Virus record (IMG/VR): IMGVR_UViG_3300017991_000122
Span: 1-59,694 of that record
DNA: 59,694 bases
Direction: 5' to 3' (one strand)
From: a virus
Lineage: Duplodnaviria > Caudoviricetes
Shown here: positions 1 through 59,694 of the stretch, one piece after another
Numbering within the stretch: the first letter of the stretch is position 1
Layout of the letters: the number at the start of each line of letters is the position of its first letter
Made by a program: the position numbers and the translations under genes
Notes under the pieces: model-generated
The model's input: only the letters and a program-made list of their open reading frames with translations
The model's database searches: none
What the model was told of the DNA's origin: nothing

Positions 1-386
1 CCCCGGTTGTCGCCGATGACGAGCTGGTGCGGGACGTCGAGGTCGACCAGGTCTTGGCTCGTCGTGTTCACGGCGCAGACTCGAGCATACCCCAGTCGCT
101 TGAACGCCTCGGTGATCCTGCCGCCGCCTTGGCCGGCGCCGATGAACGCCATGCGCAGAGCCGCGTCGAAGGCGTCCTCACGGAAGACTGCCTCGGTGTC
201 TTCTGCATCCGGGTCCTCGACAGCAACCTCCTCGAAATCGGGTAGGTCGATGCCGGTCGTCGCTCGAGTCGGGGGAGTTTTCGCCTTCTCCTCTCGAGCG
301 ACCTGCTCCGGAGCCGCCGGGGCAGTCGGGTGGTCATACAACGGATCAGGAGCGGGGGCTCCACGCTTTCGTCCTTGTCTAGTCAT
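1..386 (-). CDS. Tubulin/FtsZ-family GTPase (PhuZ/TubZ-like), truncated at window edge
   Basis: Not in the ORF track. Manual translation from ATG 386 (SD GAGG): MTRQGRKRG...MAFIGAGQGGGRITEAFKRLGYARVCAVNTTEQDLVDL, matching the tubulin/FtsZ T1 and T2 loops. Confidence 0.8.
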   Translation of the reverse strand, partial: MTRQGRKRGAPAPDPLYDHPTAPAAPEQVAREEKAKTPPTRATTGIDLPDFEEVAVEDPDAEDTEAVFREDAFDAALRMAFIGAGQGGGRITEAFKRLGYARVCAVNTTSQDLVDLDVPHQLVIGDNR

Positions 387-429
387 CGTCTACCTCGCCC
401 TTACGGTAGCAGAAATGACGAGGCGATCT

Positions 430-1308
430 CTACCCTCTGCATGGAGGAAGGCACGGGTCCAGGTTGCGGATGATGTGCCCGACCACCTCGGCGCACTGGG
501 GAACGACGGAGTTGCCTAGGGCTCGAAGCCGAGCCCGGTCCATCCGGGCATGAAACCCATGAGGGCTTCGACGAACACCGGGTTCAGGGCCACCGTCACT
601 GAGGTACGCTCCCCAGGCTGCCTGATCTCCGCACTCGGGAGGAAATGGGAATGGAGCGCGTCCGTCAGCGTGGTCCCCGGTTTGCCCTTCAACATGTAGC
701 CTTGCCGTCTTGAGGATTTCGCGTCGGAAACGGTGGGGGTCGGCCAGATGGAAGTCGGCTGCGGACTGGTAGGCTGACTCGGGTCGGGTGGAGCGCCACT
801 GCCTGAAGAGCTGCTCGGGCATGTGGTGGGGGTTGGCCGCGACAAGGAAGATGCGGGCGCGAACATGTGGCGCCCCCACATCCCTTGCTTCAATCGGGAC
901 CGGTAGGCTCGCATACTCGAGCCGTTCCAGGTCTCGTCGGACGGCATCGACCCATTTGTTGCCGCCTGACGCAACGTTTTCGACGACGACCCACCTCGGA
1001 TGTAGTTCCTCAACGAGTCGAGAGAACTCGTACCAAAGCCCGCTACGAGAACCTGCAAGGCCACTTCGTGTACCTGCGGAGGAAATGTCTTGGCAAGGGA
1101 ATCCCCCACACAGCAGGTCAGGTCGGGGTTGCCCTTCGGCTTCTCGGACATCGACTACGCTCCTGTCAACCTGCGGCCAGTGCTGCTCGAGCACCCGACG
1201 ACAGAACTCGTTCTGTTCGACTTGCCAGAGTACAGGACCCAGACCGGCGAGCTCAAGACCGTGCTCGAGCCCACCGATCCCAGAGAAGAGGCTCCCGATC
1301 GAGAGCAT
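430..1308 (-). CDS. DNA cytosine-5 methyltransferase (alpha polypeptide)
   Basis: Motif I SLFSGIGG, IV GGFPCQD, VI ENV, VIII RARIF, X LGNSVVP; start overlaps the HNH stop (TGATG). Confidence 0.92.
   Translation of the reverse strand: MLSIGSLFSGIGGLEHGLELAGLGPVLWQVEQNEFCRRVLEQHWPQVDRSVVDVREAEGQPRPDLLCGGFPCQDISSAGTRSGLAGSRSGLWYEFSRLVEELHPRWVVVENVASGGNKWVDAVRRDLERLEYASLPVPIEARDVGAPHVRARIFLVAANPHHMPEQLFRQWRSTRPESAYQSAADFHLADPHRFRREILKTARLHVEGQTGDHADGRAPFPFPPECGDQAAWGAYLSDGGPEPGVRRSPHGFHARMDRARLRALGNSVVPQCAEVVGHIIRNLDPCLPPCRG
516..947 (-). CDS. Overlapping alternative-frame C5-MTase beta polypeptide (TRD plus motif IX-like); start uncertain
   Basis: WPTPTVSD...LNPVFVEALMGFMPGWT, nested within the MTase gene in another frame. 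Confidence 0.6.
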   Translation of the reverse strand: MPSDETWNGSSMRAYRSRLKQGMWGRHMFAPASSLSRPTPTTCPSSSSGSGAPPDPSQPTSPQPTSIWPTPTVSDAKSSRRQGYMLKGKPGTTLTDALHSHFLPSAEIRQPGERTSVTVALNPVFVEALMGFMPGWTGLGFEP

Positions 1309-1817
1309 CAGGCCCCTACGAATTGCTTCCAGATGTCGGGCGCGGCCTCGGGCAGACGCAGCGGCTCGAGAGGAAGACTGTTCGGGCGCCTCGGTACGCA
1401 GTGCAGGGTCATGCCGGCTTGGTCGGGCGTGCGGCCGTCCTTCTTGGAGTTGCACGCCTTGCAAGCCATCACGATGTTCGTCCACGTCGTCAGACCTCCC
1501 TGACACTTCGGGATGACGTGGTCGTACGTGAGCTTCGACAGCGGCAGCTTCCTCAAGCAGTACTGGCAGCGGTGTCCGTCACGAGCCGCGACGTTCGTCC
1601 GCGAGAACTTGATGCCCTTCTTCGCCGCGCCGAACGGTTTGCGCACGCGAATCACGGCGGGAAGATCCATTTCCACGCTTGGGCTTCGGACCGACTGGCC
1701 CGGATACCCCGCGAGCTGCTCGAACTTCCCCGTGTAGATGCCCGTTATCGCCTCCGTCCACGGGATGATCTGGATCGGCATGTACCAGCTCGTCAGCACC
1801 AGTGTTCTCGCTTCCAT
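1308..1817 (-). CDS. HNH endonuclease (McrA-like)
   Basis: FSRTNVAARDGHRCQYC...LTYDHVIPKCQGG...NIVMACKACNSKK. Confidence 0.92.
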   Translation of the reverse strand: MEARTLVLTSWYMPIQIIPWTEAITGIYTGKFEQLAGYPGQSVRSPSVEMDLPAVIRVRKPFGAAKKGIKFSRTNVAARDGHRCQYCLRKLPLSKLTYDHVIPKCQGGLTTWTNIVMACKACNSKKDGRTPDQAGMTLHCVPRRPNSLPLEPLRLPEAAPDIWKQFVGA

Positions 1818-2058
1818 GACCTACCTCCGTCTCTTCTTTCTCATGATGTTTCTCCTCGAACACGACCCGGCCGTCTACGACGGGCCGTACCTTCAGACGC
1901 TCTCTCCAACGATGATCTGACGGGTAGGGGTGCAGCAAGTCCCTCATCAGGAAATCTGCTTCGTCCTCCGTCTCCACCACGATGCACAGGTAGCGCCGAC
2001 GCAGTTCCATGTCTGCGACGGTCCATCCGTTCTTCCTCTTCACGCGCTTCGTGGTCAT
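1579..2058 (-). CDS. Hypothetical protein (3' part overlaps HNH gene)
   Basis: ATG immediately after the tRNA-Leu 3' end; MTTKRVKRKNGW... Confidence 0.5.
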   Translation of the reverse strand: MTTKRVKRKNGWTVADMELRRRYLCIVVETEDEADFLMRDLLHPYPSDHRWRERLKVRPVVDGRVVFEEKHHEKEETEVGHGSENTGADELVHADPDHPVDGGDNGHLHGEVRAARGVSGPVGPKPKRGNGSSRRDSRAQTVRRGEEGHQVLADERRGS

Positions 2059-2061
2059 GGG

Positions 2062-2135
2062 TGCTCGGGGCGAGATTCGAACTCGCACTGGACGGGTTCT
2101 AAACCCGCTGCCGCTGCCAGTTGGGCTACCCGAGC
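2062..2135 (-). tRNA. tRNA-Leu(TAG), short variable arm
   Basis: Cloverleaf; anticodon arm GCGGG-TTTAGAA-CCCGT; T-loop TTCGAAT. Confidence 0.85.
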
Positions 2136-2366
2136 CTACTTCAAACTGATGGGCTTGTGACGCTCGCCGGGAGGAATCGTCTTGGCTTCCGACGTCACGT
2201 GCACCGTGAGCTTCACCTGGACCCCTTCAGGCGTCCGCACGAGGACAGTCTGGCTTCCTCGAGGGCGTGCCGCACAGAGCAGGTTCTGGAGCTTCGCGGC
2301 GATGTGCCCGTCCAGGTAGACGTGGACCTCGTCACTCTTCTCCCTCACTTCGATCAGCTTGTTCAT
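2136..2366 (-). CDS. Hypothetical protein
   Basis: MNKLIEVREK...; ATG shares the A of the upstream tRNA CCA; stop abuts the next tRNA. Confidence 0.65.
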   Translation of the reverse strand: MNKLIEVREKSDEVHVYLDGHIAAKLQNLLCAARPRGSQTVLVRTPEGVQVKLTVHVTSEAKTIPPGERHKPISLK

Positions 2367-2453
2367 GGTGCGCGGAGAGGGAGTCGAACCCTCACAGGGA
2401 CTATGCCCCACTTGGCCCTCAACCAAGCGTGTCTACCATTCCACCACCCGCGC
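2366..2453 (-). tRNA. tRNA-Leu(GAG)
   Basis: CTTGG-TTGAGGG-CCAAG, long variable arm, encoded CCA. Confidence 0.92.
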
Positions 2454-2458
2454 GTGGG

Positions 2459-2542
2459 TGCTCAGAGCGGGACTCGAACCCGCACAGCCACAAGGGCCAC
2501 CAGTTCCTGAGACTGGCGTGTCTACCATTCCACCACCTGAGC
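2459..2542 (-). tRNA. tRNA-Leu(CAG)
   Basis: CCAGT-CTCAGGA-ACTGG, long variable arm. Confidence 0.92.
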
Positions 2543-2546
2543 TCAG

Positions 2547-2620
2547 TGCCAACGGAGGGATTCGAACCCTCACTTGACCGCGTTTGAAACGGCTACCTCT
2601 GCCAGTTGGGCTACGTTGGC
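2547..2620 (-). tRNA. tRNA-Leu(CAA), short variable arm
   Basis: GCCGT-TTCAAAC-GCGGT. Confidence 0.85.
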
Positions 2621-3133
2621 TCATCTCGCAATTCTCAAGTCGTCGAGCTCCGCGATGACCTCGGCGTCTATCTCCTCGCTCATCTTCTCGGCGAGCGACT
2701 TCGTGATCTCCTGCTCGACGCTGGGCATCGTGTTCTCGATGCACTCCAGCACGGCAAGCGTCTCCTTGGCGATCTGCTCTCGGAGCTCGCGTGAAGGGTT
2801 GCCGCAGTACTCGAACTCGATGCGCAGCACCTTCGGGTTGGCGTCGATGCTTTCCTTGTGGACAACCCGCCAGCTCTTCTCGAACTCCTCTCGGGAGCAG
2901 CCCATCTTCTGGACTTCCCCGTCCGTGAGCAGCACGAGAAGGTTGCCTTGCTCGACCGCCGTCACCCGCAGGGGGATGAACTCGGTCTCGGTCTCGTGGC
3001 CGGCCGGGACAGCGAAGACGATGTCGCCGGGACAGACGCTGGAGACGGGAGCCTCCTTCATGTGCATCACCGTCCGAGACTTGTCTTGGATGGTGTGCCA
3101 CCGAGGGAACCGGACTAGTCGGAGACGATTCAT
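2621..3133 (-). CDS. Hypothetical protein
   Basis: MNRLRLVRFPRW...; ATGA coupling with the upstream ORF; TGA abuts the tRNA 5' end. Confidence 0.75.
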   Translation of the reverse strand: MNRLRLVRFPRWHTIQDKSRTVMHMKEAPVSSVCPGDIVFAVPAGHETETEFIPLRVTAVEQGNLLVLLTDGEVQKMGCSREEFEKSWRVVHKESIDANPKVLRIEFEYCGNPSRELREQIAKETLAVLECIENTMPSVEQEITKSLAEKMSEEIDAEVIAELDDLRIAR

Positions 3134-3477
3134 TTCAACCCCAGCACGGCCTTGTCTTCGTCCGTGAGCTTCGCGAGCGCTTCCAACCGCTTGGTGGCCC
3201 ACTTGTTAGCGTCCTGCCAGGACTCGACCTTGATGGGCTTGCTGCTCTGGGTCTGATCGAGCAGGTAGTGAACGAGGTCGAGCCCCTCGTCGTCGGCGAG
3301 CTCGAGGCAAAGCACCTTGCGGTCCGTGATGTGAACCTCGCCTCCCATCCCCGTGAGAATCATCGCGACGTTCTCGGCCACCGCCCGATCCGTGTAGAAC
3401 CTGGTCTGCGCTGCGCCCTTGAGCACGACAGCCGTCTGGTAAACCGGGAAGATCGTACAGTTCCACGCTTTTCTCAT
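3130..3477 (-). CDS. Hypothetical protein
   Basis: MRKAWNCTIFPVY...; ATG overlaps the CCA of tRNA-Val. Confidence 0.75.
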   Translation of the reverse strand: MRKAWNCTIFPVYQTAVVLKGAAQTRFYTDRAVAENVAMILTGMGGEVHITDRKVLCLELADDEGLDLVHYLLDQTQSSKPIKVESWQDANKWATKRLEALAKLTDEDKAVLGLK

Positions 3478-3551
3478 GGTGCGCCTCGTGGGAATCGAAC
3501 CCACCTCTGCGTCCTCGTCATGGACGTGCCCTCCCAGAAGGCTAGAGGCGC
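3477..3551 (-). tRNA. tRNA-Val(GAC)
   Basis: CGTCC-ATGACGA-GGACG, encoded CCA; atypical A32. Confidence 0.85.
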
Positions 3552-3784
3552 CGAATCAAAACCTTCCGCGCGTCGTCTGGAATGCGACCGCCCTTCTCGA
3601 TCTTTCGCAGGACTTCGAACGCGAGCTTCTTGTTCTCGTCCGTGTCGATGATGGCGACCATGTCCCCCGACTTGCCGTTGCGCGGGCCGCGCAGTTCGAA
3701 GTCGAACCGCACATCCTCTTCCGACAGCAGTTCGTAGTCGTGCTCCTCGAGCAGAAGGTGCCCGTTGTGGCTCACCATGATCAT
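3542..3784 (-). CDS. Hypothetical protein (leaderless)
   Basis: MIMVSHNGHLLLEE...; ATG 7 nt after a -10 box. Confidence 0.7.
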   Translation of the reverse strand: MIMVSHNGHLLLEEHDYELLSEEDVRFDFELRGPRNGKSGDMVAIIDTDENKKLAFEVLRKIEKGGRIPDDARKVLIRRL

Positions 3785-3791
3785 GCTCGGC

Positions 3792-3820
3792 AACGTAACA
3801 GCTACCGGAGGGATTGTCAA
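3792..3820 (-). promoter_or_regulatory. Sigma70-type promoter
   Basis: TTGACA-17-TACGTT with TG extension. Confidence 0.75.
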
Positions 3821-3821
3821 G

Positions 3822-3892
3822 TAGGGGTGCCCGGAATCGAACCGGGCCTAGACGCATATAAGACGTCCTGATCCGACCAGAACCACACCCCC
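3822..3892 (-). tRNA. tRNA-Ile(TAT)
   Basis: GACGT-CTTATAT-GCGTC; acceptor GGGGGTG/CACCCCT. Confidence 0.8.
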
Positions 3893-3900
3893 AGACGCAC

Positions 3901-3935
3901 GAAAACCCTGGCTCCGTCTCGGGGGTCAGGGTCTC
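3901..3935 (-). terminator. Intrinsic terminator-like hairpin before tRNA-Ile(TAT)
   Basis: GAGACCCTG...CAGGGTTTTC. Confidence 0.6.
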
Positions 3936-3939
3936 GCTA

Positions 3940-4049
3940 TGTCCTGGTCACTGGCCCGCAAACCCGAAAGCCTGCGAACCCTGGCCCCTTCTGCTCCTTT
4001 TGAGAGCCGGGAACCACCCACCCTGTTCGGGTTGGGGTTTCCAAAGACA
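3940..4049 (-). ncRNA. Structured leader or ncRNA of unknown class
   Basis: Closing stem TGTCTTTGG/CCAGGACA plus three hairpins, lying between a promoter and a terminator. Confidence 0.55.
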
Positions 4050-4055
4050 GGGAGG

Positions 4056-4083
4056 ACTCTACTCAGCCCACGCGAACCGTCAA
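4056..4083 (-). promoter_or_regulatory. Sigma70-type promoter
   Basis: TTGACG-16-TAGAGT, T-rich upstream. Confidence 0.6.
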
Positions 4084-4099
4084 GAAAAATCGTACGCGG

Positions 4100-4172
4100 T
4101 GCACGCGGAGGGATTCGAACCCACACTTTGCCGGGTTTAGGCCGGTCGCCTCTGCCGTTGGGCTACGCGCGC
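4100..4172 (-). tRNA. tRNA-Leu(TAA), short variable arm, C33
   Basis: CCGG-CCTAAAC-CCGG; D-arm like the other short Leu tRNAs. Confidence 0.75.
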
Positions 4173-4777
4173 AGCAGCTTGCCGAGGTCTTCCTCGAGCT
4201 TCTCGACCGTCATCGCCTCGAGCTTGCCCTCTGCGGACTCGTAACGGGCCCCTAAGCGCGGCAACGCGAAGCGGACGACGAATCGGTCGTCTTCCTCGTC
4301 ACCGGCCCACAGGACGGCTTCTGCGACCGTCCAGGTGATGGGCTGCTCGAGCTCGAACTTCGGAGGTTGCTCGCCGCCTCCCACCGGGGCGTACGAGAGC
4401 GTGACGTGCGGGTTGTAGTCGGGGAACTTCTTGGAGAACGCCGCGCCGGCCGCGTCGAGGGCCTCGGCGAGTTTGCCACGGAGCTCGTGTAGTTCGTCGC
4501 TCCGCACCTTGCCGATGACCGGGACCTGACCAGGCTTCCAGTCGGGGTTCTCGGGGAAGGAGTCGACCTCGGCAACCGCGACCGGGAACGGCGCCGTGCT
4601 CTGGAAGACCGGAGCTATTGCTTCGATCGCCTTGCACACCTCGCCGATCGGGATCTTGTCGCCGAAGTACACGAGCGTGATGTGGTGCGAACCCTTGCCG
4701 ACCGGGTCGCCGGGAACCTCGACATCGCTCAGGAGCTGTCGGATCTCACGGGGGACTGAGATACCTAGAAACGCCAT
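4163..4777 (-). CDS. 2H phosphoesterase (RNA 2',3'-cyclic phosphodiesterase, LigT/ThpR- or Acb1-like)
   Basis: Two HxT motifs: HHITLVYFG and YNPHVTLSY. Confidence 0.9.
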   Translation of the reverse strand: MAFLGISVPREIRQLLSDVEVPGDPVGKGSHHITLVYFGDKIPIGEVCKAIEAIAPVFQSTAPFPVAVAEVDSFPENPDWKPGQVPVIGKVRSDELHELRGKLAEALDAAGAAFSKKFPDYNPHVTLSYAPVGGGEQPPKFELEQPITWTVAEAVLWAGDEEDDRFVVRFALPRLGARYESAEGKLEAMTVEKLEEDLGKLLRA

Positions 4778-4780
4778 GCT

Positions 4781-4999
4781 TCACCTCTTCGGTGCGCGCT
4801 CGGGGGATCGAACCCCGCTCTCCCGCCTTGTAAGGACGGCGCCGTCACCAGACGACCCAACGCGCTCGAGCTCGTCGGAGTAGTGCTGCTCGAGCCGGTC
4901 GCGGGTAGAGTCAAACTCCGTCCAGTCCCCGGTGAGCACCGCCTTCCGGAAGGCGTCCTCGAGGTCGGACAACACGACAGCAGCTTGCGGGCAGGCCAT
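4781..4999 (-). CDS. Small hypothetical protein whose 3' half reads through tRNA-Val(TAC)
   Basis: SD GAGGA, then MACPQAAVVLSDLEDAFRK... Confidence 0.5.
   Translation of the reverse strand: MACPQAAVVLSDLEDAFRKAVLTGDWTEFDSTRDRLEQHYSDELERVGSSGDGAVLTRRESGVRSPERAPKR
4793..4865 (-). tRNA. tRNA-Val(TAC)
   Basis: CCGTC-CTTACAA-GGCGG. Confidence 0.85.
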
Positions 5000-5049
5000 A
5001 ATTCCTCTTTGGCATTCGCACCCCTTCCCCATGGAGGGGAGCATACCAG

Positions 5050-5121
5050 TCGGAGCAGCGGGAATCGAACCCGCCAACGCCTGTTCCCGAAACAGGGGGC
5101 CCACCTTGAGCCTTCACTCCG
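5050..5121 (-). tRNA. tRNA-Pro(CGG)
   Basis: CCTGT-TTCGGGA-ACAGG. Confidence 0.85.
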
Positions 5122-5126
5122 TAGAA

Positions 5127-5233
5127 AGCGAGGATGATAGCGACCAAGAGAGCTTCCGGACTCGAACCGGCTAGGCATGTTTTGATGACACGCAGTGAAC
5201 CAATCACGATGAACTCCTGATCTACGCCTCGCT
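5127..5233 (-). ncRNA. Y-RNA-like RNA 1 (D, anticodon and T arms; shared stem replaces the acceptor stem)
   Basis: GCGAGGCGTAGATCAGG...CTTGGTCGCTATCATCCTCGC enclosing GTGA/TCAC, GCGTGT-CATCAAA-ACATGC and CCGG-TTCGAGT-CCGG. Confidence 0.75.
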
Positions 5234-5310
5234 TGGAACCGGGACTGGGATTCGAACCCAGACAGTGCCAGCTTCAAAGGCTGGTGACCTACCAATTGGT
5301 CGACCCCGGC
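5234..5310 (-). tRNA. tRNA-Gln(TTG)
   Basis: CCAGC-CTTTGAA-GCTGG, CCA. Confidence 0.9.
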
Positions 5311-5313
5311 AGA

Positions 5314-5448
5314 CGACGAGGATGATGACGCACAAGGTTCCTTGTACCGCGTCCTGACCACTAGACGATCCCGCTTCATAGCGGGAGGAGGATTTGAACC
5401 TCCGTTTCGGGCTTGCAATGCGAAGTAGCCCTGCACTACGCCTCGTCG
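5314..5448 (-). ncRNA. Y-RNA-like RNA 2 (YrlA-type: T-arm, closed acceptor stem, D-arm)
   Basis: Shared stem enclosing GGAGG-TTCAAAT-CCTCC, TCCCGCT-ATGA-AGCGGGA and GTC-TAGTGGTCAG-GAC. Confidence 0.8.
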
Positions 5449-5449
5449 G

Positions 5450-5518
5450 TGGCAGCAGAGGGACACGAACCCTCGCGGTCGCGGATATGAGCCGCGCCTC
5501 CCACCTTGGGATGCTGCC
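5450..5518 (-). tRNA. tRNA-Met(CAT), shortened D-arm (Ile2 not excluded)
   Basis: CGCGG-CTCATAT-CCGCG; T-loop TTCGTGT. Confidence 0.7.
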
Positions 5519-5520
5519 GG

Positions 5521-5596
5521 ATGCGGGAGCAGGATTTGAACCTGCGGTCTCGAGATTATGAAACTCGCGAGGACGACCAGACTCCTCCACCCCGCT
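5521..5596 (-). tRNA. tRNA-Met(CAT), initiator-like
   Basis: 1:72 mismatch, GCGGGGTGGAG 5' end, TTCAAAT T-loop, loop TTCATAA. Confidence 0.8.
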
Positions 5597-5601
5597 ATGA
5601 G

Positions 5602-5673
5602 CGTCCTTCCCCGGAGTCGAACCGGGAACACAACCTTCGGAGGGTTGCATGATCTCCATTTCACCAGAAGGAC
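5602..5673 (-). tRNA. tRNA-Arg(CCG)
   Basis: CAACC-CTCCGAA-GGTTG. Confidence 0.88.
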
Positions 5674-5852
5674 TTGAACCGCCTGCATTGCAGGACGGAT
5701 CGTTTCGACCAATGCCACTGACCGGTGCGCCCACAGCGAGCACACTTCGACCGCCATGTTCTCGGATCCGAGATGCCTCGGAGCATCGCCCAGACGACTC
5801 CTCGGACGTCGCCCAGGGGTCGGCCGTGCTCGTGCGGTTCTGACGTTCTCAT
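5661..5852 (-). CDS. Small hypothetical protein (CxxC)
   Basis: ATG directly after the CCA of tRNA-Arg(ACG). Confidence 0.5.
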   Translation of the reverse strand: MRTSEPHEHGRPLGDVRGVVWAMLRGISDPRTWRSKCARCGRTGQWHWSKRSVLQCRRFKSFW

Positions 5853-5927
5853 TGGCAGCCCTCCCAGGATTCGAACCCGGATTCCGTGATCCGTAGTCAC
5901 GTGTGATGTCCATTTCACTAGAGGGCC
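5853..5927 (-). tRNA. tRNA-Arg(ACG)
   Basis: CGTGA-CTACGGA-TCACG, CCA. Confidence 0.9.
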
Positions 5928-5931
5928 TCGG

Positions 5932-6001
5932 CATCCCCGGCAGGACTCGAACCTGCAAGGATCGGTTTAGAAGACCGACTGCCGTCCATCGGCACGGGGA
6001 C
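5932..6001 (-). tRNA. tRNA-Arg(TCT)
   Basis: TCGGT-CTTCTAA-ACCGA. Confidence 0.85.
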
Positions 6002-6385
6002 TCAGACCTTGCCTTTGGCTAGGTCCCGCATGACTTCCCGCACCAGTGTGGGGTCGACCTTGAGGGCCTCCGCGATTTCGAACGCGGAGATGCCTGGGTC
6101 GGCCTTGGCGAGGTAGTCGGTCAGTCGCTTGCGTAGTTGCTCGTTGATGGGCGCCGAGCCCTTCACGACCGGGTCAGAGCCCGCCACGGAGGTGGCAGCA
6201 GGGGGAGGCGTGCCGACCAGGTCGCTCAGGAGCTGCGTGTGTTGGACCACGAGGGGGCGCAGCTTCTCCTCGAGCGCGGCGATTTCCTTGTCGAGCTCCT
6301 CCCTCTCGGCTTTCTTCTTCTTGAGCTCGCCGCCGAGCTCCACGAGTTGAGATCCTATTGCGAGAAGGTCTGCCGCTTCTTCCAT
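6002..6385 (-). CDS. Coiled-coil plus C-terminal HTH-like protein
   Basis: ELKKKKAEREELDKEIAALEEKL...ISAFEIAEALKVDPTLVREVMRDL. Confidence 0.75.
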   Translation of the reverse strand: MEEAADLLAIGSQLVELGGELKKKKAEREELDKEIAALEEKLRPLVVQHTQLLSDLVGTPPPAATSVAGSDPVVKGSAPINEQLRKRLTDYLAKADPGISAFEIAEALKVDPTLVREVMRDLAKGKV

Positions 6386-6388
6386 CGG

Positions 6389-6462
6389 TGCTCCCAGCGG
6401 GACTCGAACCCGCACCTTGGCCTTGAGAGGGCCACCACCTATCCGGTTAGTCAGATGGGAGC
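6389..6462 (-). tRNA. tRNA-Glu(CTC)
   Basis: TGGCC-CTCTCAA-GGCCA. Confidence 0.85.
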
Positions 6463-6488
6463 ATAACCAGTGCTGTTGTGATTGTCAA
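6460..6488 (-). promoter_or_regulatory. Sigma70-type promoter overlapping the tRNA-Glu 5' end
   Basis: TTGACA-17-TATGCT. Confidence 0.7.
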
Positions 6489-6492
6489 GCAG

Positions 6493-6563
6493 AGCCACCG
6501 CCCGGAGTCGAACCGGGACCACCGGAGTACAAAACCGGCACTCTGCCTCAGAGCTACGGTGGC
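6493..6563 (-). tRNA. tRNA-Thr(TGT)
   Basis: Loop TTTGTAC; acceptor GCCACCG/CGGTGGC. Confidence 0.85.
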
Positions 6564-6605
6564 AGACGAGGCACCTCGATCCACCGAGGCAGAACGGGGC
6601 CTCAG

Positions 6606-6678
6606 AGGCGCGACCGGGAATCGAACCCGGCAGTACCCGTTTTGCAGACGGGGGCCTTTCCCAGTTGGCTATCGCGCC
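6606..6678 (-). tRNA. tRNA-Cys(GCA)
   Basis: CCCGT-CTGCAAA-ACGGG, U73. Confidence 0.9.
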
Positions 6679-6881
6679 AGAAGATTCTTGGTGCTCGGGT
6701 ATTCGAACCCGCCAGGCTTGAAGCTGGGGTCCGTCTCGTGCAGATGCTTCTTGCACCTGATCTTCATCAGGATGAGCTGCCCGTGCTTGAAGTCGAACAG
6801 GTGCCCGTCGACCCAGCCGAGGCGTTGCACCTTCGGCACGGGGACTTCCTTCCCACACACGTCGCACGGGCTCGTGGACAT
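6669..6881 (-). CDS. Small Zn-binding hypothetical protein (leaderless)
   Basis: MSTSPCDVCGK...CKKH. Confidence 0.65.
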   Translation of the reverse strand: MSTSPCDVCGKEVPVPKVQRLGWVDGHLFDFKHGQLILMKIRCKKHLHETDPSFKPGGFEYPSTKNLLAR

Positions 6882-6889
6882 GCTAGCGA

Positions 6890-6918
6890 GCCTTATCAAC
6901 TGTCGTCGCGCTTGTCAA
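6890..6918 (-). promoter_or_regulatory. Sigma70-type promoter
   Basis: TTGACA-17-TAAGGC. Confidence 0.55.
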
Positions 6919-6936
6919 GCACTTTCGATTCAATAG

Positions 6937-7008
6937 AGCGGGCAGTGGGAATCGAACCCACCGAGACCGCGTTGGCAACGCGGCGTCCCACCTTGGAACA
7001 TTGCCCGC
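6937..7008 (-). tRNA. tRNA-Gly(GCC)
   Basis: CCGCG-TTGCCAA-CGCGG. Confidence 0.88.
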
Positions 7009-7009
7009 A

Positions 7010-7082
7010 TGGAGCAGACGCCGGGAATCGAACCCGGCCCGGTAGGTTGGAAGCCTACTTGCCCTCCTTGGACATCGCCTGC
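7010..7082 (-). tRNA. tRNA-Gly(TCC)
   Basis: GTAGG-CTTCCAA-CCTAC, CCA. Confidence 0.88.
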
Positions 7083-7084
7083 AA

Positions 7085-7158
7085 TGGAGCCACTGCCGAG
7101 AATCGAACTCGGACCTCACCCGTACCGGGGGCGTGCTCCACCTTGGAGCTACAGTGGC
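7085..7158 (-). tRNA. tRNA-Thr(GGT), C33
   Basis: CGCCC-CCGGTAC-GGGTG, CCA. Confidence 0.82.
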
Positions 7159-7985
7159 TAGACTTTGAGGGGTTTCAGTTCGCGGAGTGTCGGAGTGGTC
7201 GGGGGCGTGCCGTACACGATGACCTCGGGCAGCACGATGACCTTCTCCTCGGGCTCGGGCACGGACGGCTGGCGGAAGACTTGGAGCGTGCCCTCGTGCG
7301 AGATGAGTTTTCCAAGCTCCGGGTCGGGACCGGCCGTCTCGACCTCGACGTAGTACTCCTCGCCGGTCTCGAGGTGCTCGACCTTGACCCACTTGCCCAT
7401 CAGGCGGCAGGTCTGGCTCGGGTCCTCGTGCTCGTCGTTGTGAGCTCCGCCGACCGTCTGCCAGCACTTGAGCATGGTGACCGACCAGTACACCGCGCTC
7501 GGGTGGATCCAGCCGTAGTTGTAGGCTTGGTGGATACCGAACTTGAGCTGCTCGGGATGGGCCAGCTTGTTGACCAGGACCCAGCTCTTGCCCACCGTGT
7601 TGATGAGCATCCCGTCCTCGTAGTTTTCGACCTTCGCGAGCTCCGCATCGACGAGCTCCGAGTGCCGGGTGTCGGTCGAGACCGCGCAGATGTTGCCGTC
7701 GATCTGCGTGATGGGCTTGATGGTCACCTCGGCCTGCCTCGCGATGAGGTCTTCGACCAGGGGCGTCGTGCACATGCAGCCGAGCAGGTCGGCGATCTGC
7801 TGCGCCTCGACGGAGGTGACCATGACGCGGACCTGGACGGCCTCGCCCGTGTCCGGTTCGACGTGAACGATCTTCAGAGCGTCCGAGAAGACGCTGAAGG
7901 TCATCCTGATCCCGTCCTTCTCGTTGATGATCTCGGACCAGGTGAAGTTGGCTAGCCCGTTCTTGACAGCTTCGACGACGTCCAT
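7158..7985 (-). CDS. Uncharacterised protein, possible cell-wall enzyme domain
   Basis: GKSWVL...NYGWIH...WQTVGGAHNDEHEDPSQTCRL; I recall a similar domain fused to peptidoglycan-binding repeats in myxobacteria (unverified). Confidence 0.6.
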   Translation of the reverse strand: MDVVEAVKNGLANFTWSEIINEKDGIRMTFSVFSDALKIVHVEPDTGEAVQVRVMVTSVEAQQIADLLGCMCTTPLVEDLIARQAEVTIKPITQIDGNICAVSTDTRHSELVDAELAKVENYEDGMLINTVGKSWVLVNKLAHPEQLKFGIHQAYNYGWIHPSAVYWSVTMLKCWQTVGGAHNDEHEDPSQTCRLMGKWVKVEHLETGEEYYVEVETAGPDPELGKLISHEGTLQVFRQPSVPEPEEKVIVLPEVIVYGTPPTTPTLRELKPLKV

Positions 7986-8002
7986 GCGCACCATCCTATC
8001 AG

Positions 8003-8073
8003 TGGAAGTGAAGGGAGTCGAACCCTCATCCCTGCGGTGCAAGCGCAGTGCTCTCCCGTTGAGCTACACCCCC
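8003..8073 (-). tRNA. tRNA-Ala(TGC)
   Basis: CTGCG-CTTGCAC-CGCAG, G3:U70. Confidence 0.9.
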
Positions 8074-8078
8074 AGTAC

Positions 8079-8169
8079 CCGACGAGACGGCCTTCTTCCG
8101 TGTCCGGCCAAGGAAATGAAAGGACACCTGGTGTTCTACCACCACGCCCGTGCATGACGGCCTCGTCAG
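8079..8169 (-). ncRNA. Structured ~90-nt RNA between two tRNA-Ala genes
   Basis: Terminal stem CTGACGAG/CTCGTCGG; hairpins TGGTG/CACCA and GTGTCC/GGACAC. Confidence 0.5.
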
Positions 8170-8171
8170 AG

Positions 8172-8245
8172 TGGAATCGACGGGACTCGAACCCGCAGCC
8201 CCTTGCCTGCCAGGCAAGCGCTCTCCCGAATTGAGCTACGACCCC
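8172..8245 (-). tRNA. tRNA-Ala(GGC)
   Basis: CTTGC-CTGGCAG-GCAAG. Confidence 0.9.
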
Positions 8246-8535
8246 TTGTTCATCGCGTGTCTCACGGCGTCCACGTTGTGCTGGGACATCTCTGGATCGA
8301 TGTCGGCGACGGTGCGCTGTCCGATGCTGACAGCACCTCCCTCGAGCTGCTCGAGGCTGATCTCCTTGGTCAAGGCTTGGACCTTGCCGTCGACTTCGAC
8401 GAAGTCTGGGAGCTCGGCCTCGATGACGAAGATCTTGGCGCCTGGCTTGGTCTTGGCGTAGCCGACTGGCGGCGTCGTCGAGAGGTACGGCCGGTCGGCG
8501 CCGGGCTCGAGGATCACGTAGATGTCAATGCGCAT
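8236..8535 (-). CDS. Hypothetical protein
   Basis: SD GGAGG, then MRIDIYVILEPG. Confidence 0.75.
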   Translation of the reverse strand: MRIDIYVILEPGADRPYLSTTPPVGYAKTKPGAKIFVIEAELPDFVEVDGKVQALTKEISLEQLEGGAVSIGQRTVADIDPEMSQHNVDAVRHAMNKGS

Positions 8536-8548
8536 GTCTATGCCTCCG

Positions 8549-8623
8549 TGGTGGAATCGAGGGGAGTCGAACCCCTACTACTGCCGTGCGAGGGCAGTGT
8601 GCTCCCATTATCACTACGACCCC
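8549..8623 (-). tRNA. tRNA-Ala(CGC)
   Basis: CTGCC-CTCGCAC-GGCAG, CCA. Confidence 0.9.
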
Positions 8624-8624
8624 A

Positions 8625-8699
8625 TGGTGGTACCGCCGAGAGTCGAACTCGGACGCTCCGCTTATCAGGCGGAACAGGGTAACCGATCCGTCCGGTACC
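8625..8699 (-). tRNA. tRNA-Ile(GAT), atypical D-arm
   Basis: TCCGC-CTGATAA-GCGGA, CCA. Confidence 0.8.
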
Positions 8700-8700
8700 G

Positions 8701-8928
8701 TCATTCGACGATGTACCAGCATCCGCCCACGGCGTAGATGAACCCGTGAAGGCTCAACCACTTCAGCCGTCGTCGAATGATCCTGGTGTGCTCTCTCGAG
8801 CGCGCATTTCGGTGAGGCCACGTTCGAAACACGGTCCACTGAAGCTCGTGGTAGCTCAAGGTGCCGGGCCACCGCTCAAGCTCTTGAAGAATCCAGTCGT
8901 CGATCTGATCTTCTGACGCCATGCGCAT
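8701..8928 (-). CDS. Small protein, possibly winged-helix
   Basis: SD AGGAGG; IRRRLKWLSLHGFIYAVGGCWY. Confidence 0.65.
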   Translation of the reverse strand: MRMASEDQIDDWILQELERWPGTLSYHELQWTVFRTWPHRNARSREHTRIIRRRLKWLSLHGFIYAVGGCWYIVE

Positions 8929-8941
8929 CGTCGCCTCCTAG

Positions 8942-9013
8942 CAGGAGATGGGAGAATCGAACTCCCCAGACGGTCGGTTTTGGAGACCAACCCGCTTACC
9001 CAGAGCCTCTCCC
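8942..9013 (-). tRNA. tRNA-Trp(CCA), atypical
   Basis: TTGGT-CTCCAAA-ACCGA; T-arm GGGAG-TTCGATT-CTCCC. Confidence 0.75.
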
Positions 9014-9181
9014 ATGCTTCTCCTTCGTGTGCTCGAGGTAGCAGTAGATGCACACGTACGTGTCGCACCACCGGCAGACCCAAGCCTCGTTCTCGGCGAC
9101 GACCTCGCTCCTCACCGGGGGCTTCACCATCCGGATTTGCCGATCGCAGTTCGGGCAGTGGAAGAGGTCTTCGTCGAACAT
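8996..9181 (-). CDS. Zinc-finger protein
   Basis: CPNC, CRWC, CIYC, HxxxxH; ATG overlaps a CCA. Confidence 0.7.
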   Translation of the reverse strand: MFDEDLFHCPNCDRQIRMVKPPVRSEVVAENEAWVCRWCDTYVCIYCYLEHTKEKHGRGSG

Positions 9182-9257
9182 GGCCCCGCATACGGGAATC
9201 GAACCCGTCAACATCCGAGAGACAGTCGGACAGCCTACCCAGCAGCTTCATGCGGGA
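9181..9257 (-). tRNA. tRNA-Asp(GTC)
   Basis: TCCGA-CTGTCTC-TCGGA, G73-CCA. Confidence 0.82.
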
Positions 9258-9333
9258 TGGTGTCCCTGGCAGGACTCGAACCTGCACCCGTCGGCTTAGG
9301 AAGCCGCTGCACGATCCATTGTGCTACAGGGAC
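9258..9333 (-). tRNA. tRNA-Arg(CCT)
   Basis: CGGC-TTCCTAA-GCCG, CCA. Confidence 0.88.
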
Positions 9334-9335
9334 GC

Positions 9336-9590
9336 CTACAGACCGATCGCCAAGAGCTTCGTGTAGTACTCGGGGTCTTCGACGAGGTGGTCCATCGCAA
9401 TCTCCATCGCCATGCGAGGGTCGTGCGTGTGCTCCATCTCGGTCGCTGTCCCCAGTGCGAGCTGCTCGGGGTCGAAGTCGGAGGGCTTGCGCCCCTCGGC
9501 CTCCCCGCCCGGAATGATCTCGCCTCCGAACTCCCCCGCCACAACGGCGACGGTGTTCTGCTCTAGCAATCGACGCATCCTGCCGTTCAT
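9336..9590 (-). CDS. DUF5661-like protein
   Basis: GTATEMEHTHD...AMEIAMDHLVEDPEYYTKL. Confidence 0.75.
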   Translation of the reverse strand: MNGRMRRLLEQNTVAVVAGEFGGEIIPGGEAEGRKPSDFDPEQLALGTATEMEHTHDPRMAMEIAMDHLVEDPEYYTKLLAIGL

Positions 9591-9608
9591 GACGACAGGA
9601 TAACATAG

Positions 9609-9680
9609 TCGGGGCGACAGGAATCGAACCTGCGTTGTCTCGGACCCAAACCGAGTGGACCACCATTATCCAACGCCCCG
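9609..9680 (-). tRNA. tRNA-Pro(TGG)
   Basis: CTCGG-TTTGGGT-CCGAG. Confidence 0.88.
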
Positions 9681-9685
9681 GAGGT

Positions 9686-9711
9686 GAAACGCGACCACGT
9701 GGTCGCGTTTC
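9686..9711. repeat. Perfect 26-bp palindrome
   Basis: GAAACGCGACCACGTGGTCGCGTTTC; core recurs at 49143-49158. Confidence 0.9.
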
Positions 9712-9721
9712 GGAAAGGATG

Positions 9722-11323
9722 TCACGGCTTCGGCGCCGTCTCGAGGTCCAGCGACTTCACGTGGTCGGCCAGGGACGTCCATCCCTGCGACGCGAGCGCG
9801 ATGAAGTTGAGGATCTGATCCGACCAACCGGACACGCAGTAGACGTTCTTGTCGTCAGGCGCCATGAGCGCGTGCCCATGAGGCGAGACGTCGATGACGA
9901 AGACCTTCGCCTTGCGGGACAAGGCTACGCGGTACTCCTGAAGGGCCTGCGCGAAGGGCCGACCCATGTTCTGCTCACCGTCAGTCAGCAGGACGACGTT
10001 GTCCACCTTCTCGTTGTCCACACGGAGGATGTCGAGAGCAGCGGACTGGTTGGTACCGCCGCGCGGGTGGACGTGGACTCCCCAGAACTTCTGCGCCTGC
10101 GTGAGCAGGGAGTCGCGCTGGGAGATGCTGATTCGCTTGGCCGAGCCGTCGAAGGCGACGACGTCGCACTTGGCCTTCTTGGCGACCGCGACCGAAAGCA
10201 CGGAAGCCGGGCCGATGAGCGCTCGGGCCGCGTCTGCCGGGGAGGGCGTGTGGTGGAACCAACCCATGCCCGGCTGCATGCTCGGCGAGACGTCGAGCAG
10301 CACGGCGGTCTTGCCTGGGATCTCGGGCACGTTGTCGAACGCGAGCTCGACAGCGTCACGGAGGGCGTCCTTGACCCACGTCGCGGTGACGTGCTTCTCC
10401 GCTTCGATGAACCGAAAAGGCAGGATCTTGGACCGCTGGATGATCTGCGGCGAGGTGAGCTTCCGGAGAACCTCTTCCTTGCACGACTCGATGACCCCTT
10501 GCCGCTCGAGCGTCGCCAGGTTCTTGAGCAGTGCGAAGATCGGAAGGTTCGGCACGAGGGCCTCCCACAGCTTCTTCGAACTCCCGATGAACGGGGTGAC
10601 GACCTCGTGAGGGAGCCGCCCGATCTTGATGGCAGCGATCTTCTCCTCGTCGGTCTTGGCCTTCTTGAGGGCCTCGAACTGCTGAATCTGAGGCAGCGTC
10701 GAGATGTCCACCTTCCGCTTCTCCGACTCACCCATGATGTAGTCGAACAGCGGGCGCGGCTCGCCCGTCTTCGGGTGCACGAGCTGCATGGTGTCGCGAA
10801 GCGTGTAGGAGCCAGCCTTGCGCTCGGTGCCGTACTTGATCGTCCAGTACTCGCTCAGCTTCTCCGTCATCCAGGCGCCGATGACCCGCTTGACCCTACG
10901 GCCTCCGATCGATCCATTCGCCAGAGACGCGTGGATGGTCATGAAGTCGTTCAGGTCGTTGGGCGTGCGGATGACCTCACCGAACGCCTGCGCGAACGCA
11001 AGGCGTGCCTCGGGCCTGGAATCCCTCGCGAGGCATGCGAGCCCGTAGGCCGGCTGCGAGCGCATGTAGCCCTTGTTGCGGGCGAACACGAGCCCCTTCG
11101 CGTAGAACGCGGGGTCGGCCTTGAGCATCTCGGCGTGCACTTCCTTCGTCTGCTCGAGCATGTCGCTCTGCTTCAGGTAGAAGGTGTTGCCGAGCGTGTT
11201 GGTCAGGGTCACCTGAATGAAGCGCTCCGGAAGAGGCAGCGTCCATGCGGGCATCCCGTGGAAGTTCTTGGTGTCTGCCGAACTCGTCGGCGTGCGTCCG
11301 AAAAGGTTCTGTACTCTCGTCAT
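9722..11323 (-). CDS. rsr: Ro60/Rsr-like TROVE-domain RNA-binding protein with vWA domain
   Basis: N-terminal NFHGMPAW..NTFY, KYG..LRDTMQLVHPK, LPIFALLKNLATL, SKILPFRF; vWA DVSPSM, GGTN, LTDGEQN. Confidence 0.9.
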   Translation of the reverse strand: MTRVQNLFGRTPTSSADTKNFHGMPAWTLPLPERFIQVTLTNTLGNTFYLKQSDMLEQTKEVHAEMLKADPAFYAKGLVFARNKGYMRSQPAYGLACLARDSRPEARLAFAQAFGEVIRTPNDLNDFMTIHASLANGSIGGRRVKRVIGAWMTEKLSEYWTIKYGTERKAGSYTLRDTMQLVHPKTGEPRPLFDYIMGESEKRKVDISTLPQIQQFEALKKAKTDEEKIAAIKIGRLPHEVVTPFIGSSKKLWEALVPNLPIFALLKNLATLERQGVIESCKEEVLRKLTSPQIIQRSKILPFRFIEAEKHVTATWVKDALRDAVELAFDNVPEIPGKTAVLLDVSPSMQPGMGWFHHTPSPADAARALIGPASVLSVAVAKKAKCDVVAFDGSAKRISISQRDSLLTQAQKFWGVHVHPRGGTNQSAALDILRVDNEKVDNVVLLTDGEQNMGRPFAQALQEYRVALSRKAKVFVIDVSPHGHALMAPDDKNVYCVSGWSDQILNFIALASQGWTSLADHVKSLDLETAPKP

Positions 11324-11358
11324 GATCCACCTCCCGTTGGTGGGGCTGAAGAAACGAA

Positions 11359-11488
11359 CGCGAGGATGATGGCGACCAAAGCCGTTTTCCCCATTGCGTG
11401 GGGTGCCTGTACCACTCGGCTACTCATGCAGTTTTGGCGCGTGAGATTGGATTCGAACCAACGAAGTAGCTCTGATCTACGCCTCGCG
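11359..11488 (-). ncRNA. Y-RNA-like RNA 3 (T-arm, acceptor with GCCA in loop, D-arm, anticodon arm; joined at the variable loop)
   Basis: Shared stem enclosing TTGG-TTCGAAT-CCAA, CTCACGC-GCCAAAACT-GCATGAG, GCC-GAGTGGTACA-GGC and CCCC-ACGCAAT-GGGG. Confidence 0.8.
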
Positions 11489-11563
11489 TGGAGGGGGAGA
11501 CGGGATTCGAACCCGCAGTGGCGGAGTTAACAGCTCCGTGCTCGACCGTTGAGCTTCTCCCCC
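11489..11563 (-). tRNA. tRNA-Asn(GTT)
   Basis: CGGAG-CTGTTAA-CTCCG, CCA. Confidence 0.88.
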
Positions 11564-11567
11564 GAAA

Positions 11568-11726
11568 GAGATGAGGATGATGGGCGACAAGGGACCATGC
11601 TTTTTAGCTACAGGCCCGTGAAGAAGCCGGCTTGCGCCAGCGGTGGGCCCGGTTGGAGTCGAACCAACAATCTACGATTTTCACTCGTTGCTTTTACCGA
11701 AGTACCCCTATCTAACGCCTCATCTC
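11568..11726 (-). ncRNA. Y-RNA-like RNA 4 (tRNA permuted in the D-loop)
   Basis: Shared stem enclosing GGTAAAAGC, ACGA-GTGAAAA-TCGT, GTTGG-TTCGACT-CCAAC, CGGGCCC..GGGCCTG and TAGCT. Confidence 0.78.
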
Positions 11727-11728
11727 AG

Positions 11729-11801
11729 GGTGACTGACGGGACTCGAACCCGCACGTACCTGGACCACAACCAGGCGCCCTACCTTTAGGCTACAGCCAC
11801 C
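11729..11801 (-). tRNA. tRNA-His(GTG)
   Basis: CCTGG-TTGTGGT-CCAGG, G-1:C73. Confidence 0.9.
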
Positions 11802-11806
11802 ATAGT

Positions 11807-11874
11807 GCGAGGATGAGAGCGACCAAGGGAAGGTTCGTGATTGTTGTACGATGTACCCCTGATCTTCGCCTCGC
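11807..11874 (-). ncRNA. Y-RNA-like RNA 5 (minimal, no tRNA module)
   Basis: GCGAGGCGAAGATCAGGGGTACATCG...CCCTTGGTCGCTCTCATCCTCGC. Confidence 0.75.
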
Positions 11875-11876
11875 GG

Positions 11877-11948
11877 CGGGCCGGGCGGGAGTCGAACCCA
11901 CATAGGCGGATTTTCAATCCGCTGCCGTTCCACGTTGGCTACCGACCC
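11877..11948 (-). tRNA. tRNA-Phe(GAA)
   Basis: GCGGA-TTGAAAA-TCCGC. Confidence 0.88.
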
Positions 11949-11987
11949 AGCGTCTAGGACGCTCGGGTGTCCTGTCTTCTGACAACC

Positions 11988-12287
11988 TCAGCCGATTTCG
12001 TCGGCTTCCCTCTTCTGCGTGAAGAAGTAGAGCCCGTCTTCACCACCACGACGCGTGATGGTCAGGGTCTGGCCGCGCCACCTGAAGGGCCCGTTGCCCA
12101 GTCTCGTGGCGATCTCCTTCACCTTGTCCGAGCGGGCCTTCTTGGCCTTCTCGGCTGCGTCTGTCGCCTCGTTGTAGTCCTCGGTGGACTGCTCGTAGGC
12201 TTCGAACATGGCTTTCTTCTGCGTGGGCGTCATGCCGTTCCCACCATTGCTTCCGCTGTCCGTGCTCTGGCTATCGTCTTTCGCCAT
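11988..12287 (-). CDS. Hypothetical protein
   Basis: MAKDDSQ...; ATG overlaps the CCA of tRNA-Glu. Confidence 0.75.
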   Translation of the reverse strand: MAKDDSQSTDSGSNGGNGMTPTQKKAMFEAYEQSTEDYNEATDAAEKAKKARSDKVKEIATRLGNGPFRWRGQTLTITRRGGEDGLYFFTQKREADEIG

Positions 12288-12362
12288 GGTGCTCCCAAGG
12301 GGATTCGAACCCCTACCTGCGGCTTGAAAGGCCGCCCACCTGACCCTTAGTTAGATGGGAGC
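12287..12362 (-). tRNA. tRNA-Glu(TTC)
   Basis: GCGGC-CTTTCAA-GCCGC, CCA. Confidence 0.88.
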
Positions 12363-12387
12363 ATAACAACTGAGGTTTGATTGTCAA
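12360..12387 (-). promoter_or_regulatory. Sigma70-type promoter overlapping the tRNA-Glu 5' end
   Basis: TTGACA-16-TATGCT with TG extension. Confidence 0.7.
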
Positions 12388-12445
12388 GAGAAAATCGTCG
12401 CCGGCCGTGCAAGGTCACCAGGACGGCTCTGGTAGCGTCGGAGAC

Positions 12446-12700
12446 ATGACACGACCACTGACCCTGCAAGACATCCTGCGACGCCGTGAGCACCCCTTGA
12501 CGTGCGACTGTGAGCGATGTTCTCGAGTAGACGAGCTCGTCGCTCAGACCGTCGAGGTCTTGAGCCCGCGACCGGAATCGAACCGGCTACCTCCGCAGTA
12601 CGAAAGCGGCGTCCTGCCATTAGGACTGCACGGGCAATTGCACGCGGAACCCGACGAGGCAGGTCGAGCTCCACGCGCGCCTCGGAAGAGGACGAACTGA
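12446..12700 (+). CDS. Possible small antisense ORF (HxxxCxCxxC)
   Basis: GGAGAC-ATG, MTRPLTLQDILRRREHPLTCDCERC; 3' half is antisense to tRNA-Thr. Confidence 0.35.
   Translation: MTRPLTLQDILRRREHPLTCDCERCSRVDELVAQTVEVLSPRPESNRLPPQYESGVLPLGLHGQLHAEPDEAGRAPRAPRKRTN
12563..12635 (-). tRNA. tRNA-Thr(CGT)
   Basis: Loop TTCGTAC; acceptor GCCCGTG/CGCGGGC. Confidence 0.85.
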
Positions 12701-12820
12701 TCTGCATCACGCACCGTGTACGCACCCTGTCGATTGGTCACGTGAGCTTTTCCAGCGAGCTGGTGAGCAGCTCGTCCAGGTTCCGTTGGGTTGTCACAGA
12801 CCGTGTCGCATTGCGCGTGC
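12640..12820 (-). ncRNA. ~180-nt rod-shaped RNA, 6S-like candidate
   Basis: GCACGCG/CGCGTGC closing stem, central bubble, GGACGAGCTG/CAGTTCGTCC inner stem. Confidence 0.45.
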
Positions 12821-12826
12821 GACGGT

Positions 12827-12900
12827 TGGCTGGAGCGGAAGGATTCGAACCTTCGTTGACCGGGTCAGAGCCGGGCGTCCTACCGTTGGACGACGCTCCA
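12827..12900 (-). tRNA. tRNA-Gln(CTG)
   Basis: CCGG-CTCTGAC-CCGG, U1:A72, CCA. Confidence 0.9.
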
Positions 12901-12946
12901 TCTCCCTCGAGGGGACTCAAATGCATACCTTCATGATCTCTCCTAG

Positions 12947-13017
12947 TGGGCCCACGAGGAATCGAACCTCGCCCTGCCGGGTAAGAGCCGGATGCTCCGC
13001 CTTGGAGCTATGAGCCC
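12947..13017 (-). tRNA. tRNA-Lys(CTT)
   Basis: CCGG-CTCTTAC-CCGG. Confidence 0.88.
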
Positions 13018-13020
13018 GAG

Positions 13021-13093
13021 TGGGTCCAGCGGGAGTCGAACCCGCAACCGTCAGGGTAAAAGCCTGCTGCGCTACCAGTTGCGCCACGGACCC
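13021..13093 (-). tRNA. tRNA-Lys(TTT)
   Basis: CAGG-CTTTTAC-CCTG. Confidence 0.88.
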
Positions 13094-13138
13094 TCGCACT
13101 GAGTTGGTTGTCGGTTTCTTCTTCATCGCTGTCTCCAG

Positions 13139-13221
13139 TGGGTCGTGAAGGAATCGAACCTCTGTCCCGAAGGCAAGTGGTTTACAGCCACCCGATGGTC
13201 CCAGCCATCTACTCACAACCC
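13139..13221 (-). tRNA. tRNA-Tyr(GTA)
   Basis: GGTGG-CTGTAAA-CCACT, long variable arm. Confidence 0.82.
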
Positions 13222-13222
13222 G

Positions 13223-13261
13223 AAAACGTCGAAAGCCGCCTCTGGTCTCCCAGGGCGGCTC
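13223..13261 (-). terminator. Attenuator terminator hairpin in front of the tRNA array
   Basis: GAGCCGCCCTGG-GAGA-CCAGAGGCGGCTT followed by TCGACGTTTT. Confidence 0.7.
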
Positions 13262-13292
13262 GCGTGTGCTCGGTCTTTCTACGCTTACCGCC

Positions 13293-13442
13293 CTATGGGG
13301 CCTCCTCGAGCATGGGCTTGCTATCCAAGGAGGCATACAGATTACCTTCGCGTCCCTGGATAAACGTCGGGGCCACGACGCACCACGACGCGGACGCTGA
13401 ATGCGCCTGCGTTTTGATGGTGGTGGTGGACCGGGAACTCAT
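13293..13442 (-). CDS. Leaderless 49-aa leader peptide
   Basis: ATG 7 nt after the -10 box; MSSRSTTTIKTQAHSASASWCVVAPTFIQGREGNLYASLDSKPMLEEAP. Confidence 0.65.
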   Translation of the reverse strand: MSSRSTTTIKTQAHSASASWCVVAPTFIQGREGNLYASLDSKPMLEEAP

Positions 13443-13449
13443 AATTGGC

Positions 13450-13477
13450 ACCATAACAGCTAGAAACGAGTTGTCAA
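13450..13477 (-). promoter_or_regulatory. Sigma70-type promoter of the tRNA array
   Basis: TTGACA-16-TATGGT with TG extension, T-rich UP region. Confidence 0.78.
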
Positions 13478-13486
13478 GGAAAAAGT

Positions 13487-14161
13487 TCAGTCCTCGTCTT
13501 CTTCGTCGAGCGTCTGCCCGTGAATCGACTCGCGGAGCATGCCGTCGATCGTCAGGTATACGAGATGGGCTAGCTGAACTTTCTCGTCGGTGGTGAGCAG
13601 TTCCTTGGTGGCCGGCTCCTTCGGCTGGGGGTACGCGATGAAGCCAAGAAGGCTCACCTTGTCGATGGTCTGTTCGGCCACCTTCACCCGCTGCGCCTCG
13701 TTGCCTCCGACCGTACGGAAGAGCCCGTCGTCGGAGAAGGAGATAACCCGATTGACGTGGCGCCACCAGCTCGTGTCCGGCCTCGAGGGTATGGAGCGGT
13801 CGTAGATCGCAAGGTCTCCGGGGTTGGGACGCCAAACTCCCGAACGCACTTCCTTCACGTCGTGCCACTTGCCCGACCAGGGAGATTGCGGATCACGGAC
13901 GTCCGCGACCGCCTCGATGACTCCAGCTCGGTAGCCGTGCGGTGCCTTCTCGTGCGGGAAGAGGGCCTGCTGCATGCACCAACTCGAGAAAGCCATGCAC
14001 CAGTTCGAAGCCGTCAGGTGCAGGAGGGTGTTGCGGTCGCCCCGTACGCAGGGTGCCAGGTACTCCTTCACCCGCTTCCCGGAGTTTGAACCGGGCGGGT
14101 CCTCGAGCACCCCGACCTCGTTCATCGCGACGTCGAGGGCTCGTTCACCGATGGACCTCAC
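13487..14161 (-). CDS. CHAP-domain peptidoglycan hydrolase (endolysin-like)
   Basis: EVGVLEDPPGSNSG..NWCMAFSSWC..PGDLAIY..RHV..TVGGN. Confidence 0.85.
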   Translation of the reverse strand: MRSIGERALDVAMNEVGVLEDPPGSNSGKRVKEYLAPCVRGDRNTLLHLTASNWCMAFSSWCMQQALFPHEKAPHGYRAGVIEAVADVRDPQSPWSGKWHDVKEVRSGVWRPNPGDLAIYDRSIPSRPDTSWWRHVNRVISFSDDGLFRTVGGNEAQRVKVAEQTIDKVSLLGFIAYPQPKEPATKELLTTDEKVQLAHLVYLTIDGMLRESIHGQTLDEEDED

Positions 14162-14751
14162 GCCTGCCTCGCGAGCTCGCGCACGGCGTGCACGATGGTG
14201 CTCCACGCTTCGGCCGGGTGGTGACAGTCGTCTGCTCGAACGTCCATGGGAGCCTCCGTGTTGTACGGCCACGTGATGCCCATCGTCGTCGCACCGGGCC
14301 ATGCTCCCTTGTACGCGGCCAGCTTGTCCGGCGAGTCGTCGATGAACACGTCACCCCTGACCATGTGCTTCGCCGGGGTGAAGATCAAGTGCTTGTGGTC
14401 GATGAACGGAGCGTGCCTCTCGAGCCACGTCATCTTGCCGTTCACGGCCTCCTTCGAGCGGCCCATGGAGCTCAGGATGAAGATGCGGTGCCCGTCGCCG
14501 CGAAGCTGGGCTAGTCCCTCGACGCCTCCCTCGAGCGGCTCGAGCTGTTCGAACCACCCCGGCATGTTGATGTACTTGTAGATGTCACGCCCGATCGGCG
14601 TGAGCTTATGCATCGCGTGCTGGGTGATGTCAGCAATGCTGAGCTCTTCCTCGTCGCACTCCGCGTAGTCGGCGTTGTAGCAGGCGAGCCACGGCTTGAT
14701 CAGGTTGCACAGGATGCCGTCCATGTCGCAGAGGATGTCCAAGGTCTTCAT
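14158..14751 (-). CDS. 5'(3')-deoxyribonucleotidase (HAD, NT5C family)
   Basis: DMDGIL...KHMVRGDVFIDDSP. Confidence 0.9.
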   Translation of the reverse strand: MKTLDILCDMDGILCNLIKPWLACYNADYAECDEEELSIADITQHAMHKLTPIGRDIYKYINMPGWFEQLEPLEGGVEGLAQLRGDGHRIFILSSMGRSKEAVNGKMTWLERHAPFIDHKHLIFTPAKHMVRGDVFIDDSPDKLAAYKGAWPGATTMGITWPYNTEAPMDVRADDCHHPAEAWSTIVHAVRELARQA

Positions 14752-15386
14752 CAGTACTCCAATTGCCTTTCAGCGAGAGGCGTCAGATCAAGTAGCTCAA
14801 CAGTACCACGACTGACGGGGTTGCCAGCCTCCCAAACCATCCAAGCATACTCGATGCTGTCGGTGCCGCCGCCCTTCGCGAAGGAGGGTCGGTTCGGGAG
14901 GATGAAGGTGTGGTTCGGGGCTCGTTTCGAAAGCAGTTCGTGCCGCTTCCTCGCGCCCCAGTAGTTCAGGCGAAGCAGCATGACGACGAGGTCGGCGAGC
15001 TCGAGCTGTGCCAGCAAGAATTCGGTCGCGATGCTGAAGGGAGGGTTCGTGATGGACAGGTCGTAGGGCCGGAAACCGGAGCCAGGCATGAGCGCGATGT
15101 CGGGAGTCCAGTGCAGGAAGTCCTCGGGGATGTACAACGACGAGATGTTCGGGATGAGGTTCAAGTTGATCTTGCACATCTTCCGAATCTCGACGGCCGT
15201 CCAGGTGAGCCCGCTGTACCTGTCGTTCACCGCTTCGATGATGCGTCCCTCGCCGGCTGCCGGTTCCAAACAACGGCAACGGGGCAGCGCTAGCGGGTAC
15301 CGCTCGAGCAGGCGCCTGACGGCCCACTTGGGCGTGTTGTAGGCGTCCGCTTCGCTTCGTTGTCCACCTCTGTTCGTCGAGCTCAT
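14751..15386 (-). CDS. DNA N6-adenine (amino) methyltransferase
   Basis: YNTP, LEPAAGEG, ITNPPFS. Confidence 0.85.
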   Translation of the reverse strand: MSSTNRGGQRSEADAYNTPKWAVRRLLERYPLALPRCRCLEPAAGEGRIIEAVNDRYSGLTWTAVEIRKMCKINLNLIPNISSLYIPEDFLHWTPDIALMPGSGFRPYDLSITNPPFSIATEFLLAQLELADLVVMLLRLNYWGARKRHELLSKRAPNHTFILPNRPSFAKGGGTDSIEYAWMVWEAGNPVSRGTVELLDLTPLAERQLEY

Positions 15387-15826
15387 TCAGCCTCCAAATC
15401 GAAGTCGATGAGCAAGGCAGCGATGAGCTCCTCGCTCCGGGCCTCGTCGAACTGGGCGATGTGGGCCTCGTCCGGAGTAAGCCCTAGACGGTTCTGCATC
15501 CACTCGTAAGCCGACCCACGGCTCATCTGGGCATCTTCCCCCTTCCAGAGCCTGTCGAAGACGCTGTGGGCCCTCTGACGGGCGCTACGGTCCTCTTTCT
15601 TGCTGGGTCTACCGTCCGGAGTGCCGTCCTTCTTGGCGGGGATGATGCCGTCGCAGTTCGGCCAGCGCTTGCACCCGTAGAACCAGCGTCCGGTCTTCTC
15701 GGAGAAGCGGAGCCGCATCTCCGAGCCGCAGTCAGCCTCGGGGCAGATGACGCGTTGTTCGTCGGGGGTGCCCTTCGGTCCGCTCCACGTCTCGTTCGGG
15801 GGATGGACCCACGCGGGCAGCTTCAC
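15383..15826 (-). CDS. Topoisomerase-type C4 zinc finger plus DUF3268-like domain
   Basis: CPEADCG..FYGCKRWPNC; RAHSVFDRLW..SRGSAYEWM..AHIAQF. Confidence 0.75.
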   Translation of the reverse strand: MKLPAWVHPPNETWSGPKGTPDEQRVICPEADCGSEMRLRFSEKTGRWFYGCKRWPNCDGIIPAKKDGTPDGRPSKKEDRSARQRAHSVFDRLWKGEDAQMSRGSAYEWMQNRLGLTPDEAHIAQFDEARSEELIAALLIDFDLEAE

Positions 15827-16029
15827 ATTCCCGGAAGTAGGAGGTGCCTTCGGGGATTGGCCTTGAACCGATCCTCCTCCTCGGGCTCCACCCACACCTT
15901 TTCGGGTACCTCGACCCATTCGTCGTCCTCCTGCACGAAAACCTCGTAGCGGCGCTCCACCCACCGGAGCCCGGAGCACTTGATCTTCTGCTCGCGGAGC
16001 CACGCGGTGAGCGTCAATCCACGCTTCAT
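15823..16029 (-). CDS. Hypothetical protein (leaderless)
   Basis: ATG 6 nt after the -10 box. Confidence 0.7.
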   Translation of the reverse strand: MKRGLTLTAWLREQKIKCSGLRWVERRYEVFVQEDDEWVEVPEKVWVEPEEEDRFKANPRRHLLLPGM

Positions 16030-16035
16030 GGGGTC

Positions 16036-16063
16036 AGTATAACAGGTGGAGACGGATTGTCAA
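16036..16063 (-). promoter_or_regulatory. Sigma70-type promoter
   Basis: TTGACA-16-TATACT with TG extension. Confidence 0.8.
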
Positions 16064-16073
16064 GAGGGATCGG

Positions 16074-16685
16074 TCAGAGAGCGTTCGTCTCTTCCATCAG
16101 GGCGTTGATGAGGCAATCCATGCAGGGGCGCGACTCGTTGGCGCTGCCGTACATCTTGCTCAGGCGCTTGGTCTTCTTGCCGCTGCGCTTGCCCTTGCCG
16201 CTCTTGCTCCACTTCTTCTTGAGCCGCTGCTGCCGGGACTTCTGCGTACCGGTGACCTTCTTGCACTTGCCGTCGACCTGATGGTAGCCGTCAGGGCACG
16301 TCTTGCTCGTCTTCTTGGAGCCTTTGCCCGCCTTCCGACGCTTCGTGCGCTGCGCGGTCGCCTCGTCCAGGTCTTCCTTCACCCGCATGTAGTCGGGGTA
16401 CATCGAGTAGTACTGACTGCTCTTCCACGCCTGCTTGAACGCCTTCACGGCCGCGAACTCGGTCCCGGTCGAGGTCTTCACGGCGCCCTTGAGCAGTTTC
16501 GACGAGATGAGCCCATTGGGGGAGAGCGAGATCTGCCACAGGTGCTTGCCCGCTTGGACCCTGGCAACGATGTTCGGCTTGCTCACCGAGAAGTTGTCAG
16601 GCTTGAGGTTCTTGACGGTAGCCGTCACCGCTTCCTCGAGCTCGAAAACCTCCCGCAGTTCCTCCAGTACCTTCAACGCTCCCAT
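16074..16685 (-). CDS. Lys-rich basic protein (putative head-internal)
   Basis: SD AGGAG; K/R-rich C-terminal half. Confidence 0.75.
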   Translation of the reverse strand: MGALKVLEELREVFELEEAVTATVKNLKPDNFSVSKPNIVARVQAGKHLWQISLSPNGLISSKLLKGAVKTSTGTEFAAVKAFKQAWKSSQYYSMYPDYMRVKEDLDEATAQRTKRRKAGKGSKKTSKTCPDGYHQVDGKCKKVTGTQKSRQQRLKKKWSKSGKGKRSGKKTKRLSKMYGSANESRPCMDCLINALMEETNAL

Positions 16686-16694
16686 GACGTGCTC

Positions 16695-17105
16695 CTACGG
16701 GGCCGCAGACGCGGCAGGCTGGTCGTCGGCCTTCTGGACGAGTTGTCCTTCGTTCGTCACGAAGCCGATGATGTCGTTGTTGTTGATCCAACCGACGAAG
16801 GTCTTGTCGGACCCGAGCTTCCGGAGCCACGCGAAGTGCAAGCGCTGGAAGCAAACGCGGTCGCCGACCTTGACGGTCTTCGTGCGCGGGCCCACGGCGA
16901 CGACGGTGCCCGTCTTGATCTGTTGGTGGGGCATCCCCGAATGAAAGTTGTCGAGCTTCGGGGGCAGGATGATGCCGCTCGGCAGGATGCTCTCGTGCGG
17001 GTCGGTCCGAACGAGCGTCAGGAAGCGTAGCGGGCGCAGCTTGTGCCCCAGTTCGTCCCACGTCTGTTGAACTCTCTCCATCCACGTCTGTTGAACTTGA
17101 TCCAC
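16695..17105 (-). CDS. groES: Co-chaperonin GroES-like (T4 gp31-type)
   Basis: LRPLR..SGIILP..GTVVAVGP..VKVGDRV. Confidence 0.85.
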   Translation of the reverse strand: MDQVQQTWMERVQQTWDELGHKLRPLRFLTLVRTDPHESILPSGIILPPKLDNFHSGMPHQQIKTGTVVAVGPRTKTVKVGDRVCFQRLHFAWLRKLGSDKTFVGWINNNDIIGFVTNEGQLVQKADDQPAASAAP

Positions 17106-17134
17106 TAGATCACCTCACGTCTTGAAAAACCTAG

Positions 17135-17665
17135 TTACTTCGAAAGGCTACCCATCTTCGCGGCTAGCTGCATGACGGCCTTCGACTCAGCGCCTTGGCC
17201 CTTGACCGTGTTGATGAGGCCAGACACCGTCGTGAGCAAATCGGCCAAGTACCCTGCCGCCTGTTCGATCGACTTCGCACCCTTCGCCATTTGTTTGGTT
17301 ACTGTGGTGAGTCTCCCAAGCAGGTATTTCAAGTAAGCAGGGTCGTGTCCCTTGGGGAAGTCGCCCTTTGACGCAACGCCATAAACCGCCGCCCCTGCGG
17401 AGTCTGCTGCTTTTTGCAAACCAGAAGAGACGGACTTCGCCCCCATCACGAACGTGATGTTCATAGCGCACAACAGAGCGCCCCAAGAAGCATTCAGGAC
17501 TGCGCGGGGCGTTACCTTCTTGGACCTCAGATACGAGGGCATCATGCTGCCCATCTGAGACTTCATCGACTTGTTGACGTCGTCCAAGCCCTTGCCCTCG
17601 ACGATTGCGTCACGCTCGAGCGTCTCCCGCATTTCGACGAGGATCTGATTCATCTGACGATTCAT
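17135..17665 (-). CDS. Hypothetical protein
   Basis: SD AGGAG, then MNRQMNQILVEMRE. Confidence 0.75.
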   Translation of the reverse strand: MNRQMNQILVEMRETLERDAIVEGKGLDDVNKSMKSQMGSMMPSYLRSKKVTPRAVLNASWGALLCAMNITFVMGAKSVSSGLQKAADSAGAAVYGVASKGDFPKGHDPAYLKYLLGRLTTVTKQMAKGAKSIEQAAGYLADLLTTVSGLINTVKGQGAESKAVMQLAAKMGSLSK

Positions 17666-17687
17666 GACAGACTCCTGAAGGCTGAGG

Positions 17688-18092
17688 TCACTTGCCAAGC
17701 ATCGTCGCGCCGAACTCGGCCATCGCGCGGAAGGCGTTGCCTTGCTGAAGGCGGGCCTTCTTCATCTCCATGCGGGCCATCTTGAGCGCGCGGTTCTGCT
17801 TGCCGTCCATCTCGGCCTCGTTGACGAAGGACATCTCGCCGAGCATCTCGTCGCACTTCTCGGCCATGGCCTTGAGGCTCTGCTCGTGCTTGCGGTACAT
17901 GTCCCAGTGCTTCGACGCGCCGGCACCGGTCGTGTCCGGTGGGTCCTCGTCGGTGACGGGCGGCGTGGCTGCGAGATCCTGGTCGTCCTCGGGGCTGTCA
18001 GGATGCGTCGTCTCGGCCTCGTCCAGGCGGAAGTCGTAGCGGGGCGACAGTCCTGCCAGGCGCTTTTGCTCTTCGAGTGTGGAACGGTCCAT
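17688..18092 (-). CDS. Hypothetical protein
   Basis: SD AGGAG, then MDRSTLEEQKRLAGL. Confidence 0.75.
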   Translation of the reverse strand: MDRSTLEEQKRLAGLSPRYDFRLDEAETTHPDSPEDDQDLAATPPVTDEDPPDTTGAGASKHWDMYRKHEQSLKAMAEKCDEMLGEMSFVNEAEMDGKQNRALKMARMEMKKARLQQGNAFRAMAEFGATMLGK

Positions 18093-18110
18093 GTTGCTCT
18101 CCTTGATCGG

Positions 18111-18362
18111 TCAAACCTTCATATCGATGATGACGCGGACACGTTCTCCGAAACGGACCGCCTGTACCCGAAACTTTATCTCATCGGAGATCGAAGCGAC
18201 AGTCTTGTCGTCAAAGCCCTTGAGCACGAGGTGCCCGGTGAACTTCTTGGTGGCGACTCTCTCCTGAAGCTCGCCGCTGTCCTCTTCCTGCTCTCCTTCC
18301 TGCGCGAGGAAGTCCTGCAAGATGGCAGCCGCCGAGCTTTCGTCAACTTCGAACTCAGCCAC
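18111..18362 (-). CDS. Hypothetical protein
   Basis: Coupled ORF, coding-like codon use. Confidence 0.65.
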   Translation of the reverse strand: MAEFEVDESSAAAILQDFLAQEGEQEEDSGELQERVATKKFTGHLVLKGFDDKTVASISDEIKFRVQAVRFGERVRVIIDMKV

Positions 18363-19617
18363 GAGCGTCTCCCATCGCGGAGTCGTCGTCCACAGCGACG
18401 ATCAACCCCTCGTCCGGAGTGAACTTCGACCTGGGCATCTCGTCGCTCTCGGGCGGGATGTTCTTGGTGAGCTCCTTGAAGTCCACCGTCAGGTCCGGAG
18501 CGTCCTTCGGCCCCTCGAGCAACGAAGAGACACACGCGAGGGTGGACTCGACGCTGCTCTTCTGCTGCTTCCTGCGCCCCCCGCTTCCGTGCCGTGACCG
18601 GAAGTCGTCCATGAAGTCCTCGTCGTGCGTGTAGTCGCCCACAGCGTCACGCGACCAGACGAGCTTCGGCTTCTTGTCGGGGTTGTCGCGGTTGTTGAAG
18701 AGCATCGCGGAGTCGGCCGCGTGCGCGAGCTGCTCGAAGTTGCCTGGGATGTCGCGGTAGGCCGAGCCGAAAACATGATCCGGCACCCACCGTCCCGACT
18801 CCTCGCCCCGTTTCTTGGCTCGAGCTCGAGCAGTGTCGACGTCCAGGTCGGGCATCATCAGGTGGACGTGGTAGCCCTGGTCCTGCATCTGCCTCATCCG
18901 GTGCATGTAGGAGCCCGCGTAGCGACCGGTCCCGTCGAGCAGGACGTTCTTGCGCTGCTTGAGGGCGAGGTCACGGAGTTTGGAAGCGAGGTAGCCGCTC
19001 TCCTCGTGGGCGAGCGACGCGGCATCCCTGTCTCCCGCCGCGACGGCTTCCTGGTACTCGGGCAGGAGTTCCTTGATCCGGTCCGCGTCGACCGAGACGA
19101 AGTCGGTAGGGTCGAACATCCCGGTGAGCTGGCCTTTGCCTGACGCCGGCCCTCCCATCATGAGCACGGCCGAAGGCTGCTTGCCCTCGGGCACCGGCTG
19201 GGTCTGGTCGAGGAACTGGGAAAGGATCTTGCGGTGCAGCTTGCGACGCTCGGGGGTGTACCGCCCCGTCTTCCGATCGAAGTGCTGCTCCTTGGTCGTC
19301 TTCTTCCTCGGCTTGGGAGTGTGCCAGTGACCGCCGGGCTGCGGCACCGCAAACTCCCCTACCTTCGGCGGGGCTTCGCCTTTCATCGGGAGCTTCGTCT
19401 GGAAGTACTTCCCTCCCTTGGAGCTCTTGTGCTTCTTGGAGCTCTTGCTCTTGTCGAGCTCGGAGGGAGGCTTCGCTCCCCCGCCCTTGACCGGCTCCCA
19501 CTTGTCCTTGGCGACCTTCTGGTAGGTCTTGCCGTCCGCACGCTTGGACTTGTCGCCGATCTCGGCCGGCTTGCCGTCCACGATGCTCCGGAGCTCTTCG
19601 ATCAACAACGGAAGCAC
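18355..19617 (-). CDS. Zeta-toxin-family P-loop kinase with basic N-terminal extension
   Basis: GGPASGKG, VDADRIKELLPEY, HEES, LLDGTG, RGEESGRWVP. Confidence 0.85.
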   Translation of the reverse strand: MLPLLIEELRSIVDGKPAEIGDKSKRADGKTYQKVAKDKWEPVKGGGAKPPSELDKSKSSKKHKSSKGGKYFQTKLPMKGEAPPKVGEFAVPQPGGHWHTPKPRKKTTKEQHFDRKTGRYTPERRKLHRKILSQFLDQTQPVPEGKQPSAVLMMGGPASGKGQLTGMFDPTDFVSVDADRIKELLPEYQEAVAAGDRDAASLAHEESGYLASKLRDLALKQRKNVLLDGTGRYAGSYMHRMRQMQDQGYHVHLMMPDLDVDTARARAKKRGEESGRWVPDHVFGSAYRDIPGNFEQLAHAADSAMLFNNRDNPDKKPKLVWSRDAVGDYTHDEDFMDDFRSRHGSGGRRKQQKSSVESTLACVSSLLEGPKDAPDLTVDFKELTKNIPPESDEMPRSKFTPDEGLIVAVDDDSAMGDARG

Positions 19618-19626
19618 GGCTACCTC

Positions 19627-20118
19627 CTACCAGGCTTCGACTTCGAACACGGGGGTGCCGACACCACCGGCAGCTCGGACGGCAATCCCAGCTTCGTGAC
19701 GATCGTAGTAGATCTCGGTCGTGCCGTCCTTCACCCGCCCGTGCACGTTGGTGCCGTCGAACGAGAATTCGATGTCGCCGCCCGAGACGGAGGTGATCCG
19801 AATCCCCTGACTCCACAGCATGGGGTGGGGCGAGGCTTCCTGCGTGTTCGGTGAGTCGTCGTGCGTGCGGGGTGCGGCGTCCTCTGGGATCTGCCTCCCG
19901 CCCATCGGAGAACCACCGGCCTCGAGCGTGCCGTCGTGCACGGGGTCGGTGCTACCGGGTCTCACGTACGGAGTCGGCTTGAAGGTGTTCGCGCTCGCCT
20001 GGTCCCCGAACAGGTACGCATGCCCGTCGAAAACAGCCGTGCTGGTGCCGCGAACGAAGAACCGGATGGAACGCAGGCTCGATGCCGGTCGTGGGGGCCA
20101 ACCAGTCGGAAACGCCAT
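19627..20118 (-). CDS. Hypothetical, probably virion protein
   Basis: SD; beta-rich C-terminus. Confidence 0.7.
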   Translation of the reverse strand: MAFPTGWPPRPASSLRSIRFFVRGTSTAVFDGHAYLFGDQASANTFKPTPYVRPGSTDPVHDGTLEAGGSPMGGRQIPEDAAPRTHDDSPNTQEASPHPMLWSQGIRITSVSGGDIEFSFDGTNVHGRVKDGTTEIYYDRHEAGIAVRAAGGVGTPVFEVEAW

Positions 20119-20119
20119 C

Positions 20120-20329
20120 TCACTTCACCTCCGGACCGGTACTCTTGATGTACTGATCCACTGCCTTCGTCAACAAGTCAGGCACGGTCATACCACGTGC
20201 CGCTGCCGCGTCGGCCAGCTTCTTGAATGCGTGCATCGGAACCGAGAGCAAAACCATCTCGGTGAACATGCGCGAGACGTCCTCGGGACTCAACTCGCTG
20301 GCATCTTCTCTCGATGTGGGTCTCGCCAT
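20120..20329 (-). CDS. Small ribbon-helix-helix-like protein
   Basis: LSVPMHAFKKLADAAAARGMTVPDLLTKAVDQYI. Confidence 0.65.
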   Translation of the reverse strand: MARPTSREDASELSPEDVSRMFTEMVLLSVPMHAFKKLADAAAARGMTVPDLLTKAVDQYIKSTGPEVK

Positions 20330-20499
20330 CGCTTCCTCGTCCTTTTCCGAGGCTCGAATGGCCTCATCTGCACACCTACTCTACCAGGCTCGGGACCGGG
20401 ATACGAGTGCGCGCCTCCGAAGCCTCCGAAGGGCAGGAACGAGGAACCCGCGTGCACTTCCTCGCGGAGCTTCTCGATGAGCCGCGCTAGACGGTTCAC
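20290..20499 (-). CDS. Hypothetical protein
   Basis: GTGA coupling; MNRLARLIEKLREE. Confidence 0.55.
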   Translation of the reverse strand: MNRLARLIEKLREEVHAGSSFLPFGGFGGAHSYPGPEPGRVGVQMRPFEPRKRTRKRWRDPHREKMPAS

Positions 20500-21377
20500 G
20501 GCGCGCCTCGAGGAGAACCGGGGACAGTCCGCGTCCCCTTCATGCCGGCAACCCCCCGCACGTTCGGGGTCTTCGGCGGCTCGGGAACGATCTCCTTGCG
20601 GGTCACGAGCCAGTAGAGCGCGAGGTCGAGCAGGGAGTAGTCCTCGGGGGTCAGGTCGAAGGGTGAAACTTCCGCTGCTTCGACTGCCTGGTTGAACACT
20701 CCCCGGATGTCTTCGATGGGTTGCTCCGTCTCGCCGATGATCTGGATGGCGCAGGCGTAGACGCGTTCGGCCGCCTTCGTCCGGAAGGGGAAGCTGGCGT
20801 CGTCCACGTTCCTGATCTTCACCCGGAGCTCGTGAGGGATGACCATGTAGCCGCCGTAGGGCTTGCCCGAAAACTCCCCGAGCACTTTCCGGAGCTCCTC
20901 GAGCGCGGGGTTCTCGAGCTCGGAACTCTCGCTCACCGTGAGCTTCTCGATGTAGCGCCAGCCGTCACCGATCTCCCGGTCCGACAGTCCTAGTCTCGAG
21001 GCGGCGACTCGCCACTCCTCGTAGTCGAGGGGAGGCACGTGACCGGTCGCGAGCAAGTCCTTGGCCCACGTCTGTGCGACGGCTCGGACGTTCGGGGGCA
21101 CCACACGACCGCTGCCGAGACTGTCGCCGCCGTGCTTGGAGAGCCCCCGCAAGCCCTCAGAACGGCCCTTCTTGCCCTTGGCCTTGCAAGAGGGGCAAGG
21201 ACTCGCGGCAGCCGCCAAAGACGCCACGGAGGGCGGGTTCTCGGGGAAGGCGGGCCACGTGTACTGCCGGGGCTCCCGGCAAGCCTGCGTGGCATCGGCC
21301 ATCGACATGCCCTTGTCCAGGTTCCGACGCACGCAGTTGCGTACGGCCGACGTCACGTTGAGTAGAGGATCAGCCAT
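20496..21377 (-). CDS. Hypothetical protein
   Basis: Long coupled ORF. Confidence 0.75.
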   Translation of the reverse strand: MADPLLNVTSAVRNCVRRNLDKGMSMADATQACREPRQYTWPAFPENPPSVASLAAAASPCPSCKAKGKKGRSEGLRGLSKHGGDSLGSGRVVPPNVRAVAQTWAKDLLATGHVPPLDYEEWRVAASRLGLSDREIGDGWRYIEKLTVSESSELENPALEELRKVLGEFSGKPYGGYMVIPHELRVKIRNVDDASFPFRTKAAERVYACAIQIIGETEQPIEDIRGVFNQAVEAAEVSPFDLTPEDYSLLDLALYWLVTRKEIVPEPPKTPNVRGVAGMKGTRTVPGSPRGAP

Positions 21378-22156
21378 TAGAGCCCGTCGTCGCCTTGGCC
21401 TTGCTCGGCTGCCACGGCGTCCGTGGTCTTGGCCTTGCCCGGCTCGACCGTGAGGTTGTAGCCATAGGTGTACGTGCCGCCCTTGACGTACTCGTTCATC
21501 TGGTCGGCTTCAGGGAAGACGACGGAGCCGGTCTCCGCGTACTGCGCGGACTGCTCGAAAGCCAGCGACACCGAAGCAATGCGGGGAAGCCCCGAGGGGA
21601 AGAACGCTTCGTAGGCGATGTCACACTGGGTCATGATGCAATGGATCTCGTCCACCTGATCGTTGCGGGAAGCCCCTAAACCGCCCGCTGCTCCCAGTCC
21701 TCCGTTCGGGAAGATGAGCATCATCTGCCGGGGAGCTTGGGCCACGGGCACGCCAATGGGGGACTCCACCGTATAGCGGGGGAGCATGAACGCCCGGAGC
21801 CACGTCACCGCAGCTCGGATGTCCACGTTGCGGTGCCCCTGCGACGCCTGCTTGAGACGGTCGAACAGTTCGCTGCCGCCCGTGGCGAGGTCCATGTCCG
21901 TCGTGAACCAAGCCGTGAAGGAAAGCGCTCGAGCTCCCGAGCTCACCCACTGGTAGATCGGGAGTGAGCCGCCTGGGATGTCACGAGGGTTCCAGTTGAC
22001 GGCTTTCGTGTCTTGGATCGTCTCGGGGAAGTATTGGAAGCGGAGGTTCTGGCCGGTGGGGGTGCCATCCTCTCCCAGTTCCATGATGTACGCGGAAGAC
22101 TTGCGCTCGTCGATCTTCGAAACGAGCGAGCTTTGGAGACCGAGGAGGCTGACCAT
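21377..22156 (-). CDS. Contractile-injection-system tube-initiator-like baseplate protein
   Basis: FQYFPETIQDTKAVNW..IPGGSLPIYQWVSSGARALSF..GLPRIASVSLAF. Confidence 0.75.
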   Translation of the reverse strand: MVSLLGLQSSLVSKIDERKSSAYIMELGEDGTPTGQNLRFQYFPETIQDTKAVNWNPRDIPGGSLPIYQWVSSGARALSFTAWFTTDMDLATGGSELFDRLKQASQGHRNVDIRAAVTWLRAFMLPRYTVESPIGVPVAQAPRQMMLIFPNGGLGAAGGLGASRNDQVDEIHCIMTQCDIAYEAFFPSGLPRIASVSLAFEQSAQYAETGSVVFPEADQMNEYVKGGTYTYGYNLTVEPGKAKTTDAVAAEQGQGDDGL

Positions 22157-22166
22157 GAGAAGAGTC

Positions 22167-22194
22167 TACCTCACGTGAGAAGTAGCCTCAACCA
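22167..22194 (-). promoter_or_regulatory. Repeated upstream motif, copy 1
   Basis: TGGTTGAGGCTACTTCTCACGTGAGGTA; 25/28 identical to 50768-50795. Confidence 0.6.
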
Positions 22195-22709
22195 CCGCCC
22201 TGCTTGGCGCGCCAAGCCTTGTACTCCTTGTTGTACGCCTTCTTGTACCCCTTATCGATGAAGACCTTCTTCTTCTGGCCGTCCTTGCTCGTGCAAGTGC
22301 AGTTGTAGCCAGAGCAGGAACACGTCCACTTGCTAGCCTTGTCGTTCTCGCCTTCGCGAGGACCGGGGCCGAGGTGGGCCTTGTTCTTGAAGGGGTAGTG
22401 CTTCGAAGCCTCGGCGATAGGAGTCTCGTCTGCCTCGCCGATCAATTTGCGGAGCTGTTGGATGGTCGTCGAGGGAGTAGACATGGGGGTCACCTGGTCT
22501 TGGGAGAAGAAGTGCCCGAGAGGAACCCACCCCGCGTCGAGGGTGTGCATCTCGAGTTGTTGGAGGCGCTTGTCCAGACCGCTGACTGCCTCTTCGCGCG
22601 GAAGGAGTTTTCCACCGTCCTCCCACCCGATGACGACCTTCGACGCGTCCCACGAGAGAATGCGTCCAGTCGTGCCGGTCAGATCCCGAACCGCTGCACC
22701 GTTGAACAT
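22188..22709 (-). CDS. Hypothetical protein, Cys/Lys-rich C-terminus
   Basis: WTCSCSGYNCTC. Confidence 0.7.
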   Translation of the reverse strand: MFNGAAVRDLTGTTGRILSWDASKVVIGWEDGGKLLPREEAVSGLDKRLQQLEMHTLDAGWVPLGHFFSQDQVTPMSTPSTTIQQLRKLIGEADETPIAEASKHYPFKNKAHLGPGPREGENDKASKWTCSCSGYNCTCTSKDGQKKKVFIDKGYKKAYNKEYKAWRAKQGGG

Positions 22710-23089
22710 CACGCCATCGCCTCCGGAACTCCGGGCTGGGGCTTGCCGCGCGCCTCGAGCACGACTCGGGAGCCCCAGTCCACGTGCTCGACCCGATATA
22801 TCTCGATGAGCCTCTCGGGGAAGGTGGGGTCCTTCTTGAGGACCCACGCGATGCGGTTCGTCCTGTCGTTGTTCCAGAGGAAAAACGTGATCGGTTTCCC
22901 GCTCTGGCTCCCCCTGACGATGCCGATGTACTGGCCGACACGCAGAGCCCTGAGCTGGATGAGGTCACGCCGCGCCCGCTCAGGAGCGAACTTCTTGAGC
23001 AGACTGGGGATGTCGAAGACCGCCTCGTCTCCCTCGGAGATGACACGGTCCTCGCGCACCCTGCACGACTTGAAGACGAACTTAGGCAC
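22709..23089 (-). CDS. Hypothetical protein
   Basis: SD AGGAGG; coupled. Confidence 0.7.
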   Translation of the reverse strand: MPKFVFKSCRVREDRVISEGDEAVFDIPSLLKKFAPERARRDLIQLRALRVGQYIGIVRGSQSGKPITFFLWNNDRTNRIAWVLKKDPTFPERLIEIYRVEHVDWGSRVVLEARGKPQPGVPEAMA

Positions 23090-23106
23090 CGGCCCCTCCT
23101 ACGAGG

Positions 23107-23442
23107 CTAGAGGACGGCGTCGATGTAGATTTCTTCCTCGTCGCGGTTGCCCGTCTCGGTGGCGAAGGTCAACGTGACGATGCCGGCCTGGACGAGCTGC
23201 TGCCACTCGATGCTCGGCTCCATGGGCAGCCACGGAACGGGCTTGTGACGCCAGTCGCGGTTGTGCATGGGGAGCTGCTTGGTGGCGGTGTCCGCGAGCT
23301 CGCCGATGTGCCCGAAGGGGTACGGCAGCGGGTACTTGCGCTGCCCACCGGTCGCGAGAAGCGTGGCCGGACCAGCGCCGCCCGTGATGGTGTCCAGGTA
23401 GTTGATCGCGTGGCCCGAGGTGTTTTCGACGGTTGCGAGCAT
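23107..23442 (-). CDS. Hypothetical virion protein
   Basis: SD AAGGAG. Confidence 0.75.
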   Translation of the reverse strand: MLATVENTSGHAINYLDTITGGAGPATLLATGGQRKYPLPYPFGHIGELADTATKQLPMHNRDWRHKPVPWLPMEPSIEWQQLVQAGIVTLTFATETGNRDEEEIYIDAVL

Positions 23443-23516
23443 GATGTTCTCCTTACTGAGACGACTCTCAGACTACACCAAGAGCCTACTTCCCGGTCAC
23501 TACGGTGTCAACAGAC

Positions 23517-23927
23517 TCAATCGCCCGACACCGCGACGATGAGCTCCATGTCCACCGATCCGGGGTTCGACGCGAAGAGCGCCGTGAGCCCGCTCGTGGA
23601 CAGAAGCAGCCACCCCGTCTTGGTCCCACTGATGGGGGTGATGGGGATTTCCTCATTGCCGATAGTGTTTCGCTTCACCGTGATCTCGGATGGCGTGTCG
23701 AGGGGGTCCTTGGCCGACGAACGGATGAACACGAAGTTCGGCGTCGTCACGTTGCCAAGATCGATGGCGATGTCCGAGTCGCCGGCCGCGAGAGTGAACT
23801 TGCGCGAACCTCCCTCGCCGTTCGAGTCGGTGACGTTCTCGTACGAGAGGTTGCCCAAGTCCTTGTCCTCCGGATCGGTCCGAGAGGAGATCTGAACCTT
23901 GGCACTGTATCGAAGCCTGACCGACAT
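23517..23927 (-). CDS. Hypothetical virion protein
   Basis: SD AGGAGG; beta-rich. Confidence 0.75.
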   Translation of the reverse strand: MSVRLRYSAKVQISSRTDPEDKDLGNLSYENVTDSNGEGGSRKFTLAAGDSDIAIDLGNVTTPNFVFIRSSAKDPLDTPSEITVKRNTIGNEEIPITPISGTKTGWLLLSTSGLTALFASNPGSVDMELIVAVSGD

Positions 23928-23936
23928 GCTGTCCTC

Positions 23937-24143
23937 CTACGGTTCCGGGTCGTCTTTCACGAGCCCCAAAGAAAGCGCGACGAACTTGAGGAGCTCGTCC
24001 TTCTCCTCTGCCGTCAGGTCCCCGAAAGCCTTGTTCCGATGCTTGCGGGTCTTCTTGCGCAGCTTCCGAGCCTTCTTCTCGGCTCTCGAACGAGGTTGCT
24101 TCGCGGCCTCAACGTCGGCTGCCAGGATGGGTGCTTTCGCCAT
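23937..24143 (-). CDS. Small basic protein
   Basis: SD; in operon with the fibre genes. Confidence 0.65.
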   Translation of the reverse strand: MAKAPILAADVEAAKQPRSRAEKKARKLRKKTRKHRNKAFGDLTAEEKDELLKFVALSLGLVKDDPEP

Positions 24144-24144
24144 G

Positions 24145-24558
24145 TCACTTTCCTTCCGGCTTGGGAGCCATGACGATCCGGTTGACGACGAAGTCGATCG
24201 TGTCGAACGAGGTGTCGGTCGCCTTCATGATGCATCGGCCGATGACCGCCAAGCAACCCCAGTCGCCGTCCTTGAAATCGTACGGGGTCTCGGTCTCGTC
24301 TCGAGCCACCGTGTCGATGAGCACTTCGACGGCTCCGGTCGTCCGGTGCTTGACGAGGTAGAACCGAACGTCGGTCGTCTCCGTGACAGCGGCGAAGTCC
24401 CACTCGACATCTTCGTCGAGCTGCTCGAGCGCGCCGTTCTCGTAGTAGTCGAACGCCTTGATCGTCAACTTGTCGCTCGCCACCTCGAGAGTAGGCTCGT
24501 AGTGCGACGCCGCTTCCGGAGCGTAGGAAGAATGGGAGTCTTCGAATGTCGTAGCCAT
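24145..24558 (-). CDS. Hypothetical protein (possible fibre assembly factor)
   Basis: SD AGGAG; follows the fibre gene. Confidence 0.7.
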   Translation of the reverse strand: MATTFEDSHSSYAPEAASHYEPTLEVASDKLTIKAFDYYENGALEQLDEDVEWDFAAVTETTDVRFYLVKHRTTGAVEVLIDTVARDETETPYDFKDGDWGCLAVIGRCIMKATDTSFDTIDFVVNRIVMAPKPEGK

Positions 24559-24566
24559 GGTCTCTC

Positions 24567-27215
24567 CTACGCCGGGTAGAACGCGATGACGTGAAAGTTC
24601 TCAATGATGCCCGCCAGGTTGACAGCAGCGTCCGCTGTCGTCCTAGGGGTGAGCCGGATGACGGTCGAGGACAGGGTACCGATCCGGAAGAAGTAGCTCG
24701 CACCCGCAGCGCTGCACACCATCGCAATCTCGTTCGTGCTCGTCATGGCGTGCGTGAGGGTGATGTCGATGTCGGCCGTGCCGTTGAGAGCGACGGACGC
24801 GATACCGAACCCACCGTCGATCGCGACGCCACCGCCGCCGTCCGTGCTGATCTGCGCGAACATCTTGGGGATGTTCTTGGAGTAGAGCGCGTTCACCGTG
24901 ATGGCGGCCGCCGCCAGCGGGTTCGACTTGTCGATGACCACCCGCGACACGTCTGATGCCGTCGTCGGCCCCGACAAGGTCAGGAGAGAACCGACCGCAC
25001 CTGTGCCCTGAGAAGCCAAGAGGAGCGAAGGCTGCGTACCGGCGGGCCTGACCCTCCACTCACCTCCGGGGTCGAGCCACGCAGAGTCGGCGAAAGTCGC
25101 CACCCCGTTCGTGCTCTTGGCCTGCATGTAGACGCGTTCGTTCGTGTAGATGGTCCGCATCGCGTAATCAGCCACGCCCGTGGAATCAGCGTTCCAGAGA
25201 GCTGTGGACTGATCCCACCACGCGCCGACCACGGTCATCATGCCGCCGCCGAGCGTCTGGTAGATGCGTGTCGTGTAGTCCTGACCTTCGATGTGCATCT
25301 CCCAAAGGAGAGTGAACGTGGCTGTGTCGTCCCGGCGCGTCAGGATGCGGGGAGTTTCAGCCGTCGTGTCACTCGTGGCATAGTCAGCCTTGAACTTCGT
25401 GCCGAGCTCAAGACCACCGGGGATCCGACCGATCAAAGTCCTGTAGTTCGTCCCGCTCGCGTTCATGGAGAGGGGGATGAAGAAGGGCTCGTCGGTCCAC
25501 GCTGTGTCGGCCCACGACCCACCCACCGTGTTCTTGCGCTGCGACCAGATGCCCATGAAGAGCTCGGTCGTCTCGGGGTGCGTGAGGTTGCCACCGAAGT
25601 CCATCGTGAAGGAGTCGAAAGAAGCCGACCGTGTCCACAACCCCGACGTGTTGTTCCACGTGCAGTTGTGCGCCATGACCAGGTTGCGCTGTCCGTACCG
25701 CGCCATGATCTGGAACCTGGGAGTCGAAGCGTTCGACTGTTCGACCCATTCCAAGATCGGCTGGTAGTACATGCCCACCTGATCTCGGGCGATGCACCGG
25801 ATGCGCGACTTGTTGAGGTACTTCGTCCCTCGAGTCACGCTGTCGCTCGGGTCGCCTACGAACAGACGCGGCCACCACGAGGTAGGCAGTTCTGTTTCCG
25901 TGGCTGACTTGTCAGGATGCTGGTGCCGGATGAGCGGGACGAAGTCGGCCTGCTCGTCGGCGTAGCCTTCGACCTCGGCGAGGATCTGAAGGTCGCTGTC
26001 CCCGCTCGAGCCCAGCGTCGCCCACAACATCGCCCGCGCCGAGTACGCTTCGAAGCGTCGCTCCTCGATGGGGTCGGTGCTGCCGGCCGGCGCACGCTTG
26101 TTGAGACGAACCTCGTCGATTCGGAGAACCGCCGTGTCCACGCCGGGAGACGTGTAGTCGAGAGCGTGGGACGTGGGGCCACTCCAGTCGACGTCGGAGA
26201 TGTAGACGCCGAAGATACGGGTCTGGCCGGCAGGGACGCGGAACTTGAACGACGCCTTCACCCACGACGCCGAAGCAGTCATGTCGAGGTCTGCCGTGAG
26301 CGTGAGATACGAGATGGTCGAACCGGACGCCTCGGTGTCAATCATGGCGATCTGGACCCAGACCTCGCCCGCGTCGGGAGTGAGCAGCGACTTGTAATAG
26401 AACTCGAGCACGAGCTCTTCGCCGGGCTCCACCTCCTGCCACATCAGGTACTGCAAGTACCACGAGGTGATGACCACATTGCCCGCCGAACCGCAGACGA
26501 GCTCGTAGGCCGCGCCTTCTCCGGTCGCCGTGTCGGCCGTCTGGACGTTCGCTTTCGCCGTGCCGACAGTCGGGGTGTGGTCCTCGTTCCAATAGGGCAG
26601 GTTGGCGTCCATGGCGCCGCCCTGATGCGTGAAGTCAGACACCACCGGGCCATCGTCGAAGCTGCCGTTCTTCAGCAGAGAAGGCCACGGGAAGGAGTCG
26701 TCGACCACGAGCTGCCAAGGGTAGGTCCGGAGCTCGGGAGTGATGCTGGTAGCCGGCGTAGGCACCGCACCGGCCGGAACGGTGACCATGCCCAACACGA
26801 CGAGCTCGTCCTTCTCGGGCGCCGCGTCGTACTCGTTCGTCGGAGAGTACTCGTAGGCACGGAGCTCCATCGTCGAGGTCGAACCCACCGCGTAGGTCGC
26901 GTAGATGGCGATGACCACCGTCTTGTTCGCGTACGCCGCGAGGTTCAGGTCGAAGTCAGGACCGGTCTTCCGGACGAACAGCGAGTACTCGGTGTCCGTC
27001 GTGTAGATCGCAAGATGGTCGTTCGACTCCGAGTCTGCTTCGACCTTGACCGACTGGTTGCTCGCGCTGTAGCCCAGCGTGAACCCTCTCCACGCCCCTC
27101 TCGGGGTGACGTGGGAGTAGCGCCGATTGAGCCCCTCCGTGACGTAGGGCTCCTTCCACTTCATCTTCACAGAGGATTGGGCGTCGGCGACGAAATCGAG
27201 ATACGAGGTAGGCAT
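24567..27215 (-). CDS. Tail fibre or receptor-binding protein
   Basis: 882 aa; CBM-like LLKNGSFD domain; repeated W-rich modules; position after the baseplate genes. Confidence 0.7.
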   Translation of the reverse strand: MPTSYLDFVADAQSSVKMKWKEPYVTEGLNRRYSHVTPRGAWRGFTLGYSASNQSVKVEADSESNDHLAIYTTDTEYSLFVRKTGPDFDLNLAAYANKTVVIAIYATYAVGSTSTMELRAYEYSPTNEYDAAPEKDELVVLGMVTVPAGAVPTPATSITPELRTYPWQLVVDDSFPWPSLLKNGSFDDGPVVSDFTHQGGAMDANLPYWNEDHTPTVGTAKANVQTADTATGEGAAYELVCGSAGNVVITSWYLQYLMWQEVEPGEELVLEFYYKSLLTPDAGEVWVQIAMIDTEASGSTISYLTLTADLDMTASASWVKASFKFRVPAGQTRIFGVYISDVDWSGPTSHALDYTSPGVDTAVLRIDEVRLNKRAPAGSTDPIEERRFEAYSARAMLWATLGSSGDSDLQILAEVEGYADEQADFVPLIRHQHPDKSATETELPTSWWPRLFVGDPSDSVTRGTKYLNKSRIRCIARDQVGMYYQPILEWVEQSNASTPRFQIMARYGQRNLVMAHNCTWNNTSGLWTRSASFDSFTMDFGGNLTHPETTELFMGIWSQRKNTVGGSWADTAWTDEPFFIPLSMNASGTNYRTLIGRIPGGLELGTKFKADYATSDTTAETPRILTRRDDTATFTLLWEMHIEGQDYTTRIYQTLGGGMMTVVGAWWDQSTALWNADSTGVADYAMRTIYTNERVYMQAKSTNGVATFADSAWLDPGGEWRVRPAGTQPSLLLASQGTGAVGSLLTLSGPTTASDVSRVVIDKSNPLAAAAITVNALYSKNIPKMFAQISTDGGGGVAIDGGFGIASVALNGTADIDITLTHAMTSTNEIAMVCSAAGASYFFRIGTLSSTVIRLTPRTTADAAVNLAGIIENFHVIAFYPA

Positions 27216-27227
27216 GTGGCCCTCTCC

Positions 27228-27683
27228 CTAGAACGTGATCTGCACGATGTTCTGGATCTGCTTGGAGACGTCCTTGGTCTGCATGGGGAAAGTCCCGTAC
27301 GCAATCATCGTACCCGCTGCGTCGAAGATCCCCAACTCCCATATCTCGGGGTTGCCTGACCCGTCGCTGTTGTACTCAGCGAAGTCCAGCAAGCACGAGC
27401 ATTGAAGCGTCGAAGGAGAGATGAACGTGAGGTCACCACTCGTGAAGCTCTTCTGGAAGGTGGGGATGGCCGGGACGCTCGGGTAGTTCCCAGGGTTCTC
27501 GATGATGTCGAGGTCGGAGAGCGTCGCGTCCGGAGTGCGCGGCTCGGGGCCGCCGCCTGGATCGATCCACCCTCCCACTCCTACCTTGAAGTAGGAAGCG
27601 ATCGAGAAGGCAACGATGCCTCCAAGCATCTGCGGGAACTTGGCCCGACCGTTGTCCGTTACCACTGCGGGAATGACCGTCAT
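27228..27683 (-). CDS. Tail collar/fibre-attachment protein (DUF3751-like)
   Basis: VVTDNGR..YFKVGVGG..IWELGIFDAAGTMIAYGTFPMQTK. Confidence 0.75.
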   Translation of the reverse strand: MTVIPAVVTDNGRAKFPQMLGGIVAFSIASYFKVGVGGWIDPGGGPEPRTPDATLSDLDIIENPGNYPSVPAIPTFQKSFTSGDLTFISPSTLQCSCLLDFAEYNSDGSGNPEIWELGIFDAAGTMIAYGTFPMQTKDVSKQIQNIVQITF

Positions 27684-27692
27684 GCTCGTCTC

Positions 27693-30392
27693 CTATGGGG
27701 TCGTGATGGTAACGACAATGGTCGTGTCCGTCACGATCGCGTCGCCCTCGATCACGTCATAGTACGCGGTGAAGGGCGCTACCAGGCTCGTCGTGATGCG
27801 ACCCGTGATGATGGTGGCAGACATGACCGCAGAAGCCTGCAAGGTCTGCCTGAAGCGGGGGATGAGCTTCACGTGAACTGGCAGAACGTTGTACAACCGA
27901 TCGAGCACCCGCTCGAGCAGGCGCTCGGTTGCGATGTCGCCTTCCGTGACGACCGACCCCGCCTCGAGCAGGATCAAGATTTCGCTGGCCTTGCAGAAGC
28001 CGCACCGCTCCTGCACCCGGCACACGTACTGGAGAGTCCCCGCGCCGAGAGCCGGGGGGCTGTTCGGCGTGGCAACGACCTCGAAGGTGAAGTTGGGTCC
28101 AGCCGCGACCGGGACCGTCTCGAGCCGGAAGCTCTGGTTGGTCGAGGTCACCAGGTCGAAGGCGGCGGGGTCGAGCACGACGTCAGCCTCACCACTCACC
28201 GTGATCTCGTACCGGAGCCCTCCACCGATCTGGGTCGCCGAGATGACCGTCACGTCCACGAAGGCCGCGAAGTCGTCCTCCCAACAGTACTTGTCGAGGG
28301 AGAAGTCGTCGCCGGCCGGCGGGTTGTTCAGGACGTAGTACGTGAGTTGATCTGGGTTGAACTCGTCGAAGAGAGGCTGCATGGGAGGCAGGCTCGTGAA
28401 CACACGAACGATGTCCCACTCGATGAGGGGGTTCGCGGCCGTGCCGGTGATGCCGTAGTCCGGAGTCACCCCTCCATCGGCAGGACGGATGAGAACCTCG
28501 GTGGCCGAGGGCACGCTCTCGATGGTGAACAACTTGCTGTTCCAGGGGTCGTTCGTGTCGCGAGCTCGGATGGTCCGTCCGGTGTCCCCAGCTCGGAACG
28601 CGGCCGTCGCTGCGGAAAACTTCACTCGGCCCGCGCTCGAGTCGTAGGTCAGAGCTCCGTCGTTGCCTTGGCGCCCGACTCCCGTGTCGCCGACCTCGTA
28701 GACGAAGTCCGCTGGGAGCCCGCCGATGTAGTCAACCGAGATGCGGTACAGGGCGTAGACCGTCACGTCGAAGCCGCTGATGTTGCCGAGGATGATGTAG
28801 CCCTTCTCGTGCCCCTTCCGGTCGAGCCACCGGTTGACGTGGTAAACCCAGCTCCGCTGCCGGGCTTCCGTCTCCTGATTGTCGAGCTCGATGCCGAAGT
28901 CGGGCGCCATCTGCTTGAGGATGGACTCCTCGATGGCCTCGACGACCGTGAAGTCCTCACTCTCGATGTACCAGTCGATGGGACCGTCCACCGCGAGCAC
29001 GGTTCCCAGGACGACACGCTCGGGGCCCAGTGCGTCCACGATGACGTAGTCGCCGTCGTTGCTCGAGATGGGGGAGTTGCTCAGGTTGATGGTGAGCCCG
29101 ACGTCCGTGGGATCGAAAACTCCGGTCGGCGAGTACAGCGTCGTCTGGCCTACCGCTGGCGAGTTGATCTTCTCGATCTGAAGGTCGTCTCCCCGCTTCT
29201 CGTGGTCCCCGGTCAGGGTCGTCCTCCGGAGCTCCCAGAACAAGTCCGTCTCGGCCGTCGCGAAGGTGGCGTCCACCGTGCAGTTGATGGAGTCGGTGAC
29301 CACCGTGATCTCGTACCGGCCGTCCTGCCCGTTGAGCGAACCCAGGATGGTGATGAATTTGCCCACGTCGTCTGGGTCGAACGAGCCGGTGATGGAGCGC
29401 ACGTCTCCCGTGGCGCCGCCGAGTAGTTCGAGGTCGGTGCCTCCTTGCTCCACGTAGCCGTCAGGGATTGCCGTGCCGGTGATGTCGATTTCCGCGTGCG
29501 GCAGCACGGCCCACTCGAGCTCCGAGTCGGCCACCATGAAGCCTCGGAGCGTCAGGCGCGGGGGCGACGTGGTCATGTCGATGTCGGTGATCTCGAACTT
29601 GCCGATGTTGTCGTCGTAGTTGGAGCTCGAGATGGACAGGAACTTGCCCACGTCCTGCGGTTCGAAGTTTGCGGAGCTCGCCGCGAACCGGAGCGTGCTC
29701 GAGTCGATGTCCCCGTCCACGCCCTCCTTCTCGGTCTGGAAAGCCAAGCCACCGGACGCAAGGAACTGCCGGCGCGCTTCCACCGTGTAGTCGGCTCGGC
29801 CGTCCCAGATGAGCCAACCGGGAACGATGTTCGATACGTCCCCGGCGCGCACTTCCAAGGTCGTGATGTTCTCGGCCTGGGTAACCGAAGGACGGAGCTC
29901 CCAGCGCAGAGGTCCGGTGTCGGTCTGAAGCTCGGGGTAGGTGAAGACGCCGTTCAGGCTGTCCACCCCGACGATGACCACCGTCTTGTTGTTGCCCGTG
30001 ACGCTCGAGCCTCGGACCGTTATCTCCTTGCCGACGTCCTCCTCGTGGAAGCGGGCAGTCGGCGCCGTGAACTTGAAGGTCGCGTCCACGGTGGCGTTGA
30101 TGCCCTGCTGCTCGACGTCCCCGAGAGGGATGATGACCTTGCCGAGCTTCAGGCGCCTGAACGTGTTGTAGCGGGTCCGGACGAGCAGGGGGTCACGGAG
30201 CTCCGCGAAGTCCCTGGCGAGCCGACGTTGGCTCGTGAACGAGGGGTAGAGCCCCTCGATGAAGAGCTGGAAGGTACCGTCCGTGTCCTGGTTTTTGTAC
30301 AGTTCGGGGATGAGGTCCCAGAGAACGCGCCTTGCCCAAGCGTCCTCTCCTGCGGGTTCCCCTCCTAGGGGGCCAGAACCAAAACCAGGCAT
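27693..30392 (-). CDS. Baseplate wedge/tail protein (P2 gpI or T4 gp7-like) with internal repeats
   Basis: LWDLIPELYK..D; LKQMAPDFGIELD..RKGHEKG; repeated F..xDVGK.I.I. Confidence 0.7.
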   Translation of the reverse strand: MPGFGSGPLGGEPAGEDAWARRVLWDLIPELYKNQDTDGTFQLFIEGLYPSFTSQRRLARDFAELRDPLLVRTRYNTFRRLKLGKVIIPLGDVEQQGINATVDATFKFTAPTARFHEEDVGKEITVRGSSVTGNNKTVVIVGVDSLNGVFTYPELQTDTGPLRWELRPSVTQAENITTLEVRAGDVSNIVPGWLIWDGRADYTVEARRQFLASGGLAFQTEKEGVDGDIDSSTLRFAASSANFEPQDVGKFLSISSSNYDDNIGKFEITDIDMTTSPPRLTLRGFMVADSELEWAVLPHAEIDITGTAIPDGYVEQGGTDLELLGGATGDVRSITGSFDPDDVGKFITILGSLNGQDGRYEITVVTDSINCTVDATFATAETDLFWELRRTTLTGDHEKRGDDLQIEKINSPAVGQTTLYSPTGVFDPTDVGLTINLSNSPISSNDGDYVIVDALGPERVVLGTVLAVDGPIDWYIESEDFTVVEAIEESILKQMAPDFGIELDNQETEARQRSWVYHVNRWLDRKGHEKGYIILGNISGFDVTVYALYRISVDYIGGLPADFVYEVGDTGVGRQGNDGALTYDSSAGRVKFSAATAAFRAGDTGRTIRARDTNDPWNSKLFTIESVPSATEVLIRPADGGVTPDYGITGTAANPLIEWDIVRVFTSLPPMQPLFDEFNPDQLTYYVLNNPPAGDDFSLDKYCWEDDFAAFVDVTVISATQIGGGLRYEITVSGEADVVLDPAAFDLVTSTNQSFRLETVPVAAGPNFTFEVVATPNSPPALGAGTLQYVCRVQERCGFCKASEILILLEAGSVVTEGDIATERLLERVLDRLYNVLPVHVKLIPRFRQTLQASAVMSATIITGRITTSLVAPFTAYYDVIEGDAIVTDTTIVVTITTP

Positions 30393-30427
30393 GGATCAAT
30401 CCTCGTTTGCGACCATGTGGTCGTATC

Positions 30428-30805
30428 TCACGTCAACACCGTGACCCCGGCTTGAACAGACAGGGTGCTGGGCGGGATGACAGCGTACACCTTGCCGCTC
30501 GCGAGTCGAACCCACACGTCGAAGACGTACTCCCGAATGTCGAGGGACTTCGTGTCCGTAGGCGTCAGGTAGATGCGCGCGATGCCCCCTTTCGGCGTGA
30601 CGATTTCGATCTCGGCGATGTTGGCCGAGGTCTTCTGAAGAACAGCAGTCTCTTCCGAGGTGCACCGCTTCACCGTGAAGTAGACGGTCGCCCCCGTCAG
30701 GTCCACGGGCTCGTTCGCCTCGTCGACCACACACAGTTCGTAGGTCTTCGAAGTGCCCCGGATGACCGTCAACGTGTTGGCGGCCTGCGTGAAGCTCACG
30801 GACAT
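30428..30805 (-). CDS. BppU-like baseplate upper/adaptor domain protein
   Basis: IRGTS..PVDLTGATVYFTVK..LTPTDT..YVFDV. Confidence 0.7.
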   Translation of the reverse strand: MSVSFTQAANTLTVIRGTSKTYELCVVDEANEPVDLTGATVYFTVKRCTSEETAVLQKTSANIAEIEIVTPKGGIARIYLTPTDTKSLDIREYVFDVWVRLASGKVYAVIPPSTLSVQAGVTVLT

Positions 30806-31260
30806 GCGCAGACTCCTTGGATGGTCCCAGTCAGTTTCTCGACGTCCTGCACCGTCCCGAGCAGGGAGGCGTCGACCACCGTACCGGTCAGTTTCTCGTC
30901 GTCTTCCACGGTGCCGGTGATGGTGCTCACCTCGAGCAGGGGCACGACCATGGGGTCCTCGACGGTCGTGATCTTGCCGCAGATGCGGATGATCTCCGTC
31001 TCGGGAAGCGCGGGGGAAGTGTCGAGGTAGAAGATCTGGACGACGTCGGGGCAGGTCCCGATGTCTCGAGGCGCCTCGTTGAGCGTCACCAAGCCCGTCG
31101 TCGGGTCCGTCTCCGTCCAGCCGTCATCCAGCGCCTTGGTCTGGAGTTGGCCGTTGAGGAACACCGCGACGCTCCCAGGCCGATACGGTTGGGAGACGTA
31201 GAAGTCCTTGTTGACGCCGTCGATGGCGCCTGTAGGCACTTCGAACCTGGGAAGCGGCAT
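30796..31260 (-). CDS. Virion structural protein
   Basis: GAIDGVNKDF..SVAVFLNGQ.. Confidence 0.7.
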   Translation of the reverse strand: MPLPRFEVPTGAIDGVNKDFYVSQPYRPGSVAVFLNGQLQTKALDDGWTETDPTTGLVTLNEAPRDIGTCPDVVQIFYLDTSPALPETEIIRICGKITTVEDPMVVPLLEVSTITGTVEDDEKLTGTVVDASLLGTVQDVEKLTGTIQGVCACP

Positions 31261-31292
31261 GCAGACACTCTACCTCACAGGCGGGGTAGCGT

Positions 31293-31523
31293 CTACGCCC
31301 GAAGGTAGTACGCCTGAAGGACGTCACCGACCTTCGGGGCTTCCTTCATCCGTATCTTCCGGGGGCGGAGCTCCACCCAACCGTCCGTGAGCTCCTCGAC
31401 CCCTACGAGGCCGTTCCTGAAGACGCGGACGGAGTCGGGCACGTAGTCCGTCGTCGTCTCGAAAACGCGATTAGACCCGTTCACAGGCCCGGCAAGGGGC
31501 TCTATCACGGGGAGTATCGCCAT
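31293..31523 (-). CDS. Virion structural protein (paralog of preceding domain)
   Basis: GPVNGSNRVF..SVRVFRNG..APKVGDVL. Confidence 0.7.
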   Translation of the reverse strand: MAILPVIEPLAGPVNGSNRVFETTTDYVPDSVRVFRNGLVGVEELTDGWVELRPRKIRMKEAPKVGDVLQAYYLRA

Positions 31524-31526
31524 GGG

Positions 31527-32393
31527 TCAGAAGTTCTCCTCGTAGGCTTCCTTGTACCCGATGTCGATCATCTTGCGGATGTTCTCGGGGGAGAAGTCGA
31601 GGGAGTCGAACCCGTTCATGCGCTTGGTGGGCTGCAACACCCGAAACTCCACGTCCGCGTACTCGTCCACGAGCCGAACGAAGGGGTTGTTGATGCCGAC
31701 GTTGCGCAGGTCGTTGCGCATAACCTCGTCGAACGTGATGGTGAGCAGGCGCGGGAGGTAGCCAGTGATGGCCGTCTGGCACTTAGGATCCCACCGATGC
31801 GAGGGCAGGTTGGGGTCGTCGGTCGTGATGACGTCGATGCGCTTGCACCCGTCGAGCAGCGCGGCCGTGATGGGCGTGATGTCTCGAGCTCCGCCGTCCG
31901 TCCACTCCTCGCCGTTGATCTCGACAGGCAGCAGCATGACAGGGTAGCTCGCGCTCGCGAGAACCCAGTCGATGAAGTCGTCGTCTTCCTGCGAGACGTC
32001 CCGAACCTCCTTCGTCTCCCAGTTGACCGCACGCACCTTCACCGTCTTGCCGCTGGCCCTCGCCTTCGCGAGCGAGAACTTCGAGCGTACGAGGTGCGCG
32101 AGCGGGGAACTGTCGTAGACCGACTTCTTGAGCGCGACCGACGCGGGCCACAAGGGCCACTTCACGTAGATGTCCTTCGTCGAGAGGCCGAGCCACAAGT
32201 CCTCGAGCCACTTGATCGCTTCCGCAGGCTTGCCGAGGGGAGTTTGGGACAGGCCCGCCGCCGTCAAACCGCCGACTGAAGCCCCGTAGATCGCATCGTA
32301 GTCTCGGCCCTCGTCGGCCATCGGCTTCTTCAAAGCCCCAATTTCATACGCCCCTCGAGCTCCCCCACCTGACAGAACTAGGCCGGTCTTCAT
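31527..32393 (-). CDS. Patatin-like phospholipase
   Basis: LSGGGARG, GASVG nucleophile, ASAS, DGG. Confidence 0.92.
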   Translation of the reverse strand: MKTGLVLSGGGARGAYEIGALKKPMADEGRDYDAIYGASVGGLTAAGLSQTPLGKPAEAIKWLEDLWLGLSTKDIYVKWPLWPASVALKKSVYDSSPLAHLVRSKFSLAKARASGKTVKVRAVNWETKEVRDVSQEDDDFIDWVLASASYPVMLLPVEINGEEWTDGGARDITPITAALLDGCKRIDVITTDDPNLPSHRWDPKCQTAITGYLPRLLTITFDEVMRNDLRNVGINNPFVRLVDEYADVEFRVLQPTKRMNGFDSLDFSPENIRKMIDIGYKEAYEENF

Positions 32394-32587
32394 AGCTTCT
32401 CCTTCTTCGGAACGCCACGCTTTCCGCACTGGTAGCAGAGGGGCTGCCCCTCGGCCGGGACCTCGACGTTCCACTCGTGCTTGCACTTCTCGTTGGAGCA
32501 GACCATCCGCAGCTTGATGGTGACCGTCTTGCCGGCCTCCCTGTAGGGTCCGACTCTCGGCCGCATCTTGTTTAGCTTGACTCTCAC
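32390..32587 (-). CDS. Zinc-ribbon protein
   Basis: CSNEKC..CYQC. Confidence 0.65.
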   Translation of the reverse strand: MRVKLNKMRPRVGPYREAGKTVTIKLRMVCSNEKCKHEWNVEVPAEGQPLCYQCGKRGVPKKEKL

Positions 32588-32589
32588 GG

Positions 32590-34131
32590 CTACACCTCGG
32601 GCCAGCTCGTACAGTAGAAGGTCAAGGTGACTGTCTCTCCCCCGAAGGAGAGGTCGTTCCTCGTGCTCACACGGAGCTGGTGCCCCTTGCTCGACTCGAG
32701 CTCGCGCACGGTCTCGTAGGGGAAGGGGATGGGCTGCACGTCACTCGCAAAACCTCGAGAGACTCGACGGAATTCGTCCAGGTCGATGTCCCCGTTCTTC
32801 AGCGCGGTGAGATGCGCGTCGCTTGCTCCGACAGCTCGGACGACGGGGTGAGCCCCCTTGGCCTCCATGATGATCTGAAGCGAGCGCTTGTAGTGGTCGG
32901 TCTGGAGCTTCACCCTCTCGTTCTTGGTGAAGTAGGTGACCACCATGATGTCGTTCGTTCCTACCACGTCGTTCGGGTAGGGGTTCGCCACGATCTGACC
33001 GGTCCTGCCGTAGGTGGTCCCCTCGGTCGGGAAGTAGAGGTAGCCAGCGATGTGAGCCCCTACCGGCATCCCAGGTGAGCGCTGCCACGGCCCTTCGACC
33101 ACGGCGATCCACATGCCGTCCTCGGTGGGGTCGGTCTGGCTGAAGAGAGCCACCTGGTCGCCCGTCGCCACGGCGACTCCGTCGATGGTCTGCGGTCCGG
33201 AGAGGGTCACGTTGCTGTCCGCATGGAGCCGCACGGAGGGGTACTGCGGGGCGTAGTACCAAGCGAAACCCCAGATGTCGTAGTCGATTTCGGTCGTGAA
33301 GATGATCCGGTAGTCCTTGTCCTCGTCACCCACGGAGAAGTCGGCTTCGCCTGACTCGATCTTCAGGACTTGCCCCTCGTCGGGACCGAGCGCGAACTGC
33401 GACCCGCTCTCGTAGTTGTAGGAAGCCGTCACCGGTCCGGTCGGAGGACCGTTGAGGAACTTGACCTTGCCTTCCTTCCAGAGGATTTCGCAGTCGTAGC
33501 TTCCAGGGTCGTCAGGGAAGGGCCTGACGGTCTGCACGACACCCGCGTCCTTGATCTCAGCAAGATAGCCGTGCGCCGCTTCCTCGATCCACTTCTCCTC
33601 GTTGAGCACGCGCCCGGTGAGCATGTCGATCCACCACTGATTGGCAGACTCGTATAGGGTCGGGTCGGTACCATCCACAGTCAGGGTCTCGTCCGTCACC
33701 CGTACGCTGTCGAAAAACCACGAGCACCTGTCCGCGTAATTGCTCGTCGCAATGATCTCCTCGTCCCCCACTCGAGGAGAAAAAGCGACGAGTGGGACGT
33801 CGTCGTCCTGGGTGTGCTCGAGCTGCGTGATGAGGGCCCCCGTATCAGGATCAACAGGCTGGGCCAGGAGACCGGTCAGGCCGACGATCTGCGCCTCCGC
33901 ATCGTCCCGCTCGGCAACCTCGATAGACGTGCTCGAGAAGGTCGTCTGCCAGTCCGCAAAGCCGTCGTCATCCGCGTAACTGCGAACGAACATGTCCCGG
34001 TTGCCCGTGTAGATGTCTCGGGTGTCCTCGCTGTCCGCGTAGTGGTAGTGCGGCCACCCGTTGTTCTGCACGAGCGCCTTCCAAATCACGTAGGAGACCT
34101 TCAAGCGGCGTGCACTCACAACGCCCTCCAA
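32590..34131 (-). CDS. Tail fibre-related protein
   Basis: VRLHADSNVTLSGPQTIDGVAVATGDQV fibre module. Confidence 0.7.
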   Translation of the reverse strand: MEGVVSARRLKVSYVIWKALVQNNGWPHYHYADSEDTRDIYTGNRDMFVRSYADDDGFADWQTTFSSTSIEVAERDDAEAQIVGLTGLLAQPVDPDTGALITQLEHTQDDDVPLVAFSPRVGDEEIIATSNYADRCSWFFDSVRVTDETLTVDGTDPTLYESANQWWIDMLTGRVLNEEKWIEEAAHGYLAEIKDAGVVQTVRPFPDDPGSYDCEILWKEGKVKFLNGPPTGPVTASYNYESGSQFALGPDEGQVLKIESGEADFSVGDEDKDYRIIFTTEIDYDIWGFAWYYAPQYPSVRLHADSNVTLSGPQTIDGVAVATGDQVALFSQTDPTEDGMWIAVVEGPWQRSPGMPVGAHIAGYLYFPTEGTTYGRTGQIVANPYPNDVVGTNDIMVVTYFTKNERVKLQTDHYKRSLQIIMEAKGAHPVVRAVGASDAHLTALKNGDIDLDEFRRVSRGFASDVQPIPFPYETVRELESSKGHQLRVSTRNDLSFGGETVTLTFYCTSWPEV

Positions 34132-34805
34132 ACCACGAGACCCCTATGGAGCTTCTTGTTGTTCTGCTTGGCCTTCAACAACACCTTGAAGTGGACGTCG
34201 AACCTGGCCGGGTTGCCAGGGGGCCGGAACTGCCAACGGTTATTCTTGTACTCCGAAAGCCAGTCCAGACACATATCCCCTCCGCTACCGCTTCCCGAAC
34301 ACGTGAACCCGAAGTCCTTCTTCACCTCTTCCAGGTCTAGATCGACGACGATGATCGAATCCATCTGAACCCGTAGGTACATCTTGTAGGTACTGAGCTG
34401 CCAGAAGGCTCCATGAAGAGCTCCTTGGCTTTCCAGGGAATAAACCTCCGTCCAGTCAGTCTTGGAAATCGTCTGGTTAGGAGTCCACAGGGCAAACCTC
34501 GGGGGAGGTCCAGCCGCCATGTACACAGGCACTCCACCCGGAGCTAGAGGCGTCGGAGCGAGTCCAGCCAAACCGATGATCTTGGCGACGGCGTCGTCGT
34601 CCTTCACCACCTCCGTGGCGTCGTCCTTGAAGTTGGTCTCCCAGTCCGTATACTCGGCGCCGTTGGCCTGCGATGCGTACAGGTGGTCTCGATCCCCCGT
34701 CCACAAGTACGCTCGAGTGGGACCTCCGTCCGAGTAGTAGGTCCCCCACTCGTTGTCCTCCACGAGCTGCTTCCACACGCTGTAGCTAACATCTAGTGGA
34801 TTCAT
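34116..34805 (-). CDS. Virion protein; N-terminus paralogous to 32590-34131
   Basis: Shared VSY..WK.LV..N.W..TG.RD..DW.T.F..DDA.A.I.GL. Confidence 0.7.
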   Translation of the reverse strand: MNPLDVSYSVWKQLVEDNEWGTYYSDGGPTRAYLWTGDRDHLYASQANGAEYTDWETNFKDDATEVVKDDDAVAKIIGLAGLAPTPLAPGGVPVYMAAGPPPRFALWTPNQTISKTDWTEVYSLESQGALHGAFWQLSTYKMYLRVQMDSIIVVDLDLEEVKKDFGFTCSGSGSGGDMCLDWLSEYKNNRWQFRPPGNPARFDVHFKVLLKAKQNNKKLHRGLVVWRAL

Positions 34806-35965
34806 CACAACACCCTCACAGCGAACAGGGTCGCAGTCAGGTACTTGAGCTTGACCGACGTCAGGTTGTCTTGAACGGTGACCCGTACAAGATCGTTGCT
34901 GGCCTCGCTCAGTACCAAACCTTGGAAGCTGAGGGCGGCACCGAGCACGTCCTTGGGTCCGGTGTTATTGATCAAAGGTGTCCTGCCAGGCACGCGGAGG
35001 AAGTCCTCGTTCTGGTACACGCGAAACACTTCTGTCGCGACCGAGTTTTTGATGATCTCGATTTTGATGCCGTTGGCGAGTGCGGAGTTGGGACCGAAGC
35101 TCGCACCATCGAAGCTGAAGTCATCCGCCGTGAAAGTGAGAAGCAGTTCTCGAATGGACCAGATCTCGTCGGTGATGGTCGGACCCACCTCGAACGGCAC
35201 GGGGGTGACGGACCCGTTCACCAACAGATCCTCGGAACCGCCATTCTCACAGAACACCAGGACGAAGGCGCTAGGGTCGGACGGAATGTCGGACCCGACC
35301 GTCGTGACCTTCAAGTTGCCCGAAACGTCCGCTTGAATCGGGTAGAAGTCTTGAATGGTCGAACCTTCGCGCTGCGCAATGATGACGCTCTTGACGAGCT
35401 GCGCAGAGCGATCGTCCTTCACGACGTTCTCGACCCGGTGAATCGACGTGAGGATGTTGTCCCGGTGCAGAATGGTCTGGATGCGAAGCTCGGTGGTGGT
35501 GGTGCCGCCGTTTTTGTAGTTCACCCGGAAGTACTGGGCACACACCGGGAACTGAAAGCGCCTCGTCGGGGAAGAGCTCGCGTCCAAGTTGAACTTGTAC
35601 TGATCGTCCCAGTTAGTACCGTCCGTGCTCCACTCAAAAACCATCCCGTCTGCGTCGCTGTCTTGATCCGAGTGGATCGTGACTGCGACTGAAGCGTACT
35701 GGGAAACGTCAGTGCCTGGAGAGGGGGCAAAACTGGCACCAGGAGCAAGCTGCGCAACGGAGCTGTTGTTCGAATCGATCAGGTTGGCTAGCCCTCCGCT
35801 GACCGCGACCAACGACTCTTCTGTGGCGGGGTTGATGAACGCTCCATCCGAAGCGCGAGCAACCTTGGTCGAAGCCTGAAGCCTGTAGACGGTCCCGTCT
35901 TGAACAACAGCTACCGGGTTGGTCCCGGTCGCATCGTACAGGATTGTTGCTGGAGACTTCGCCAT
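34805..35965 (-). CDS. Virion structural protein
   Basis: Beta-rich; EWSTDGTNW..AQYFRVNYKNG. Confidence 0.7.
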   Translation of the reverse strand: MAKSPATILYDATGTNPVAVVQDGTVYRLQASTKVARASDGAFINPATEESLVAVSGGLANLIDSNNSSVAQLAPGASFAPSPGTDVSQYASVAVTIHSDQDSDADGMVFEWSTDGTNWDDQYKFNLDASSSPTRRFQFPVCAQYFRVNYKNGGTTTTELRIQTILHRDNILTSIHRVENVVKDDRSAQLVKSVIIAQREGSTIQDFYPIQADVSGNLKVTTVGSDIPSDPSAFVLVFCENGGSEDLLVNGSVTPVPFEVGPTITDEIWSIRELLLTFTADDFSFDGASFGPNSALANGIKIEIIKNSVATEVFRVYQNEDFLRVPGRTPLINNTGPKDVLGAALSFQGLVLSEASNDLVRVTVQDNLTSVKLKYLTATLFAVRVL

Positions 35966-36447
35966 CAGGCTATCGTCCTGTTGCGTGAGGTTTCGAAGAT
36001 GCCACTATAGCTGATCGTGTCAGTGACGGTGGCTAGCACAGTGCCGTCGGTGTCGTAGACCTTCCACACTTCCTGCGTGATGTTCACACCGGTCCACGCG
36101 GTGTCCAACGAGACGATCTTCTTGAGCTTGCTCGAGCTCTCCCACCAAATCTCGGAAGTCGGAAACGGCCCGGTAGGCGTCGTCTCCTTGTAGCACCCGC
36201 TCGGAAAACCTTCCGCAGGGCCGTCGTCGATGAAGTGGATGAGCTGCCGCAGCACCTTGTGCTGGGCTTCGGTGATGCCCCCGCCCCCGGTTCGAGGGTC
36301 GAACTCCCCGGCCGAGTCGCACATGCTGAAGCGTCCGGACTTGAACCGGAAGTGCCCAGGCGCACCAGCGAACCCGTCAGGCGACTCCTCTAGGTTGACG
36401 CCTTCTTCGTCACTTACGCCCGGTCTTCTGTCCGGTGTCTGGGGCAT
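35965..36447 (-). CDS. Virion structural protein
   Basis: Coupled ORF. Confidence 0.7.
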   Translation of the reverse strand: MPQTPDRRPGVSDEEGVNLEESPDGFAGAPGHFRFKSGRFSMCDSAGEFDPRTGGGGITEAQHKVLRQLIHFIDDGPAEGFPSGCYKETTPTGPFPTSEIWWESSSKLKKIVSLDTAWTGVNITQEVWKVYDTDGTVLATVTDTISYSGIFETSRNRTIA

Positions 36448-37021
36448 TCTTTCCCTTCTTCACGGGCTTCTGGGCCTTCGAAGAGGGTACCACAGCCTCG
36501 GCCTGACGTCGGGCCTTCAGAGGCACCTTGGGGGCCGTGCCTGGCTCCCTAGGTTTCCCCGACTCCTCGGCCTCGGGCTTGTCGGCTTCGGCCTCCCCGT
36601 CCTTCACGGCTGCCGCGAGTTGCGCCTCACGTTCGCGGTGCACCTTCGACTTCGCGAGCTCGATCTCCTTGAGCTTCTGCATGTTGCCGACCACGAGCTC
36701 GAAGGCTTGCACCTTGCCCTGCGCGATGAGTCGGTGGTTCTCGGCAGAGGCGACCCCCGAGTCCACGACCCCGGTGGCCCGCTGCAAGTACTTCTTGATC
36801 GCCTTCGCCACCTCGAGCGGACCGTCGAGGTTGGAGAACTCGCCCGCGTCCATGTCCTTGTCCACATGGTTGCCGAGAGCCGCGACCTGTTTGGACGCGA
36901 GCGCGAGAGCGAGCTTTGCCCCCTCGTGCCGCGACATCTCCGTCTTCGCCGCCTCGAGCATGTCGTCGGTCTTGCAACCGATCTCATGCACGACGGCGGC
37001 CTTCAACTCGCCCTTGTCCAT
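36410..37021 (-). CDS. Helical hypothetical protein
   Basis: SD AGGAG. Confidence 0.75.
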   Translation of the reverse strand: MDKGELKAAVVHEIGCKTDDMLEAAKTEMSRHEGAKLALALASKQVAALGNHVDKDMDAGEFSNLDGPLEVAKAIKKYLQRATGVVDSGVASAENHRLIAQGKVQAFELVVGNMQKLKEIELAKSKVHREREAQLAAAVKDGEAEADKPEAEESGKPREPGTAPKVPLKARRQAEAVVPSSKAQKPVKKGKNAPDTGQKTGRK

Positions 37022-37045
37022 GGAAAACTCCTGCTATGTCAGGGA

Positions 37046-38623
37046 TCAGCTATAGGGAATGACGCAAAGAACGTCATTGGTCTTGATGGTGAACTCGAAC
37101 TTAAGCTGGCCGAGCGCCAACGAAGTTCCGGGGTAGTAGTCGTTGTTGGCCGCAGCGTCCGCGCCGGGCCGCATGAGCTCACCGTTCACGAAGACGTCGT
37201 AGTCCGTGAGGAACGTTCCGCCGCTCATGTCCGGAAGCTGGGCGTCCAGGTTGGCGCCACCGCCCGTGCCGCCGACGTCGGTGTCCTTCACCGTCGTGCT
37301 CGTGCAATTTGCGTAGACCTTGGTTCCTCGAGCTCCGTGGTTGTACGCCTGCACGAGAGCGTTGAGCAGCGAGACCTCGCCGAAGGCCGTCTCGTAGGCG
37401 TCCCACTCGGCCGAACTGTCAGCAAGGACGAGGTCGGTCGCGTAACCGGAGCCAGCTTGGTACTGGTCGGTGAAGACCAGGTAGGCCCCCGCGTCCAGCT
37501 TGAGGTCGGCGCTCGTCGAGGTGAGCGTGAGAGCTCCCGCCGAAGTGATGGCGCCCGCCGCCGTCACGCCGACGTCGATGGCCGTGCCACCGGAGTCCAT
37601 CGTGACGCCTTGAAGGAAGTCGTTCACGGCCGCGTCGACATCGAACTCATCGACGTCGCTGGTGATGTTCACCTGGCTCGTACCGCCAGCGGAGCCTTCG
37701 ATGATCTGAAAGAGAGATGCCTCGAGGTCGTCCCGAATCTCCCAGATGAGCCCAGCACCCTCGAGGTCGAGAGTCGCATTCGTGGTCAGGTCGACCGGCG
37801 TGGTGCCCTGACCGTTGTAGGCGACCTGACGAGTGACAACCGCCGAACCAGGGGTGTCCAGCACGGCGCCCCGGAGGAAGTCCTGCTCGTTCAAGTCGTC
37901 AAGTCCGACACGTTCTGCCGAGCAGTAGTTGATCGTCTTGCCGTTCATGTCGGCAGCGGCAACAAGCTGGAGTCCGTCACCGGTTGCGTTGACCACGACG
38001 AAGGAGATCTGCGCACGGTTCGGGGTCGAGCCCGTCATGGTGCTGCCGTCCGTCGTCGACTCCGACTGAAGCAAACCCCACACCCGCTTGCCCGTAGAGT
38101 CCAAGACGGGGTCGCGCGTCGTCCCATCCACAATCTCGACCATGTTCTTCGGAGCGATGGCGTTCGTGCCGACCACCACATCCGTCGCAGAGAACGTGCC
38201 GAAAGTAGTAGCGGATGCCACCACGGTGCCCAGCGTGGTGACGGCACCGATGGCCGCAGTCGTGTTCGCCGGGAGCTCACCGAGCGCCAGGATGACACCT
38301 TGAACCGAACCCAACGGCCCCACATCCGTCAGGTTGCAAGCCGCCCGCAGTACGCGCTTGCGCTCGAGGTCGTGGAGGTCTTGGTTCAGGCCGTCGACCG
38401 CACGCTGCGCGCCGCCTTCGAACGTCGAAGGAGTCGCGATGGTGTCGTACCAGTTGCCCGTCTGTAGCTTCAGCAGAAGGTGAGTCATCGACCTCAAGTT
38501 GTTGAGGTCGTCCTCGATGTTGACGGGGTTGGTCTCGTAGTTCGCGAGACTCGGAGCAACGTTGTCGGTGTACGCGTCCGACTTCCGAATCTGCGTATCC
38601 TGGCGGATGAAGGTGCGGGCCAT
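37046..38623 (-). CDS. Virion structural (fibre-like) protein
   Basis: T/G/A-rich; C-terminal VFVNGEL..DY module. Confidence 0.75.
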   Translation of the reverse strand: MARTFIRQDTQIRKSDAYTDNVAPSLANYETNPVNIEDDLNNLRSMTHLLLKLQTGNWYDTIATPSTFEGGAQRAVDGLNQDLHDLERKRVLRAACNLTDVGPLGSVQGVILALGELPANTTAAIGAVTTLGTVVASATTFGTFSATDVVVGTNAIAPKNMVEIVDGTTRDPVLDSTGKRVWGLLQSESTTDGSTMTGSTPNRAQISFVVVNATGDGLQLVAAADMNGKTINYCSAERVGLDDLNEQDFLRGAVLDTPGSAVVTRQVAYNGQGTTPVDLTTNATLDLEGAGLIWEIRDDLEASLFQIIEGSAGGTSQVNITSDVDEFDVDAAVNDFLQGVTMDSGGTAIDVGVTAAGAITSAGALTLTSTSADLKLDAGAYLVFTDQYQAGSGYATDLVLADSSAEWDAYETAFGEVSLLNALVQAYNHGARGTKVYANCTSTTVKDTDVGGTGGGANLDAQLPDMSGGTFLTDYDVFVNGELMRPGADAAANNDYYPGTSLALGQLKFEFTIKTNDVLCVIPYS

Positions 38624-38675
38624 CTGTTCTACCTCCTGGGGGTTATGTCCAGCTTACAGCCGCGCGGCCGTTCCT

Positions 38676-40910
38676 TCAACCCAACGTGTCGATGAGAACA
38701 GTGTGTGCCTCGGGCGTAACCGTGATGGAGCCCGGCGTCTTCGTGATGACCTCGCGCGTCTCGATGATGAGGTTGCCGTCCGTGTCGAGTTTGTCAGTCT
38801 GAACCGTCGATGTGAGAGCCGTGGTGTAGCCGTCGATCGTCACGTTCACGAAGCCTACACCTTCGACAGCACCGATGGGTTTGGACAGGTCGGATACGTA
38901 CAGGGAGATGCCGAAAAGCCTGTCCTTGAGCACACCGTCGATGACCGCCTCGACCGCGACTCGGGTCTTTTCCAGGGAGTAGCCAGCCAAGATGCCGATG
39001 CGCACAGTCACCCAGGGGTAGACCAGGAAGCTCTCGCCCGACACTACGGAAACGGTCTGAGTCACTTCCTTGCGAGCGTCGAGGTAGTCCTGAAGAGCTC
39101 CGACCAACCCGTTCGAAGGGCCCGTGTAGAAGCCTGCCGAGTCCTTCACCAGGATGGGGACCGACACCAGGTTCGCCTTGCAGTCGGCCGACAAGATCTT
39201 GTCCACGTGCGCTTCGATTTCCTCGAGCGCGTTCGCGATGACCGCCGCCGAGTTGCCGGTCAGGGAAGGGTCGAGCGTGTCGGCTGCTCCCTCGAGCGTG
39301 ACTCGGTACGAGAGGTAGAGGCCCGTGCTGTCGGCCGGCGTCGTCGCGTCGTAGGCACCGATGAGCGCCACGACGTTGGCTCGAGCATCCTCGATGGCCT
39401 TGAGGTTGGAGTCCGAACCGTCGAGCCGCAGAGCCGTCGTCGAGGTACCGATCTTGTCGACCTCGTCCTTGATGACCCCGCCCGCCGCGACCTGCGTGTC
39501 GGCCGCGCTTCGGATGAGCGCGGTCTTCGACTTGATCGAGTCGAGGTACGCGATGAGGGTGGCCGCGTCGCCCGACGTGAGCTGACTGGGAGAAGCCGTG
39601 GGGAAGCCGTTGATGTCCGCAGCAGCAGCGTTCGCCTCGGAGTCCACGTCGAGAGTCAGGTTCCGGTTGCCTCGGATGCCGGTGATGACCGCGTCCGCGT
39701 TCGACGAGATAGAGGAAACGTTCGTCCCCACCTCTCCGAGCTGCGTGGAGATGTCGTCGGTGTCGTCCAGCATCTGCTCGAGCGTGTGGTCCGTGTCCGA
39801 AGCGTTCGTCGCGATCTCGCTCCGGATGGTGGCTACCGGAGTCTCGAGAGACGACTCGACGAGAAGAAGGAGAGCCTTGAGCGTCAGGTCGTTCTCGGCC
39901 GAGCGGGGCGAGAGTGCCTGCGCAACCGACACCCGACCGTACAGAGGGTCGGCGAAAGAGCCCGCGAGCGCCTCGTAGTCCGGACGGGTGATTGCCACGC
40001 GCCGACTGTTGAAAACTCTCCCCGCGAAGGACTTCGCTCGATCCACGGCCTCGAGGTTGTCGCCGCCGCGCGTCTTGTTCGGCTGCTCGATGGTCAGGCT
40101 GATTGACGTCCCCGAGATGACGAGCTCGGTCGTCACCTCCTCGATGGTGCCTGCCGTCACGTTGCCGAGCTGGCCGGCGCACACGACGTAGGTGACCGTG
40201 ATGGAGGCGTTCGTCGCCGGGATGTTGCCCGCCACGGAGTCGCCGAAGCGGACCGTCGCCGGGTCGTCGTTGTACCCCACCTCGAACTGGTCGGTCTGCT
40301 CGAAGTCGATGAAGTCGACTTCCTCCCAGTCAGCACCGTCGACCACCACTTCGACCGACCCCGCCGCCACGTACCGGTCGTCCGGCACCCGGCGAAGTTC
40401 GAACACCTGGTTGGCAGAACCATCCGAAGTGAACGTCTCGACGATCGTCTCACCTTCGTAGATGGGGACCTGCTTGATGGTGCCGGCCGTCTGCTCAGCG
40501 GGGCTCCACGTGACCTCCTTGCCAACCTCAAAGATCAAGTCGTTCGGCCCGTTGAACTGGAAGCCCTGCACAAGAGGGATGCTGAATGCCTGGGGGTTGT
40601 CGATAGAGATGTTCAGGTCCGTGCTCGAGGAGACAGCGCCTCCCATCTTGTAGCCGAGCTGGCGGGAGATCCTCGCGACCGCACGGCGCGTCCGAGCCGT
40701 GGACAGGTAGACCTCCGTCGCACGCCGGTCCAGGTAGAAGCTCAAGGTGTCCAGGCCGAAGGCGATGATGTCCAGAAGCATCATGCCCAGGGAGGCGAGC
40801 GCGAAGTCGTTGTAGTCGGCAGCAAACTTGATCTGAAGCCGTGCCCGCAGGTCGTCCACGTGCGTGTCGAAGTCGAACCCTGCGTACCGAACACGATTGA
40901 TCGAAGACAT
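38676..40910 (-). CDS. Baseplate wedge subunit (T4 gp6/P2 gpJ-like)
   Basis: YAGFDFD..YLDRRATEVYLSTA..FGDSVAGNIP..RVAITRPDYEALA. Confidence 0.9.
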   Translation of the reverse strand: MSSINRVRYAGFDFDTHVDDLRARLQIKFAADYNDFALASLGMMLLDIIAFGLDTLSFYLDRRATEVYLSTARTRRAVARISRQLGYKMGGAVSSSTDLNISIDNPQAFSIPLVQGFQFNGPNDLIFEVGKEVTWSPAEQTAGTIKQVPIYEGETIVETFTSDGSANQVFELRRVPDDRYVAAGSVEVVVDGADWEEVDFIDFEQTDQFEVGYNDDPATVRFGDSVAGNIPATNASITVTYVVCAGQLGNVTAGTIEEVTTELVISGTSISLTIEQPNKTRGGDNLEAVDRAKSFAGRVFNSRRVAITRPDYEALAGSFADPLYGRVSVAQALSPRSAENDLTLKALLLLVESSLETPVATIRSEIATNASDTDHTLEQMLDDTDDISTQLGEVGTNVSSISSNADAVITGIRGNRNLTLDVDSEANAAAADINGFPTASPSQLTSGDAATLIAYLDSIKSKTALIRSAADTQVAAGGVIKDEVDKIGTSTTALRLDGSDSNLKAIEDARANVVALIGAYDATTPADSTGLYLSYRVTLEGAADTLDPSLTGNSAAVIANALEEIEAHVDKILSADCKANLVSVPILVKDSAGFYTGPSNGLVGALQDYLDARKEVTQTVSVVSGESFLVYPWVTVRIGILAGYSLEKTRVAVEAVIDGVLKDRLFGISLYVSDLSKPIGAVEGVGFVNVTIDGYTTALTSTVQTDKLDTDGNLIIETREVITKTPGSITVTPEAHTVLIDTLG

Positions 40911-40917
40911 GAATCAC

Positions 40918-41328
40918 CTACGGGGTGGGAGCGGGACCTTGCTGAGTGCCTACGACGAGCGCCGTGGACTCCGCTGTCTGCGTCGCCGGGATGACGTAGT
41001 GCATGGTGATGATAACAGAAGAGTCCTGCTCGTCATGGTCTCTCCGACTGACGTTCACCTTGCGCACGACCACGCGCGGCTCGTTCTTGCCCACAGTGCT
41101 CGAGACGGTGTTCCGGATGAGCGTCGAGAGCAAATCGTTGTTCGTCTCGAACACGTAGCTGAAGGCGTCGGAACCGAGCTCGGGGCGCATGACCCGCTCG
41201 CCTCGAGAAGTGAGGATGAGCTGAATCAAGTCATCACGTATGAGCTCGTTGTCGGTCGCCTGCCGAGGAAGCGAACCGGTGCCCTTCTGGAAGGGGAACT
41301 TGAGACCGCGAAAGAGGTTGGTTGTCAT
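40918..41328 (-). CDS. Baseplate gp25/GPW-like protein
   Basis: GLKFPF..LILTSRGERVMRPELGS..EPRV. Confidence 0.92.
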   Translation of the reverse strand: MTTNLFRGLKFPFQKGTGSLPRQATDNELIRDDLIQLILTSRGERVMRPELGSDAFSYVFETNNDLLSTLIRNTVSSTVGKNEPRVVVRKVNVSRRDHDEQDSSVIITMHYVIPATQTAESTALVVGTQQGPAPTP

Positions 41329-41338
41329 GGCTTCACTC

Positions 41339-41707
41339 CTACGCGATTAGGTCCAGAGGACAAGGTGGCAAAGAGGGTAGCGCCGGAAGGCTCGGCAGGG
41401 CAGGCAGACCCGGTAGGCCCGGAAGTCCGGGCAGGGAGAGGGACGGAAATGGTATCGACGGGAACGGGATGTCGATCGTCGGAAGTGAGGGGAGCTTCGG
41501 CAACGAAGGTAATGCTGGCAACCCAGGGAGTCCCGGCAGGCCGGGCAGAGAAATAGAGGGGAAAGGGATTGACGGGAACGGGATGTCGATAGTGGGCAGG
41601 CTCGGGAGTTTGGGAAGTGAGGGGAGCGCAGGCAGCCCTGGAAGGCCAGGCAACCCAGGCAACGCGATCGTCGGAGGGAAGGGTGGAAGCTGACAGAGTG
41701 ATGCCAT
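41339..41707 (-). CDS. Pro/Leu-rich repeat protein
   Basis: (LPxLPx)n with a tandemly duplicated 38-aa unit; terminal Cys residues. Confidence 0.7.
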   Translation of the reverse strand: MASLCQLPPFPPTIALPGLPGLPGLPALPSLPKLPSLPTIDIPFPSIPFPSISLPGLPGLPGLPALPSLPKLPSLPTIDIPFPSIPFPSLSLPGLPGLPGLPALPSLPALPSLPPCPLDLIA

Positions 41708-41713
41708 CGGAAG

Positions 41714-42676
41714 TCACTTGATCTTTACCACCTGGGATTTGCCCGCCGGGGGAGGGGGGACCGTGGGAGGCGTGGTCGGCGCCGTGGCTCCGGTAGCAGT
41801 GTGGATATGCGACGCCAGCCAGGGCAAAACGATCTCAGCGATCAACGGGGAGAAGGCTGCTAGGTCCGTGAGGAACACTCCCGCGCCCTTCAGGTTGATG
41901 TTCGGCGCGTTGATGTTGACGTTCTTCGACGCGACGAGGTCGATGGAGCCTGCCCCGTCGAGCTTGATGTAGTCGGCAGGGTCGCCCGCAGACATCATGA
42001 CGCCGTCGCTCGTCATGGTGAAGAGGTAACCCTGCTTCGACTGGATCATGATCTCGCTCGTCTCGACGTTGAACGAGAGCATCGAACCGTCCGACGCTCG
42101 GAGCTGGATGCCCTTCTCGTCGAAGTAGAGCGTCGCCACGTCGTCGCCGGCCGCGATGTCCTTCGCCACCTTGTCAGGGTCGTCCTTCGCCGGGTCGCCA
42201 TCCGCAATCTTGTGCCAGGTGAGGCTCACCTTCTCCTCGCCCGGTGCGTCGTTGAACAGGAGTTGGTGACCGGCCCTCGAGCGGAAGCCTCTCTTCTGGG
42301 GCTTGCCGTCCACGTACCCGAAGGCGCTAGGAACGGGGCTCTTCGTGTTCGGCTCCGTGAACCAGCCTCCAAAGTACGCCTTGGGCTTGGAGGGGTCGCC
42401 ATGGTCGAATACCACGCGAACGAACGAACCCACGAGAGGGGGGTTGAACCAGCCCATGCGCTCACCCGTCACATCCGTCGCGGGAGACACCCACACGTCA
42501 AGAGCCTTCTTGGGGTCGTGACCGACCTCGGGGCACGTGATCTGGATACGATGCCGCTCTTCCGGGTCGTCGTTCCTCATGACGATGCCCCGGTAGATCC
42601 CGTAGAACGTGCGGAAAGCCGCCTCGAGCCCCTTATCGCGAACGGTGTCCAGAAGGACTTCGAAAGGACTTGCCAT
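41714..42676 (-). CDS. Baseplate spike (gp5/VgrG OB-fold, gpV)
   Basis: YGIYRGIVMRNDDPE..PLVGSFVRVVFDHGDPSKP..SRAGH..HIH. Confidence 0.9.
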   Translation of the reverse strand: MASPFEVLLDTVRDKGLEAAFRTFYGIYRGIVMRNDDPEERHRIQITCPEVGHDPKKALDVWVSPATDVTGERMGWFNPPLVGSFVRVVFDHGDPSKPKAYFGGWFTEPNTKSPVPSAFGYVDGKPQKRGFRSRAGHQLLFNDAPGEEKVSLTWHKIADGDPAKDDPDKVAKDIAAGDDVATLYFDEKGIQLRASDGSMLSFNVETSEIMIQSKQGYLFTMTSDGVMMSAGDPADYIKLDGAGSIDLVASKNVNINAPNINLKGAGVFLTDLAAFSPLIAEIVLPWLASHIHTATGATAPTTPPTVPPPPAGKSQVVKIK

Positions 42677-44070
42677 CAGCCTGCCTTGGCCTCCGCCGTG
42701 CTCGAGTTCTGGTCCTCGGGTTCAGGGTCCTCGTTGCCCACGTTGCCCTTCGCCTTCTCGACCGCGTCGGCAGGCGACCACTTGTTGCCCGAGTCATACG
42801 CCACGACGCGGGTCGTGTAGCCGCCCGAGCCCAGCACGTGCGTGACCGAGTCCACGAAGTAGTTGTGGTCGAACCGCTTCCCGAGGCCGAGCAGACGGAC
42901 CATCAAACCCGGCTTCATGTCAGGGATACCGATGGTCTCCACCTCGATGCGACTGCCCAGGTTGCCGTTCAAACCCGCTCGCCACGAGGAGTTTACGCCC
43001 TGCGACACTTCCTTGGTCACCTGGTCGTGGAAGGCTGGCTCCATCCCGTCTCCCGTCTCCTCGTCCACGGGGTTCAGGTCAGTCGAAGCCAACGCGGCCG
43101 CGCCCGTCACGTTGGGAGGGGACTGCCCCTCCTTGCCGTCGCCGAAGACCTTCTTCTCGACCTCACCGTCCTTGTCCTTGATGCCTTGGACGAAGATGCC
43201 CCGCACCGCTGCCGGCATCCACATGGCCTTCGTCGGACAGTTGAAGCTGAGCAGAGGGTAGACACCCGAAGCTGGACCAATGCCCGCCTTGGGGTTCGTC
43301 AGGAGCCACTTCAGTGTCTCGGCGTTGTGCGGGTTGGGGTAGAGCCAGAGCACGTGCAGAGGCTTCTCCTCGATGGCGCCGTCGTAGTCGAGGAGCGTGA
43401 TCTCCATGCCCTGCGGAGTCTCGACCGTGACGATGTAGCTCTGACACTCCTTCGCCAGAGCTTGAGCAGCCTTCCACATGGTCTTGTAGGAAGGAGAATA
43501 GACAATCTCTTCCTGCCATAGCTTGTCGGCGGGACCTCCGGACTTGACGTTGTAGTTGAGGAAGTAGCCGCTGTACTCGAGGTTGTTGATCACCTTCTTC
43601 ATCGGCTCGAGGATCTGCTTGAACACCTCCAGCCGAGTACCCTTGTAGAAGCCCGACCGCTGCGCCCGACTGCTCACCCAGTCCATCGCACCCTTCGCAT
43701 TGAGGGTGATGGTGACGTCGGGGCCGATGGCGACGTCGGGAGCGAAGAGCATCCCGCCGTAGACTGGGGACCGCAAGACGGTGCCCTTGTCTCCCACCAC
43801 GTACCCGAAGGACACTTCGAGGAAGGCCCGCAGAAACGAGATGCGGTCCTCGTCCAAGAACTGCAAGGCGTCGAGATAGGGCATGCTGAGCGTGGCCGTG
43901 ATGGTATTGACCTGCCCCAACTTCTGCTCGATCGTCACCTCTTGCACGACGGCGAGCGGAGGAAGGTCGGGCTGGTCGTGCGTGAGCCAGAGAGGAATCC
44001 TCTCCCCGTCCTTGTTCTGGATGACCAAGGAGAAGAACGGATTCAGCAGGTTCGAGGCCACACCGGGCAC
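42676..44070 (-). CDS. Baseplate hub (gp27/P2 gpD-like)
   Basis: C-terminal ETIGIPDMKPG..GLGKRFDHNYFVDSVTHVLGSGGYTT. Confidence 0.85.
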   Translation of the reverse strand: MPGVASNLLNPFFSLVIQNKDGERIPLWLTHDQPDLPPLAVVQEVTIEQKLGQVNTITATLSMPYLDALQFLDEDRISFLRAFLEVSFGYVVGDKGTVLRSPVYGGMLFAPDVAIGPDVTITLNAKGAMDWVSSRAQRSGFYKGTRLEVFKQILEPMKKVINNLEYSGYFLNYNVKSGGPADKLWQEEIVYSPSYKTMWKAAQALAKECQSYIVTVETPQGMEITLLDYDGAIEEKPLHVLWLYPNPHNAETLKWLLTNPKAGIGPASGVYPLLSFNCPTKAMWMPAAVRGIFVQGIKDKDGEVEKKVFGDGKEGQSPPNVTGAAALASTDLNPVDEETGDGMEPAFHDQVTKEVSQGVNSSWRAGLNGNLGSRIEVETIGIPDMKPGLMVRLLGLGKRFDHNYFVDSVTHVLGSGGYTTRVVAYDSGNKWSPADAVEKAKGNVGNEDPEPEDQNSSTAEAKAG

Positions 44071-44384
44071 TAGAAGACCGCCTTCTTGAAGAGGATCTGG
44101 TTGACGTAGTTGGGCGAGGGGATGCGGAGGATGTCGCCAACGCTCAAGTCAGTCGGAACGAGCTCGATGTCGTTCGCTACCGCGATGACCCACCAAAGGA
44201 CCGGGTCGCCGTAGAAGCGGTGGGCCAGAAGGTCGATGCGGTCGCCGTCCATGACCTGGTGATACTGGTCGTCGAGCTGGATCGGGACCTCGGGGAGCTC
44301 GGGCAGATCCCAGAACTCGAACCCGTCGATCGTGATCAGATCGTAGAAGCGCATCCGGCTGTTGCTCTTGACCTTGACTGCCAT
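44070..44384 (-). CDS. LysM/tail protein X (gp53-like)
   Basis: GDRIDLLAHRFYGDPVLWWVIAVAN..LRIP. Confidence 0.9.
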   Translation of the reverse strand: MAVKVKSNSRMRFYDLITIDGFEFWDLPELPEVPIQLDDQYHQVMDGDRIDLLAHRFYGDPVLWWVIAVANDIELVPTDLSVGDILRIPSPNYVNQILFKKAVF

Positions 44385-44387
44385 ACT

Positions 44388-47300
44388 TTACCCTGCCGGT
44401 TCGCCCGAGGAGGTAGTTTGACCTCCGAGAGGTTGACCATTCAGCATTCGCTCCTGCCCACGCAAAATCTCTTTGACGGTCGCAGCCGCGCCTCCCATCG
44501 AAGGACCCTTGTTCCGTGCCGACGCGATCTCAGACTTGAGTGTGAGGGTCGCCGAAATGAGGGCGTCCATTTTCGCGATGAACAGGGCTTGGTAGCCGCT
44601 GCTCGGCTCTCGGTACCAGTCTGGGTTGTTGACTGCGTACTCCAACCTCTCGAGCCCCGCTGGAAGTGCAGGCAGTTCGGTTCGAGGCCCCTCTTCCCGA
44701 TCCAGATCCTCCTTCGCTGCCGCCGCAGCCACGCGAGAAGCCTCGACTGCTCGGAAACCGGCACTGATCTTATCCAGATCTCGCTTCACATCAGCCACGG
44801 ACTTCGCCAAGGCTCCCGTTACCGCATCCGTCATGCCAGCAATGCCGAGGAATGTTGCGCTGAAGAGTCGAGAGATGTTGAGCAGGAACTGACGGAACAT
44901 CTTCTCTTGGTCGATGACGAATTTCTTCGTCGCGTCGATCGCCTTCTTGAACGCGTCGGTGAACGCCTTGTTGATGCCCTTGACGACGGCCGCGTGGAAG
45001 TCCTTCTCGAGGAACTCCGTGATCTTGTTCGCGCCGGCTTGCAGTGCCTCGACGGAGGCGTTGAGATCCTTCTCGATGTCCGTGTGGATGGAGTGCCGGA
45101 ACAGCTTGTCGACCCACTCGTCGATACCGTCGAAGAACTTGTCGACGTCCTTGTGGGCACCACCGAAGAAGTTCTTGATCTGGTTGATGGAGAACTCGAC
45201 CGCCTTCCAGATGGCCGTGAAGGTGTCTTGGAAGAACTGCTTGACCTTGTCCCACACCGGCTTGATGTGCAGGGTCCAGAGCTGGACCATCGCGTCCTTG
45301 ATCTTCGTGATGTACGGCCCGATGAGGGTCCATGTCGCCTCGAAAACACCTCGGAAGAATTCGGCCACCTTGTTCCATACGGGCTTGATGTAGAGCTCCC
45401 ACACCCCGATGACGAATTCCTTGACCTTGGTGAAGATGGCCGTGACGACGGTCTGCACAGCGGTGAAGATGAACGTGAAGACCGCGACGGCCGTCTCCCA
45501 CTTCATCTTGATCTGGTCCCACACCATGAGCGCGATGCCCTTGAGGATCTTGAACGCGACCCCGAGCACCCGCTGCACGACGTGAGCCACGAGCTTGAAC
45601 GTCTCCCAGACGACCGTCACCACCTTCGTGATGAGGCTGAACTGGGTCTTCGCCACCTTCGCGAGGAAGGAGAAGGCCGGCGCGAGCGTGTCCCAGATGG
45701 TCTTCCCGACCTTGATGGTGACGAGCACGAGGTCCGAGAACTCGTCGATGAGGAAGTCGATGGTCTTCATGAACCCGCTCGACTTCGCGTCGTCCGTGCT
45801 CTTGCCGAAGACCGCGTCCCACCCCTTCTTCAGCCACTCGAACACCTTACCGAGCGCCTTGATGCCCGTGTCTAGGATGGTCTGCCACAGGCCCATCGAC
45901 TTCTTGAGCAACGTCGAAACGGAGTCGAACGCCGGCCCGATGTACTTGGCGAGCTTGGGGAACTTCTGCATCAGGAAGTCCCGAATGCCCTCCCAGATGC
46001 CGGTGATGACGTCCACGAGCAGATCTTGGATGCCGAACAGCAGCTTCTTGAGCCCGTTGAGCACCGTGGGGATGGCGCCGAGGATGATGCCGGGCAGCCT
46101 CGTGTAGATGAATTTGCCGAGGTTGAGCATCCCCTCGAGGATGACCGGGACGAGCCCCTTCAGGAAAACCTTGAGCTTGGGCCCGAGGTCTTTCAACGCG
46201 TCGCCGACCTTGCCAGGAAGCGTCTTCAGGACGCCGAGAATGATGCCTACGCCCTTCTCGAGGAACTCGGGCAGCTTCTTGTAGTACTGCTCGAGCAACG
46301 GCAGGAGCCCCTGAAGAATCGTCGGCACGAGCTTCAGCACCTTCTCGACCAAACCGCCCACGAAGTTGCCGAGGTCCATCTTCGCGAGGAACCCCAGCGC
46401 CGCCTCCACGAGAGCGAAGAACGCTTTGCCTAGGAGCTGCACGCGCGCCATCAGGAACCCGACGATGATGTTGAGCAGCTTCCCGATGCGGTCGCCCCCG
46501 AGCCCCTTCAGGACCGTCTCTATCGCGCCGAAGATGGCGTTGAAGATCTTGTCGAAGGGAATCTTGCCCGCGAGTCCCATCAGGCCCGTCATGGCCCCCT
46601 GTAGCCCGTCCAAGAGCATGTCCAGGGTGGCTCCCCAGTCCATCTTCCCCATGGCAGCCTTGAGGCCACCAACGATCGAAGTGAAGACCGTCTTCAGGTT
46701 CTCGACGATCTTGCCGACGCGACTCGGATCCTTCGCCTCCTGCTCCATCCCGCCGAACATCCCACCGAGGAGCTCGCCCGCCACGGACCGCAGGACGCTC
46801 GAGACGGTCTTGATCGCGGAGCCGATCCTCTTGAAAACTCCTTCGAAGAACGCCTTCCAGTCCACCTTGGCCGCGAAGTCAGCCATCCGGTCGGTGATGC
46901 TCACGAGCGCGTTGAGCGCCGCATCGATCGCCTTGCCCACCACGTTCTCGAGCCACGCCGCGCCGTTCACGAGCTTCTCCGTGAACTTGTCCCACGCGTC
47001 TGCCCAGTTGTCCGTCTCCATCCGAGCTGCGATGAGCTGCGCGGAGAGCAGACCGATGCCGGCCACGAGACCACCGATGAGGATGCCGACCGGGCCGAAC
47101 AGGAAGATGAGCCCACCGAGCGCCGCGATGATGGGAGTGAGGTTCTCGAGGATGACCCCGAGCATCGTGCCCATCGGCCTGAGAGTTTTCGGTAGGAGGG
47201 CCATGGCGCCGATGGAGTGCATGTCGGCCATGAGCTCGACCATGTCTCCCATCGGGCCGCCCTTCTTCACGACCCCCCGGAGCGTCTTGGAGAACTCACC

Positions 47301-49127
47301 GAACTGCTTGACGGAGTCCTTCACGAACGACTCTCGAGCCTTGCCCAGCGAACGGAAGGACGCGATCATGCCGTCCTTCGCCAGGTCGAACGACTCCTGC
47401 AACGTGCGGCCAGTGCTGTGACCCTCCCTCGCCATCTTACCCAGGTCCACGGTCGCACCGCTGACCGTCTCCATGGTCTTGACCGTCTCGTCGTTGGCCG
47501 TGCGCAGGAAGTTGACCAGGGTCGCAGCCTGCTGCGCCCCCATGGTCTCGGTCAGGCGAGCTCGCACGAACTCGAGGAACCCGGCCATGTCGCCGCCCGA
47601 TGACTTCACCTGAACGGCCATCTGAGCGAGCCCCTTGACCATTCCGGCCGGGCCCTGCTTGATCAGGTCCATCGACTTGTTGACGTCGCCAGACATGATC
47701 GCAAACTCTTTCATGAACTGGGGGATGTCGTCGCCCACCCCTGAGAACAGTCCCACGAAGCTCTCCTGCGCGGCCGTGGTGGCTTCGGCCAGCGAGATGC
47801 TCATCTCGCGCGCCTTGTCCGCGTCGCCCGTCATCGTGAACAAGCCAGCCGACAAGGAAGCGGTCTGCGCGGCGAAGTCTGCGAGCTCTTCGGGGGACAG
47901 GTTCTTCTCCATCAAAGCCGCGCGCCGAGAGATGAGCTCCATCATCTGCGGAAGCTGGTTCATCGCCGCCGAGACGTCCCCAGTCTCCTGCCCCATCTTC
48001 ACGAAAGTACTGGTGACCCGACTGAGATCCTCGTCGGTCATGCTGAATTCGGTCCGCATCCGCTTCATCTGGTGAGCGAACACCTTGCCGTTGATGCCCG
48101 TGACATCCGAGAGTTTGGCAAGGTCGGAAGCGGTCCGGATACCCACGGCGCCGAGCTCCGACGTCGCGGTCTTGAACCCGACGATGGCAGCCGTAGCGGT
48201 CTCGGCTCCGATGTTGAGCCCGATCGACATGCCTGCCGCCTGACTCGAAACGTTGCGTAGCTCCTTGCCTGTCAGGCCGAGGTTGAACGCCGTCGCTCGA
48301 GCAGACTTGGCCGCTGCCGCGCCCTGGGCTTCCAGCCCGGTCGTCAGGTTGAGGCTCGATCCGGTGAGGTTCTGGATACCGCTCGAGATGTTGCCGAGCT
48401 TCGCCAGTGAGATGCTCTCGATGAACCCGCGCAGCTTGTTGACGTTGAGGATCTGGTCGAGCTTGCCCACCACCTCCTTGATGGAACCGAAGCCTTCCGA
48501 GATCTTCTCCTGACTGGACCCGATGTCCGCTGCCTTCTTGCCGAAGAAGAATGCCGCCTTCTTGAGCGTATCGAAGACGGACCTAGTGAGATCCTTCCTG
48601 AACCCTGCGGACGCCTCCTTGAGCCCTTGTAGCCGCTCGGTGAAGGGTCTGGCAGCCTCGGCCACCCTCTTGAAGATGGGCGTCACCTTGCTGGTGATGG
48701 GTTCGGCTGCTGCGACGATGCTCTTGAAGCGGTCCCCCAGGCCCGTGACCTTGTCGGTCACGCCCTTGATGCTCTCGCCGAAGGTCCCTTCGAACGTGGC
48801 CTTGACGACCTCGCCGCCCTTCTTGACCGCGTCGGTGATGGGAGTGAGGACGCTGCCGATCTGTTTGAACGAGTCTACGACGTCGTCCACCTTGTCAGCG
48901 ACGCCTTGACTCCAGATGGCGACTCGGCCTTCTTGCCGAGCGAGAACCTGGTCCACCGCGTCGAGGGATTTCTCGACCTGGGAGAACGCTGGCTGGGACT
49001 TCTCGTGAACGGAAGCGATGCCCTCGCTTACCTTGAAGAAGTTGGAAGCGATCTTCTCCTGCGTCTTTTCAAGGCCGATGTCCTTCGCCCCGAAGGAGAA
49101 GCCCAAGCCTAGAAAATTCAACGCCAC
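44388..49127 (-). CDS. Tape measure protein
   Basis: 1579 aa, helical, periodic W/F repeats, downstream of the chaperone. Confidence 0.92.
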   Translation of the reverse strand: MALNFLGLGFSFGAKDIGLEKTQEKIASNFFKVSEGIASVHEKSQPAFSQVEKSLDAVDQVLARQEGRVAIWSQGVADKVDDVVDSFKQIGSVLTPITDAVKKGGEVVKATFEGTFGESIKGVTDKVTGLGDRFKSIVAAAEPITSKVTPIFKRVAEAARPFTERLQGLKEASAGFRKDLTRSVFDTLKKAAFFFGKKAADIGSSQEKISEGFGSIKEVVGKLDQILNVNKLRGFIESISLAKLGNISSGIQNLTGSSLNLTTGLEAQGAAAAKSARATAFNLGLTGKELRNVSSQAAGMSIGLNIGAETATAAIVGFKTATSELGAVGIRTASDLAKLSDVTGINGKVFAHQMKRMRTEFSMTDEDLSRVTSTFVKMGQETGDVSAAMNQLPQMMELISRRAALMEKNLSPEELADFAAQTASLSAGLFTMTGDADKAREMSISLAEATTAAQESFVGLFSGVGDDIPQFMKEFAIMSGDVNKSMDLIKQGPAGMVKGLAQMAVQVKSSGGDMAGFLEFVRARLTETMGAQQAATLVNFLRTANDETVKTMETVSGATVDLGKMAREGHSTGRTLQESFDLAKDGMIASFRSLGKARESFVKDSVKQFGEFSKTLRGVVKKGGPMGDMVELMADMHSIGAMALLPKTLRPMGTMLGVILENLTPIIAALGGLIFLFGPVGILIGGLVAGIGLLSAQLIAARMETDNWADAWDKFTEKLVNGAAWLENVVGKAIDAALNALVSITDRMADFAAKVDWKAFFEGVFKRIGSAIKTVSSVLRSVAGELLGGMFGGMEQEAKDPSRVGKIVENLKTVFTSIVGGLKAAMGKMDWGATLDMLLDGLQGAMTGLMGLAGKIPFDKIFNAIFGAIETVLKGLGGDRIGKLLNIIVGFLMARVQLLGKAFFALVEAALGFLAKMDLGNFVGGLVEKVLKLVPTILQGLLPLLEQYYKKLPEFLEKGVGIILGVLKTLPGKVGDALKDLGPKLKVFLKGLVPVILEGMLNLGKFIYTRLPGIILGAIPTVLNGLKKLLFGIQDLLVDVITGIWEGIRDFLMQKFPKLAKYIGPAFDSVSTLLKKSMGLWQTILDTGIKALGKVFEWLKKGWDAVFGKSTDDAKSSGFMKTIDFLIDEFSDLVLVTIKVGKTIWDTLAPAFSFLAKVAKTQFSLITKVVTVVWETFKLVAHVVQRVLGVAFKILKGIALMVWDQIKMKWETAVAVFTFIFTAVQTVVTAIFTKVKEFVIGVWELYIKPVWNKVAEFFRGVFEATWTLIGPYITKIKDAMVQLWTLHIKPVWDKVKQFFQDTFTAIWKAVEFSINQIKNFFGGAHKDVDKFFDGIDEWVDKLFRHSIHTDIEKDLNASVEALQAGANKITEFLEKDFHAAVVKGINKAFTDAFKKAIDATKKFVIDQEKMFRQFLLNISRLFSATFLGIAGMTDAVTGALAKSVADVKRDLDKISAGFRAVEASRVAAAAAKEDLDREEGPRTELPALPAGLERLEYAVNNPDWYREPSSGYQALFIAKMDALISATLTLKSEIASARNKGPSMGGAAATVKEILRGQERMLNGQPLGGQTTSSGEPAG

Positions 49128-49142
49128 GAAGTGCCTCCATTT

Positions 49143-49158
49143 GCGACCACGTGGTCGC
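49143..49158. repeat. 16-bp palindrome, copy 2
   Basis: GCGACCACGTGGTCGC. Confidence 0.85.
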
Positions 49159-49161
49159 GTC

Positions 49162-49374
49162 TCAGATTCGACGAGACCGCACCGGAGCCTTGGGCCTCAT
49201 AGCCGCATTCTGCGACTTACTGCGCTTGTTCTCAAGCTCCGACTTGCGCTGGAGAAGCCTCCGTCTTCTCGTGATGGGCATCGACATGATCGATTCATAG
49301 GGCAGCTTCCACGCCTCTAGGGCATAGAAGATCTCGCTTTCGAGGTCTTCCGCATCGTGGACGGGAAGAAAAAA
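49162..49374 (-). CDS. -1 frameshift extension of the tail assembly chaperone (gpGT-like)
   Basis: Slippery T-TTT-TTC at 49368-49374; -1 frame LPVHDAEDLESEIFYALEAWKLPYESIMSMPITRRRRLL...RRI*. Confidence 0.8.
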   Translation of the reverse strand, partial: FFLPVHDAEDLESEIFYALEAWKLPYESIMSMPITRRRRLLQRKSELENKRSKSQNAAMRPKAPVRSRRI

Positions 49375-50147
49375 CCGGCCTGCCCAACGTCGAGATCACG
49401 CTCGAACTCGGCTCCGCACGAAGGACACTGCATATCGAGGGTCGTGTCCACTCCACCCTCGTGGTCGTCGAACGCTTCCCGAAGCGCGTTGCGGTCGCGC
49501 ATGCCCAGGGCTTGGACGGCGCCGAGCGTCGCGGGCTTCTCGCCGAGCATGTCGAGCCGAAGCAGGATGCTCATCGACATGGCCTCCTTCGCGTTCGACG
49601 CCTTCGACAGCTTCTCCTCGTCGTTGCCGGTGAGCGGATGGAACCGAGCCGTGAGGCCCGAGGGGAGTTTGACTTCGAACAGCCGCTTCCGGGGGTCCTT
49701 CATCGGCTTGATGTCGAGGTCCCCCAGGCTGAGCGAGAAGATGCCCGAGTAGCCGCACTCCGGGCACTTGTCGCGGAAGGGGTACTCGTCGCCGAGCGTC
49801 GTGCGCCGGATGGCGAACATCAGGAACACCCGGTCACCGACGAGCAACTCGCCGGCCACGGTCGCAACCCTCTCCGGGTCGGCGATGTTGCCCACTCGAG
49901 TCAGGCACGCGTCGATGAGGTTGCTGATCTTCTTCCACCCCGGCACGGCTTTGGAAGCCAGCATGTCTTCCTCATGGCCTGTGATCTCACGGACGTGCAC
50001 TTGCGTGTGGAGAACTCCTTCCGCGTCGAGGTAGCCGCAGGGGAGCTCGAAGGTCCCGTGCGTGCCTTGCGGCGTGTCGAGCTGCGCCTCTTGGATGGCG
50101 TTGAGGCGAGGGTCCTTCTCGACCGGGGGTAGTTTCTCGTCTGACAT
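49317..50147 (-). CDS. Tail/baseplate assembly chaperone (T4 gp26-like, CxxC x2)
   Basis: ELPCGY..EITGHEEDML..GDRVFLM..CPEC..CPSC..FFFP. Confidence 0.82.
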   Translation of the reverse strand: MSDEKLPPVEKDPRLNAIQEAQLDTPQGTHGTFELPCGYLDAEGVLHTQVHVREITGHEEDMLASKAVPGWKKISNLIDACLTRVGNIADPERVATVAGELLVGDRVFLMFAIRRTTLGDEYPFRDKCPECGYSGIFSLSLGDLDIKPMKDPRKRLFEVKLPSGLTARFHPLTGNDEEKLSKASNAKEAMSMSILLRLDMLGEKPATLGAVQALGMRDRNALREAFDDHEGGVDTTLDMQCPSCGAEFERDLDVGQAGFFFPSTMRKTSKARSSMP

Positions 50148-50148
50148 T

Positions 50149-50757
50149 TCAATCCTCCGTCTTGGTTCGAACGAGGGGCTCTGCCTCTTCCTCGTACATG
50201 CGAATGAGCGCCTTGAGAGCATCCGTCACCGTGATGCCGCGCGCGTTGACCACTTCCTTGAACGTCATGTAGATCTGCTTGTCCACCCAGACGTTGATCT
50301 TCACGTCGCTGCCCTTCTCCTGCCAAAGATCAAGATCGTCGAAGTGAGGGGTCTCGGCCTGCGCGACGTACTTGCTCATCAGGTACCGGACGAGACTACC
50401 CGTGCTCGAGAAGCCGTTGAGCTCCTTGATCCGCTTGTAGAGCCGCTGGCTCACCCAGAAGTTGACAGGGCGTTCGGCCGAACCGGTGGACCCCAGGCCC
50501 GCCACGTCAGACGCCATCTCGCACGCCCGGCACAGGACCGACGCGTTCTCCGTGGACAGCTTGCCGCCCACTTCGAAGGGTACGATAGGCTTCACCCTCA
50601 CCTTGTGGTCGCTCCCGCAATTCGAGCATCTGTCCTGGCAGCGCTCGAGCATGAACGTCTCCCACATCTTCTGCTTCTGCTCGTCCGTGAGAGACTCTGG
50701 ATCGATCCCTCGGAGAAACTCGGTGGGATCCAACAGGTCGGGCTTGGCGTCACTCAT
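50149..50757 (-). CDS. Degenerate HNH-like Zn finger fused to tandem RHH-like domains
   Basis: CSNCG..GG..ENASVLCRAC; repeated VNFWVS/INVWVD strand-helix-helix. Confidence 0.65.
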   Translation of the reverse strand: MSDAKPDLLDPTEFLRGIDPESLTDEQKQKMWETFMLERCQDRCSNCGSDHKVRVKPIVPFEVGGKLSTENASVLCRACEMASDVAGLGSTGSAERPVNFWVSQRLYKRIKELNGFSSTGSLVRYLMSKYVAQAETPHFDDLDLWQEKGSDVKINVWVDKQIYMTFKEVVNARGITVTDALKALIRMYEEEAEPLVRTKTED

Positions 50758-50767
50758 GACCTACACT

Positions 50768-50795
50768 TACCTCACTTGAGAGGTAGTCTCAACCA
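50768..50795 (-). promoter_or_regulatory. Repeated upstream motif, copy 2
   Basis: TGGTTGAGACTACCTCTCAAGTGAGGTA. Confidence 0.6.
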
Positions 50796-50820
50796 AAAGT
50801 ACGTCAGGTGTGATGTAGGG

Positions 50821-51024
50821 TCAGATTTTGGAGAGCTCGCGGCGCATCTCCCTGACGAGTCCAGGGAGCCGCTTCTTGCTCTTCTTGGGCTTGGGAGGGT
50901 CCTCGTCAGGGACGCTCGGGAAAACGTCCTTGAGGGGCTCCCCTGCGCCGAGGGGGACAGCAAACGCGCCGACGTTGCCGGTCGTGGTTTGCTCGAGCTC
51001 GTCTTCACGTCGCTTACCCGGCAA
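50821..51024 (-). CDS. Small hypothetical protein
   Basis: SD GGAGG plus TTG start; EQTTTGNVGAFAVPLG. Confidence 0.55.
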   Translation of the reverse strand: MPGKRREDELEQTTTGNVGAFAVPLGAGEPLKDVFPSVPDEDPPKPKKSKKRLPGLVREMRRELSKI

Positions 51025-51730
51025 GGGACACCTCCTCCCAAGTCTCAACCGCGAGGTCGAGCTCGGCCACATGGATCGCGCTGGACTGGGCATCGAAGTC
51101 CGACCCCGACTTGTACCGGACGGGGATGACGCCCTTGAGGATGTACGCCTTCGCCGGGATGCGAGCTGCAAACTCGAAGAGGCCGCCGCCCACGAGCCCC
51201 TGCTTGGCTACCGTCGTGGTCGCCAGGGTGGCTACCGTCGCGGCCGAGGCTCCCTCGAGCCCCGTCAAGCCAGCCGCGATCCCCACGTTAGTGAGGGTCT
51301 GGATGAACTCTCCGAACGGGGAGTCCCCGAACGTCAGACGCGAGAAGTACTGGATCAGGATCAGGTTCCTTCGGTACGTCGGGCCACCGATCTCGAACAG
51401 TGACAGGGGAATCTGACCGGGAGCCAGGGAGAAGCCGTCCGTGTTGCCGGTAATGGTTCCCAAGACCCAGTGCCAGAAGTCCGAGTTGTAGAAGGTCACG
51501 CCCTGCGAAAGCGTCAGAGTCGACGACGACGCACGCTTCACCACCTTGCGACTGAAGAGCCAGTTGCCCTCGTTGATGTCCTGAGTGTCGATGACGAACT
51601 CGGGAGCCGAGATGGAGGCGAAACCGTAGAAGGGATTGAGCAGAGGCCAGACGGCGCCGTCGAGGGGCCCCACATCCATCAACCAGAAGGGATAGACCTG
51701 AAGGTAGTCAGTGAGGGGTGACCGCGCCAC
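51014..51730 (-). CDS. Tail tube protein 2 (T4 gp19-like)
   Basis: DYLQVYPF..GFASISAPE..INEGN..DFDAQSSAIHVAELDLAVE. Confidence 0.85.
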   Translation of the reverse strand: MARSPLTDYLQVYPFWLMDVGPLDGAVWPLLNPFYGFASISAPEFVIDTQDINEGNWLFSRKVVKRASSSTLTLSQGVTFYNSDFWHWVLGTITGNTDGFSLAPGQIPLSLFEIGGPTYRRNLILIQYFSRLTFGDSPFGEFIQTLTNVGIAAGLTGLEGASAATVATLATTTVAKQGLVGGGLFEFAARIPAKAYILKGVIPVRYKSGSDFDAQSSAIHVAELDLAVETWEEVSLAG

Positions 51731-51736
51731 GGTGGA

Positions 51737-52309
51737 TCAGGTAGGAGCGATTTCTTCCACCGTGAAGAACTCGTACGCAACGTCGAGCTCCTGCACAGAG
51801 ATTTCGCTCGCGGTTGCGTCGAGGTCCGAAGCCACCTTGCAGCGGATCGGGAACGACTCACGCACGTGGTAGATGCGCGCCGGGTTGGTGTTGGTCAGAT
51901 CCACGTTCTGGATGTTGGGACCACCCGCGAACATCTCCCGACGATGGAAGTGCTTGATGTCGATGTCGCCTCGGTAGGAACCGGTGCCCGTGGGGTCGCC
52001 GCCTTCGACGGTGGCCTGCATCCACGAGAACAGGGAACTGTCGAGGCGCGCCACGCCTCGGGACATGGTGATGTCCGAGACGGAGGGGTTGCCGGGGTAC
52101 TTCCGGGGGTAGATGAAGTGCCCTTCCTTGTACTCCACCGCCTCGCTCGAGAGCTCGGGGGTCGTGCAAGCCGAGAAGCCCGCATGTGGGAGCCGAAGGT
52201 CGGCAGTGCCGCCCTGAAGGTATCCGGGGGAACCCCCACTCGGCGGGTCCACCATCTCGACGTGGAACCGCATCGAATGAAGGTAGTCACTGGTGATCGG
52301 TCGGACCAT
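51737..52309 (-). CDS. Tail tube protein 1 (T4 gp19-like)
   Basis: AGFSACT..VEYKEG..RKYPG..ITMSRG..DLDATASEISVQELDVAYE. Confidence 0.9.
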   Translation of the reverse strand: MVRPITSDYLHSMRFHVEMVDPPSGGSPGYLQGGTADLRLPHAGFSACTTPELSSEAVEYKEGHFIYPRKYPGNPSVSDITMSRGVARLDSSLFSWMQATVEGGDPTGTGSYRGDIDIKHFHRREMFAGGPNIQNVDLTNTNPARIYHVRESFPIRCKVASDLDATASEISVQELDVAYEFFTVEEIAPT

Positions 52310-52362
52310 TGCGTTCTCCTTACCTCGATACTACCGTAACCCCGGTTCCACGTCCAAGCGAA

Positions 52363-52974
52363 CTATGTCTCGGGGCGAATCAGAATGAAGACTTCTCCGA
52401 CGACAGCATCATCGCTCCGTCGAATGAAGAGACCTTCCGTCGCTCCCGGTGTCGCCACGGCACTCGCGGTATCGCTGGCATCCGCACGCCCAGTGGCAGC
52501 GGAGTCCAGGGACGCCAAGAGGGTGCCGCCGCCTGCCGCCTGAGTCCGCACCTCGAGCGTGGAAGCTCCGACCGCCGTGACGATCTTAGCCCACGCGTCG
52601 ATGACGCGGAACTTGAACGGAAGCTGCCCGACCGCCTTCACCTCGACGTCGTCCGGAGAACCGCCGCCGCCAGCGACGAGTGCGGCACGGATCACGGAGC
52701 CAGCCGAGAAAGCGTCGGCAGCCGCCACCGGAGCGATGTCCTGAGCTTCGATAGCGTCGGGAGGGGCTTGGAGTCCCGATCCGAGCTCGGCCGCTGAGTA
52801 GACGACCGCAAGAGATACCTTGCCATCGGCCATCGCAGATTGAAGAGCTCGCATACGGGGAAGGTCTGAGGCCGACCTCTGCACGTCGATCGACGAGTTC
52901 GCCGGAACCTCCGTGTAGAGATCAGCCAAGTAGACGGCTTCTGCCGTCAGGTTTGTGATCGTTAGCGTCGCCAT
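52363..52974 (-). CDS. Virion structural protein
   Basis: SD GGAGG; N-terminus similar to the adjacent gene. Confidence 0.75.
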   Translation of the reverse strand: MATLTITNLTAEAVYLADLYTEVPANSSIDVQRSASDLPRMRALQSAMADGKVSLAVVYSAAELGSGLQAPPDAIEAQDIAPVAAADAFSAGSVIRAALVAGGGGSPDDVEVKAVGQLPFKFRVIDAWAKIVTAVGASTLEVRTQAAGGGTLLASLDSAATGRADASDTASAVATPGATEGLFIRRSDDAVVGEVFILIRPET

Positions 52975-53044
52975 CTTGCCTCCGTCTGAGAAACTGATTC
53001 ACGTCCTACCACTGCCCTACCTCAACGTCTAGGTAGGGTAGGGA

Positions 53045-53407
53045 TCAAGTCACGGCGCCGGTCGGGTCGTACCAGTCGGTACCGTCGCTGACGTTGGTGA
53101 AGCCGTCATCCGAGTTCCAGATGATGGTTCCAGCCGTCACAGCCGTGGGGAGCGGACGGTTGGCATCCGTGTGCACGGGCAGCCAATAGTACATGTCCGA
53201 GTCGAGGTTGCGAACTTCGACGGCGTCTCCCGCCTCGAGCGCAACTGCGACTGTGAGGCTGCCGGCTTCGATCAGAGCCTTGAGCCCTTGATCGTCCATC
53301 TGCGCAGGAGTGCGGCTCGTCGTCACCGTGCCGCCTGCTGCCAGGTTCTTGTAGAGGGCCGAGACGTAGAGGTCGGCGCCGCTCGCGTTCGTGAATGTGA
53401 CCTGCAT
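53045..53407 (-). CDS. Virion structural protein
   Basis: C-terminal TDANRP..GTIIWNSD..DGTDW fibre-type motif. Confidence 0.75.
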   Translation of the reverse strand: MQVTFTNASGADLYVSALYKNLAAGGTVTTSRTPAQMDDQGLKALIEAGSLTVAVALEAGDAVEVRNLDSDMYYWLPVHTDANRPLPTAVTAGTIIWNSDDGFTNVSDGTDWYDPTGAVT

Positions 53408-53456
53408 GATGTTTCTCCTACCGAAAGTCTGGGGTCAAGACGGGGAGCGAGTCAAC

Positions 53457-56120
53457 TCAGCCAATCGTCTGTTGCTGGAACCGGAAACGGACGAATTCAG
53501 CCGGTCGGTTCGGCGCCGCTCCAACGTCGATGATGACCTGCCCTGCCTCGATGGAGGACGCGTCGTTGTTCGTCTCGTCCACGATGACGAAGTACGCCTG
53601 GGAAGGCGACGCTCCGTAGAACAGACCCTCGTTGAAGAGGCCCTGCATGAACCCGTCGAGCTGCGCCTTGATGCGGGACCACAGTCCAGGCCCGTTGTTC
53701 TCGAAGACGATCCAGCCGGTCGCGTTGTAGACCGACTTCTCCATGAACATGAAGGTGCGCCGGGCGTTGATGTACCGCCACTCGCTCTCCTGCGACAGGG
53801 TCCGGACGCCCCACACCGCGAGACCCGTCTGCGGAGACGAGATGAGCGGGTTGACGCGATTCGGGTAGACGTAGTCGCGCTCGCCCTGCGACGAGACGTA
53901 CTCGAGACCGAGCAGGAAGGTGAGCGCTCCATCGACCGTACCACCGGGGGCCTTGCCAACGTTCTTGTTGCTGTCGGTCCGCGCGTAGATGCCCGCAATG
54001 TGCCCGAGGGGCGGCATCGTGAGGGGCCGGTTGTTCGCAAGCGGATCGGCAACCTTGACCCACGGCCAGTAGAGCGCGGCCCACTTGGAGAAGCGCCCGA
54101 GGTCGTAGCGGAACCAGTCCACAGCTTCCTGCGGGTCGGAGCCCTGGGGAACCGTCAGGATGATGAAGCGGTCGCCGCCCGAAGGCAGGTTGGCTCGAGA
54201 CTCGGCGTAGTCGAGCAGGTCGACCGTGACCACAGTGTCTCCCGCGAAGTCGGGAATGACCACCTGAAGGATCTCGTCGATCTCGTCGAACGCGTACAGA
54301 CCGCGCTTGTTCGCGATGAGGGTCGGAGCGGTGAACTCGCTGCGCGAGTAGGTGAGCCCCGTGAAACTGCCGTCCGAACCGGCCGTGTAGTGCACAGTGG
54401 CGAGCGAGTCGGTCCAGATCTTGGACGTGTCGCCGAACTGCTCTTCGCGGTTGGCTGCTTCGGCTTCCGTGTAGAAGGTCGCCGTGACGAGCGTGCCGCC
54501 TTCGATCGCTTCGTCGGTCTTGAAGTTTGCGACGCCGGTCGCGTAATCGATCTCGTTCGGTCCGATGGTGACACCGCCGACCGTGATGGAGGTCGCGTAC
54601 GTCGAGTCCACGGCACCGACCAGGTTGCCAGCTCCGTCGTCCGTGATGGACAGCGCGCCGGACGTGATGCCCGTGTAGCTGATCGTGACCGAACGGGGGC
54701 CGACTTCCAGACCCTGTCCCGACAGGTAGGTCGGAAGCAGGACCGCACCGAGCGTGCCGCCGAAGGTCTGCCCCGCCGCGAGCTCGTCGCCCCCACCCAG
54801 GACCGTCGTGACCGAAAGGCCGTCCAGGGAACCGGGGTGCTCGTCGGCTCCGGGGGTGTCCACCTGGATGTAGTCGGACAGTTCGTTGATGACGTCGGGG
54901 AAGTACTGCGCCGCCGTGGAATCCGAGAAGTCGAGCTCCTCGTACGTTTCGACGACGTCGAAGGCTCCTGTCGAGGCGTTGTACTCGAGCACGAGCATGT
55001 CGTGCTTGGAGTAGGACTGCGTGGCCGCCGTGAAGTTGTCCAGATTGCCCGAGACACGCACCTTGACGTCGTCTGCCCACGCTCCCTTGGAGATGGGGTC
55101 GAGGCTCCAAGCCGCGATGAAGTAGGTGCACAGCAGAGGAGCTGCCTTGTGGGGAGCGGCTGCCGTCGTGAAGGAGTACGAACCGTCGTTGTAGTCGATC
55201 GTGCCTGGGGCAGCGAGAGCGCCTGCGGTCACATCGACGAGAGCGCCTGCGCCGTCGTCGGCGATCGACTTCGTGGTCGTGGTCGGGGTGAAGTCACCCG
55301 TCAGAGCGATGCCCACACCACCGATGACCGGAATCTCGGCCGCGCCGAACTTGATCGAGCCGCGCCCGGTCGCGTAGTCGAACGTCAGGACGGAACCAGA
55401 AGCGTTCGTGAACGTCGCGGTCGTGCCGCTGACAGGAGCTCCGACCGCGATGGTCGCGGGAGTCGCGCCGTCGAAATCGTAGTTGAGCGTGAAGCCTGCG
55501 GTGTCGGGGACAACCGCGAACTGCTCGAGGTCGCCTTCTGCTTCGGCAGGGATGGAAGCAGGAGCGATGCGGAATTCGTACGACGCCTGTCCGGTGACGT
55601 TCACGATGCCCGCCGAGTCGTCACGATCGCGCAACGGGTCGGTCGTGACGGGAGTGCCCGTCTCGCGCCAGCGGATGCCGAAGGACGCCACGGCGCCGGT
55701 CGCCGAGCTCTTGCCGACGACGGGGGTCGCACCGGAGTTGACCTTCAGGGTCGTGGTGCCTGCCGTCTTGGAGAACGCGACGACGACGTTGTCGCCCGTC
55801 TCGATCTGCTGATCGTACTGCTTGCTCTGCAAGTCGGCGTCGGCCTCGACCGCGTCGGAGGGAACGACACGAACAACGAACGCGCGACGACCGCCGTTGG
55901 CGAAGAACGCCAAGACGGACAGAGGCAGGAAGGAGTTGCGGGTGAGGGCACCAAACTTCTTGTAGAACTGATCCGACGATGTCACCAGGGTGGCTTCGTC
56001 GGTCGGTCCCTTCGAAGTGAAGCCCACGATGCCCATGTTCGACGTCGAGACGGCTGCAATCGTCTGAACGGCGCTCGGCACCTCTTCGATGAATACACCA
56101 GGGGAAAGAAACTCTGCCAC
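53457..56120 (-). CDS. Contractile tail sheath protein
   Basis: MAEFLSPGVFIEEVPS..YWPWVKV..PPLGHIAGIYARTD..WGVRTL..PAEFVRFRF. Confidence 0.96.
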   Translation of the reverse strand: MAEFLSPGVFIEEVPSAVQTIAAVSTSNMGIVGFTSKGPTDEATLVTSSDQFYKKFGALTRNSFLPLSVLAFFANGGRRAFVVRVVPSDAVEADADLQSKQYDQQIETGDNVVVAFSKTAGTTTLKVNSGATPVVGKSSATGAVASFGIRWRETGTPVTTDPLRDRDDSAGIVNVTGQASYEFRIAPASIPAEAEGDLEQFAVVPDTAGFTLNYDFDGATPATIAVGAPVSGTTATFTNASGSVLTFDYATGRGSIKFGAAEIPVIGGVGIALTGDFTPTTTTKSIADDGAGALVDVTAGALAAPGTIDYNDGSYSFTTAAAPHKAAPLLCTYFIAAWSLDPISKGAWADDVKVRVSGNLDNFTAATQSYSKHDMLVLEYNASTGAFDVVETYEELDFSDSTAAQYFPDVINELSDYIQVDTPGADEHPGSLDGLSVTTVLGGGDELAAGQTFGGTLGAVLLPTYLSGQGLEVGPRSVTISYTGITSGALSITDDGAGNLVGAVDSTYATSITVGGVTIGPNEIDYATGVANFKTDEAIEGGTLVTATFYTEAEAANREEQFGDTSKIWTDSLATVHYTAGSDGSFTGLTYSRSEFTAPTLIANKRGLYAFDEIDEILQVVIPDFAGDTVVTVDLLDYAESRANLPSGGDRFIILTVPQGSDPQEAVDWFRYDLGRFSKWAALYWPWVKVADPLANNRPLTMPPLGHIAGIYARTDSNKNVGKAPGGTVDGALTFLLGLEYVSSQGERDYVYPNRVNPLISSPQTGLAVWGVRTLSQESEWRYINARRTFMFMEKSVYNATGWIVFENNGPGLWSRIKAQLDGFMQGLFNEGLFYGASPSQAYFVIVDETNNDASSIEAGQVIIDVGAAPNRPAEFVRFRFQQQTIG

Positions 56121-56123
56121 GGC

Positions 56124-56465
56124 TTACCTCGCTCTCTTCGTGGTCCGCTTCTTCGTGGTCGGCTTCGGGCTGGGAGTTGCGGTGGCCTCCTCACCCTCAT
56201 CCGCTGGTGTCTCCACCACGGTCTTTGCCTCTGGTACCGGCTCGGGTGCCGGCGCTGCTTGCGGGACTGCCTCGGGGACAGGTTCAGGTTCAGGACGAAC
56301 GGGCCGCTTGTGCAGTTGACCCTTCTTCACAGCTCGGATGACGCCGGCCGTCGACTCGTCCTTGGGGGAGATCTCCACCCAAGTTCGGGGCATCACGACG
56401 ATGGAAGTGCCCTTCCTGAGATTGAGGGCCAACGGTCCCCGTGTCTTGTTGTAGTAGTGGCCCAT
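56124..56465 (-). CDS. Hypothetical protein
   Basis: SD; Pro/Glu-rich tail. Confidence 0.7.
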   Translation of the reverse strand: MGHYYNKTRGPLALNLRKGTSIVVMPRTWVEISPKDESTAGVIRAVKKGQLHKRPVRPEPEPVPEAVPQAAPAPEPVPEAKTVVETPADEGEEATATPSPKPTTKKRTTKRAR

Positions 56466-56477
56466 ATCTCCCTTACC

Positions 56478-57212
56478 TTATAGCGGCTTGAGGTTCATGG
56501 TCAACGATTGGGTCACGGTCGGGTACGTTCTCGGCTCGGCCAGATCCAGTTCGGCCTCGACCCGAAGAGTTACACCAAAACCGATGACACGTTCCGCGAC
56601 CTCGGGGTGCTCGTCGAGCACCGCCGTGCTCTCCGTGAACACGTGGTACTCCCTAGGGTCGCCGATGCTGTCCTGCACCGTCACCGCAGCGTACGGAGGG
56701 TAGGTCCGAAGGATGTGCTGAAGCACCTTGTGGACCTGCCCACGCTGCCCGATCGCGCCCCTGTAGTGGGCCAGGACCGAAATGGTGTAGGTGATGTCGA
56801 ACGGCACGGCTTGTTGGGCTTCCTCCATGCGGGAGTAGCCGGTCTGCGTCCCATACACGATGGGGACTCCGATGGCCGCAGGCGTCCGGTAGACCGTGTT
56901 GCCTGGATGCCATCGTTCGTTGGCAGGAGAAATGTCGTCACGCCGGATGAGCACGAGCGGGAGCACGTAGCTCTTGAACTCGGCCTCGGGGAACGAGAAG
57001 GTGACGAGCACTCCTGGCTTGCCAGGGGGAGGGTCGATGCCGTCGATCGTCAACCAGTAGCGTTGGTTCTCGATGAACGCTCCGAGCGTCTCGACGATGC
57101 CTCGGTCGAAGTCACGGAGCTCGACAGTGCCAGACTGATCCTGACCCTTCGCCCGACGTAGCCTGCCCTCTTGAACAGCCGGAATGTCGGGATCTTTGAA
57201 GTCCCATGCCAT
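56478..57212 (-). CDS. Putative tail terminator/sheath stabiliser (gp15-like)
   Basis: LRDFDRGI..LPLVLIRR..VPFDITYTI; position before the sheath. Confidence 0.6.
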   Translation of the reverse strand: MAWDFKDPDIPAVQEGRLRRAKGQDQSGTVELRDFDRGIVETLGAFIENQRYWLTIDGIDPPPGKPGVLVTFSFPEAEFKSYVLPLVLIRRDDISPANERWHPGNTVYRTPAAIGVPIVYGTQTGYSRMEEAQQAVPFDITYTISVLAHYRGAIGQRGQVHKVLQHILRTYPPYAAVTVQDSIGDPREYHVFTESTAVLDEHPEVAERVIGFGVTLRVEAELDLAEPRTYPTVTQSLTMNLKPL

Positions 57213-57218
57213 TCAGGA

Positions 57219-57638
57219 CTAGTCCTTCTTCTTCATCTCCCGCGCCTTCTGAAGCACCTCACCCGCGAACATGCAGGTCTTCGCGATGCCCAGCCACTCG
57301 GCCATCTGCTCGTCGGTCGCATCGTCGTCGGGGATGGTGGGCATCTTGCCTTCGTCCTCGAGCGTGGCCGCCGCGTTGAACACGAAGTTCATCGCTTCCT
57401 CGTCGCTGTAGTCGTACTCGATGGTGAGCAGATCGGCGATCTCGGACAGGTAGAGGTCCAGCGTGTCGCCCACGTCAGACGGGTTCACGGCACCGCCGTC
57501 ACCCGCTGCCGCGTCGGCAGTGGAGTCGCCGCCCACGTCGGGCGGGGTATCCGGACCAGAAGCGACGACGTCTTCCTCGCCATCCTCTTCGATCACCAAA
57601 CGTACACTCTCGAGAATCCCATTGAGACGCCTGTTCAT
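57219..57638 (-). CDS. Acidic hypothetical protein
   Basis: SD GGAG. Confidence 0.7.
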   Translation of the reverse strand: MNRRLNGILESVRLVIEEDGEEDVVASGPDTPPDVGGDSTADAAAGDGGAVNPSDVGDTLDLYLSEIADLLTIEYDYSDEEAMNFVFNAAATLEDEGKMPTIPDDDATDEQMAEWLGIAKTCMFAGEVLQKAREMKKKD

Positions 57639-57653
57639 TGTCTCCTCCGAACG

Positions 57654-58478
57654 TCAGGCACGGATGCCCAACCGCTTCTGAAACCCTTCGTATTTCTTGG
57701 CTTGGCCGATTCTAACCTTCCTTGGTGTCCGAGTCGGCCATTTTCTCCACCGGTTGAATTCGGACCGCTCGAGCGCCTTCCTCAAGTCCCGGTCCTGCAT
57801 GGAGATCTGCTTCAGTCCTCTCTTCTTGAGGGAGAGGATAGCAGGTTTCCAGTGAGGCTTGGCATCCGGTCCCAGTCCGAGCTCCAACTTGATCCCCTCG
57901 AGCGAGACGACCGGAAGAGCTTTGACCTTGGGAGACACCTTCAACCCGTGGTCTTTTCGAATCTTGCGCACGCCCGCCTTCGCGAGCTCCCGCTTCCACT
58001 CGTCGTGCTTCTGCCTCGCCTCGGCGACCTTCTTGACCTCGCTCTTGGATGCGCTCCTCGAGAGCACGGTCGCCACCCGCTTGCTGGGCATGAAGGGGAT
58101 GGTGTCGGGAGTCCACGGACTGTGCTTGATCAACACCTGGACCGAGTCGGGCGTGCGGCGTTGCCTTCGGTTCGGCTTCACATACAAGAGCGTCTTCGCG
58201 CCCTTGACCTTCTTGACCTTCACGCGCTTGGTGTCCACGGCGACAACGAAGGCGTCTTCGCCTGCTCCCAGTCCGGTCACCTTCGCGACGTCCAGCGACT
58301 TCTTGTACTTGCCCATGCTCGAGGGAATGCGAGCGAGCAGGTCGGCGAGCGTCCACGATGCTGCCTGGTACGTGACCTGCGCCCGGAGTTTGCGGCCGCG
58401 CTCGGGCCACTCCCGCATGAGCTGGTCCAGATCACGCACCTGCGGTGACTTCATCTTGATCTGGACGAGAGACCTCAT
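57654..58478 (-). CDS. Basic hypothetical protein (possible tail completion)
   Basis: ATGA coupling; LELGLG..KPHWKPA. Confidence 0.65.
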   Translation of the reverse strand: MRSLVQIKMKSPQVRDLDQLMREWPERGRKLRAQVTYQAASWTLADLLARIPSSMGKYKKSLDVAKVTGLGAGEDAFVVAVDTKRVKVKKVKGAKTLLYVKPNRRQRRTPDSVQVLIKHSPWTPDTIPFMPSKRVATVLSRSASKSEVKKVAEARQKHDEWKRELAKAGVRKIRKDHGLKVSPKVKALPVVSLEGIKLELGLGPDAKPHWKPAILSLKKRGLKQISMQDRDLRKALERSEFNRWRKWPTRTPRKVRIGQAKKYEGFQKRLGIRA

Positions 58479-58960
58479 GGCTTCAGCAAGTCCTCGACCT
58501 TGAACTCCCGGCCGTCTTGCTCTGCCCACTCCATCTCGGTTTCGATGATGACGTCGATGAGCCGTTTCATGGGCTTGACCAGACGCGTGACCGGGACGAG
58601 CTCGCCTTCCTTGCGTACCAGGATGGGAGGAACCTGACCAGCTCCCTCGGCCTTGAGCTCGACGAGCATCTTCAGGTGCGCATCGCAGACACCGATCTGC
58701 CGATGGCGGTTGACCACCCGCACGTGGTTGGTTGCCGGGTCGCCGCACACGAAGCAGAACTTCGCGAACGCCTCGTCGGTCATCGCGCCCTTGTAGTTGT
58801 GGAAGTCGTCGCCCGCGATGGGAGAACCGCATGCGTGGCCTAGACAGGCGTCTCCTGGGATTCCCCGGTCACGTGCCTCCCAATACCGTACGCACGTCGA
58901 GCAAACCGCAGAGAGGCCCCCTGCGGTCGCCGCCTTCATCATCTGAACCGGAACGGTCAT
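58475..58960 (-). CDS. Cys-rich zinc-binding protein
   Basis: CSTC, C..C, CFVC, CDAH. Confidence 0.7.
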   Translation of the reverse strand: MTVPVQMMKAATAGGLSAVCSTCVRYWEARDRGIPGDACLGHACGSPIAGDDFHNYKGAMTDEAFAKFCFVCGDPATNHVRVVNRHRQIGVCDAHLKMLVELKAEGAGQVPPILVRKEGELVPVTRLVKPMKRLIDVIIETEMEWAEQDGREFKVEDLLKP

Positions 58961-58967
58961 CTGAAAC

Positions 58968-59567
58968 TCACGTCTGGTTGAGGACGCGTCGCTCCGGAGT
59001 GAATTCGGTGCGACGCGCGATGTCGAGAGTGAAGCCGGTGAAGTCGGGACCGTCGAAGGGGTAGCCCGTCTCCTGCGCCTGCGTCACGTCGAAGAAGTAG
59101 CCGGCGTTGGGGATGTTCGAGTCGACGCCTTGAGCGAACTGGTCGAAGTGGGGGATCTGCCACACGCGAATGACGTCCCCCTCCTTCGGGGCCATGATGA
59201 AGTTGGCGTTCTCCACCGAGAGTCGGGACAGGAAGAGCTTCCCGGTCCAGATGATGCGAGCGCCTTCCTCACGCACCTCGAAAGCCTGCTCGGGCCAGTC
59301 GAGGTTGCCGGTGAGCTTGTAGGGGCCGTGCCAGACGCGCTCCTCGGGCTCGTTGTAGAGCGGGTCGAGCTGCGACTTCTCGAGGTCTTGACTCCAGTAG
59401 GTCACCTCGGTGCCCGACGCTTCCGACTGCTCCTTCGTCCAGATGGCGAACAGGTCCGTCTGGTTGCAGTTCAGATCGAACTTGCAGGCCGGCTTCACGA
59501 TCGGGCACACATCGAGGCGAAGGGGTTCGACCTTGCATGCGCATGTGCCGCACTTCACCTTCGCCAT
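58968..59567 (-). CDS. Putative neck/head-closure protein (gp14-like)
   Basis: DPLYNEP..PKEGDVI; follows a gp13-like gene. Confidence 0.6.
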   Translation of the reverse strand: MAKVKCGTCACKVEPLRLDVCPIVKPACKFDLNCNQTDLFAIWTKEQSEASGTEVTYWSQDLEKSQLDPLYNEPEERVWHGPYKLTGNLDWPEQAFEVREEGARIIWTGKLFLSRLSVENANFIMAPKEGDVIRVWQIPHFDQFAQGVDSNIPNAGYFFDVTQAQETGYPFDGPDFTGFTLDIARRTEFTPERRVLNQT

Positions 59568-59593
59568 GTCGTCTCCTTAGCTTCGGGTTTGAC

Positions 59594-59694
59594 CTACCCA
59601 GTCGTAAACTTCATCGGGTAGCCGGTCAGCATGATCTCTTCGTTGAGCTTCTCGAGCATGGCGTTGGCCTCGCTGAGGAGCACGTCCCCGTTGA
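59594..59694 (-). CDS. C-terminus of neck protein (T4 gp13-like), truncated
   Basis: NGDVLLSEANAMLEKLNEEIMLTGYPMKFTTG*. Confidence 0.65.
   Translation of the reverse strand, partial: NGDVLLSEANAMLEKLNEEIMLTGYPMKFTTG

Follow-up and report, generated by a model that had tools for sequence, protein, structure and literature searches.

Small open reading frames and Y-like RNAs share nucleotides with tRNA genes in a mixed tRNA array of a Caudoviricetes virus

In the record IMGVR_UViG_3300017991_000122 of an uncultured virus (Duplodnaviria; Caudoviricetes), analysed here over its full 59,694 nucleotides (the window), small protein genes and Y RNAs share the letters of their starts and stops with tRNAs, so that tRNA excision should make or destroy messages. 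The elements belong to a single array:

2060..13221, minus strand: mixed array of 38 tRNA genes, ~14 ORFs, five Y-like RNAs and a Ro60-like gene (ARAGORN, Rfam)

All 38 tRNA genes reported by ARAGORN lie on the minus strand, and 28 of them pass the Rfam tRNA gathering score. A tRNA-Trp-like gene at 8941-9015 is weak, with a poor acceptor stem. A search for close relatives of this phage found none.

Seven ATGs abut tRNA 3' ends, exactly as the initial annotation had described. Four share the A of an encoded CCA (2366, Leu(gag); 3477, Val(gac); 9181, Asp(gtc); 12287, Glu(ttc)), which places the AUG at tRNA position 76, while those at 5852, 6385 and 2058 immediately follow CCA, CCG and CCC, respectively, and occupy position 77. 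The frames concerned, with one ORF coupled to the second of them, are:

2136..2366, minus strand: SD-less 76-residue ORF, ATG on A76 of tRNA-Leu(gag), TAG abutting the 5' end of tRNA-Leu(tag)
3130..3477, minus strand: 115-residue ORF, ATG on A76 of tRNA-Val(gac), ATGA overlap with the next ORF
2621..3133, minus strand: 170-residue ORF coupled to ORF 3130..3477, TGA abutting the 5' end of tRNA-Leu(caa)
8996..9181, minus strand: 61-residue Cys-rich ORF, ATG on A76 of tRNA-Asp
11988..12287, minus strand: 99-residue ORF, ATG on A76 of tRNA-Glu(ttc)
1579..2058, minus strand: frame with ATG directly behind the CCC of tRNA-Leu(tag)
6002..6385, minus strand: ORF of 127 residues (ATG after the CCG of tRNA-Glu(ctc)) or 113 residues (GTG 6343), TGA abutting tRNA-Arg(tct)
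5661..5852, minus strand: frame with ATG directly behind the CCA of tRNA-Arg(acg), unlikely to be a gene

The anatomy of these junctions and their departure from chance are established. ATG occupies 10 of the 76 positions at discriminator +3/+4, against 0.0097 per position on the same strand (binomial P = 4e-9), and the mean ATG count per offset is 0.65 over offsets 13-60. TG follows the CCA in six of the 13 CCA-encoding tRNAs, against a probability of TG after A of 0.048 (P = 1.6e-5); two of these six (Gly tcc and Ile gat) run into the next tRNA, not into an ORF.

Five of the seven abutting starts (2366, 3477, 9181, 12287 and 2058) have the backing of coding statistics, and in each the in-frame coding signal begins right at the junction ATG. 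ORF 2136..2366 has a coding score of +24.8 (first six codons +6.3), ORF 11988..12287 scores +43.5, and ORF 3130..3477 scores +57.0, its first 17 codons giving +3.3 in frame versus -16.5 and -9.4 out of frame. The frame 1579..2058 scores -31.6 as a whole and +8.1 over its first 16 codons; ~80 initial codons are coding-like and the rest runs out of phase over an HNH gene (1308-1817). The start at 6385 is ambiguous, and GTG 6343 may be the true start because the 14 codons preceding it have a GC3 of 0.36 and a score of -4.2. The frame 5661..5852 was rejected as a gene, with a coding score of -16.6 overall and -3.6 for codons 1-22.

The abutting ATGs might nevertheless go unused, the proteins starting later or the frames not being genes, and the pattern would then combine a preference for U after CCA with gene-caller habits. 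U indeed follows CCA in 8 of 13 tRNAs, tRNA-to-tRNA junctions included; the frame at 5852 is non-coding and that at 6385 doubtful. No homologue was found for any junction ORF tested, which leaves the N-termini without confirmation from that side (database searches with ORFs 3130..3477 and 11988..12287 returned only the queries themselves), and single-sequence AlphaFold models were poor. This explanation is nonetheless quite improbable. At 2366, 3477, 12287 and 2058 the N-terminal segments score positively in frame and strongly negatively out of frame; the CPNC motif of ORF 8996..9181 (residues 9-12) precedes the next possible start, M18; and in an unrelated IMG/VR locus (L133) one CCAUG ORF matches Metallophos_2 from its third residue, which aligns to profile position 4.

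How ribosomes would reach such starts is a separate matter. The initial annotation saw no room for an SD where the ATG directly follows CCA, CCG or CCC. The starts at 2366, 2058 and 9181 have no SD-like run (SD energies of +0.4, -2.2 and -4.5, respectively, against -6.5 to -11.7 in 14 SD-led structural genes), whereas in four of the seven such a run lies inside the acceptor 3' strand. ORF 11988..12287 is an example, its acceptor-strand GGGAG ending 4 nt upstream of the ATG (SD energy -6.5). Among the remaining tRNAs the run occurs in 1 of 31 (Fisher P = 0.002, for a motif chosen post hoc). This association speaks for a reading in which spacer loss alone pushed the ORFs against the tRNAs as closely as the letters permit, comparable to the ATGA overlaps of phage genes, unprocessed RNA is translated from the SD-like runs of the acceptor 3' strand, and tRNA processing destroys the messages. 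The same reading accounts for a CCA/ATG overlap that cannot exceed one nucleotide and for SD-led ORFs (4777 and 8535) that begin at the SD-limited distance of 12-13 nt after a tRNA. The three starts without a run argue against it, as do the strong TAGGAG-type SDs on standalone genes elsewhere in the window; moreover, uncut RNA would present a paired 7-bp acceptor stem and a folded tRNA 5' of the AUG, probably a poor 30S site. On balance, spacer loss alone seems a rather unlikely explanation.

Stops are placed as tightly as starts. The claim that they abut or overlap tRNA 5' ends was borne out, with a gap of 0 at 2136, 2621 and 6002, a 1-nt overlap (TA/G) at 7158 and a gap of 1 at 8701, and the TAGs formed by tRNA nt 8-10 were all present at 3542, 4163, 6669 and 8236. 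A further stop, at 9336, lies 2 nt from a tRNA. Altogether, 10 of 13 tRNA-preceding ORFs stop between 2 nt before the tRNA and 10 nt inside it. Those not listed above are:

3542..3784, minus strand: 80-residue ORF, predicted leaderless (promoter 3792-3820), TAG at nt 8-10 of tRNA-Val(gac), coding score +43.2
4163..4777, minus strand: SD-led LigT / 2'-5' RNA ligase-like gene, TAG at nt 8-10 of tRNA-Leu(taa)
6669..6881, minus strand: 70-residue ORF behind a TTGACA box (6913-6918), TAG at nt 8-10 of tRNA-Cys, coding score +20.0
7158..7985, minus strand: 275-residue SD-led ORF (ATG 7985, SD energy -10.9), stop TA/G using G1 of tRNA-Thr(ggt)
8236..8535, minus strand: 99-residue ORF (SD energy -9.5), TAG at nt 8-10 of tRNA-Ala(ggc)
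8701..8928, minus strand: 75-residue SD-led ORF (SD energy -10.6), TGA 1 nt before tRNA-Ile(gat)
9336..9590, minus strand: ORF of 84 residues (or 77 from TTG 9569), TAG 2 nt before tRNA-Arg(cct)

The LigT-like gene matches Pfam PF13563 (E = 1.7e-13) and has an SD energy of -10.1; the SD of ORF 8236..8535 starts 1 nt past the CCA of tRNA-Ala(cgc), and ORF 8701..8928 has a weak coding score (-3.0). The ORFs starting at 3784, 4777, 6881 and 8535 are well supported. They need tRNA nt 1-10 for their stops, and RNase P cleavage would therefore leave them stopless, as it would ORF 9181, whose stop lies 20 nt inside the tRNA-Trp-like gene. Stops within tRNAs serve only uncut RNA, a point in favour of spacer loss alone, which also finds support in two unrelated IMG/VR loci (L093 and L145) where ORFs often stop 0-1 nt short of the following tRNA.

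Transcription signals bear on both readings. One promoter family was found, its seven members all on the minus strand, and at least six promoter-like sites interrupt the array. Their geometry is established for:

13450..13477, minus strand: promoter TTGACA-16-TATGGT heading the array
12360..12387, minus strand: promoter TTGACA-16-TATGCT, -10 over nt 1-3 of tRNA-Glu(ttc)
6460..6488, minus strand: promoter TTGACA-17-TATGCT, -10 over nt 1-3 of tRNA-Glu(ctc)
4056..4083, minus strand: promoter TTGACG-16-TAGAGT directly after tRNA-Leu(taa)
3792..3820, minus strand: promoter TTGACA-17-TACGTT, ATG 3784 lying 7 nt past the -10

Because of these internal promoters the array is not one transcript. Two of them are predicted to start transcription inside tRNA-Glu, offering an alternative expression route for ORFs 12287 and 6385. 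If spacer loss alone shaped the array, transcripts starting at about tRNA nt 11 would miss the 5' strand of the acceptor stem, and GGGAG would stay unpaired; the conservation of these promoters in both paralogues, despite differing spacers between the boxes, agrees with that. An ATG lies 6-7 nt past a TANNNT -10, without SD, at 3784, 16029 and 13442, and leaderless messages are therefore predicted at these three promoters; the phage thus appears to use such messages elsewhere too. Terminator-like sites do not exceed chance (nine found versus 9.7 in shuffles), and most junctions are too tight for the ORFs and Y-like RNAs to have promoters of their own. With so little promoter room and terminators at chance level, we infer that both are co-transcribed with the tRNAs, and tRNA maturation must then cut at their borders.

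Beside the Ro60-like gene, five Y-like modules with common end motifs fill tRNA-to-tRNA gaps:

9722..11323, minus strand: Ro60-like (TROVE) gene (tblastn versus phage 'Ro-like RNA binding protein' genes, ~24% identity)
5122..5233, minus strand: Y-like RNA between tRNA-Gln(ttg) and tRNA-Pro(cgg), shared end motifs
5311..5447, minus strand: Y-like RNA between tRNA-Met and tRNA-Gln(ttg), fold z = -4.27, shared end motifs
11340..11488, minus strand: Y-like RNA between tRNA-Asn and the Ro60-like gene, shared end motifs
11564..11727, minus strand: Y-like RNA between tRNA-His and tRNA-Asn, shared end motifs
11801..11874, minus strand: short Y-like RNA with GGCGAAG between tRNA-Phe and tRNA-His, fold z = -4.05

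Their folds are established, and they begin 0-3 nt past tRNA position 76, in agreement with the earlier proposal that they start at tRNA 3' ends.

Taken from sequence, a plausible reading, with slightly under even chances, is that cuts at tRNA borders release Y-like RNAs and messages and that the abutting ORFs are translated in a leaderless manner; beyond co-transcription, the cuts and this mode of translation are the steps that we infer. A few strong sigma-70-type promoters would drive long transcripts through tRNAs, Y-like RNAs and small ORFs. Host tRNA maturation would cut the borders, with RNase P acting on 5' ends and RNase E, RNase Z or exonucleases on 3' ends, freeing the Y-like RNAs and dividing the message into pieces. 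In four to six ORFs with AUG at position 76 or 77, the 3' cut would leave the AUG at, or 1-3 nt from, a 5'-monophosphate end, and the freed ORFs could be translated like leaderless mRNAs. Since the AUG is at 76 in some junctions and at 77 in others, no single cut yields a perfect 5' AUG everywhere. A purine discriminator and U77 occur at each of the four CCAUG junctions, which fits a cut before C75 at RN↓CNU, the motif given for mycobacterial RNase E in one report (PMC10641625). The suggested competition of CCA and AUG for a single A holds logically: such a junction would give both products only if cut before A76 and if a CCA-adding enzyme repaired the tRNA, and otherwise tRNA and message would compete. 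Downstream, RNase P would trim the message right behind the stop in three to six ORFs and cut ahead of it in four to five, where translation would have to precede excision of the following tRNA. The proposed mitochondria-like release by tRNA processing thus finds partial support: it fits the tight junctions and chance-level terminators, whereas the stops inside tRNAs, the internal promoters, the acceptor-strand SD-like runs at four of the seven junctions and the lack of a uniform cut do not conform to it. The arrangement is punctuation with built-in competition, unlike the clean mitochondrial type.

The tRNA might instead stay attached after RNase P cleavage, a persisting tRNA-mRNA chimera in which the folded tRNA is a protective 5' structure. 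RNase Z is reportedly hindered by an encoded CCA, and encoded CCA is enriched at abutting junctions (5 of 7 versus 8 of 31 other tRNAs; Fisher P = 0.03). A chimera would, however, provide no route to SD-less initiation right behind a folded tRNA, L093 has CUAUG junctions without CCA, and the tRNAs left uncharged would include the array's only Asp and only Val(gac) genes (ARAGORN), both of which carry an abutting ATG. Such attachment is therefore highly improbable.

Release by border cuts, the reading favoured here, can be set beside known systems. Ojala and colleagues reportedly described tRNA punctuation of animal mitochondrial transcripts, and mitochondrial tRNA genes are not known to encode CCA. 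The present array resembles them in its spacerless tRNA-flanked coding regions, in excised messages that would be leaderless and in the TA/G stop at 7158, which RNase P would leave incomplete. It differs in its several internal promoters, in the many ORFs that retain an SD, in the four to five ORFs whose stop is reached only 10-20 nt into the following tRNA and in the AUG that overlaps an encoded CCA. In E. coli, RNase P and RNase E split tRNA-mRNA co-transcripts such as those of the tufB and secG-leuU operons; like the transcripts proposed here, these carry tRNAs and a message on one RNA, but they possess spacers and normal SD-led starts, with no known sharing of nucleotides between tRNA and ORF. 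A likeness also exists to systems where tRNA-shaped structures set the exact ends of an intervening RNA, although here 38 full tRNA genes with anticodons are involved and messages would be among the RNAs set free. Actinobacteria make promoter-derived leaderless mRNAs, which the SD-less starts at 3784, 16029 and 13442 resemble, whereas the junction ORFs would gain their 5' AUG by cleavage, with a 5' monophosphate.

The junction style is not that of phage tRNAs in general. The ATG peak at +3/+4 is absent in five named actinophage and myxophage arrays. The style is shared by the unrelated IMG/VR loci L133 (six CCAUG ORFs of 45-166 residues), L093 and L145. Among pattern-fetched IMG/VR loci, one index tRNA per locus being dropped, CCATG occurred at 19 of 314 free CCA tRNAs versus 20.2 expected. 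One account (PMC4201824) describes the actinophages Myrna, Nappy and Sham, whose tRNA arrays are associated with Ro60 and Y RNAs. As in the present phage, their large arrays contain small inter-tRNA ORFs and occur with a Ro-like gene, RNA-repair genes and HNH endonucleases, although protein identity reaches only ~24-34%. Unlike here, their arrays have 0-3 encoded CCA ends each and no ATG peak at +3/+4, and U occupies position -1, before the tRNA 5' end, in 63-87% of their tRNAs versus 39% in this array. Annotated CDSs starting 0-3 nt after tRNA ends number four in Sham and one in Myrna.

All 38 tRNA genes found by ARAGORN, between 2060 and 13221, lie on the minus strand, and the discriminator of each was placed via acceptor-stem pairing. 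ATG is found at 10 of the 76 positions lying three or four bases past a discriminator, compared with a frequency of 0.0097 per position on the minus strand (P = 4e-9); at offsets 13-60 after the discriminator the mean is 0.65 per offset. CCA is encoded in 13 of the window tRNAs and is followed by TG in 6/13, where the expected share is 0.048 (P = 1.6e-5), two of these six cases running into the next tRNA rather than into an ORF. The junction pattern in the window is not a chance occurrence, and the junction coordinates of the initial annotation were all correct on recheck. Seven ORFs, named here by their minus-strand start coordinates, abut a tRNA: the ATG shares A76 of the CCA end at 2366, 3477, 9181 and 12287, and directly follows CCA, CCG or CCC at 5852, 6385 and 2058. 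Position 74 is C in 37/38 window tRNAs, as it is in the phages Sham (30/30), LuckySocke (30/30), BRock (29/29), Nappy (27/27) and Myrna (29/29), few of whose tRNAs encode CCA despite this C74, while in phage Mx1 C occupies position 74 in just 18/35. The prevalence of C74 may be linked to actinobacterial RNase E, which prefers to cut before C.

A codon model trained on 14 long minus-strand genes (GC3 0.83) gave positive scores for ORFs 2366, 3477, 6385, 9181 and 12287 and for most other inter-tRNA ORFs, and a negative score for ORF 5852. The stretch from each junction ATG to the next possible start, scored separately, is in frame at 2366, 3477, 9181, 12287 and 2058 and out of frame at 6385 (GC3 0.36) and 5852; ORF 9181 has a CPNC motif between its junction ATG and the next possible start. 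On the in-frame scoring, five of the seven abutting starts are thus credible, one is ambiguous (6385) and one is probably not a gene (5852). Two ATGs were dropped as gene candidates, that at 5852 for its negative codon scores and that at 5015, which opens 34 aa scoring -21.4. From ATG 2058 an open frame of 159 codons extends, in a different phase, over the start of the following gene:

1308-1817, minus strand, HNH endonuclease gene, SD-led

Homologues of this HNH gene reside within other tRNA arrays (47% identity in viral locus L061 and 38% in L064), and it was the sole match when 15 array ORFs were compared by tblastn with all comparison loci. ORFs 3477, 12287 and 6385 had no tblastn match among phages; a homologous-protein search with ORF 12287 recovered itself alone, and a full HMMER search with ORF 3477 recovered itself and low-complexity repeat proteins. 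Modelled with AlphaFold2 from single sequences, ORFs 3477 and 2366 gave uninformative structures (mean pLDDT 52 and 58, respectively). The array also holds a LigT/2'-5' RNA ligase-like phosphoesterase gene (4163-4777), the product of which weakly matches the anti-CBASS Acb1 family. The tRNA-Trp(cca) call at 8941-9015, into which ORF 9181 extends and behind which the SD of ORF 8928 directly follows, has a poor acceptor stem and matches, weakly, the tRNA-Sec model alone (33.8 bits).

The window is a single contig of 59.7 kb with 62% G+C, and its minus strand carries nearly all genes, including those for tail sheath and baseplate. The nearest sequenced phages by tail sheath are Streptomyces phages (~34% identity), and actinophage Ro-like genes share ~24% identity with the Ro60-like gene at 9722-11323; we infer that the source is an uncultured myovirus of an actinobacterium. 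The ORF 12287 protein is recorded for two contigs, of which the longer has 119,649 bases, and the window is therefore probably a fragment of a larger genome. No close relatives were found in phage, viral-contig or metagenome-contig searches, megablast of 2000-12400 against phages gave no match, and the Ro-like protein as query retrieved no relative in viral or metagenome contigs. Contigs of four DNA runs contained the same phage at low depth and unrelated tRNA matches, with no informative variation.

Five ORFs (11323, 8928, 8535, 7985 and 4777) are led by an SD that starts 1-3 nt past a tRNA, with anti-SD duplex energies of -9.5 to -14.8. At tRNA-abutting ORFs the SD is absent or weak (2366, +0.4; 2058, -2.2; 9181, -4.5; 3477, -5.9; 12287, -6.5). 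SD-like runs within the acceptor 3' strand occur in 4/7 abutting tRNAs and 1/31 others (P = 0.002, for a motif picked post hoc). The 12-kb array contains 5-6 promoter-like sites, and terminator-like sites at chance level (9 compared with 9.7 expected); as most ORFs lack an individual promoter, they are predicted to be co-transcribed with the tRNAs. A promoter family composed of TTGACA, 16-17 nt and TANNNT, mostly with a preceding TGT, has seven members, all on the minus strand. Three of them place an ATG 6-7 nt past the -10 element, at 3784, 16029 and 13442, a geometry shared with promoter-derived leaderless mRNAs, in which this spacing is found without an SD. SD energies at these ATGs are +0.5, +0.7 and -5.1, and the coding signal is strong, moderate and absent, respectively. 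Two promoters, a paralogous pair, overlap tRNA-Glu genes:

12360-12387, minus strand, promoter with its -10 element TATGCT over nt 1-3 of tRNA-Glu(ttc)
6460-6488, minus strand, promoter with its -10 element TATGCT over nt 1-3 of tRNA-Glu(ctc)

With the spacing of the other promoters, transcription from this pair would start at about tRNA nt 11, and transcripts starting inside tRNA-Glu would be unable to fold as tRNA, leaving the acceptor 3' strand unpaired. This strand contains GGGAG 4-5 nt before the ATG. The promoters inside tRNA-Glu, together with the freed GGGAG, thus predict a processing-independent expression route for ORFs 12287 and 6385. A 15-mer common to both tRNA-Glu promoter junctions was set aside, as its 43 viral-contig matches were all chance, without tRNA context.

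Thirteen window ORFs precede a tRNA, and ten of them have a stop in the span from 2 nt ahead of the tRNA 5' end to 10 nt into the tRNA: the gap is 0 in three cases, 1 in one and 2 in one, the stop overlaps by 1 nt (TA|G) in one, and TAG coincides with tRNA nt 8-10 in four. ORF 9181 stops 20 nt inside the weak tRNA-Trp-like gene, while the Ro-like gene and ORF 12287 stop 41 and 39 nt, respectively, before the next tRNA. ORF 2136-2366, the pair 2621-3477 and ORF 6002-6385 contact tRNAs at both ends; each of the others has such contact on one side. U precedes the tRNA 5' end in 15/38 window tRNAs, compared with 23/29 in Myrna, 26/30 in LuckySocke and 23/29 in BRock, the usual U being replaced in the window by ORF stops.

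During tRNA maturation the co-transcript would be cut at the tRNA borders. We tentatively consider, with confidence just short of even, that the upstream tRNA 3' cut gives abutting ORFs a terminal or near-terminal AUG that would be read as leaderless. A motif reported for mycobacterial RNase E is RN|CNU (PMC10641625). With their purine discriminator and U77, all four CCAUG junctions fit this motif with a cut before C75; the message would then carry a leader of one base, and the tRNA would need repair by the CCA-adding enzyme. No single cut suits all junctions, because the AUG begins at position 76 in some and at position 77 in others, and cleavage behind A76 would abolish the AUG at the former. 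At the other border, RNase P would remove the stop codon of 4-5 ORFs. Predicted RNase P and 3' cleavage together leave a complete message for the ORFs stopping at 2136, 2621, 6002, 8701 and 9336, and an incomplete one for the four ORFs with a stop at tRNA nt 8-10 and for ORF 9181. The lost stops, the AUG at 76 or 77 and the fatal cut after A76 imply that tRNA and message would compete at several borders, as suspected initially for CCAUG. The arrangement in the window is not clean punctuation. Release in the mitochondrial manner, as first proposed, is partly supported: some ORFs have tRNAs directly on both sides, as in mitochondrial-type tRNA punctuation, while the AUG at 76 or 77 and the ORFs that predicted cleavage leaves incomplete speak against it. 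A literature search returned no description of phage tRNA punctuation or of an AUG overlapping CCA.

The array further contains five Y-like RNA modules with shared ends and fold:

5311-5447, minus strand, Y-like module
5122-5233, minus strand, Y-like module
11801-11874, minus strand, Y-like module
11564-11727, minus strand, Y-like module
~11340-11488, minus strand, Y-like module

Each has an invariant 5' GAGGCG and 3' UCAUCCUC, and in predicted folds both ends close a terminal stem in 5/5. As initially noted, the modules begin at tRNA 3' ends, 0-3 nt past position 76 in 5/5; in four, 4-6 nt separate the module's end from the next tRNA, and the fifth lies just upstream of the Ro-like gene. Three of the modules lie less than 600 nt upstream of that gene (9722-11323), the two at 5122-5447 being the others. 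YrlA RNAs are described as having an end-closed stem with the Ro-binding motif GNCGAAN0-1G (PMC4201824). One module carries the exact motif GGCGAAG, and the other four one-base variants, GGCGUAG or GGCGUUAG. The modules resemble bacterial YrlA-like Y RNAs in adjoining a Ro60-like gene and differ from them in that none matched the Rfam YrlA model at E up to 5, the sole YrlA row (25.2 bits) falling over tRNA-Lys genes. The Y-like RNAs are most simply read as released by tRNA processing. Five inter-tRNA stretches without a credible ORF or Y motif (12636-12826, 12388-12561, 5674-5852, 4866-5048 and 3893-4049, the last behind the promoter at 4056-4083) may represent further small RNAs.

Among the 180 tRNAs of Myrna, Nappy, Sham, LuckySocke, BRock and Mx1, ATG at +3/+4 showed no clear enrichment (12 compared with ~6.4 expected), nor did those opening an ORF of at least 50 codons (2 compared with ~1.5). 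A pattern search of IMG/VR for CCATG behind a T arm retrieved at least 120 loci, which are ascertained examples since the pattern itself found them. Among the matches listed, locus L133 (39% G+C, 1-13995) has six CCAUG ORFs of 45-166 aa, several L133 ORFs stopping 9-15 nt inside the next tRNA; one CCAUG ORF aligns with Metallophos_2 from residue 3 (E = 7e-5, below the Pfam cut-off). L093 (32% G+C, 1-4942) has CUAUG at four tRNAs, with stops 0-5 nt before the next tRNA, and further cases of the same junction style among the matches listed are L145, L164 and L064. L133, L093 and L145 are unrelated low-GC viral contigs whose ORFs start at A76 and stop at or inside the next tRNA. Among the 89 tRNAs of the loci listed that are followed by an ATG-ORF of at least 60 codons, offset 0 is the commonest (10/89, in five loci). 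General CCATG enrichment in phage tRNAs was rejected: with one index tRNA per locus left out, 19/314 free CCA tRNAs carried it among the loci listed, where 20.2 were expected. From the ascertained examples and the null count, the junction style is thus real and recurs in unrelated phages without being general.

A wider reading, which we regard as unlikely, is that in a subset of phages of very different GC host tRNA 3' cleavage acts as a start signal, CCA or CUA being cut before A76 to give a leaderless message while the CCA-adding enzyme restores the tRNA. The first base of the message would be A76, a tRNA and a message translatable without a ribosome-binding site would come from one transcript, and the balance of processing and translation would set the amount of each small protein. 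If tRNA excision does make translatable messages, bacterial viruses would have a counterpart to mitochondrial tRNA punctuation, and leaderless mRNAs a new source; excision would also account for the expression of SD-less small genes within phage tRNA arrays and mechanically couple tRNA supply to small-gene expression. Phage annotation would be affected, as tRNA-touching starts are often avoided. Curated annotation has four CDSs in Sham (CDSs 17728, 23144, 26507 and 32590 touch tRNAs) and one in Myrna that begin 0-3 nt past a tRNA, and the occurrence of this style in cultured Streptomyces phages opens the idea to a bench test.

Follow-up and report, generated by a model that had tools for sequence, protein, structure and literature searches.

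A predicted leader ORF that uses all 20 amino acids, followed by a hairpin that may act as a switchable terminator, was found in front of the tRNA genes of a virus (Duplodnaviria; Caudoviricetes), and the arrangement recurs in distant relatives, which suggests that the phage makes its own tRNAs only when translation falters. The window analysed is the whole stretch of 59,694 nucleotides (IMG/VR record IMGVR_UViG_3300017991_000122, positions 1 to 59,694). The element was interpreted as classical ribosome-mediated transcription attenuation applied to tRNA genes, with a probability of roughly 0.75. The observation made in an earlier note, that a promoter, a 49-codon ORF with all 20 amino acids and a stop codon inside a stretch complementary to a hairpin arm precede the first tRNA, was confirmed. 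Its core interpretation, that a ribosome terminating on the leader masks an antiterminator so that a terminator forms in front of the tRNA genes, with the 20 amino acids as a designed property, was supported by the comparison with relatives, although three of its further points were not supported or were left without a test, as described below.

Sequence features of the element

All features lie on the minus strand (Table 1). The promoter matches 10 of 12 consensus positions and has an extended -10. A scan of positions 12000-15000 found 2 promoter-like sites, against 0.5 expected from shuffles. The ATG follows the -10 box after 7 nt (the ORF starts 8 nt after the box). The stretch UAGGGCGGU (13295-13287), which contains the stop codon, pairs with GCCGCCCUG (13259-13251) in the 5' arm of a hairpin ending 13 nt before tRNA-Tyr.

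Table 1. Coordinates of the predicted attenuator and the first genes of the tRNA array.
Position	Strand	Feature	Supporting observations
13450..13477	-	Sigma-70-type promoter: -35 TTGACA (13477-13472), 16-nt spacer ending in TG-n (TGT), -10 TATGGT (13455-13450)	One of a family of similar promoters on this strand (16063, 12387, 6488, 3820), three of which have an ATG 6-7 nt after the -10 box
13293..13442	-	Leader ORF (13442-13296); ATG (13442-13440) at the predicted transcript start, so the mRNA would be leaderless; 49 codons, stop TAG at 13295-13293, all 20 amino acids, 35 distinct codons	No protein homologue apart from its own record; an ORF in the same position in 8 relatives
13287..13295	-	5' strand of the predicted antiterminator; includes the stop codon and pairs with 13259-13251	In the nascent RNA folded up to 13251, 8 of the 9 pairs have probability 0.96-1.0 and the ninth 0.61; antiterminator region dG -23.6 kcal/mol; duplex test against random segments p=0.017
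13262..13284	-	Small internal hairpin (GCGU 13284-13281 with ACGC 13265-13262) closing the loop of the antiterminator	Comparable small hairpins between the two antiterminator strands in the minimum-energy folds of the relatives' nascent RNAs
13235..13260	-	Predicted terminator hairpin: 11 pairs, one bulged A, GAGA loop; 5' arm (13259-13251) shared with the antiterminator	dG -25.4 kcal/mol for 13264-13230; homologous in position to canonical terminators in 8 relatives
13222..13234	-	Interrupted U-rich tail (UUU CGACG UUUU C) between the hairpin and tRNA-Tyr	Weaker than in the relatives, which have 4-9 consecutive U; not called by the generic terminator scans
13138..13221	-	tRNA-Tyr(GTA), first gene of the array	Order Tyr-Lys-Lys-Gln shared with relative G010
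12562..13093	-	tRNA-Lys(TTT), Lys(CTT), Gln(CTG) and Thr(CGT), the remaining genes before the next internal promoter at 12387	

The composition of the leader exceeds chance. Of 11,647 49-residue windows of this phage's own long ORFs, 0.69% hold all 20 amino-acid types and 0.38% hold 35 or more distinct codons, and none of 135 small ORFs of 40-60 aa in the window holds all 20. With the start Met granted, the figure is 1.1-1.5%. The earlier note had also remarked that many codons end in A or T despite the high GC, but this is not notable, since the share is 24% (12 of 49 codons), against about 18% in the phage's genes. Codon usage of the leader is atypical. Its score is lower than that of 96% of in-frame 49-codon windows of the phage's genes, though higher than that of 86% of off-frame windows.

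Three of the strong promoters of this family in the window have an ATG 6-7 nt after the -10 box, which argues that leaderless translation is a design feature here. In a different reading the ORF is an ordinary small phage gene with its own terminator, translated from a leaderless mRNA like the 68-aa and 80-aa ORFs behind sister promoters, and the tRNA genes are expressed by leak-through or from other promoters without regulatory coupling. Leaderless small ORFs behind the same promoter type exist at 16029 and 3784 (the second abuts tRNA-Val), a gene caller called the leader as a 53-aa protein, and internal promoters exist. This reading was considered unlikely. No homologue of the peptide other than its own record was found among 1.84 billion representative proteins, the peptides of syntenic relatives are nearly unalignable, the codon usage is atypical, and a terminator between a promoter and the genes it faces, with a competing helix placed at the stop codon in 9 of 9 elements (see below), is not expected for a plain gene.

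The earlier note had proposed that the element switches on the tRNA/Y-RNA/Ro60 array. Control of the whole array, including the Y-like RNAs and Ro60, is doubtful. Further consensus promoters lie inside the array at 12387, 6488 and 3820, with a weaker match (9 of 12) at 4083, so that the element cannot be the only control of the 38 tRNA genes. Only Tyr, Lys, Lys, Gln and Thr lie before the next promoter.

Search for related elements

Searches with single genes found no close relative of the phage. A phage collection gave no match to the leader DNA or to the neighbouring CHAP-domain protein, and single-protein locus searches with the CHAP protein, the leader peptide (74 pattern hits, none related), Ro60 and the tail sheath found no relative. 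PHROGs has no family for the peptide. An alignment of CHAP homologues gave loci, but synteny is not kept. Of 22 such loci checked for tRNAs, only one (L002) had any, and those are divergent. The nearest relatives of Ro60 are mostly cellular, at about 47% identity, and were of no use as an anchor. A promoter-plus-ATG pattern scan, which was not exhaustive, returned unrelated low-GC phages. The tRNA sequences themselves are too diverged for pattern searches.

Relatives were reached through a tail-sheath alignment, and 72 records were then searched for tRNAs. Ten relatives' records (designated by G numbers) had at least 5 tRNA hits. Eight of these carry a promoter, a short ORF, an antiterminator strand near the stop codon, a canonical terminator and then tRNAs at the head of the main array. 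The other two, G043 and G045, which have identical sequence there, show no such element upstream of their first tRNA. Small tRNA clusters in relatives lack it too, and the heads of small clusters in G003 and G005 showed nothing similar. A DNA search of 50 relatives' records with the leader plus tRNA-Tyr found nothing, not even G010, and was too insensitive to count as evidence. A scan of genome contigs with the sheath alignment gave only 7 distant prophage-like sheaths, and a 24-nt pattern from the G034 type found only the two records already identified.

Alternative folds and terminators

Folding of the alternative structures had been named in the earlier note as a check. In the window the two folds are mutually exclusive and share nine nucleotides. 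In 9 of 9 elements (the window and eight relatives) the minimum-energy fold of the nascent RNA pairs the terminator's 5' arm with a stretch lying -21 to +8 nt from the first base of the stop codon. A ribosome footprint is about 28-30 nt, so the strand is placed where a ribosome at the stop codon covers it, although in G076 it lies at -19 to -14, at the edge of what a terminating ribosome would cover. The paired cores differ from lineage to lineage: GGGCGG/CCGCCC, GACCCCUUC/GAAGGGGUC, GGCCCUUU/AAAGGGCC, GGAGGCC/GGCCUCC, GGGUGGCU/AGCCACCC and CCGGGGG/CUCCCGG. Duplex strength against random 38-nt segments gave p from 0.0007 to 0.27, the complementarity being weak on its own in G010 (p=0.27). Fisher's combined p over 8 elements is 4e-9, with G032, a near twin of G034, left out. 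MAFFT does not put the helices of the different sequence classes in register and no structural alignment could be built; no formal covariation test, pair count, alignment fold or covariance model was therefore run, and covariation is reported from the per-element folds and duplex tests.

The relatives' terminators are canonical, with 4-9 U directly after the stem. The stop codon lies 26-35 nt before the core hairpin in all nine elements (20-35 nt if the longer stems also found are taken), the value for the window being read separately. In the window the hairpin is strong, but the U-tract is interrupted and neither the generic scan nor a stricter terminator finder calls it; it may be leaky or weak, and these observations do not settle whether it is an intrinsic terminator.

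A further reading is that the ORF is open by chance, the region being an untranslated 5' leader of the tRNA precursor and the hairpin serving RNA processing or stability. Strong hairpins sit directly upstream of several other tRNAs in the window (for example at 12678-12640, 9711-9686 and 6603-6568), high-GC DNA carries many spurious ORFs, and the window's U-tract is poor. This reading was considered very unlikely, because an open frame of 21 codons (G023) or 49-64 codons (the other eight), ending at the antiterminator, is kept in 9 of 9 diverged elements through indels, the composition statistics argue against chance, and the relatives have canonical U-tracts.

Rfam families were also searched. 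At gathering scores the whole window matched only tRNA, and at E up to 1 over 13150-13520 the only hits were weak tmRNA-model matches on the tRNA-Tyr part, so that no curated leader or riboswitch family (Trp, His, Leu and Thr leaders, T-box) was matched.

Leader composition

Codon-diverse leaders upstream of tRNA arrays in related phages, which the earlier note had set as a test, were found. The peptides are nearly unalignable. In an alignment of 5 of them only the start Met and one Pro are invariant, and BLASTP of the window's peptide against that of G010 gives E=0.44. Yet all 8 leaders before large arrays (the window and seven relatives) hold all 20 amino acids in 49-64 codons, and 5-8 amino acids occur exactly once in each. 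The chance per leader is 1.3-5.7% from the phages' own proteins and 1.2-11% from shuffled open frames. The product over the 6 test leaders is 2.7e-9 and 4.4e-8, respectively; the window and G032 were left out. The start codon is a choice in some relatives. G034 holds all 20 types only from an in-frame GTG with a Shine-Dalgarno-like GGGG 7 nt upstream, and 19 from its ATG, and G076, G048 and G051 have Met only as the initiator. Between the close pair G034 and G032 the only His, Ile and internal Met codons sit at different positions, although retention of all 20 types between these two is not improbable on its own (p about 0.11-0.14 under 38 random base changes).

The eighth relative, G023, provides a natural control. 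Its array holds only Tyr, Ser, Leu, Ser, Leu, Leu, Leu, with no further tRNA in the 2.2 kb downstream, and its 21-codon leader contains the run LLSSYYLLSS. There are no tandem runs in the all-20 leaders, and the arrays behind them cover 18-20 amino-acid types in the six records that are not cut short (in G032 and G051 the record ends after 7 and 12 tRNAs). Which leader codons the phage's own tRNAs can read was counted by hand only. The regulatory codons are cognate to the regulated product in both kinds of leader.

Proposed mechanism

In the proposed mechanism, transcription starts at or next to the ATG, so that a ribosome can load on the 5' end and translate the leader. If every codon is decoded promptly, the ribosome reaches the stop codon and covers 13295-13287, the 5' arm of the downstream hairpin is free to form the terminator, and RNA polymerase stops before tRNA-Tyr. 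If the ribosome stalls earlier because some charged tRNA is scarce, or if the leader is not translated at all, 13295-13287 pairs with 13259-13251, the terminator cannot form and the tRNA genes are transcribed. Because the leader holds all 20 amino acids and 35 codons, shortage of almost any tRNA can open the gate for read-through from the promoter at 13477, and the tRNAs made downstream would close it again. The analysis itself established the sequence features, the two mutually exclusive folds, their conservation with changed sequences in relatives, and the match between leader composition and the downstream tRNA set, whereas the transcript start, translation of the ORF, termination at the hairpin, and the direction and physiological trigger of the switch were inferred. 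Dependence of termination on leader translation was not measured. No RNA data were listed among the sequencing runs examined; only the probable source run covers the leader, the other two touch only tRNA-like stretches, and neither expression nor microdiversity was read. The trigger proposed in the earlier note, host anticodon nucleases, rests on inference alone and was not tested.

It is also possible, though unlikely, that the attenuator senses translation in general (ribosome availability, host shut-off, or any inhibitor of translation), with no sensing role for the all-20 composition. The default fold without a ribosome is the antiterminator, so any loss of translation opens the gate, and known uORF attenuators respond to many kinds of ribosome stalling (PMC12121999; PMC10274678). 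One codon per amino acid should, by inference, give a weaker stall than the tandem codons of classical leaders. A pure capacity sensor, however, needs neither the 20 amino acids kept in all 8 leaders before large arrays despite near-complete sequence divergence, nor the run of exactly Leu, Ser and Tyr before the Tyr/Ser/Leu-only array.

Comparison with known systems

Classical attenuators of amino-acid biosynthesis operons (trp, his, leu, thr, ilv and pheA leaders) have a promoter-proximal short ORF, a stop codon next to the 5' strand of an antiterminator, and a mutually exclusive antiterminator and intrinsic terminator (general principle, PMC1183508). The element shares with them the short ORF, the position of the stop codon and two mutually exclusive folds, and the G023 variant also a run of regulatory codons cognate to the regulated product. 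Here the regulated genes are tRNA genes of a phage rather than biosynthetic enzymes, most leaders sample all 20 amino acids without a tandem run, and the window's leader mRNA appears leaderless. No anti-antiterminator (a 1:2-type hairpin) is evident, so lack of translation should give read-through rather than termination.

Leaderless polycysteine short ORFs are reported to act as cysteine-responsive attenuators in mycobacteria (bioRxiv 10.1101/834739), where a leaderless short ORF as first cistron likewise reports amino-acid supply to the genes downstream. That system is cellular, senses one amino acid and regulates protein-coding operons; whether it uses a terminator/antiterminator pair was not examined. 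In uORF attenuators that sense translation stress (whiB7 uORF, PMC10274678; topAI uORF, PMC12121999; vmlR, PMC9226507), ribosome stalling on a short upstream ORF switches on the downstream genes in response to broad classes of translation stress. They respond to antibiotics or one amino acid and control resistance or stress genes, and none is reported with an all-amino-acid leader or with tRNA genes as the output. The trn operon of Anabaena, with 26 tRNA genes, is a large accessory array that is normally silent and is induced by translational stress (PMC10272220), but control is by a protein repressor, TrcR, at the promoter, and the words leader, attenuat- and terminator do not occur in the main text of that paper. 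T-box riboswitches are cis-acting leader RNAs with a terminator/antiterminator choice that reports the state of a tRNA, but they bind one uncharged tRNA directly, without a ribosome or an ORF, and regulate synthetase and amino-acid genes. No T-box match was found here.

Implications

Phage tRNA arrays are now discussed as a counter to host defences that cut or deplete tRNAs (PMC12409363), and how phages regulate them is little known. No description of such a leader was found in the literature searched, which excluded most subscription journals. An attenuator whose leader samples all 20 amino acids would be the first cis-acting sensor of the whole decoding capacity of a cell, and would extend leader-peptide attenuation from biosynthetic operons to tRNA genes. 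The idea is directly testable and the variants give built-in controls, since the all-20 leader should answer to any single tRNA shortage and the Leu/Ser/Tyr leader to those three only. The element could also serve as a compact reporter of tRNA depletion.

A broader reading, held only tentatively, is that large phages of this lineage run their tRNA genes on demand. In this view a universal decoding sensor acting in cis keeps the array off while the host's tRNA pool works and switches it on when any tRNA is depleted, for instance by host tRNA-cleaving defence nucleases or by infection-induced tRNA decay, and the new tRNAs close the loop. The codon content of the leader would co-evolve with the tRNA set behind it, with all 20 amino acids before full arrays and Leu/Ser/Tyr before a Leu/Ser/Tyr cluster.

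Sequence analysis of the window

The window is a fragment of 59,694 bases from an uncultivated virus, estimated to be about 35% complete, with a G+C content of 62%. Genes run on the minus strand and include those for myovirus tail parts (sheath, baseplate and tape measure). 38 tRNA genes are interspersed with a Ro60 orthologue and other small genes. Nothing in the GenBank phage collection resembled the window at DNA level or for the neighbouring gene. The Ro60 orthologue (TROVE and Ro60 vWA domains) lies inside the tRNA array, and its nearest relatives are one metagenomic protein at 55% identity and mostly cellular proteins at about 47%, whereas known actinophage Ro-like proteins are only about 24% identical. 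A 2',5' RNA ligase / LigT-like phosphoesterase among the tRNA genes also has a marginal match to the anti-CBASS Acb1 family. The CHAP-domain gene upstream of the leader is probably 224 aa rather than the 271-aa maximal ORF, because its homologues cover only that part, and it would then no longer overlap the NT5C-like gene.

The earlier note had described a promoter, a leader ORF with all 20 amino acids, and a stop codon placed in a stretch complementary to the 5' arm of a hairpin before the first tRNA, and each of these features was confirmed. The ATG lies where transcription should start, and the ORF has 49 codons, 20 amino-acid types and 35 distinct codons. Only 0.69% of 11,647 49-residue windows from the phage's own long ORFs hold all 20 types, and only 0.38% hold 35 or more distinct codons. 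The note had also remarked that many codons end in A or T, but their share (12 of 49) is close to the average of the genes and is not remarkable. Coordinates of the features are collected below.

Coordinates of the leader region and of other features in the window and in related or compared loci
Record	Feature	Coordinates	Strand	Description
Window	Promoter	13477-13450	minus	TTGACA, 16 nt, TATGGT, extended -10 box
Window	Leader ORF start (ATG)	13442	minus	7 nt after the -10 box
Window	Leader ORF stop (TAG)	13295-13293	minus	
Window	5' strand of the antiterminator	13295-13287	minus	Nine bases from the stop codon onward
Window	5' arm of the hairpin	13259-13251	minus	Complementary to 13295-13287
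Window	Hairpin	13260-13235	minus	Followed by UUU CGACG UUUU C
Window	tRNA-Tyr	13221	minus	Follows the hairpin and its U-rich stretch
Window	tRNA genes (38)	13221 to 2060	minus	
Window	Promoter and leaderless ORF	16063-15823	minus	68-aa ORF from 16029
Window	Promoter and leaderless ORF	3820-3542	minus	80-aa ORF from 3784, ending 10 nt inside the predicted tRNA-Val (3551)
Window	Promoter and predicted tRNA-Glu	12387-12287	minus	
Window	Promoter and predicted tRNA-Glu	6488-6387	minus	
Window	Candidate non-coding RNA	4097-3893	minus	After a promoter-like site at 4083
Window	Ro60 orthologue	9722-11323	minus	
Window	LigT-like phosphoesterase	4163-4777	minus	
Window	Hairpin before tRNA-Thr(CGT)	12678-12640	minus	
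Window	Hairpin before tRNA-Pro(TGG)	9711-9686	minus	
Window	Hairpin before tRNA-Thr(TGT)	6603-6568	minus	
Window	CHAP-domain gene	13487-14302	minus	
Window	NT5C-like gene	14158-14751		
Locus L348	Inserted ORF	5203-5769		
Locus L364	Inserted ORF	about 1810-2262		
Locus L002	Mini-ORF region	1090-1018	minus	

The whole leader folds more stably than any of 200 shuffles (z = -3.75). Folding of the alternative structures, proposed in the earlier note as a test, was done on RNA ending at 13251, before the 3' arm of the terminator exists. The stop-codon stretch then paired with the 5' arm of the hairpin, with eight of the nine pairs at a probability of 0.96-1.0. The antiterminator region has -23.6 kcal/mol and the terminator -25.4 kcal/mol, and without a ribosome the antiterminator should therefore win co-transcriptionally. 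Generic terminator scans did not call the hairpin of the window, because only three U follow the stem. Three further strong hairpins (-20 to -34 kcal/mol) sit 4-6 nt upstream of tRNA-Thr(CGT), tRNA-Pro(TGG) and tRNA-Thr(TGT), none with a U-tract, and may be processing or punctuation signals. A stretch of about 200 nt after the promoter-like site at 4083 has no ORF, folds at -84 kcal/mol and ends in a hairpin followed by UUUU just before tRNA-Ile(TAT), and is a candidate non-coding RNA close to the Ro60 region.

The promoter belongs to a family on this strand (16063, 13477, 12387, 6488 and 3820). Three members have an ATG 6-7 nt after the -10 box, opening ORFs of 68, 49 and 80 codons, and leaderless translation looks like a design feature of this phage. 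The 68-aa ORF also holds all 20 amino acids. Against coding, the codon usage of the leader scored below 96% of in-frame windows of real genes, though above 86% of off-frame windows. No homologue of the peptide was found among 1.84 billion representative proteins, where the only full-length hit was its own record, called as 53 aa, and the other 9 hits were short, repeated stretches in proteins of 406-1102 aa. The two predicted tRNA-Glu genes start at or inside the -10 box of consensus promoters and share a conserved segment just after it. A transcript starting 6-8 nt after the -10 box would lack the 5' end of the tRNA, and they may be tRNA-like or Y-like RNAs rather than tRNAs. The same promoter-plus-ATG arrangement (TTGACAA, 13-14 nt, TGTTAT..T, 6-7 nt, ATG) occurs two or three times per contig in three unrelated viral contigs of 42-44% G+C (L198, L177 and L213), and leaderless early genes behind this promoter type may be widespread.

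Identification of relatives

Searches with single proteins recovered no relatives of the phage. Homologues of the upstream CHAP-domain protein exist, but their neighbourhoods differ. The tail sheath has many relatives at 50-78% identity, and an alignment of 22 of them recovered 80 viral contigs. 72 of those records were searched for tRNAs, and ten had at least 5 tRNA hits (records G010, G034, G052, G048, G051, G043, G045, G076, G032 and G023). The head of the array was read in all ten.

Eight of the ten records carry the element (G010, G034, G032, G076, G052, G048, G051 and G023). In each, a consensus-like promoter is followed by an ORF of 21-64 codons and then by a hairpin with 4-9 U directly after the stem, with the first tRNA of the main array 14-566 nt further on. 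G010 has a sheath 77% identical over the part present in the record, the same gene order as the window (Tyr, Lys, Lys, Gln and onward) and a homologous head. G043 and G045 have identical sequence at this place and show no such element upstream of their first tRNA, and small clusters of 1-5 tRNAs in other relatives also lack it. In G052 (locus L353) and G051 (L355) a tRNA-Met(CAT) gene lies between the promoter and the leader ORF, abutting the promoter with only about 6 nt after the -10 box, and G048 (L354) has a similar sequence there that was not called by ARAGORN. The anticodon stem ends in GGG/CCC in G051, a hallmark of initiator tRNA, and an initiator tRNA would thus lie outside the gate.

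In G010, G032 and G023 an extra ORF is inserted exactly between the terminator and the first tRNA (L348, L364 and, for G023, L365 between terminator and tRNA-Tyr). It is an Endonuclease VII family protein in G032 and a weak HNH match below the cut-off in G010, and the one stretch scanned in G023 gave no match. This looks like a hot spot for homing-type nucleases. In the loci L002, L358 and L359, mini-ORFs of 9-11 codons, each with four Leu codons and in L002 also one Tyr, end 1-2 nt before a GC-rich hairpin without a U-tract. The hairpin directly precedes Leu (and in L002 Tyr) tRNA genes, and in L358 and L359 the mini-ORFs lie upstream of tRNA-Leu(GAG). This may be a second, smaller kind of matched leader, of unclear logic because no competing helix was seen.

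Conservation of the competing helices

Nascent RNA from the ORF start to the terminator loop was folded for the window and the eight relatives. In 9 of 9 elements the minimum-energy fold pairs the 5' arm of the terminator with a stretch lying between -21 and +8 nt of the first base of the stop codon, and the paired cores differ between lineages. Each duplex between the stop region and the arm was compared with random 38-nt segments of these phages, and Fisher's combination over eight elements, with G032 left out as a near twin of G034, gave 4e-9. MAFFT could not put the helices of the different classes in register, and no formal column-wise covariation count was therefore run. The stop codon lies 26-35 nt before the core hairpin in all nine (20-35 nt if the longer stems are taken).

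Paired cores, duplex p values, lengths of the leaders before large arrays, and amino-acid types covered by the arrays behind them
Element	Paired core	Duplex p	Leader length (aa)	Amino-acid types covered by the array
Window	GGGCGG-type / CCGCCC	0.017	49	19 (Ser missing; the record is cut at the far end of the array)
G010	GGGCGG-type / CCGCCC	0.27	64	20
G076	GGGCGG-type / CCGCCC	0.030	50	19
G034	GACCCCUUC / GAAGGGGUC	0.004	60	18
G032	GACCCCUUC / GAAGGGGUC	0.009	60	Record ends after 7 tRNAs
G052	GGCCCUUU / AAAGGGCC	0.0007	63	18
G048	GGAGGCC / GGCCUCC	0.031	60	18
G051	GGGUGGCU / AGCCACCC	0.0075	58	Record ends after 12 tRNAs
G023	CCGGGGG / CUCCCGG	0.0025		

Amino-acid content of the leaders

In an alignment of five of the leaders only the start Met and one Pro are invariant, and BLASTP of the window against G010 gave E = 0.44. 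All eight leaders in front of large arrays nevertheless hold all 20 amino-acid types, with between five and eight amino acids occurring exactly once in each. G034 reaches 20 types only from an in-frame GTG that has a Shine-Dalgarno-like GGGG 7 nt upstream (G032 has GGAG at the same spot); from its ATG, G034 has 19 types and lacks His. G076, G048 and G051 have Met only as the initiator. Chance expectations were calculated with the start Met granted. From 103 long ORFs of the window and G010 these were 1.3% at 49 aa, rising to 5.7% at 64 aa, and from shuffled, still-open versions of each leader 1.2-11%. Among all 391 small ORFs of 45-70 codons in the window and G010, 6 hold all 20 types, and one of those is the G010 leader itself.

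The window was treated as the source of the hypothesis and G032 was dropped, and the product over the six test leaders was then 2.7e-9 (long ORFs) or 4.4e-8 (shuffled frames). These leaders share ancestry, so the products overstate independence, but inheritance cannot explain retention when the sequences have diverged this far. Rare residues also move. Between the close pair G034 and G032 there are 38 base differences and 15 amino-acid differences, and retention in that pair alone is not improbable (p about 0.11-0.14). The only His, the only Ile and the only internal Met sit at different positions in the two.

G023 provides a natural control. Its array is Tyr, Ser, Leu, Ser, Leu, Leu, Leu, with nothing more in the 2.2 kb that follow. 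Its leader is 21 codons from the ATG and contains the run LLSSYYLLSS, placed directly upstream of the antiterminator strand as in classical attenuators. The match between codons and anticodons was counted by hand only, under standard wobble rules. 9 of the 10 codons in the run can be read by those seven tRNAs, TCC being the exception, and 39 of the 48 non-initiator codons of the window leader can be read by the 38 tRNAs seen, the exceptions being the 8 Ser codons and CCC.

Comparison with described systems and interpretation

The element fits the sequence-level criteria of a leader-peptide attenuator, except that the hairpin of the window has an interrupted U-tract where all eight relatives have a canonical terminator, and it matches no curated Rfam family. 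The nearest precedents are the amino-acid biosynthesis leaders (PMC1183508), leaderless polycysteine ORF attenuators of mycobacteria (10.1101/834739) and uORFs that sense translation stress, as at whiB7, topAI and vmlR. For the physiology, the nearest is the Anabaena trn operon of 26 tRNA genes, which is induced by translational stress but through the repressor TrcR, and the main text of that paper never mentions a leader, attenuation or a terminator (PMC10272220). Literature searches for a leader with all amino acids, or for attenuation of phage tRNA arrays or tRNA operons, found nothing pertinent, in a collection without most subscription journals. The mechanism itself is known; the output (tRNA genes), the carrier (a phage lineage) and the sensor design (all 20 amino acids, or the matching subset) are new to our knowledge.

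The best reading is classical ribosome-mediated attenuation, and a probability of about 0.75 was assigned to a translation-coupled attenuator tuned to the tRNA set. The core interpretation of the earlier note, in which a ribosome reaching the stop masks the antiterminator and transcription terminates, is supported by independent relatives. The analysis itself demonstrates the features, the competing folds, their conservation with changed sequence, and the match between leader content and tRNA set, while the transcript start, translation, termination, and the direction of the switch and its trigger were inferred. Depletion of tRNAs by host defence nucleases is one plausible trigger, and codon-usage mismatch and host tRNA decay are others, none of which was tested. 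In the window the element can gate only transcripts from the promoter at 13477, and five tRNA genes lie before the next internal promoter at 12387. In this reading, a ribosome that decodes the whole leader arrives at the stop codon and covers the 5' strand of the antiterminator, the terminator forms while the polymerase is at the U-tract, and transcription ends before the tRNAs. A ribosome held up at any earlier codon, or no ribosome at all, leaves the strand free, and the antiterminator forms and the tRNA genes are transcribed. The products, tRNAs, would relieve the stall and close the loop.
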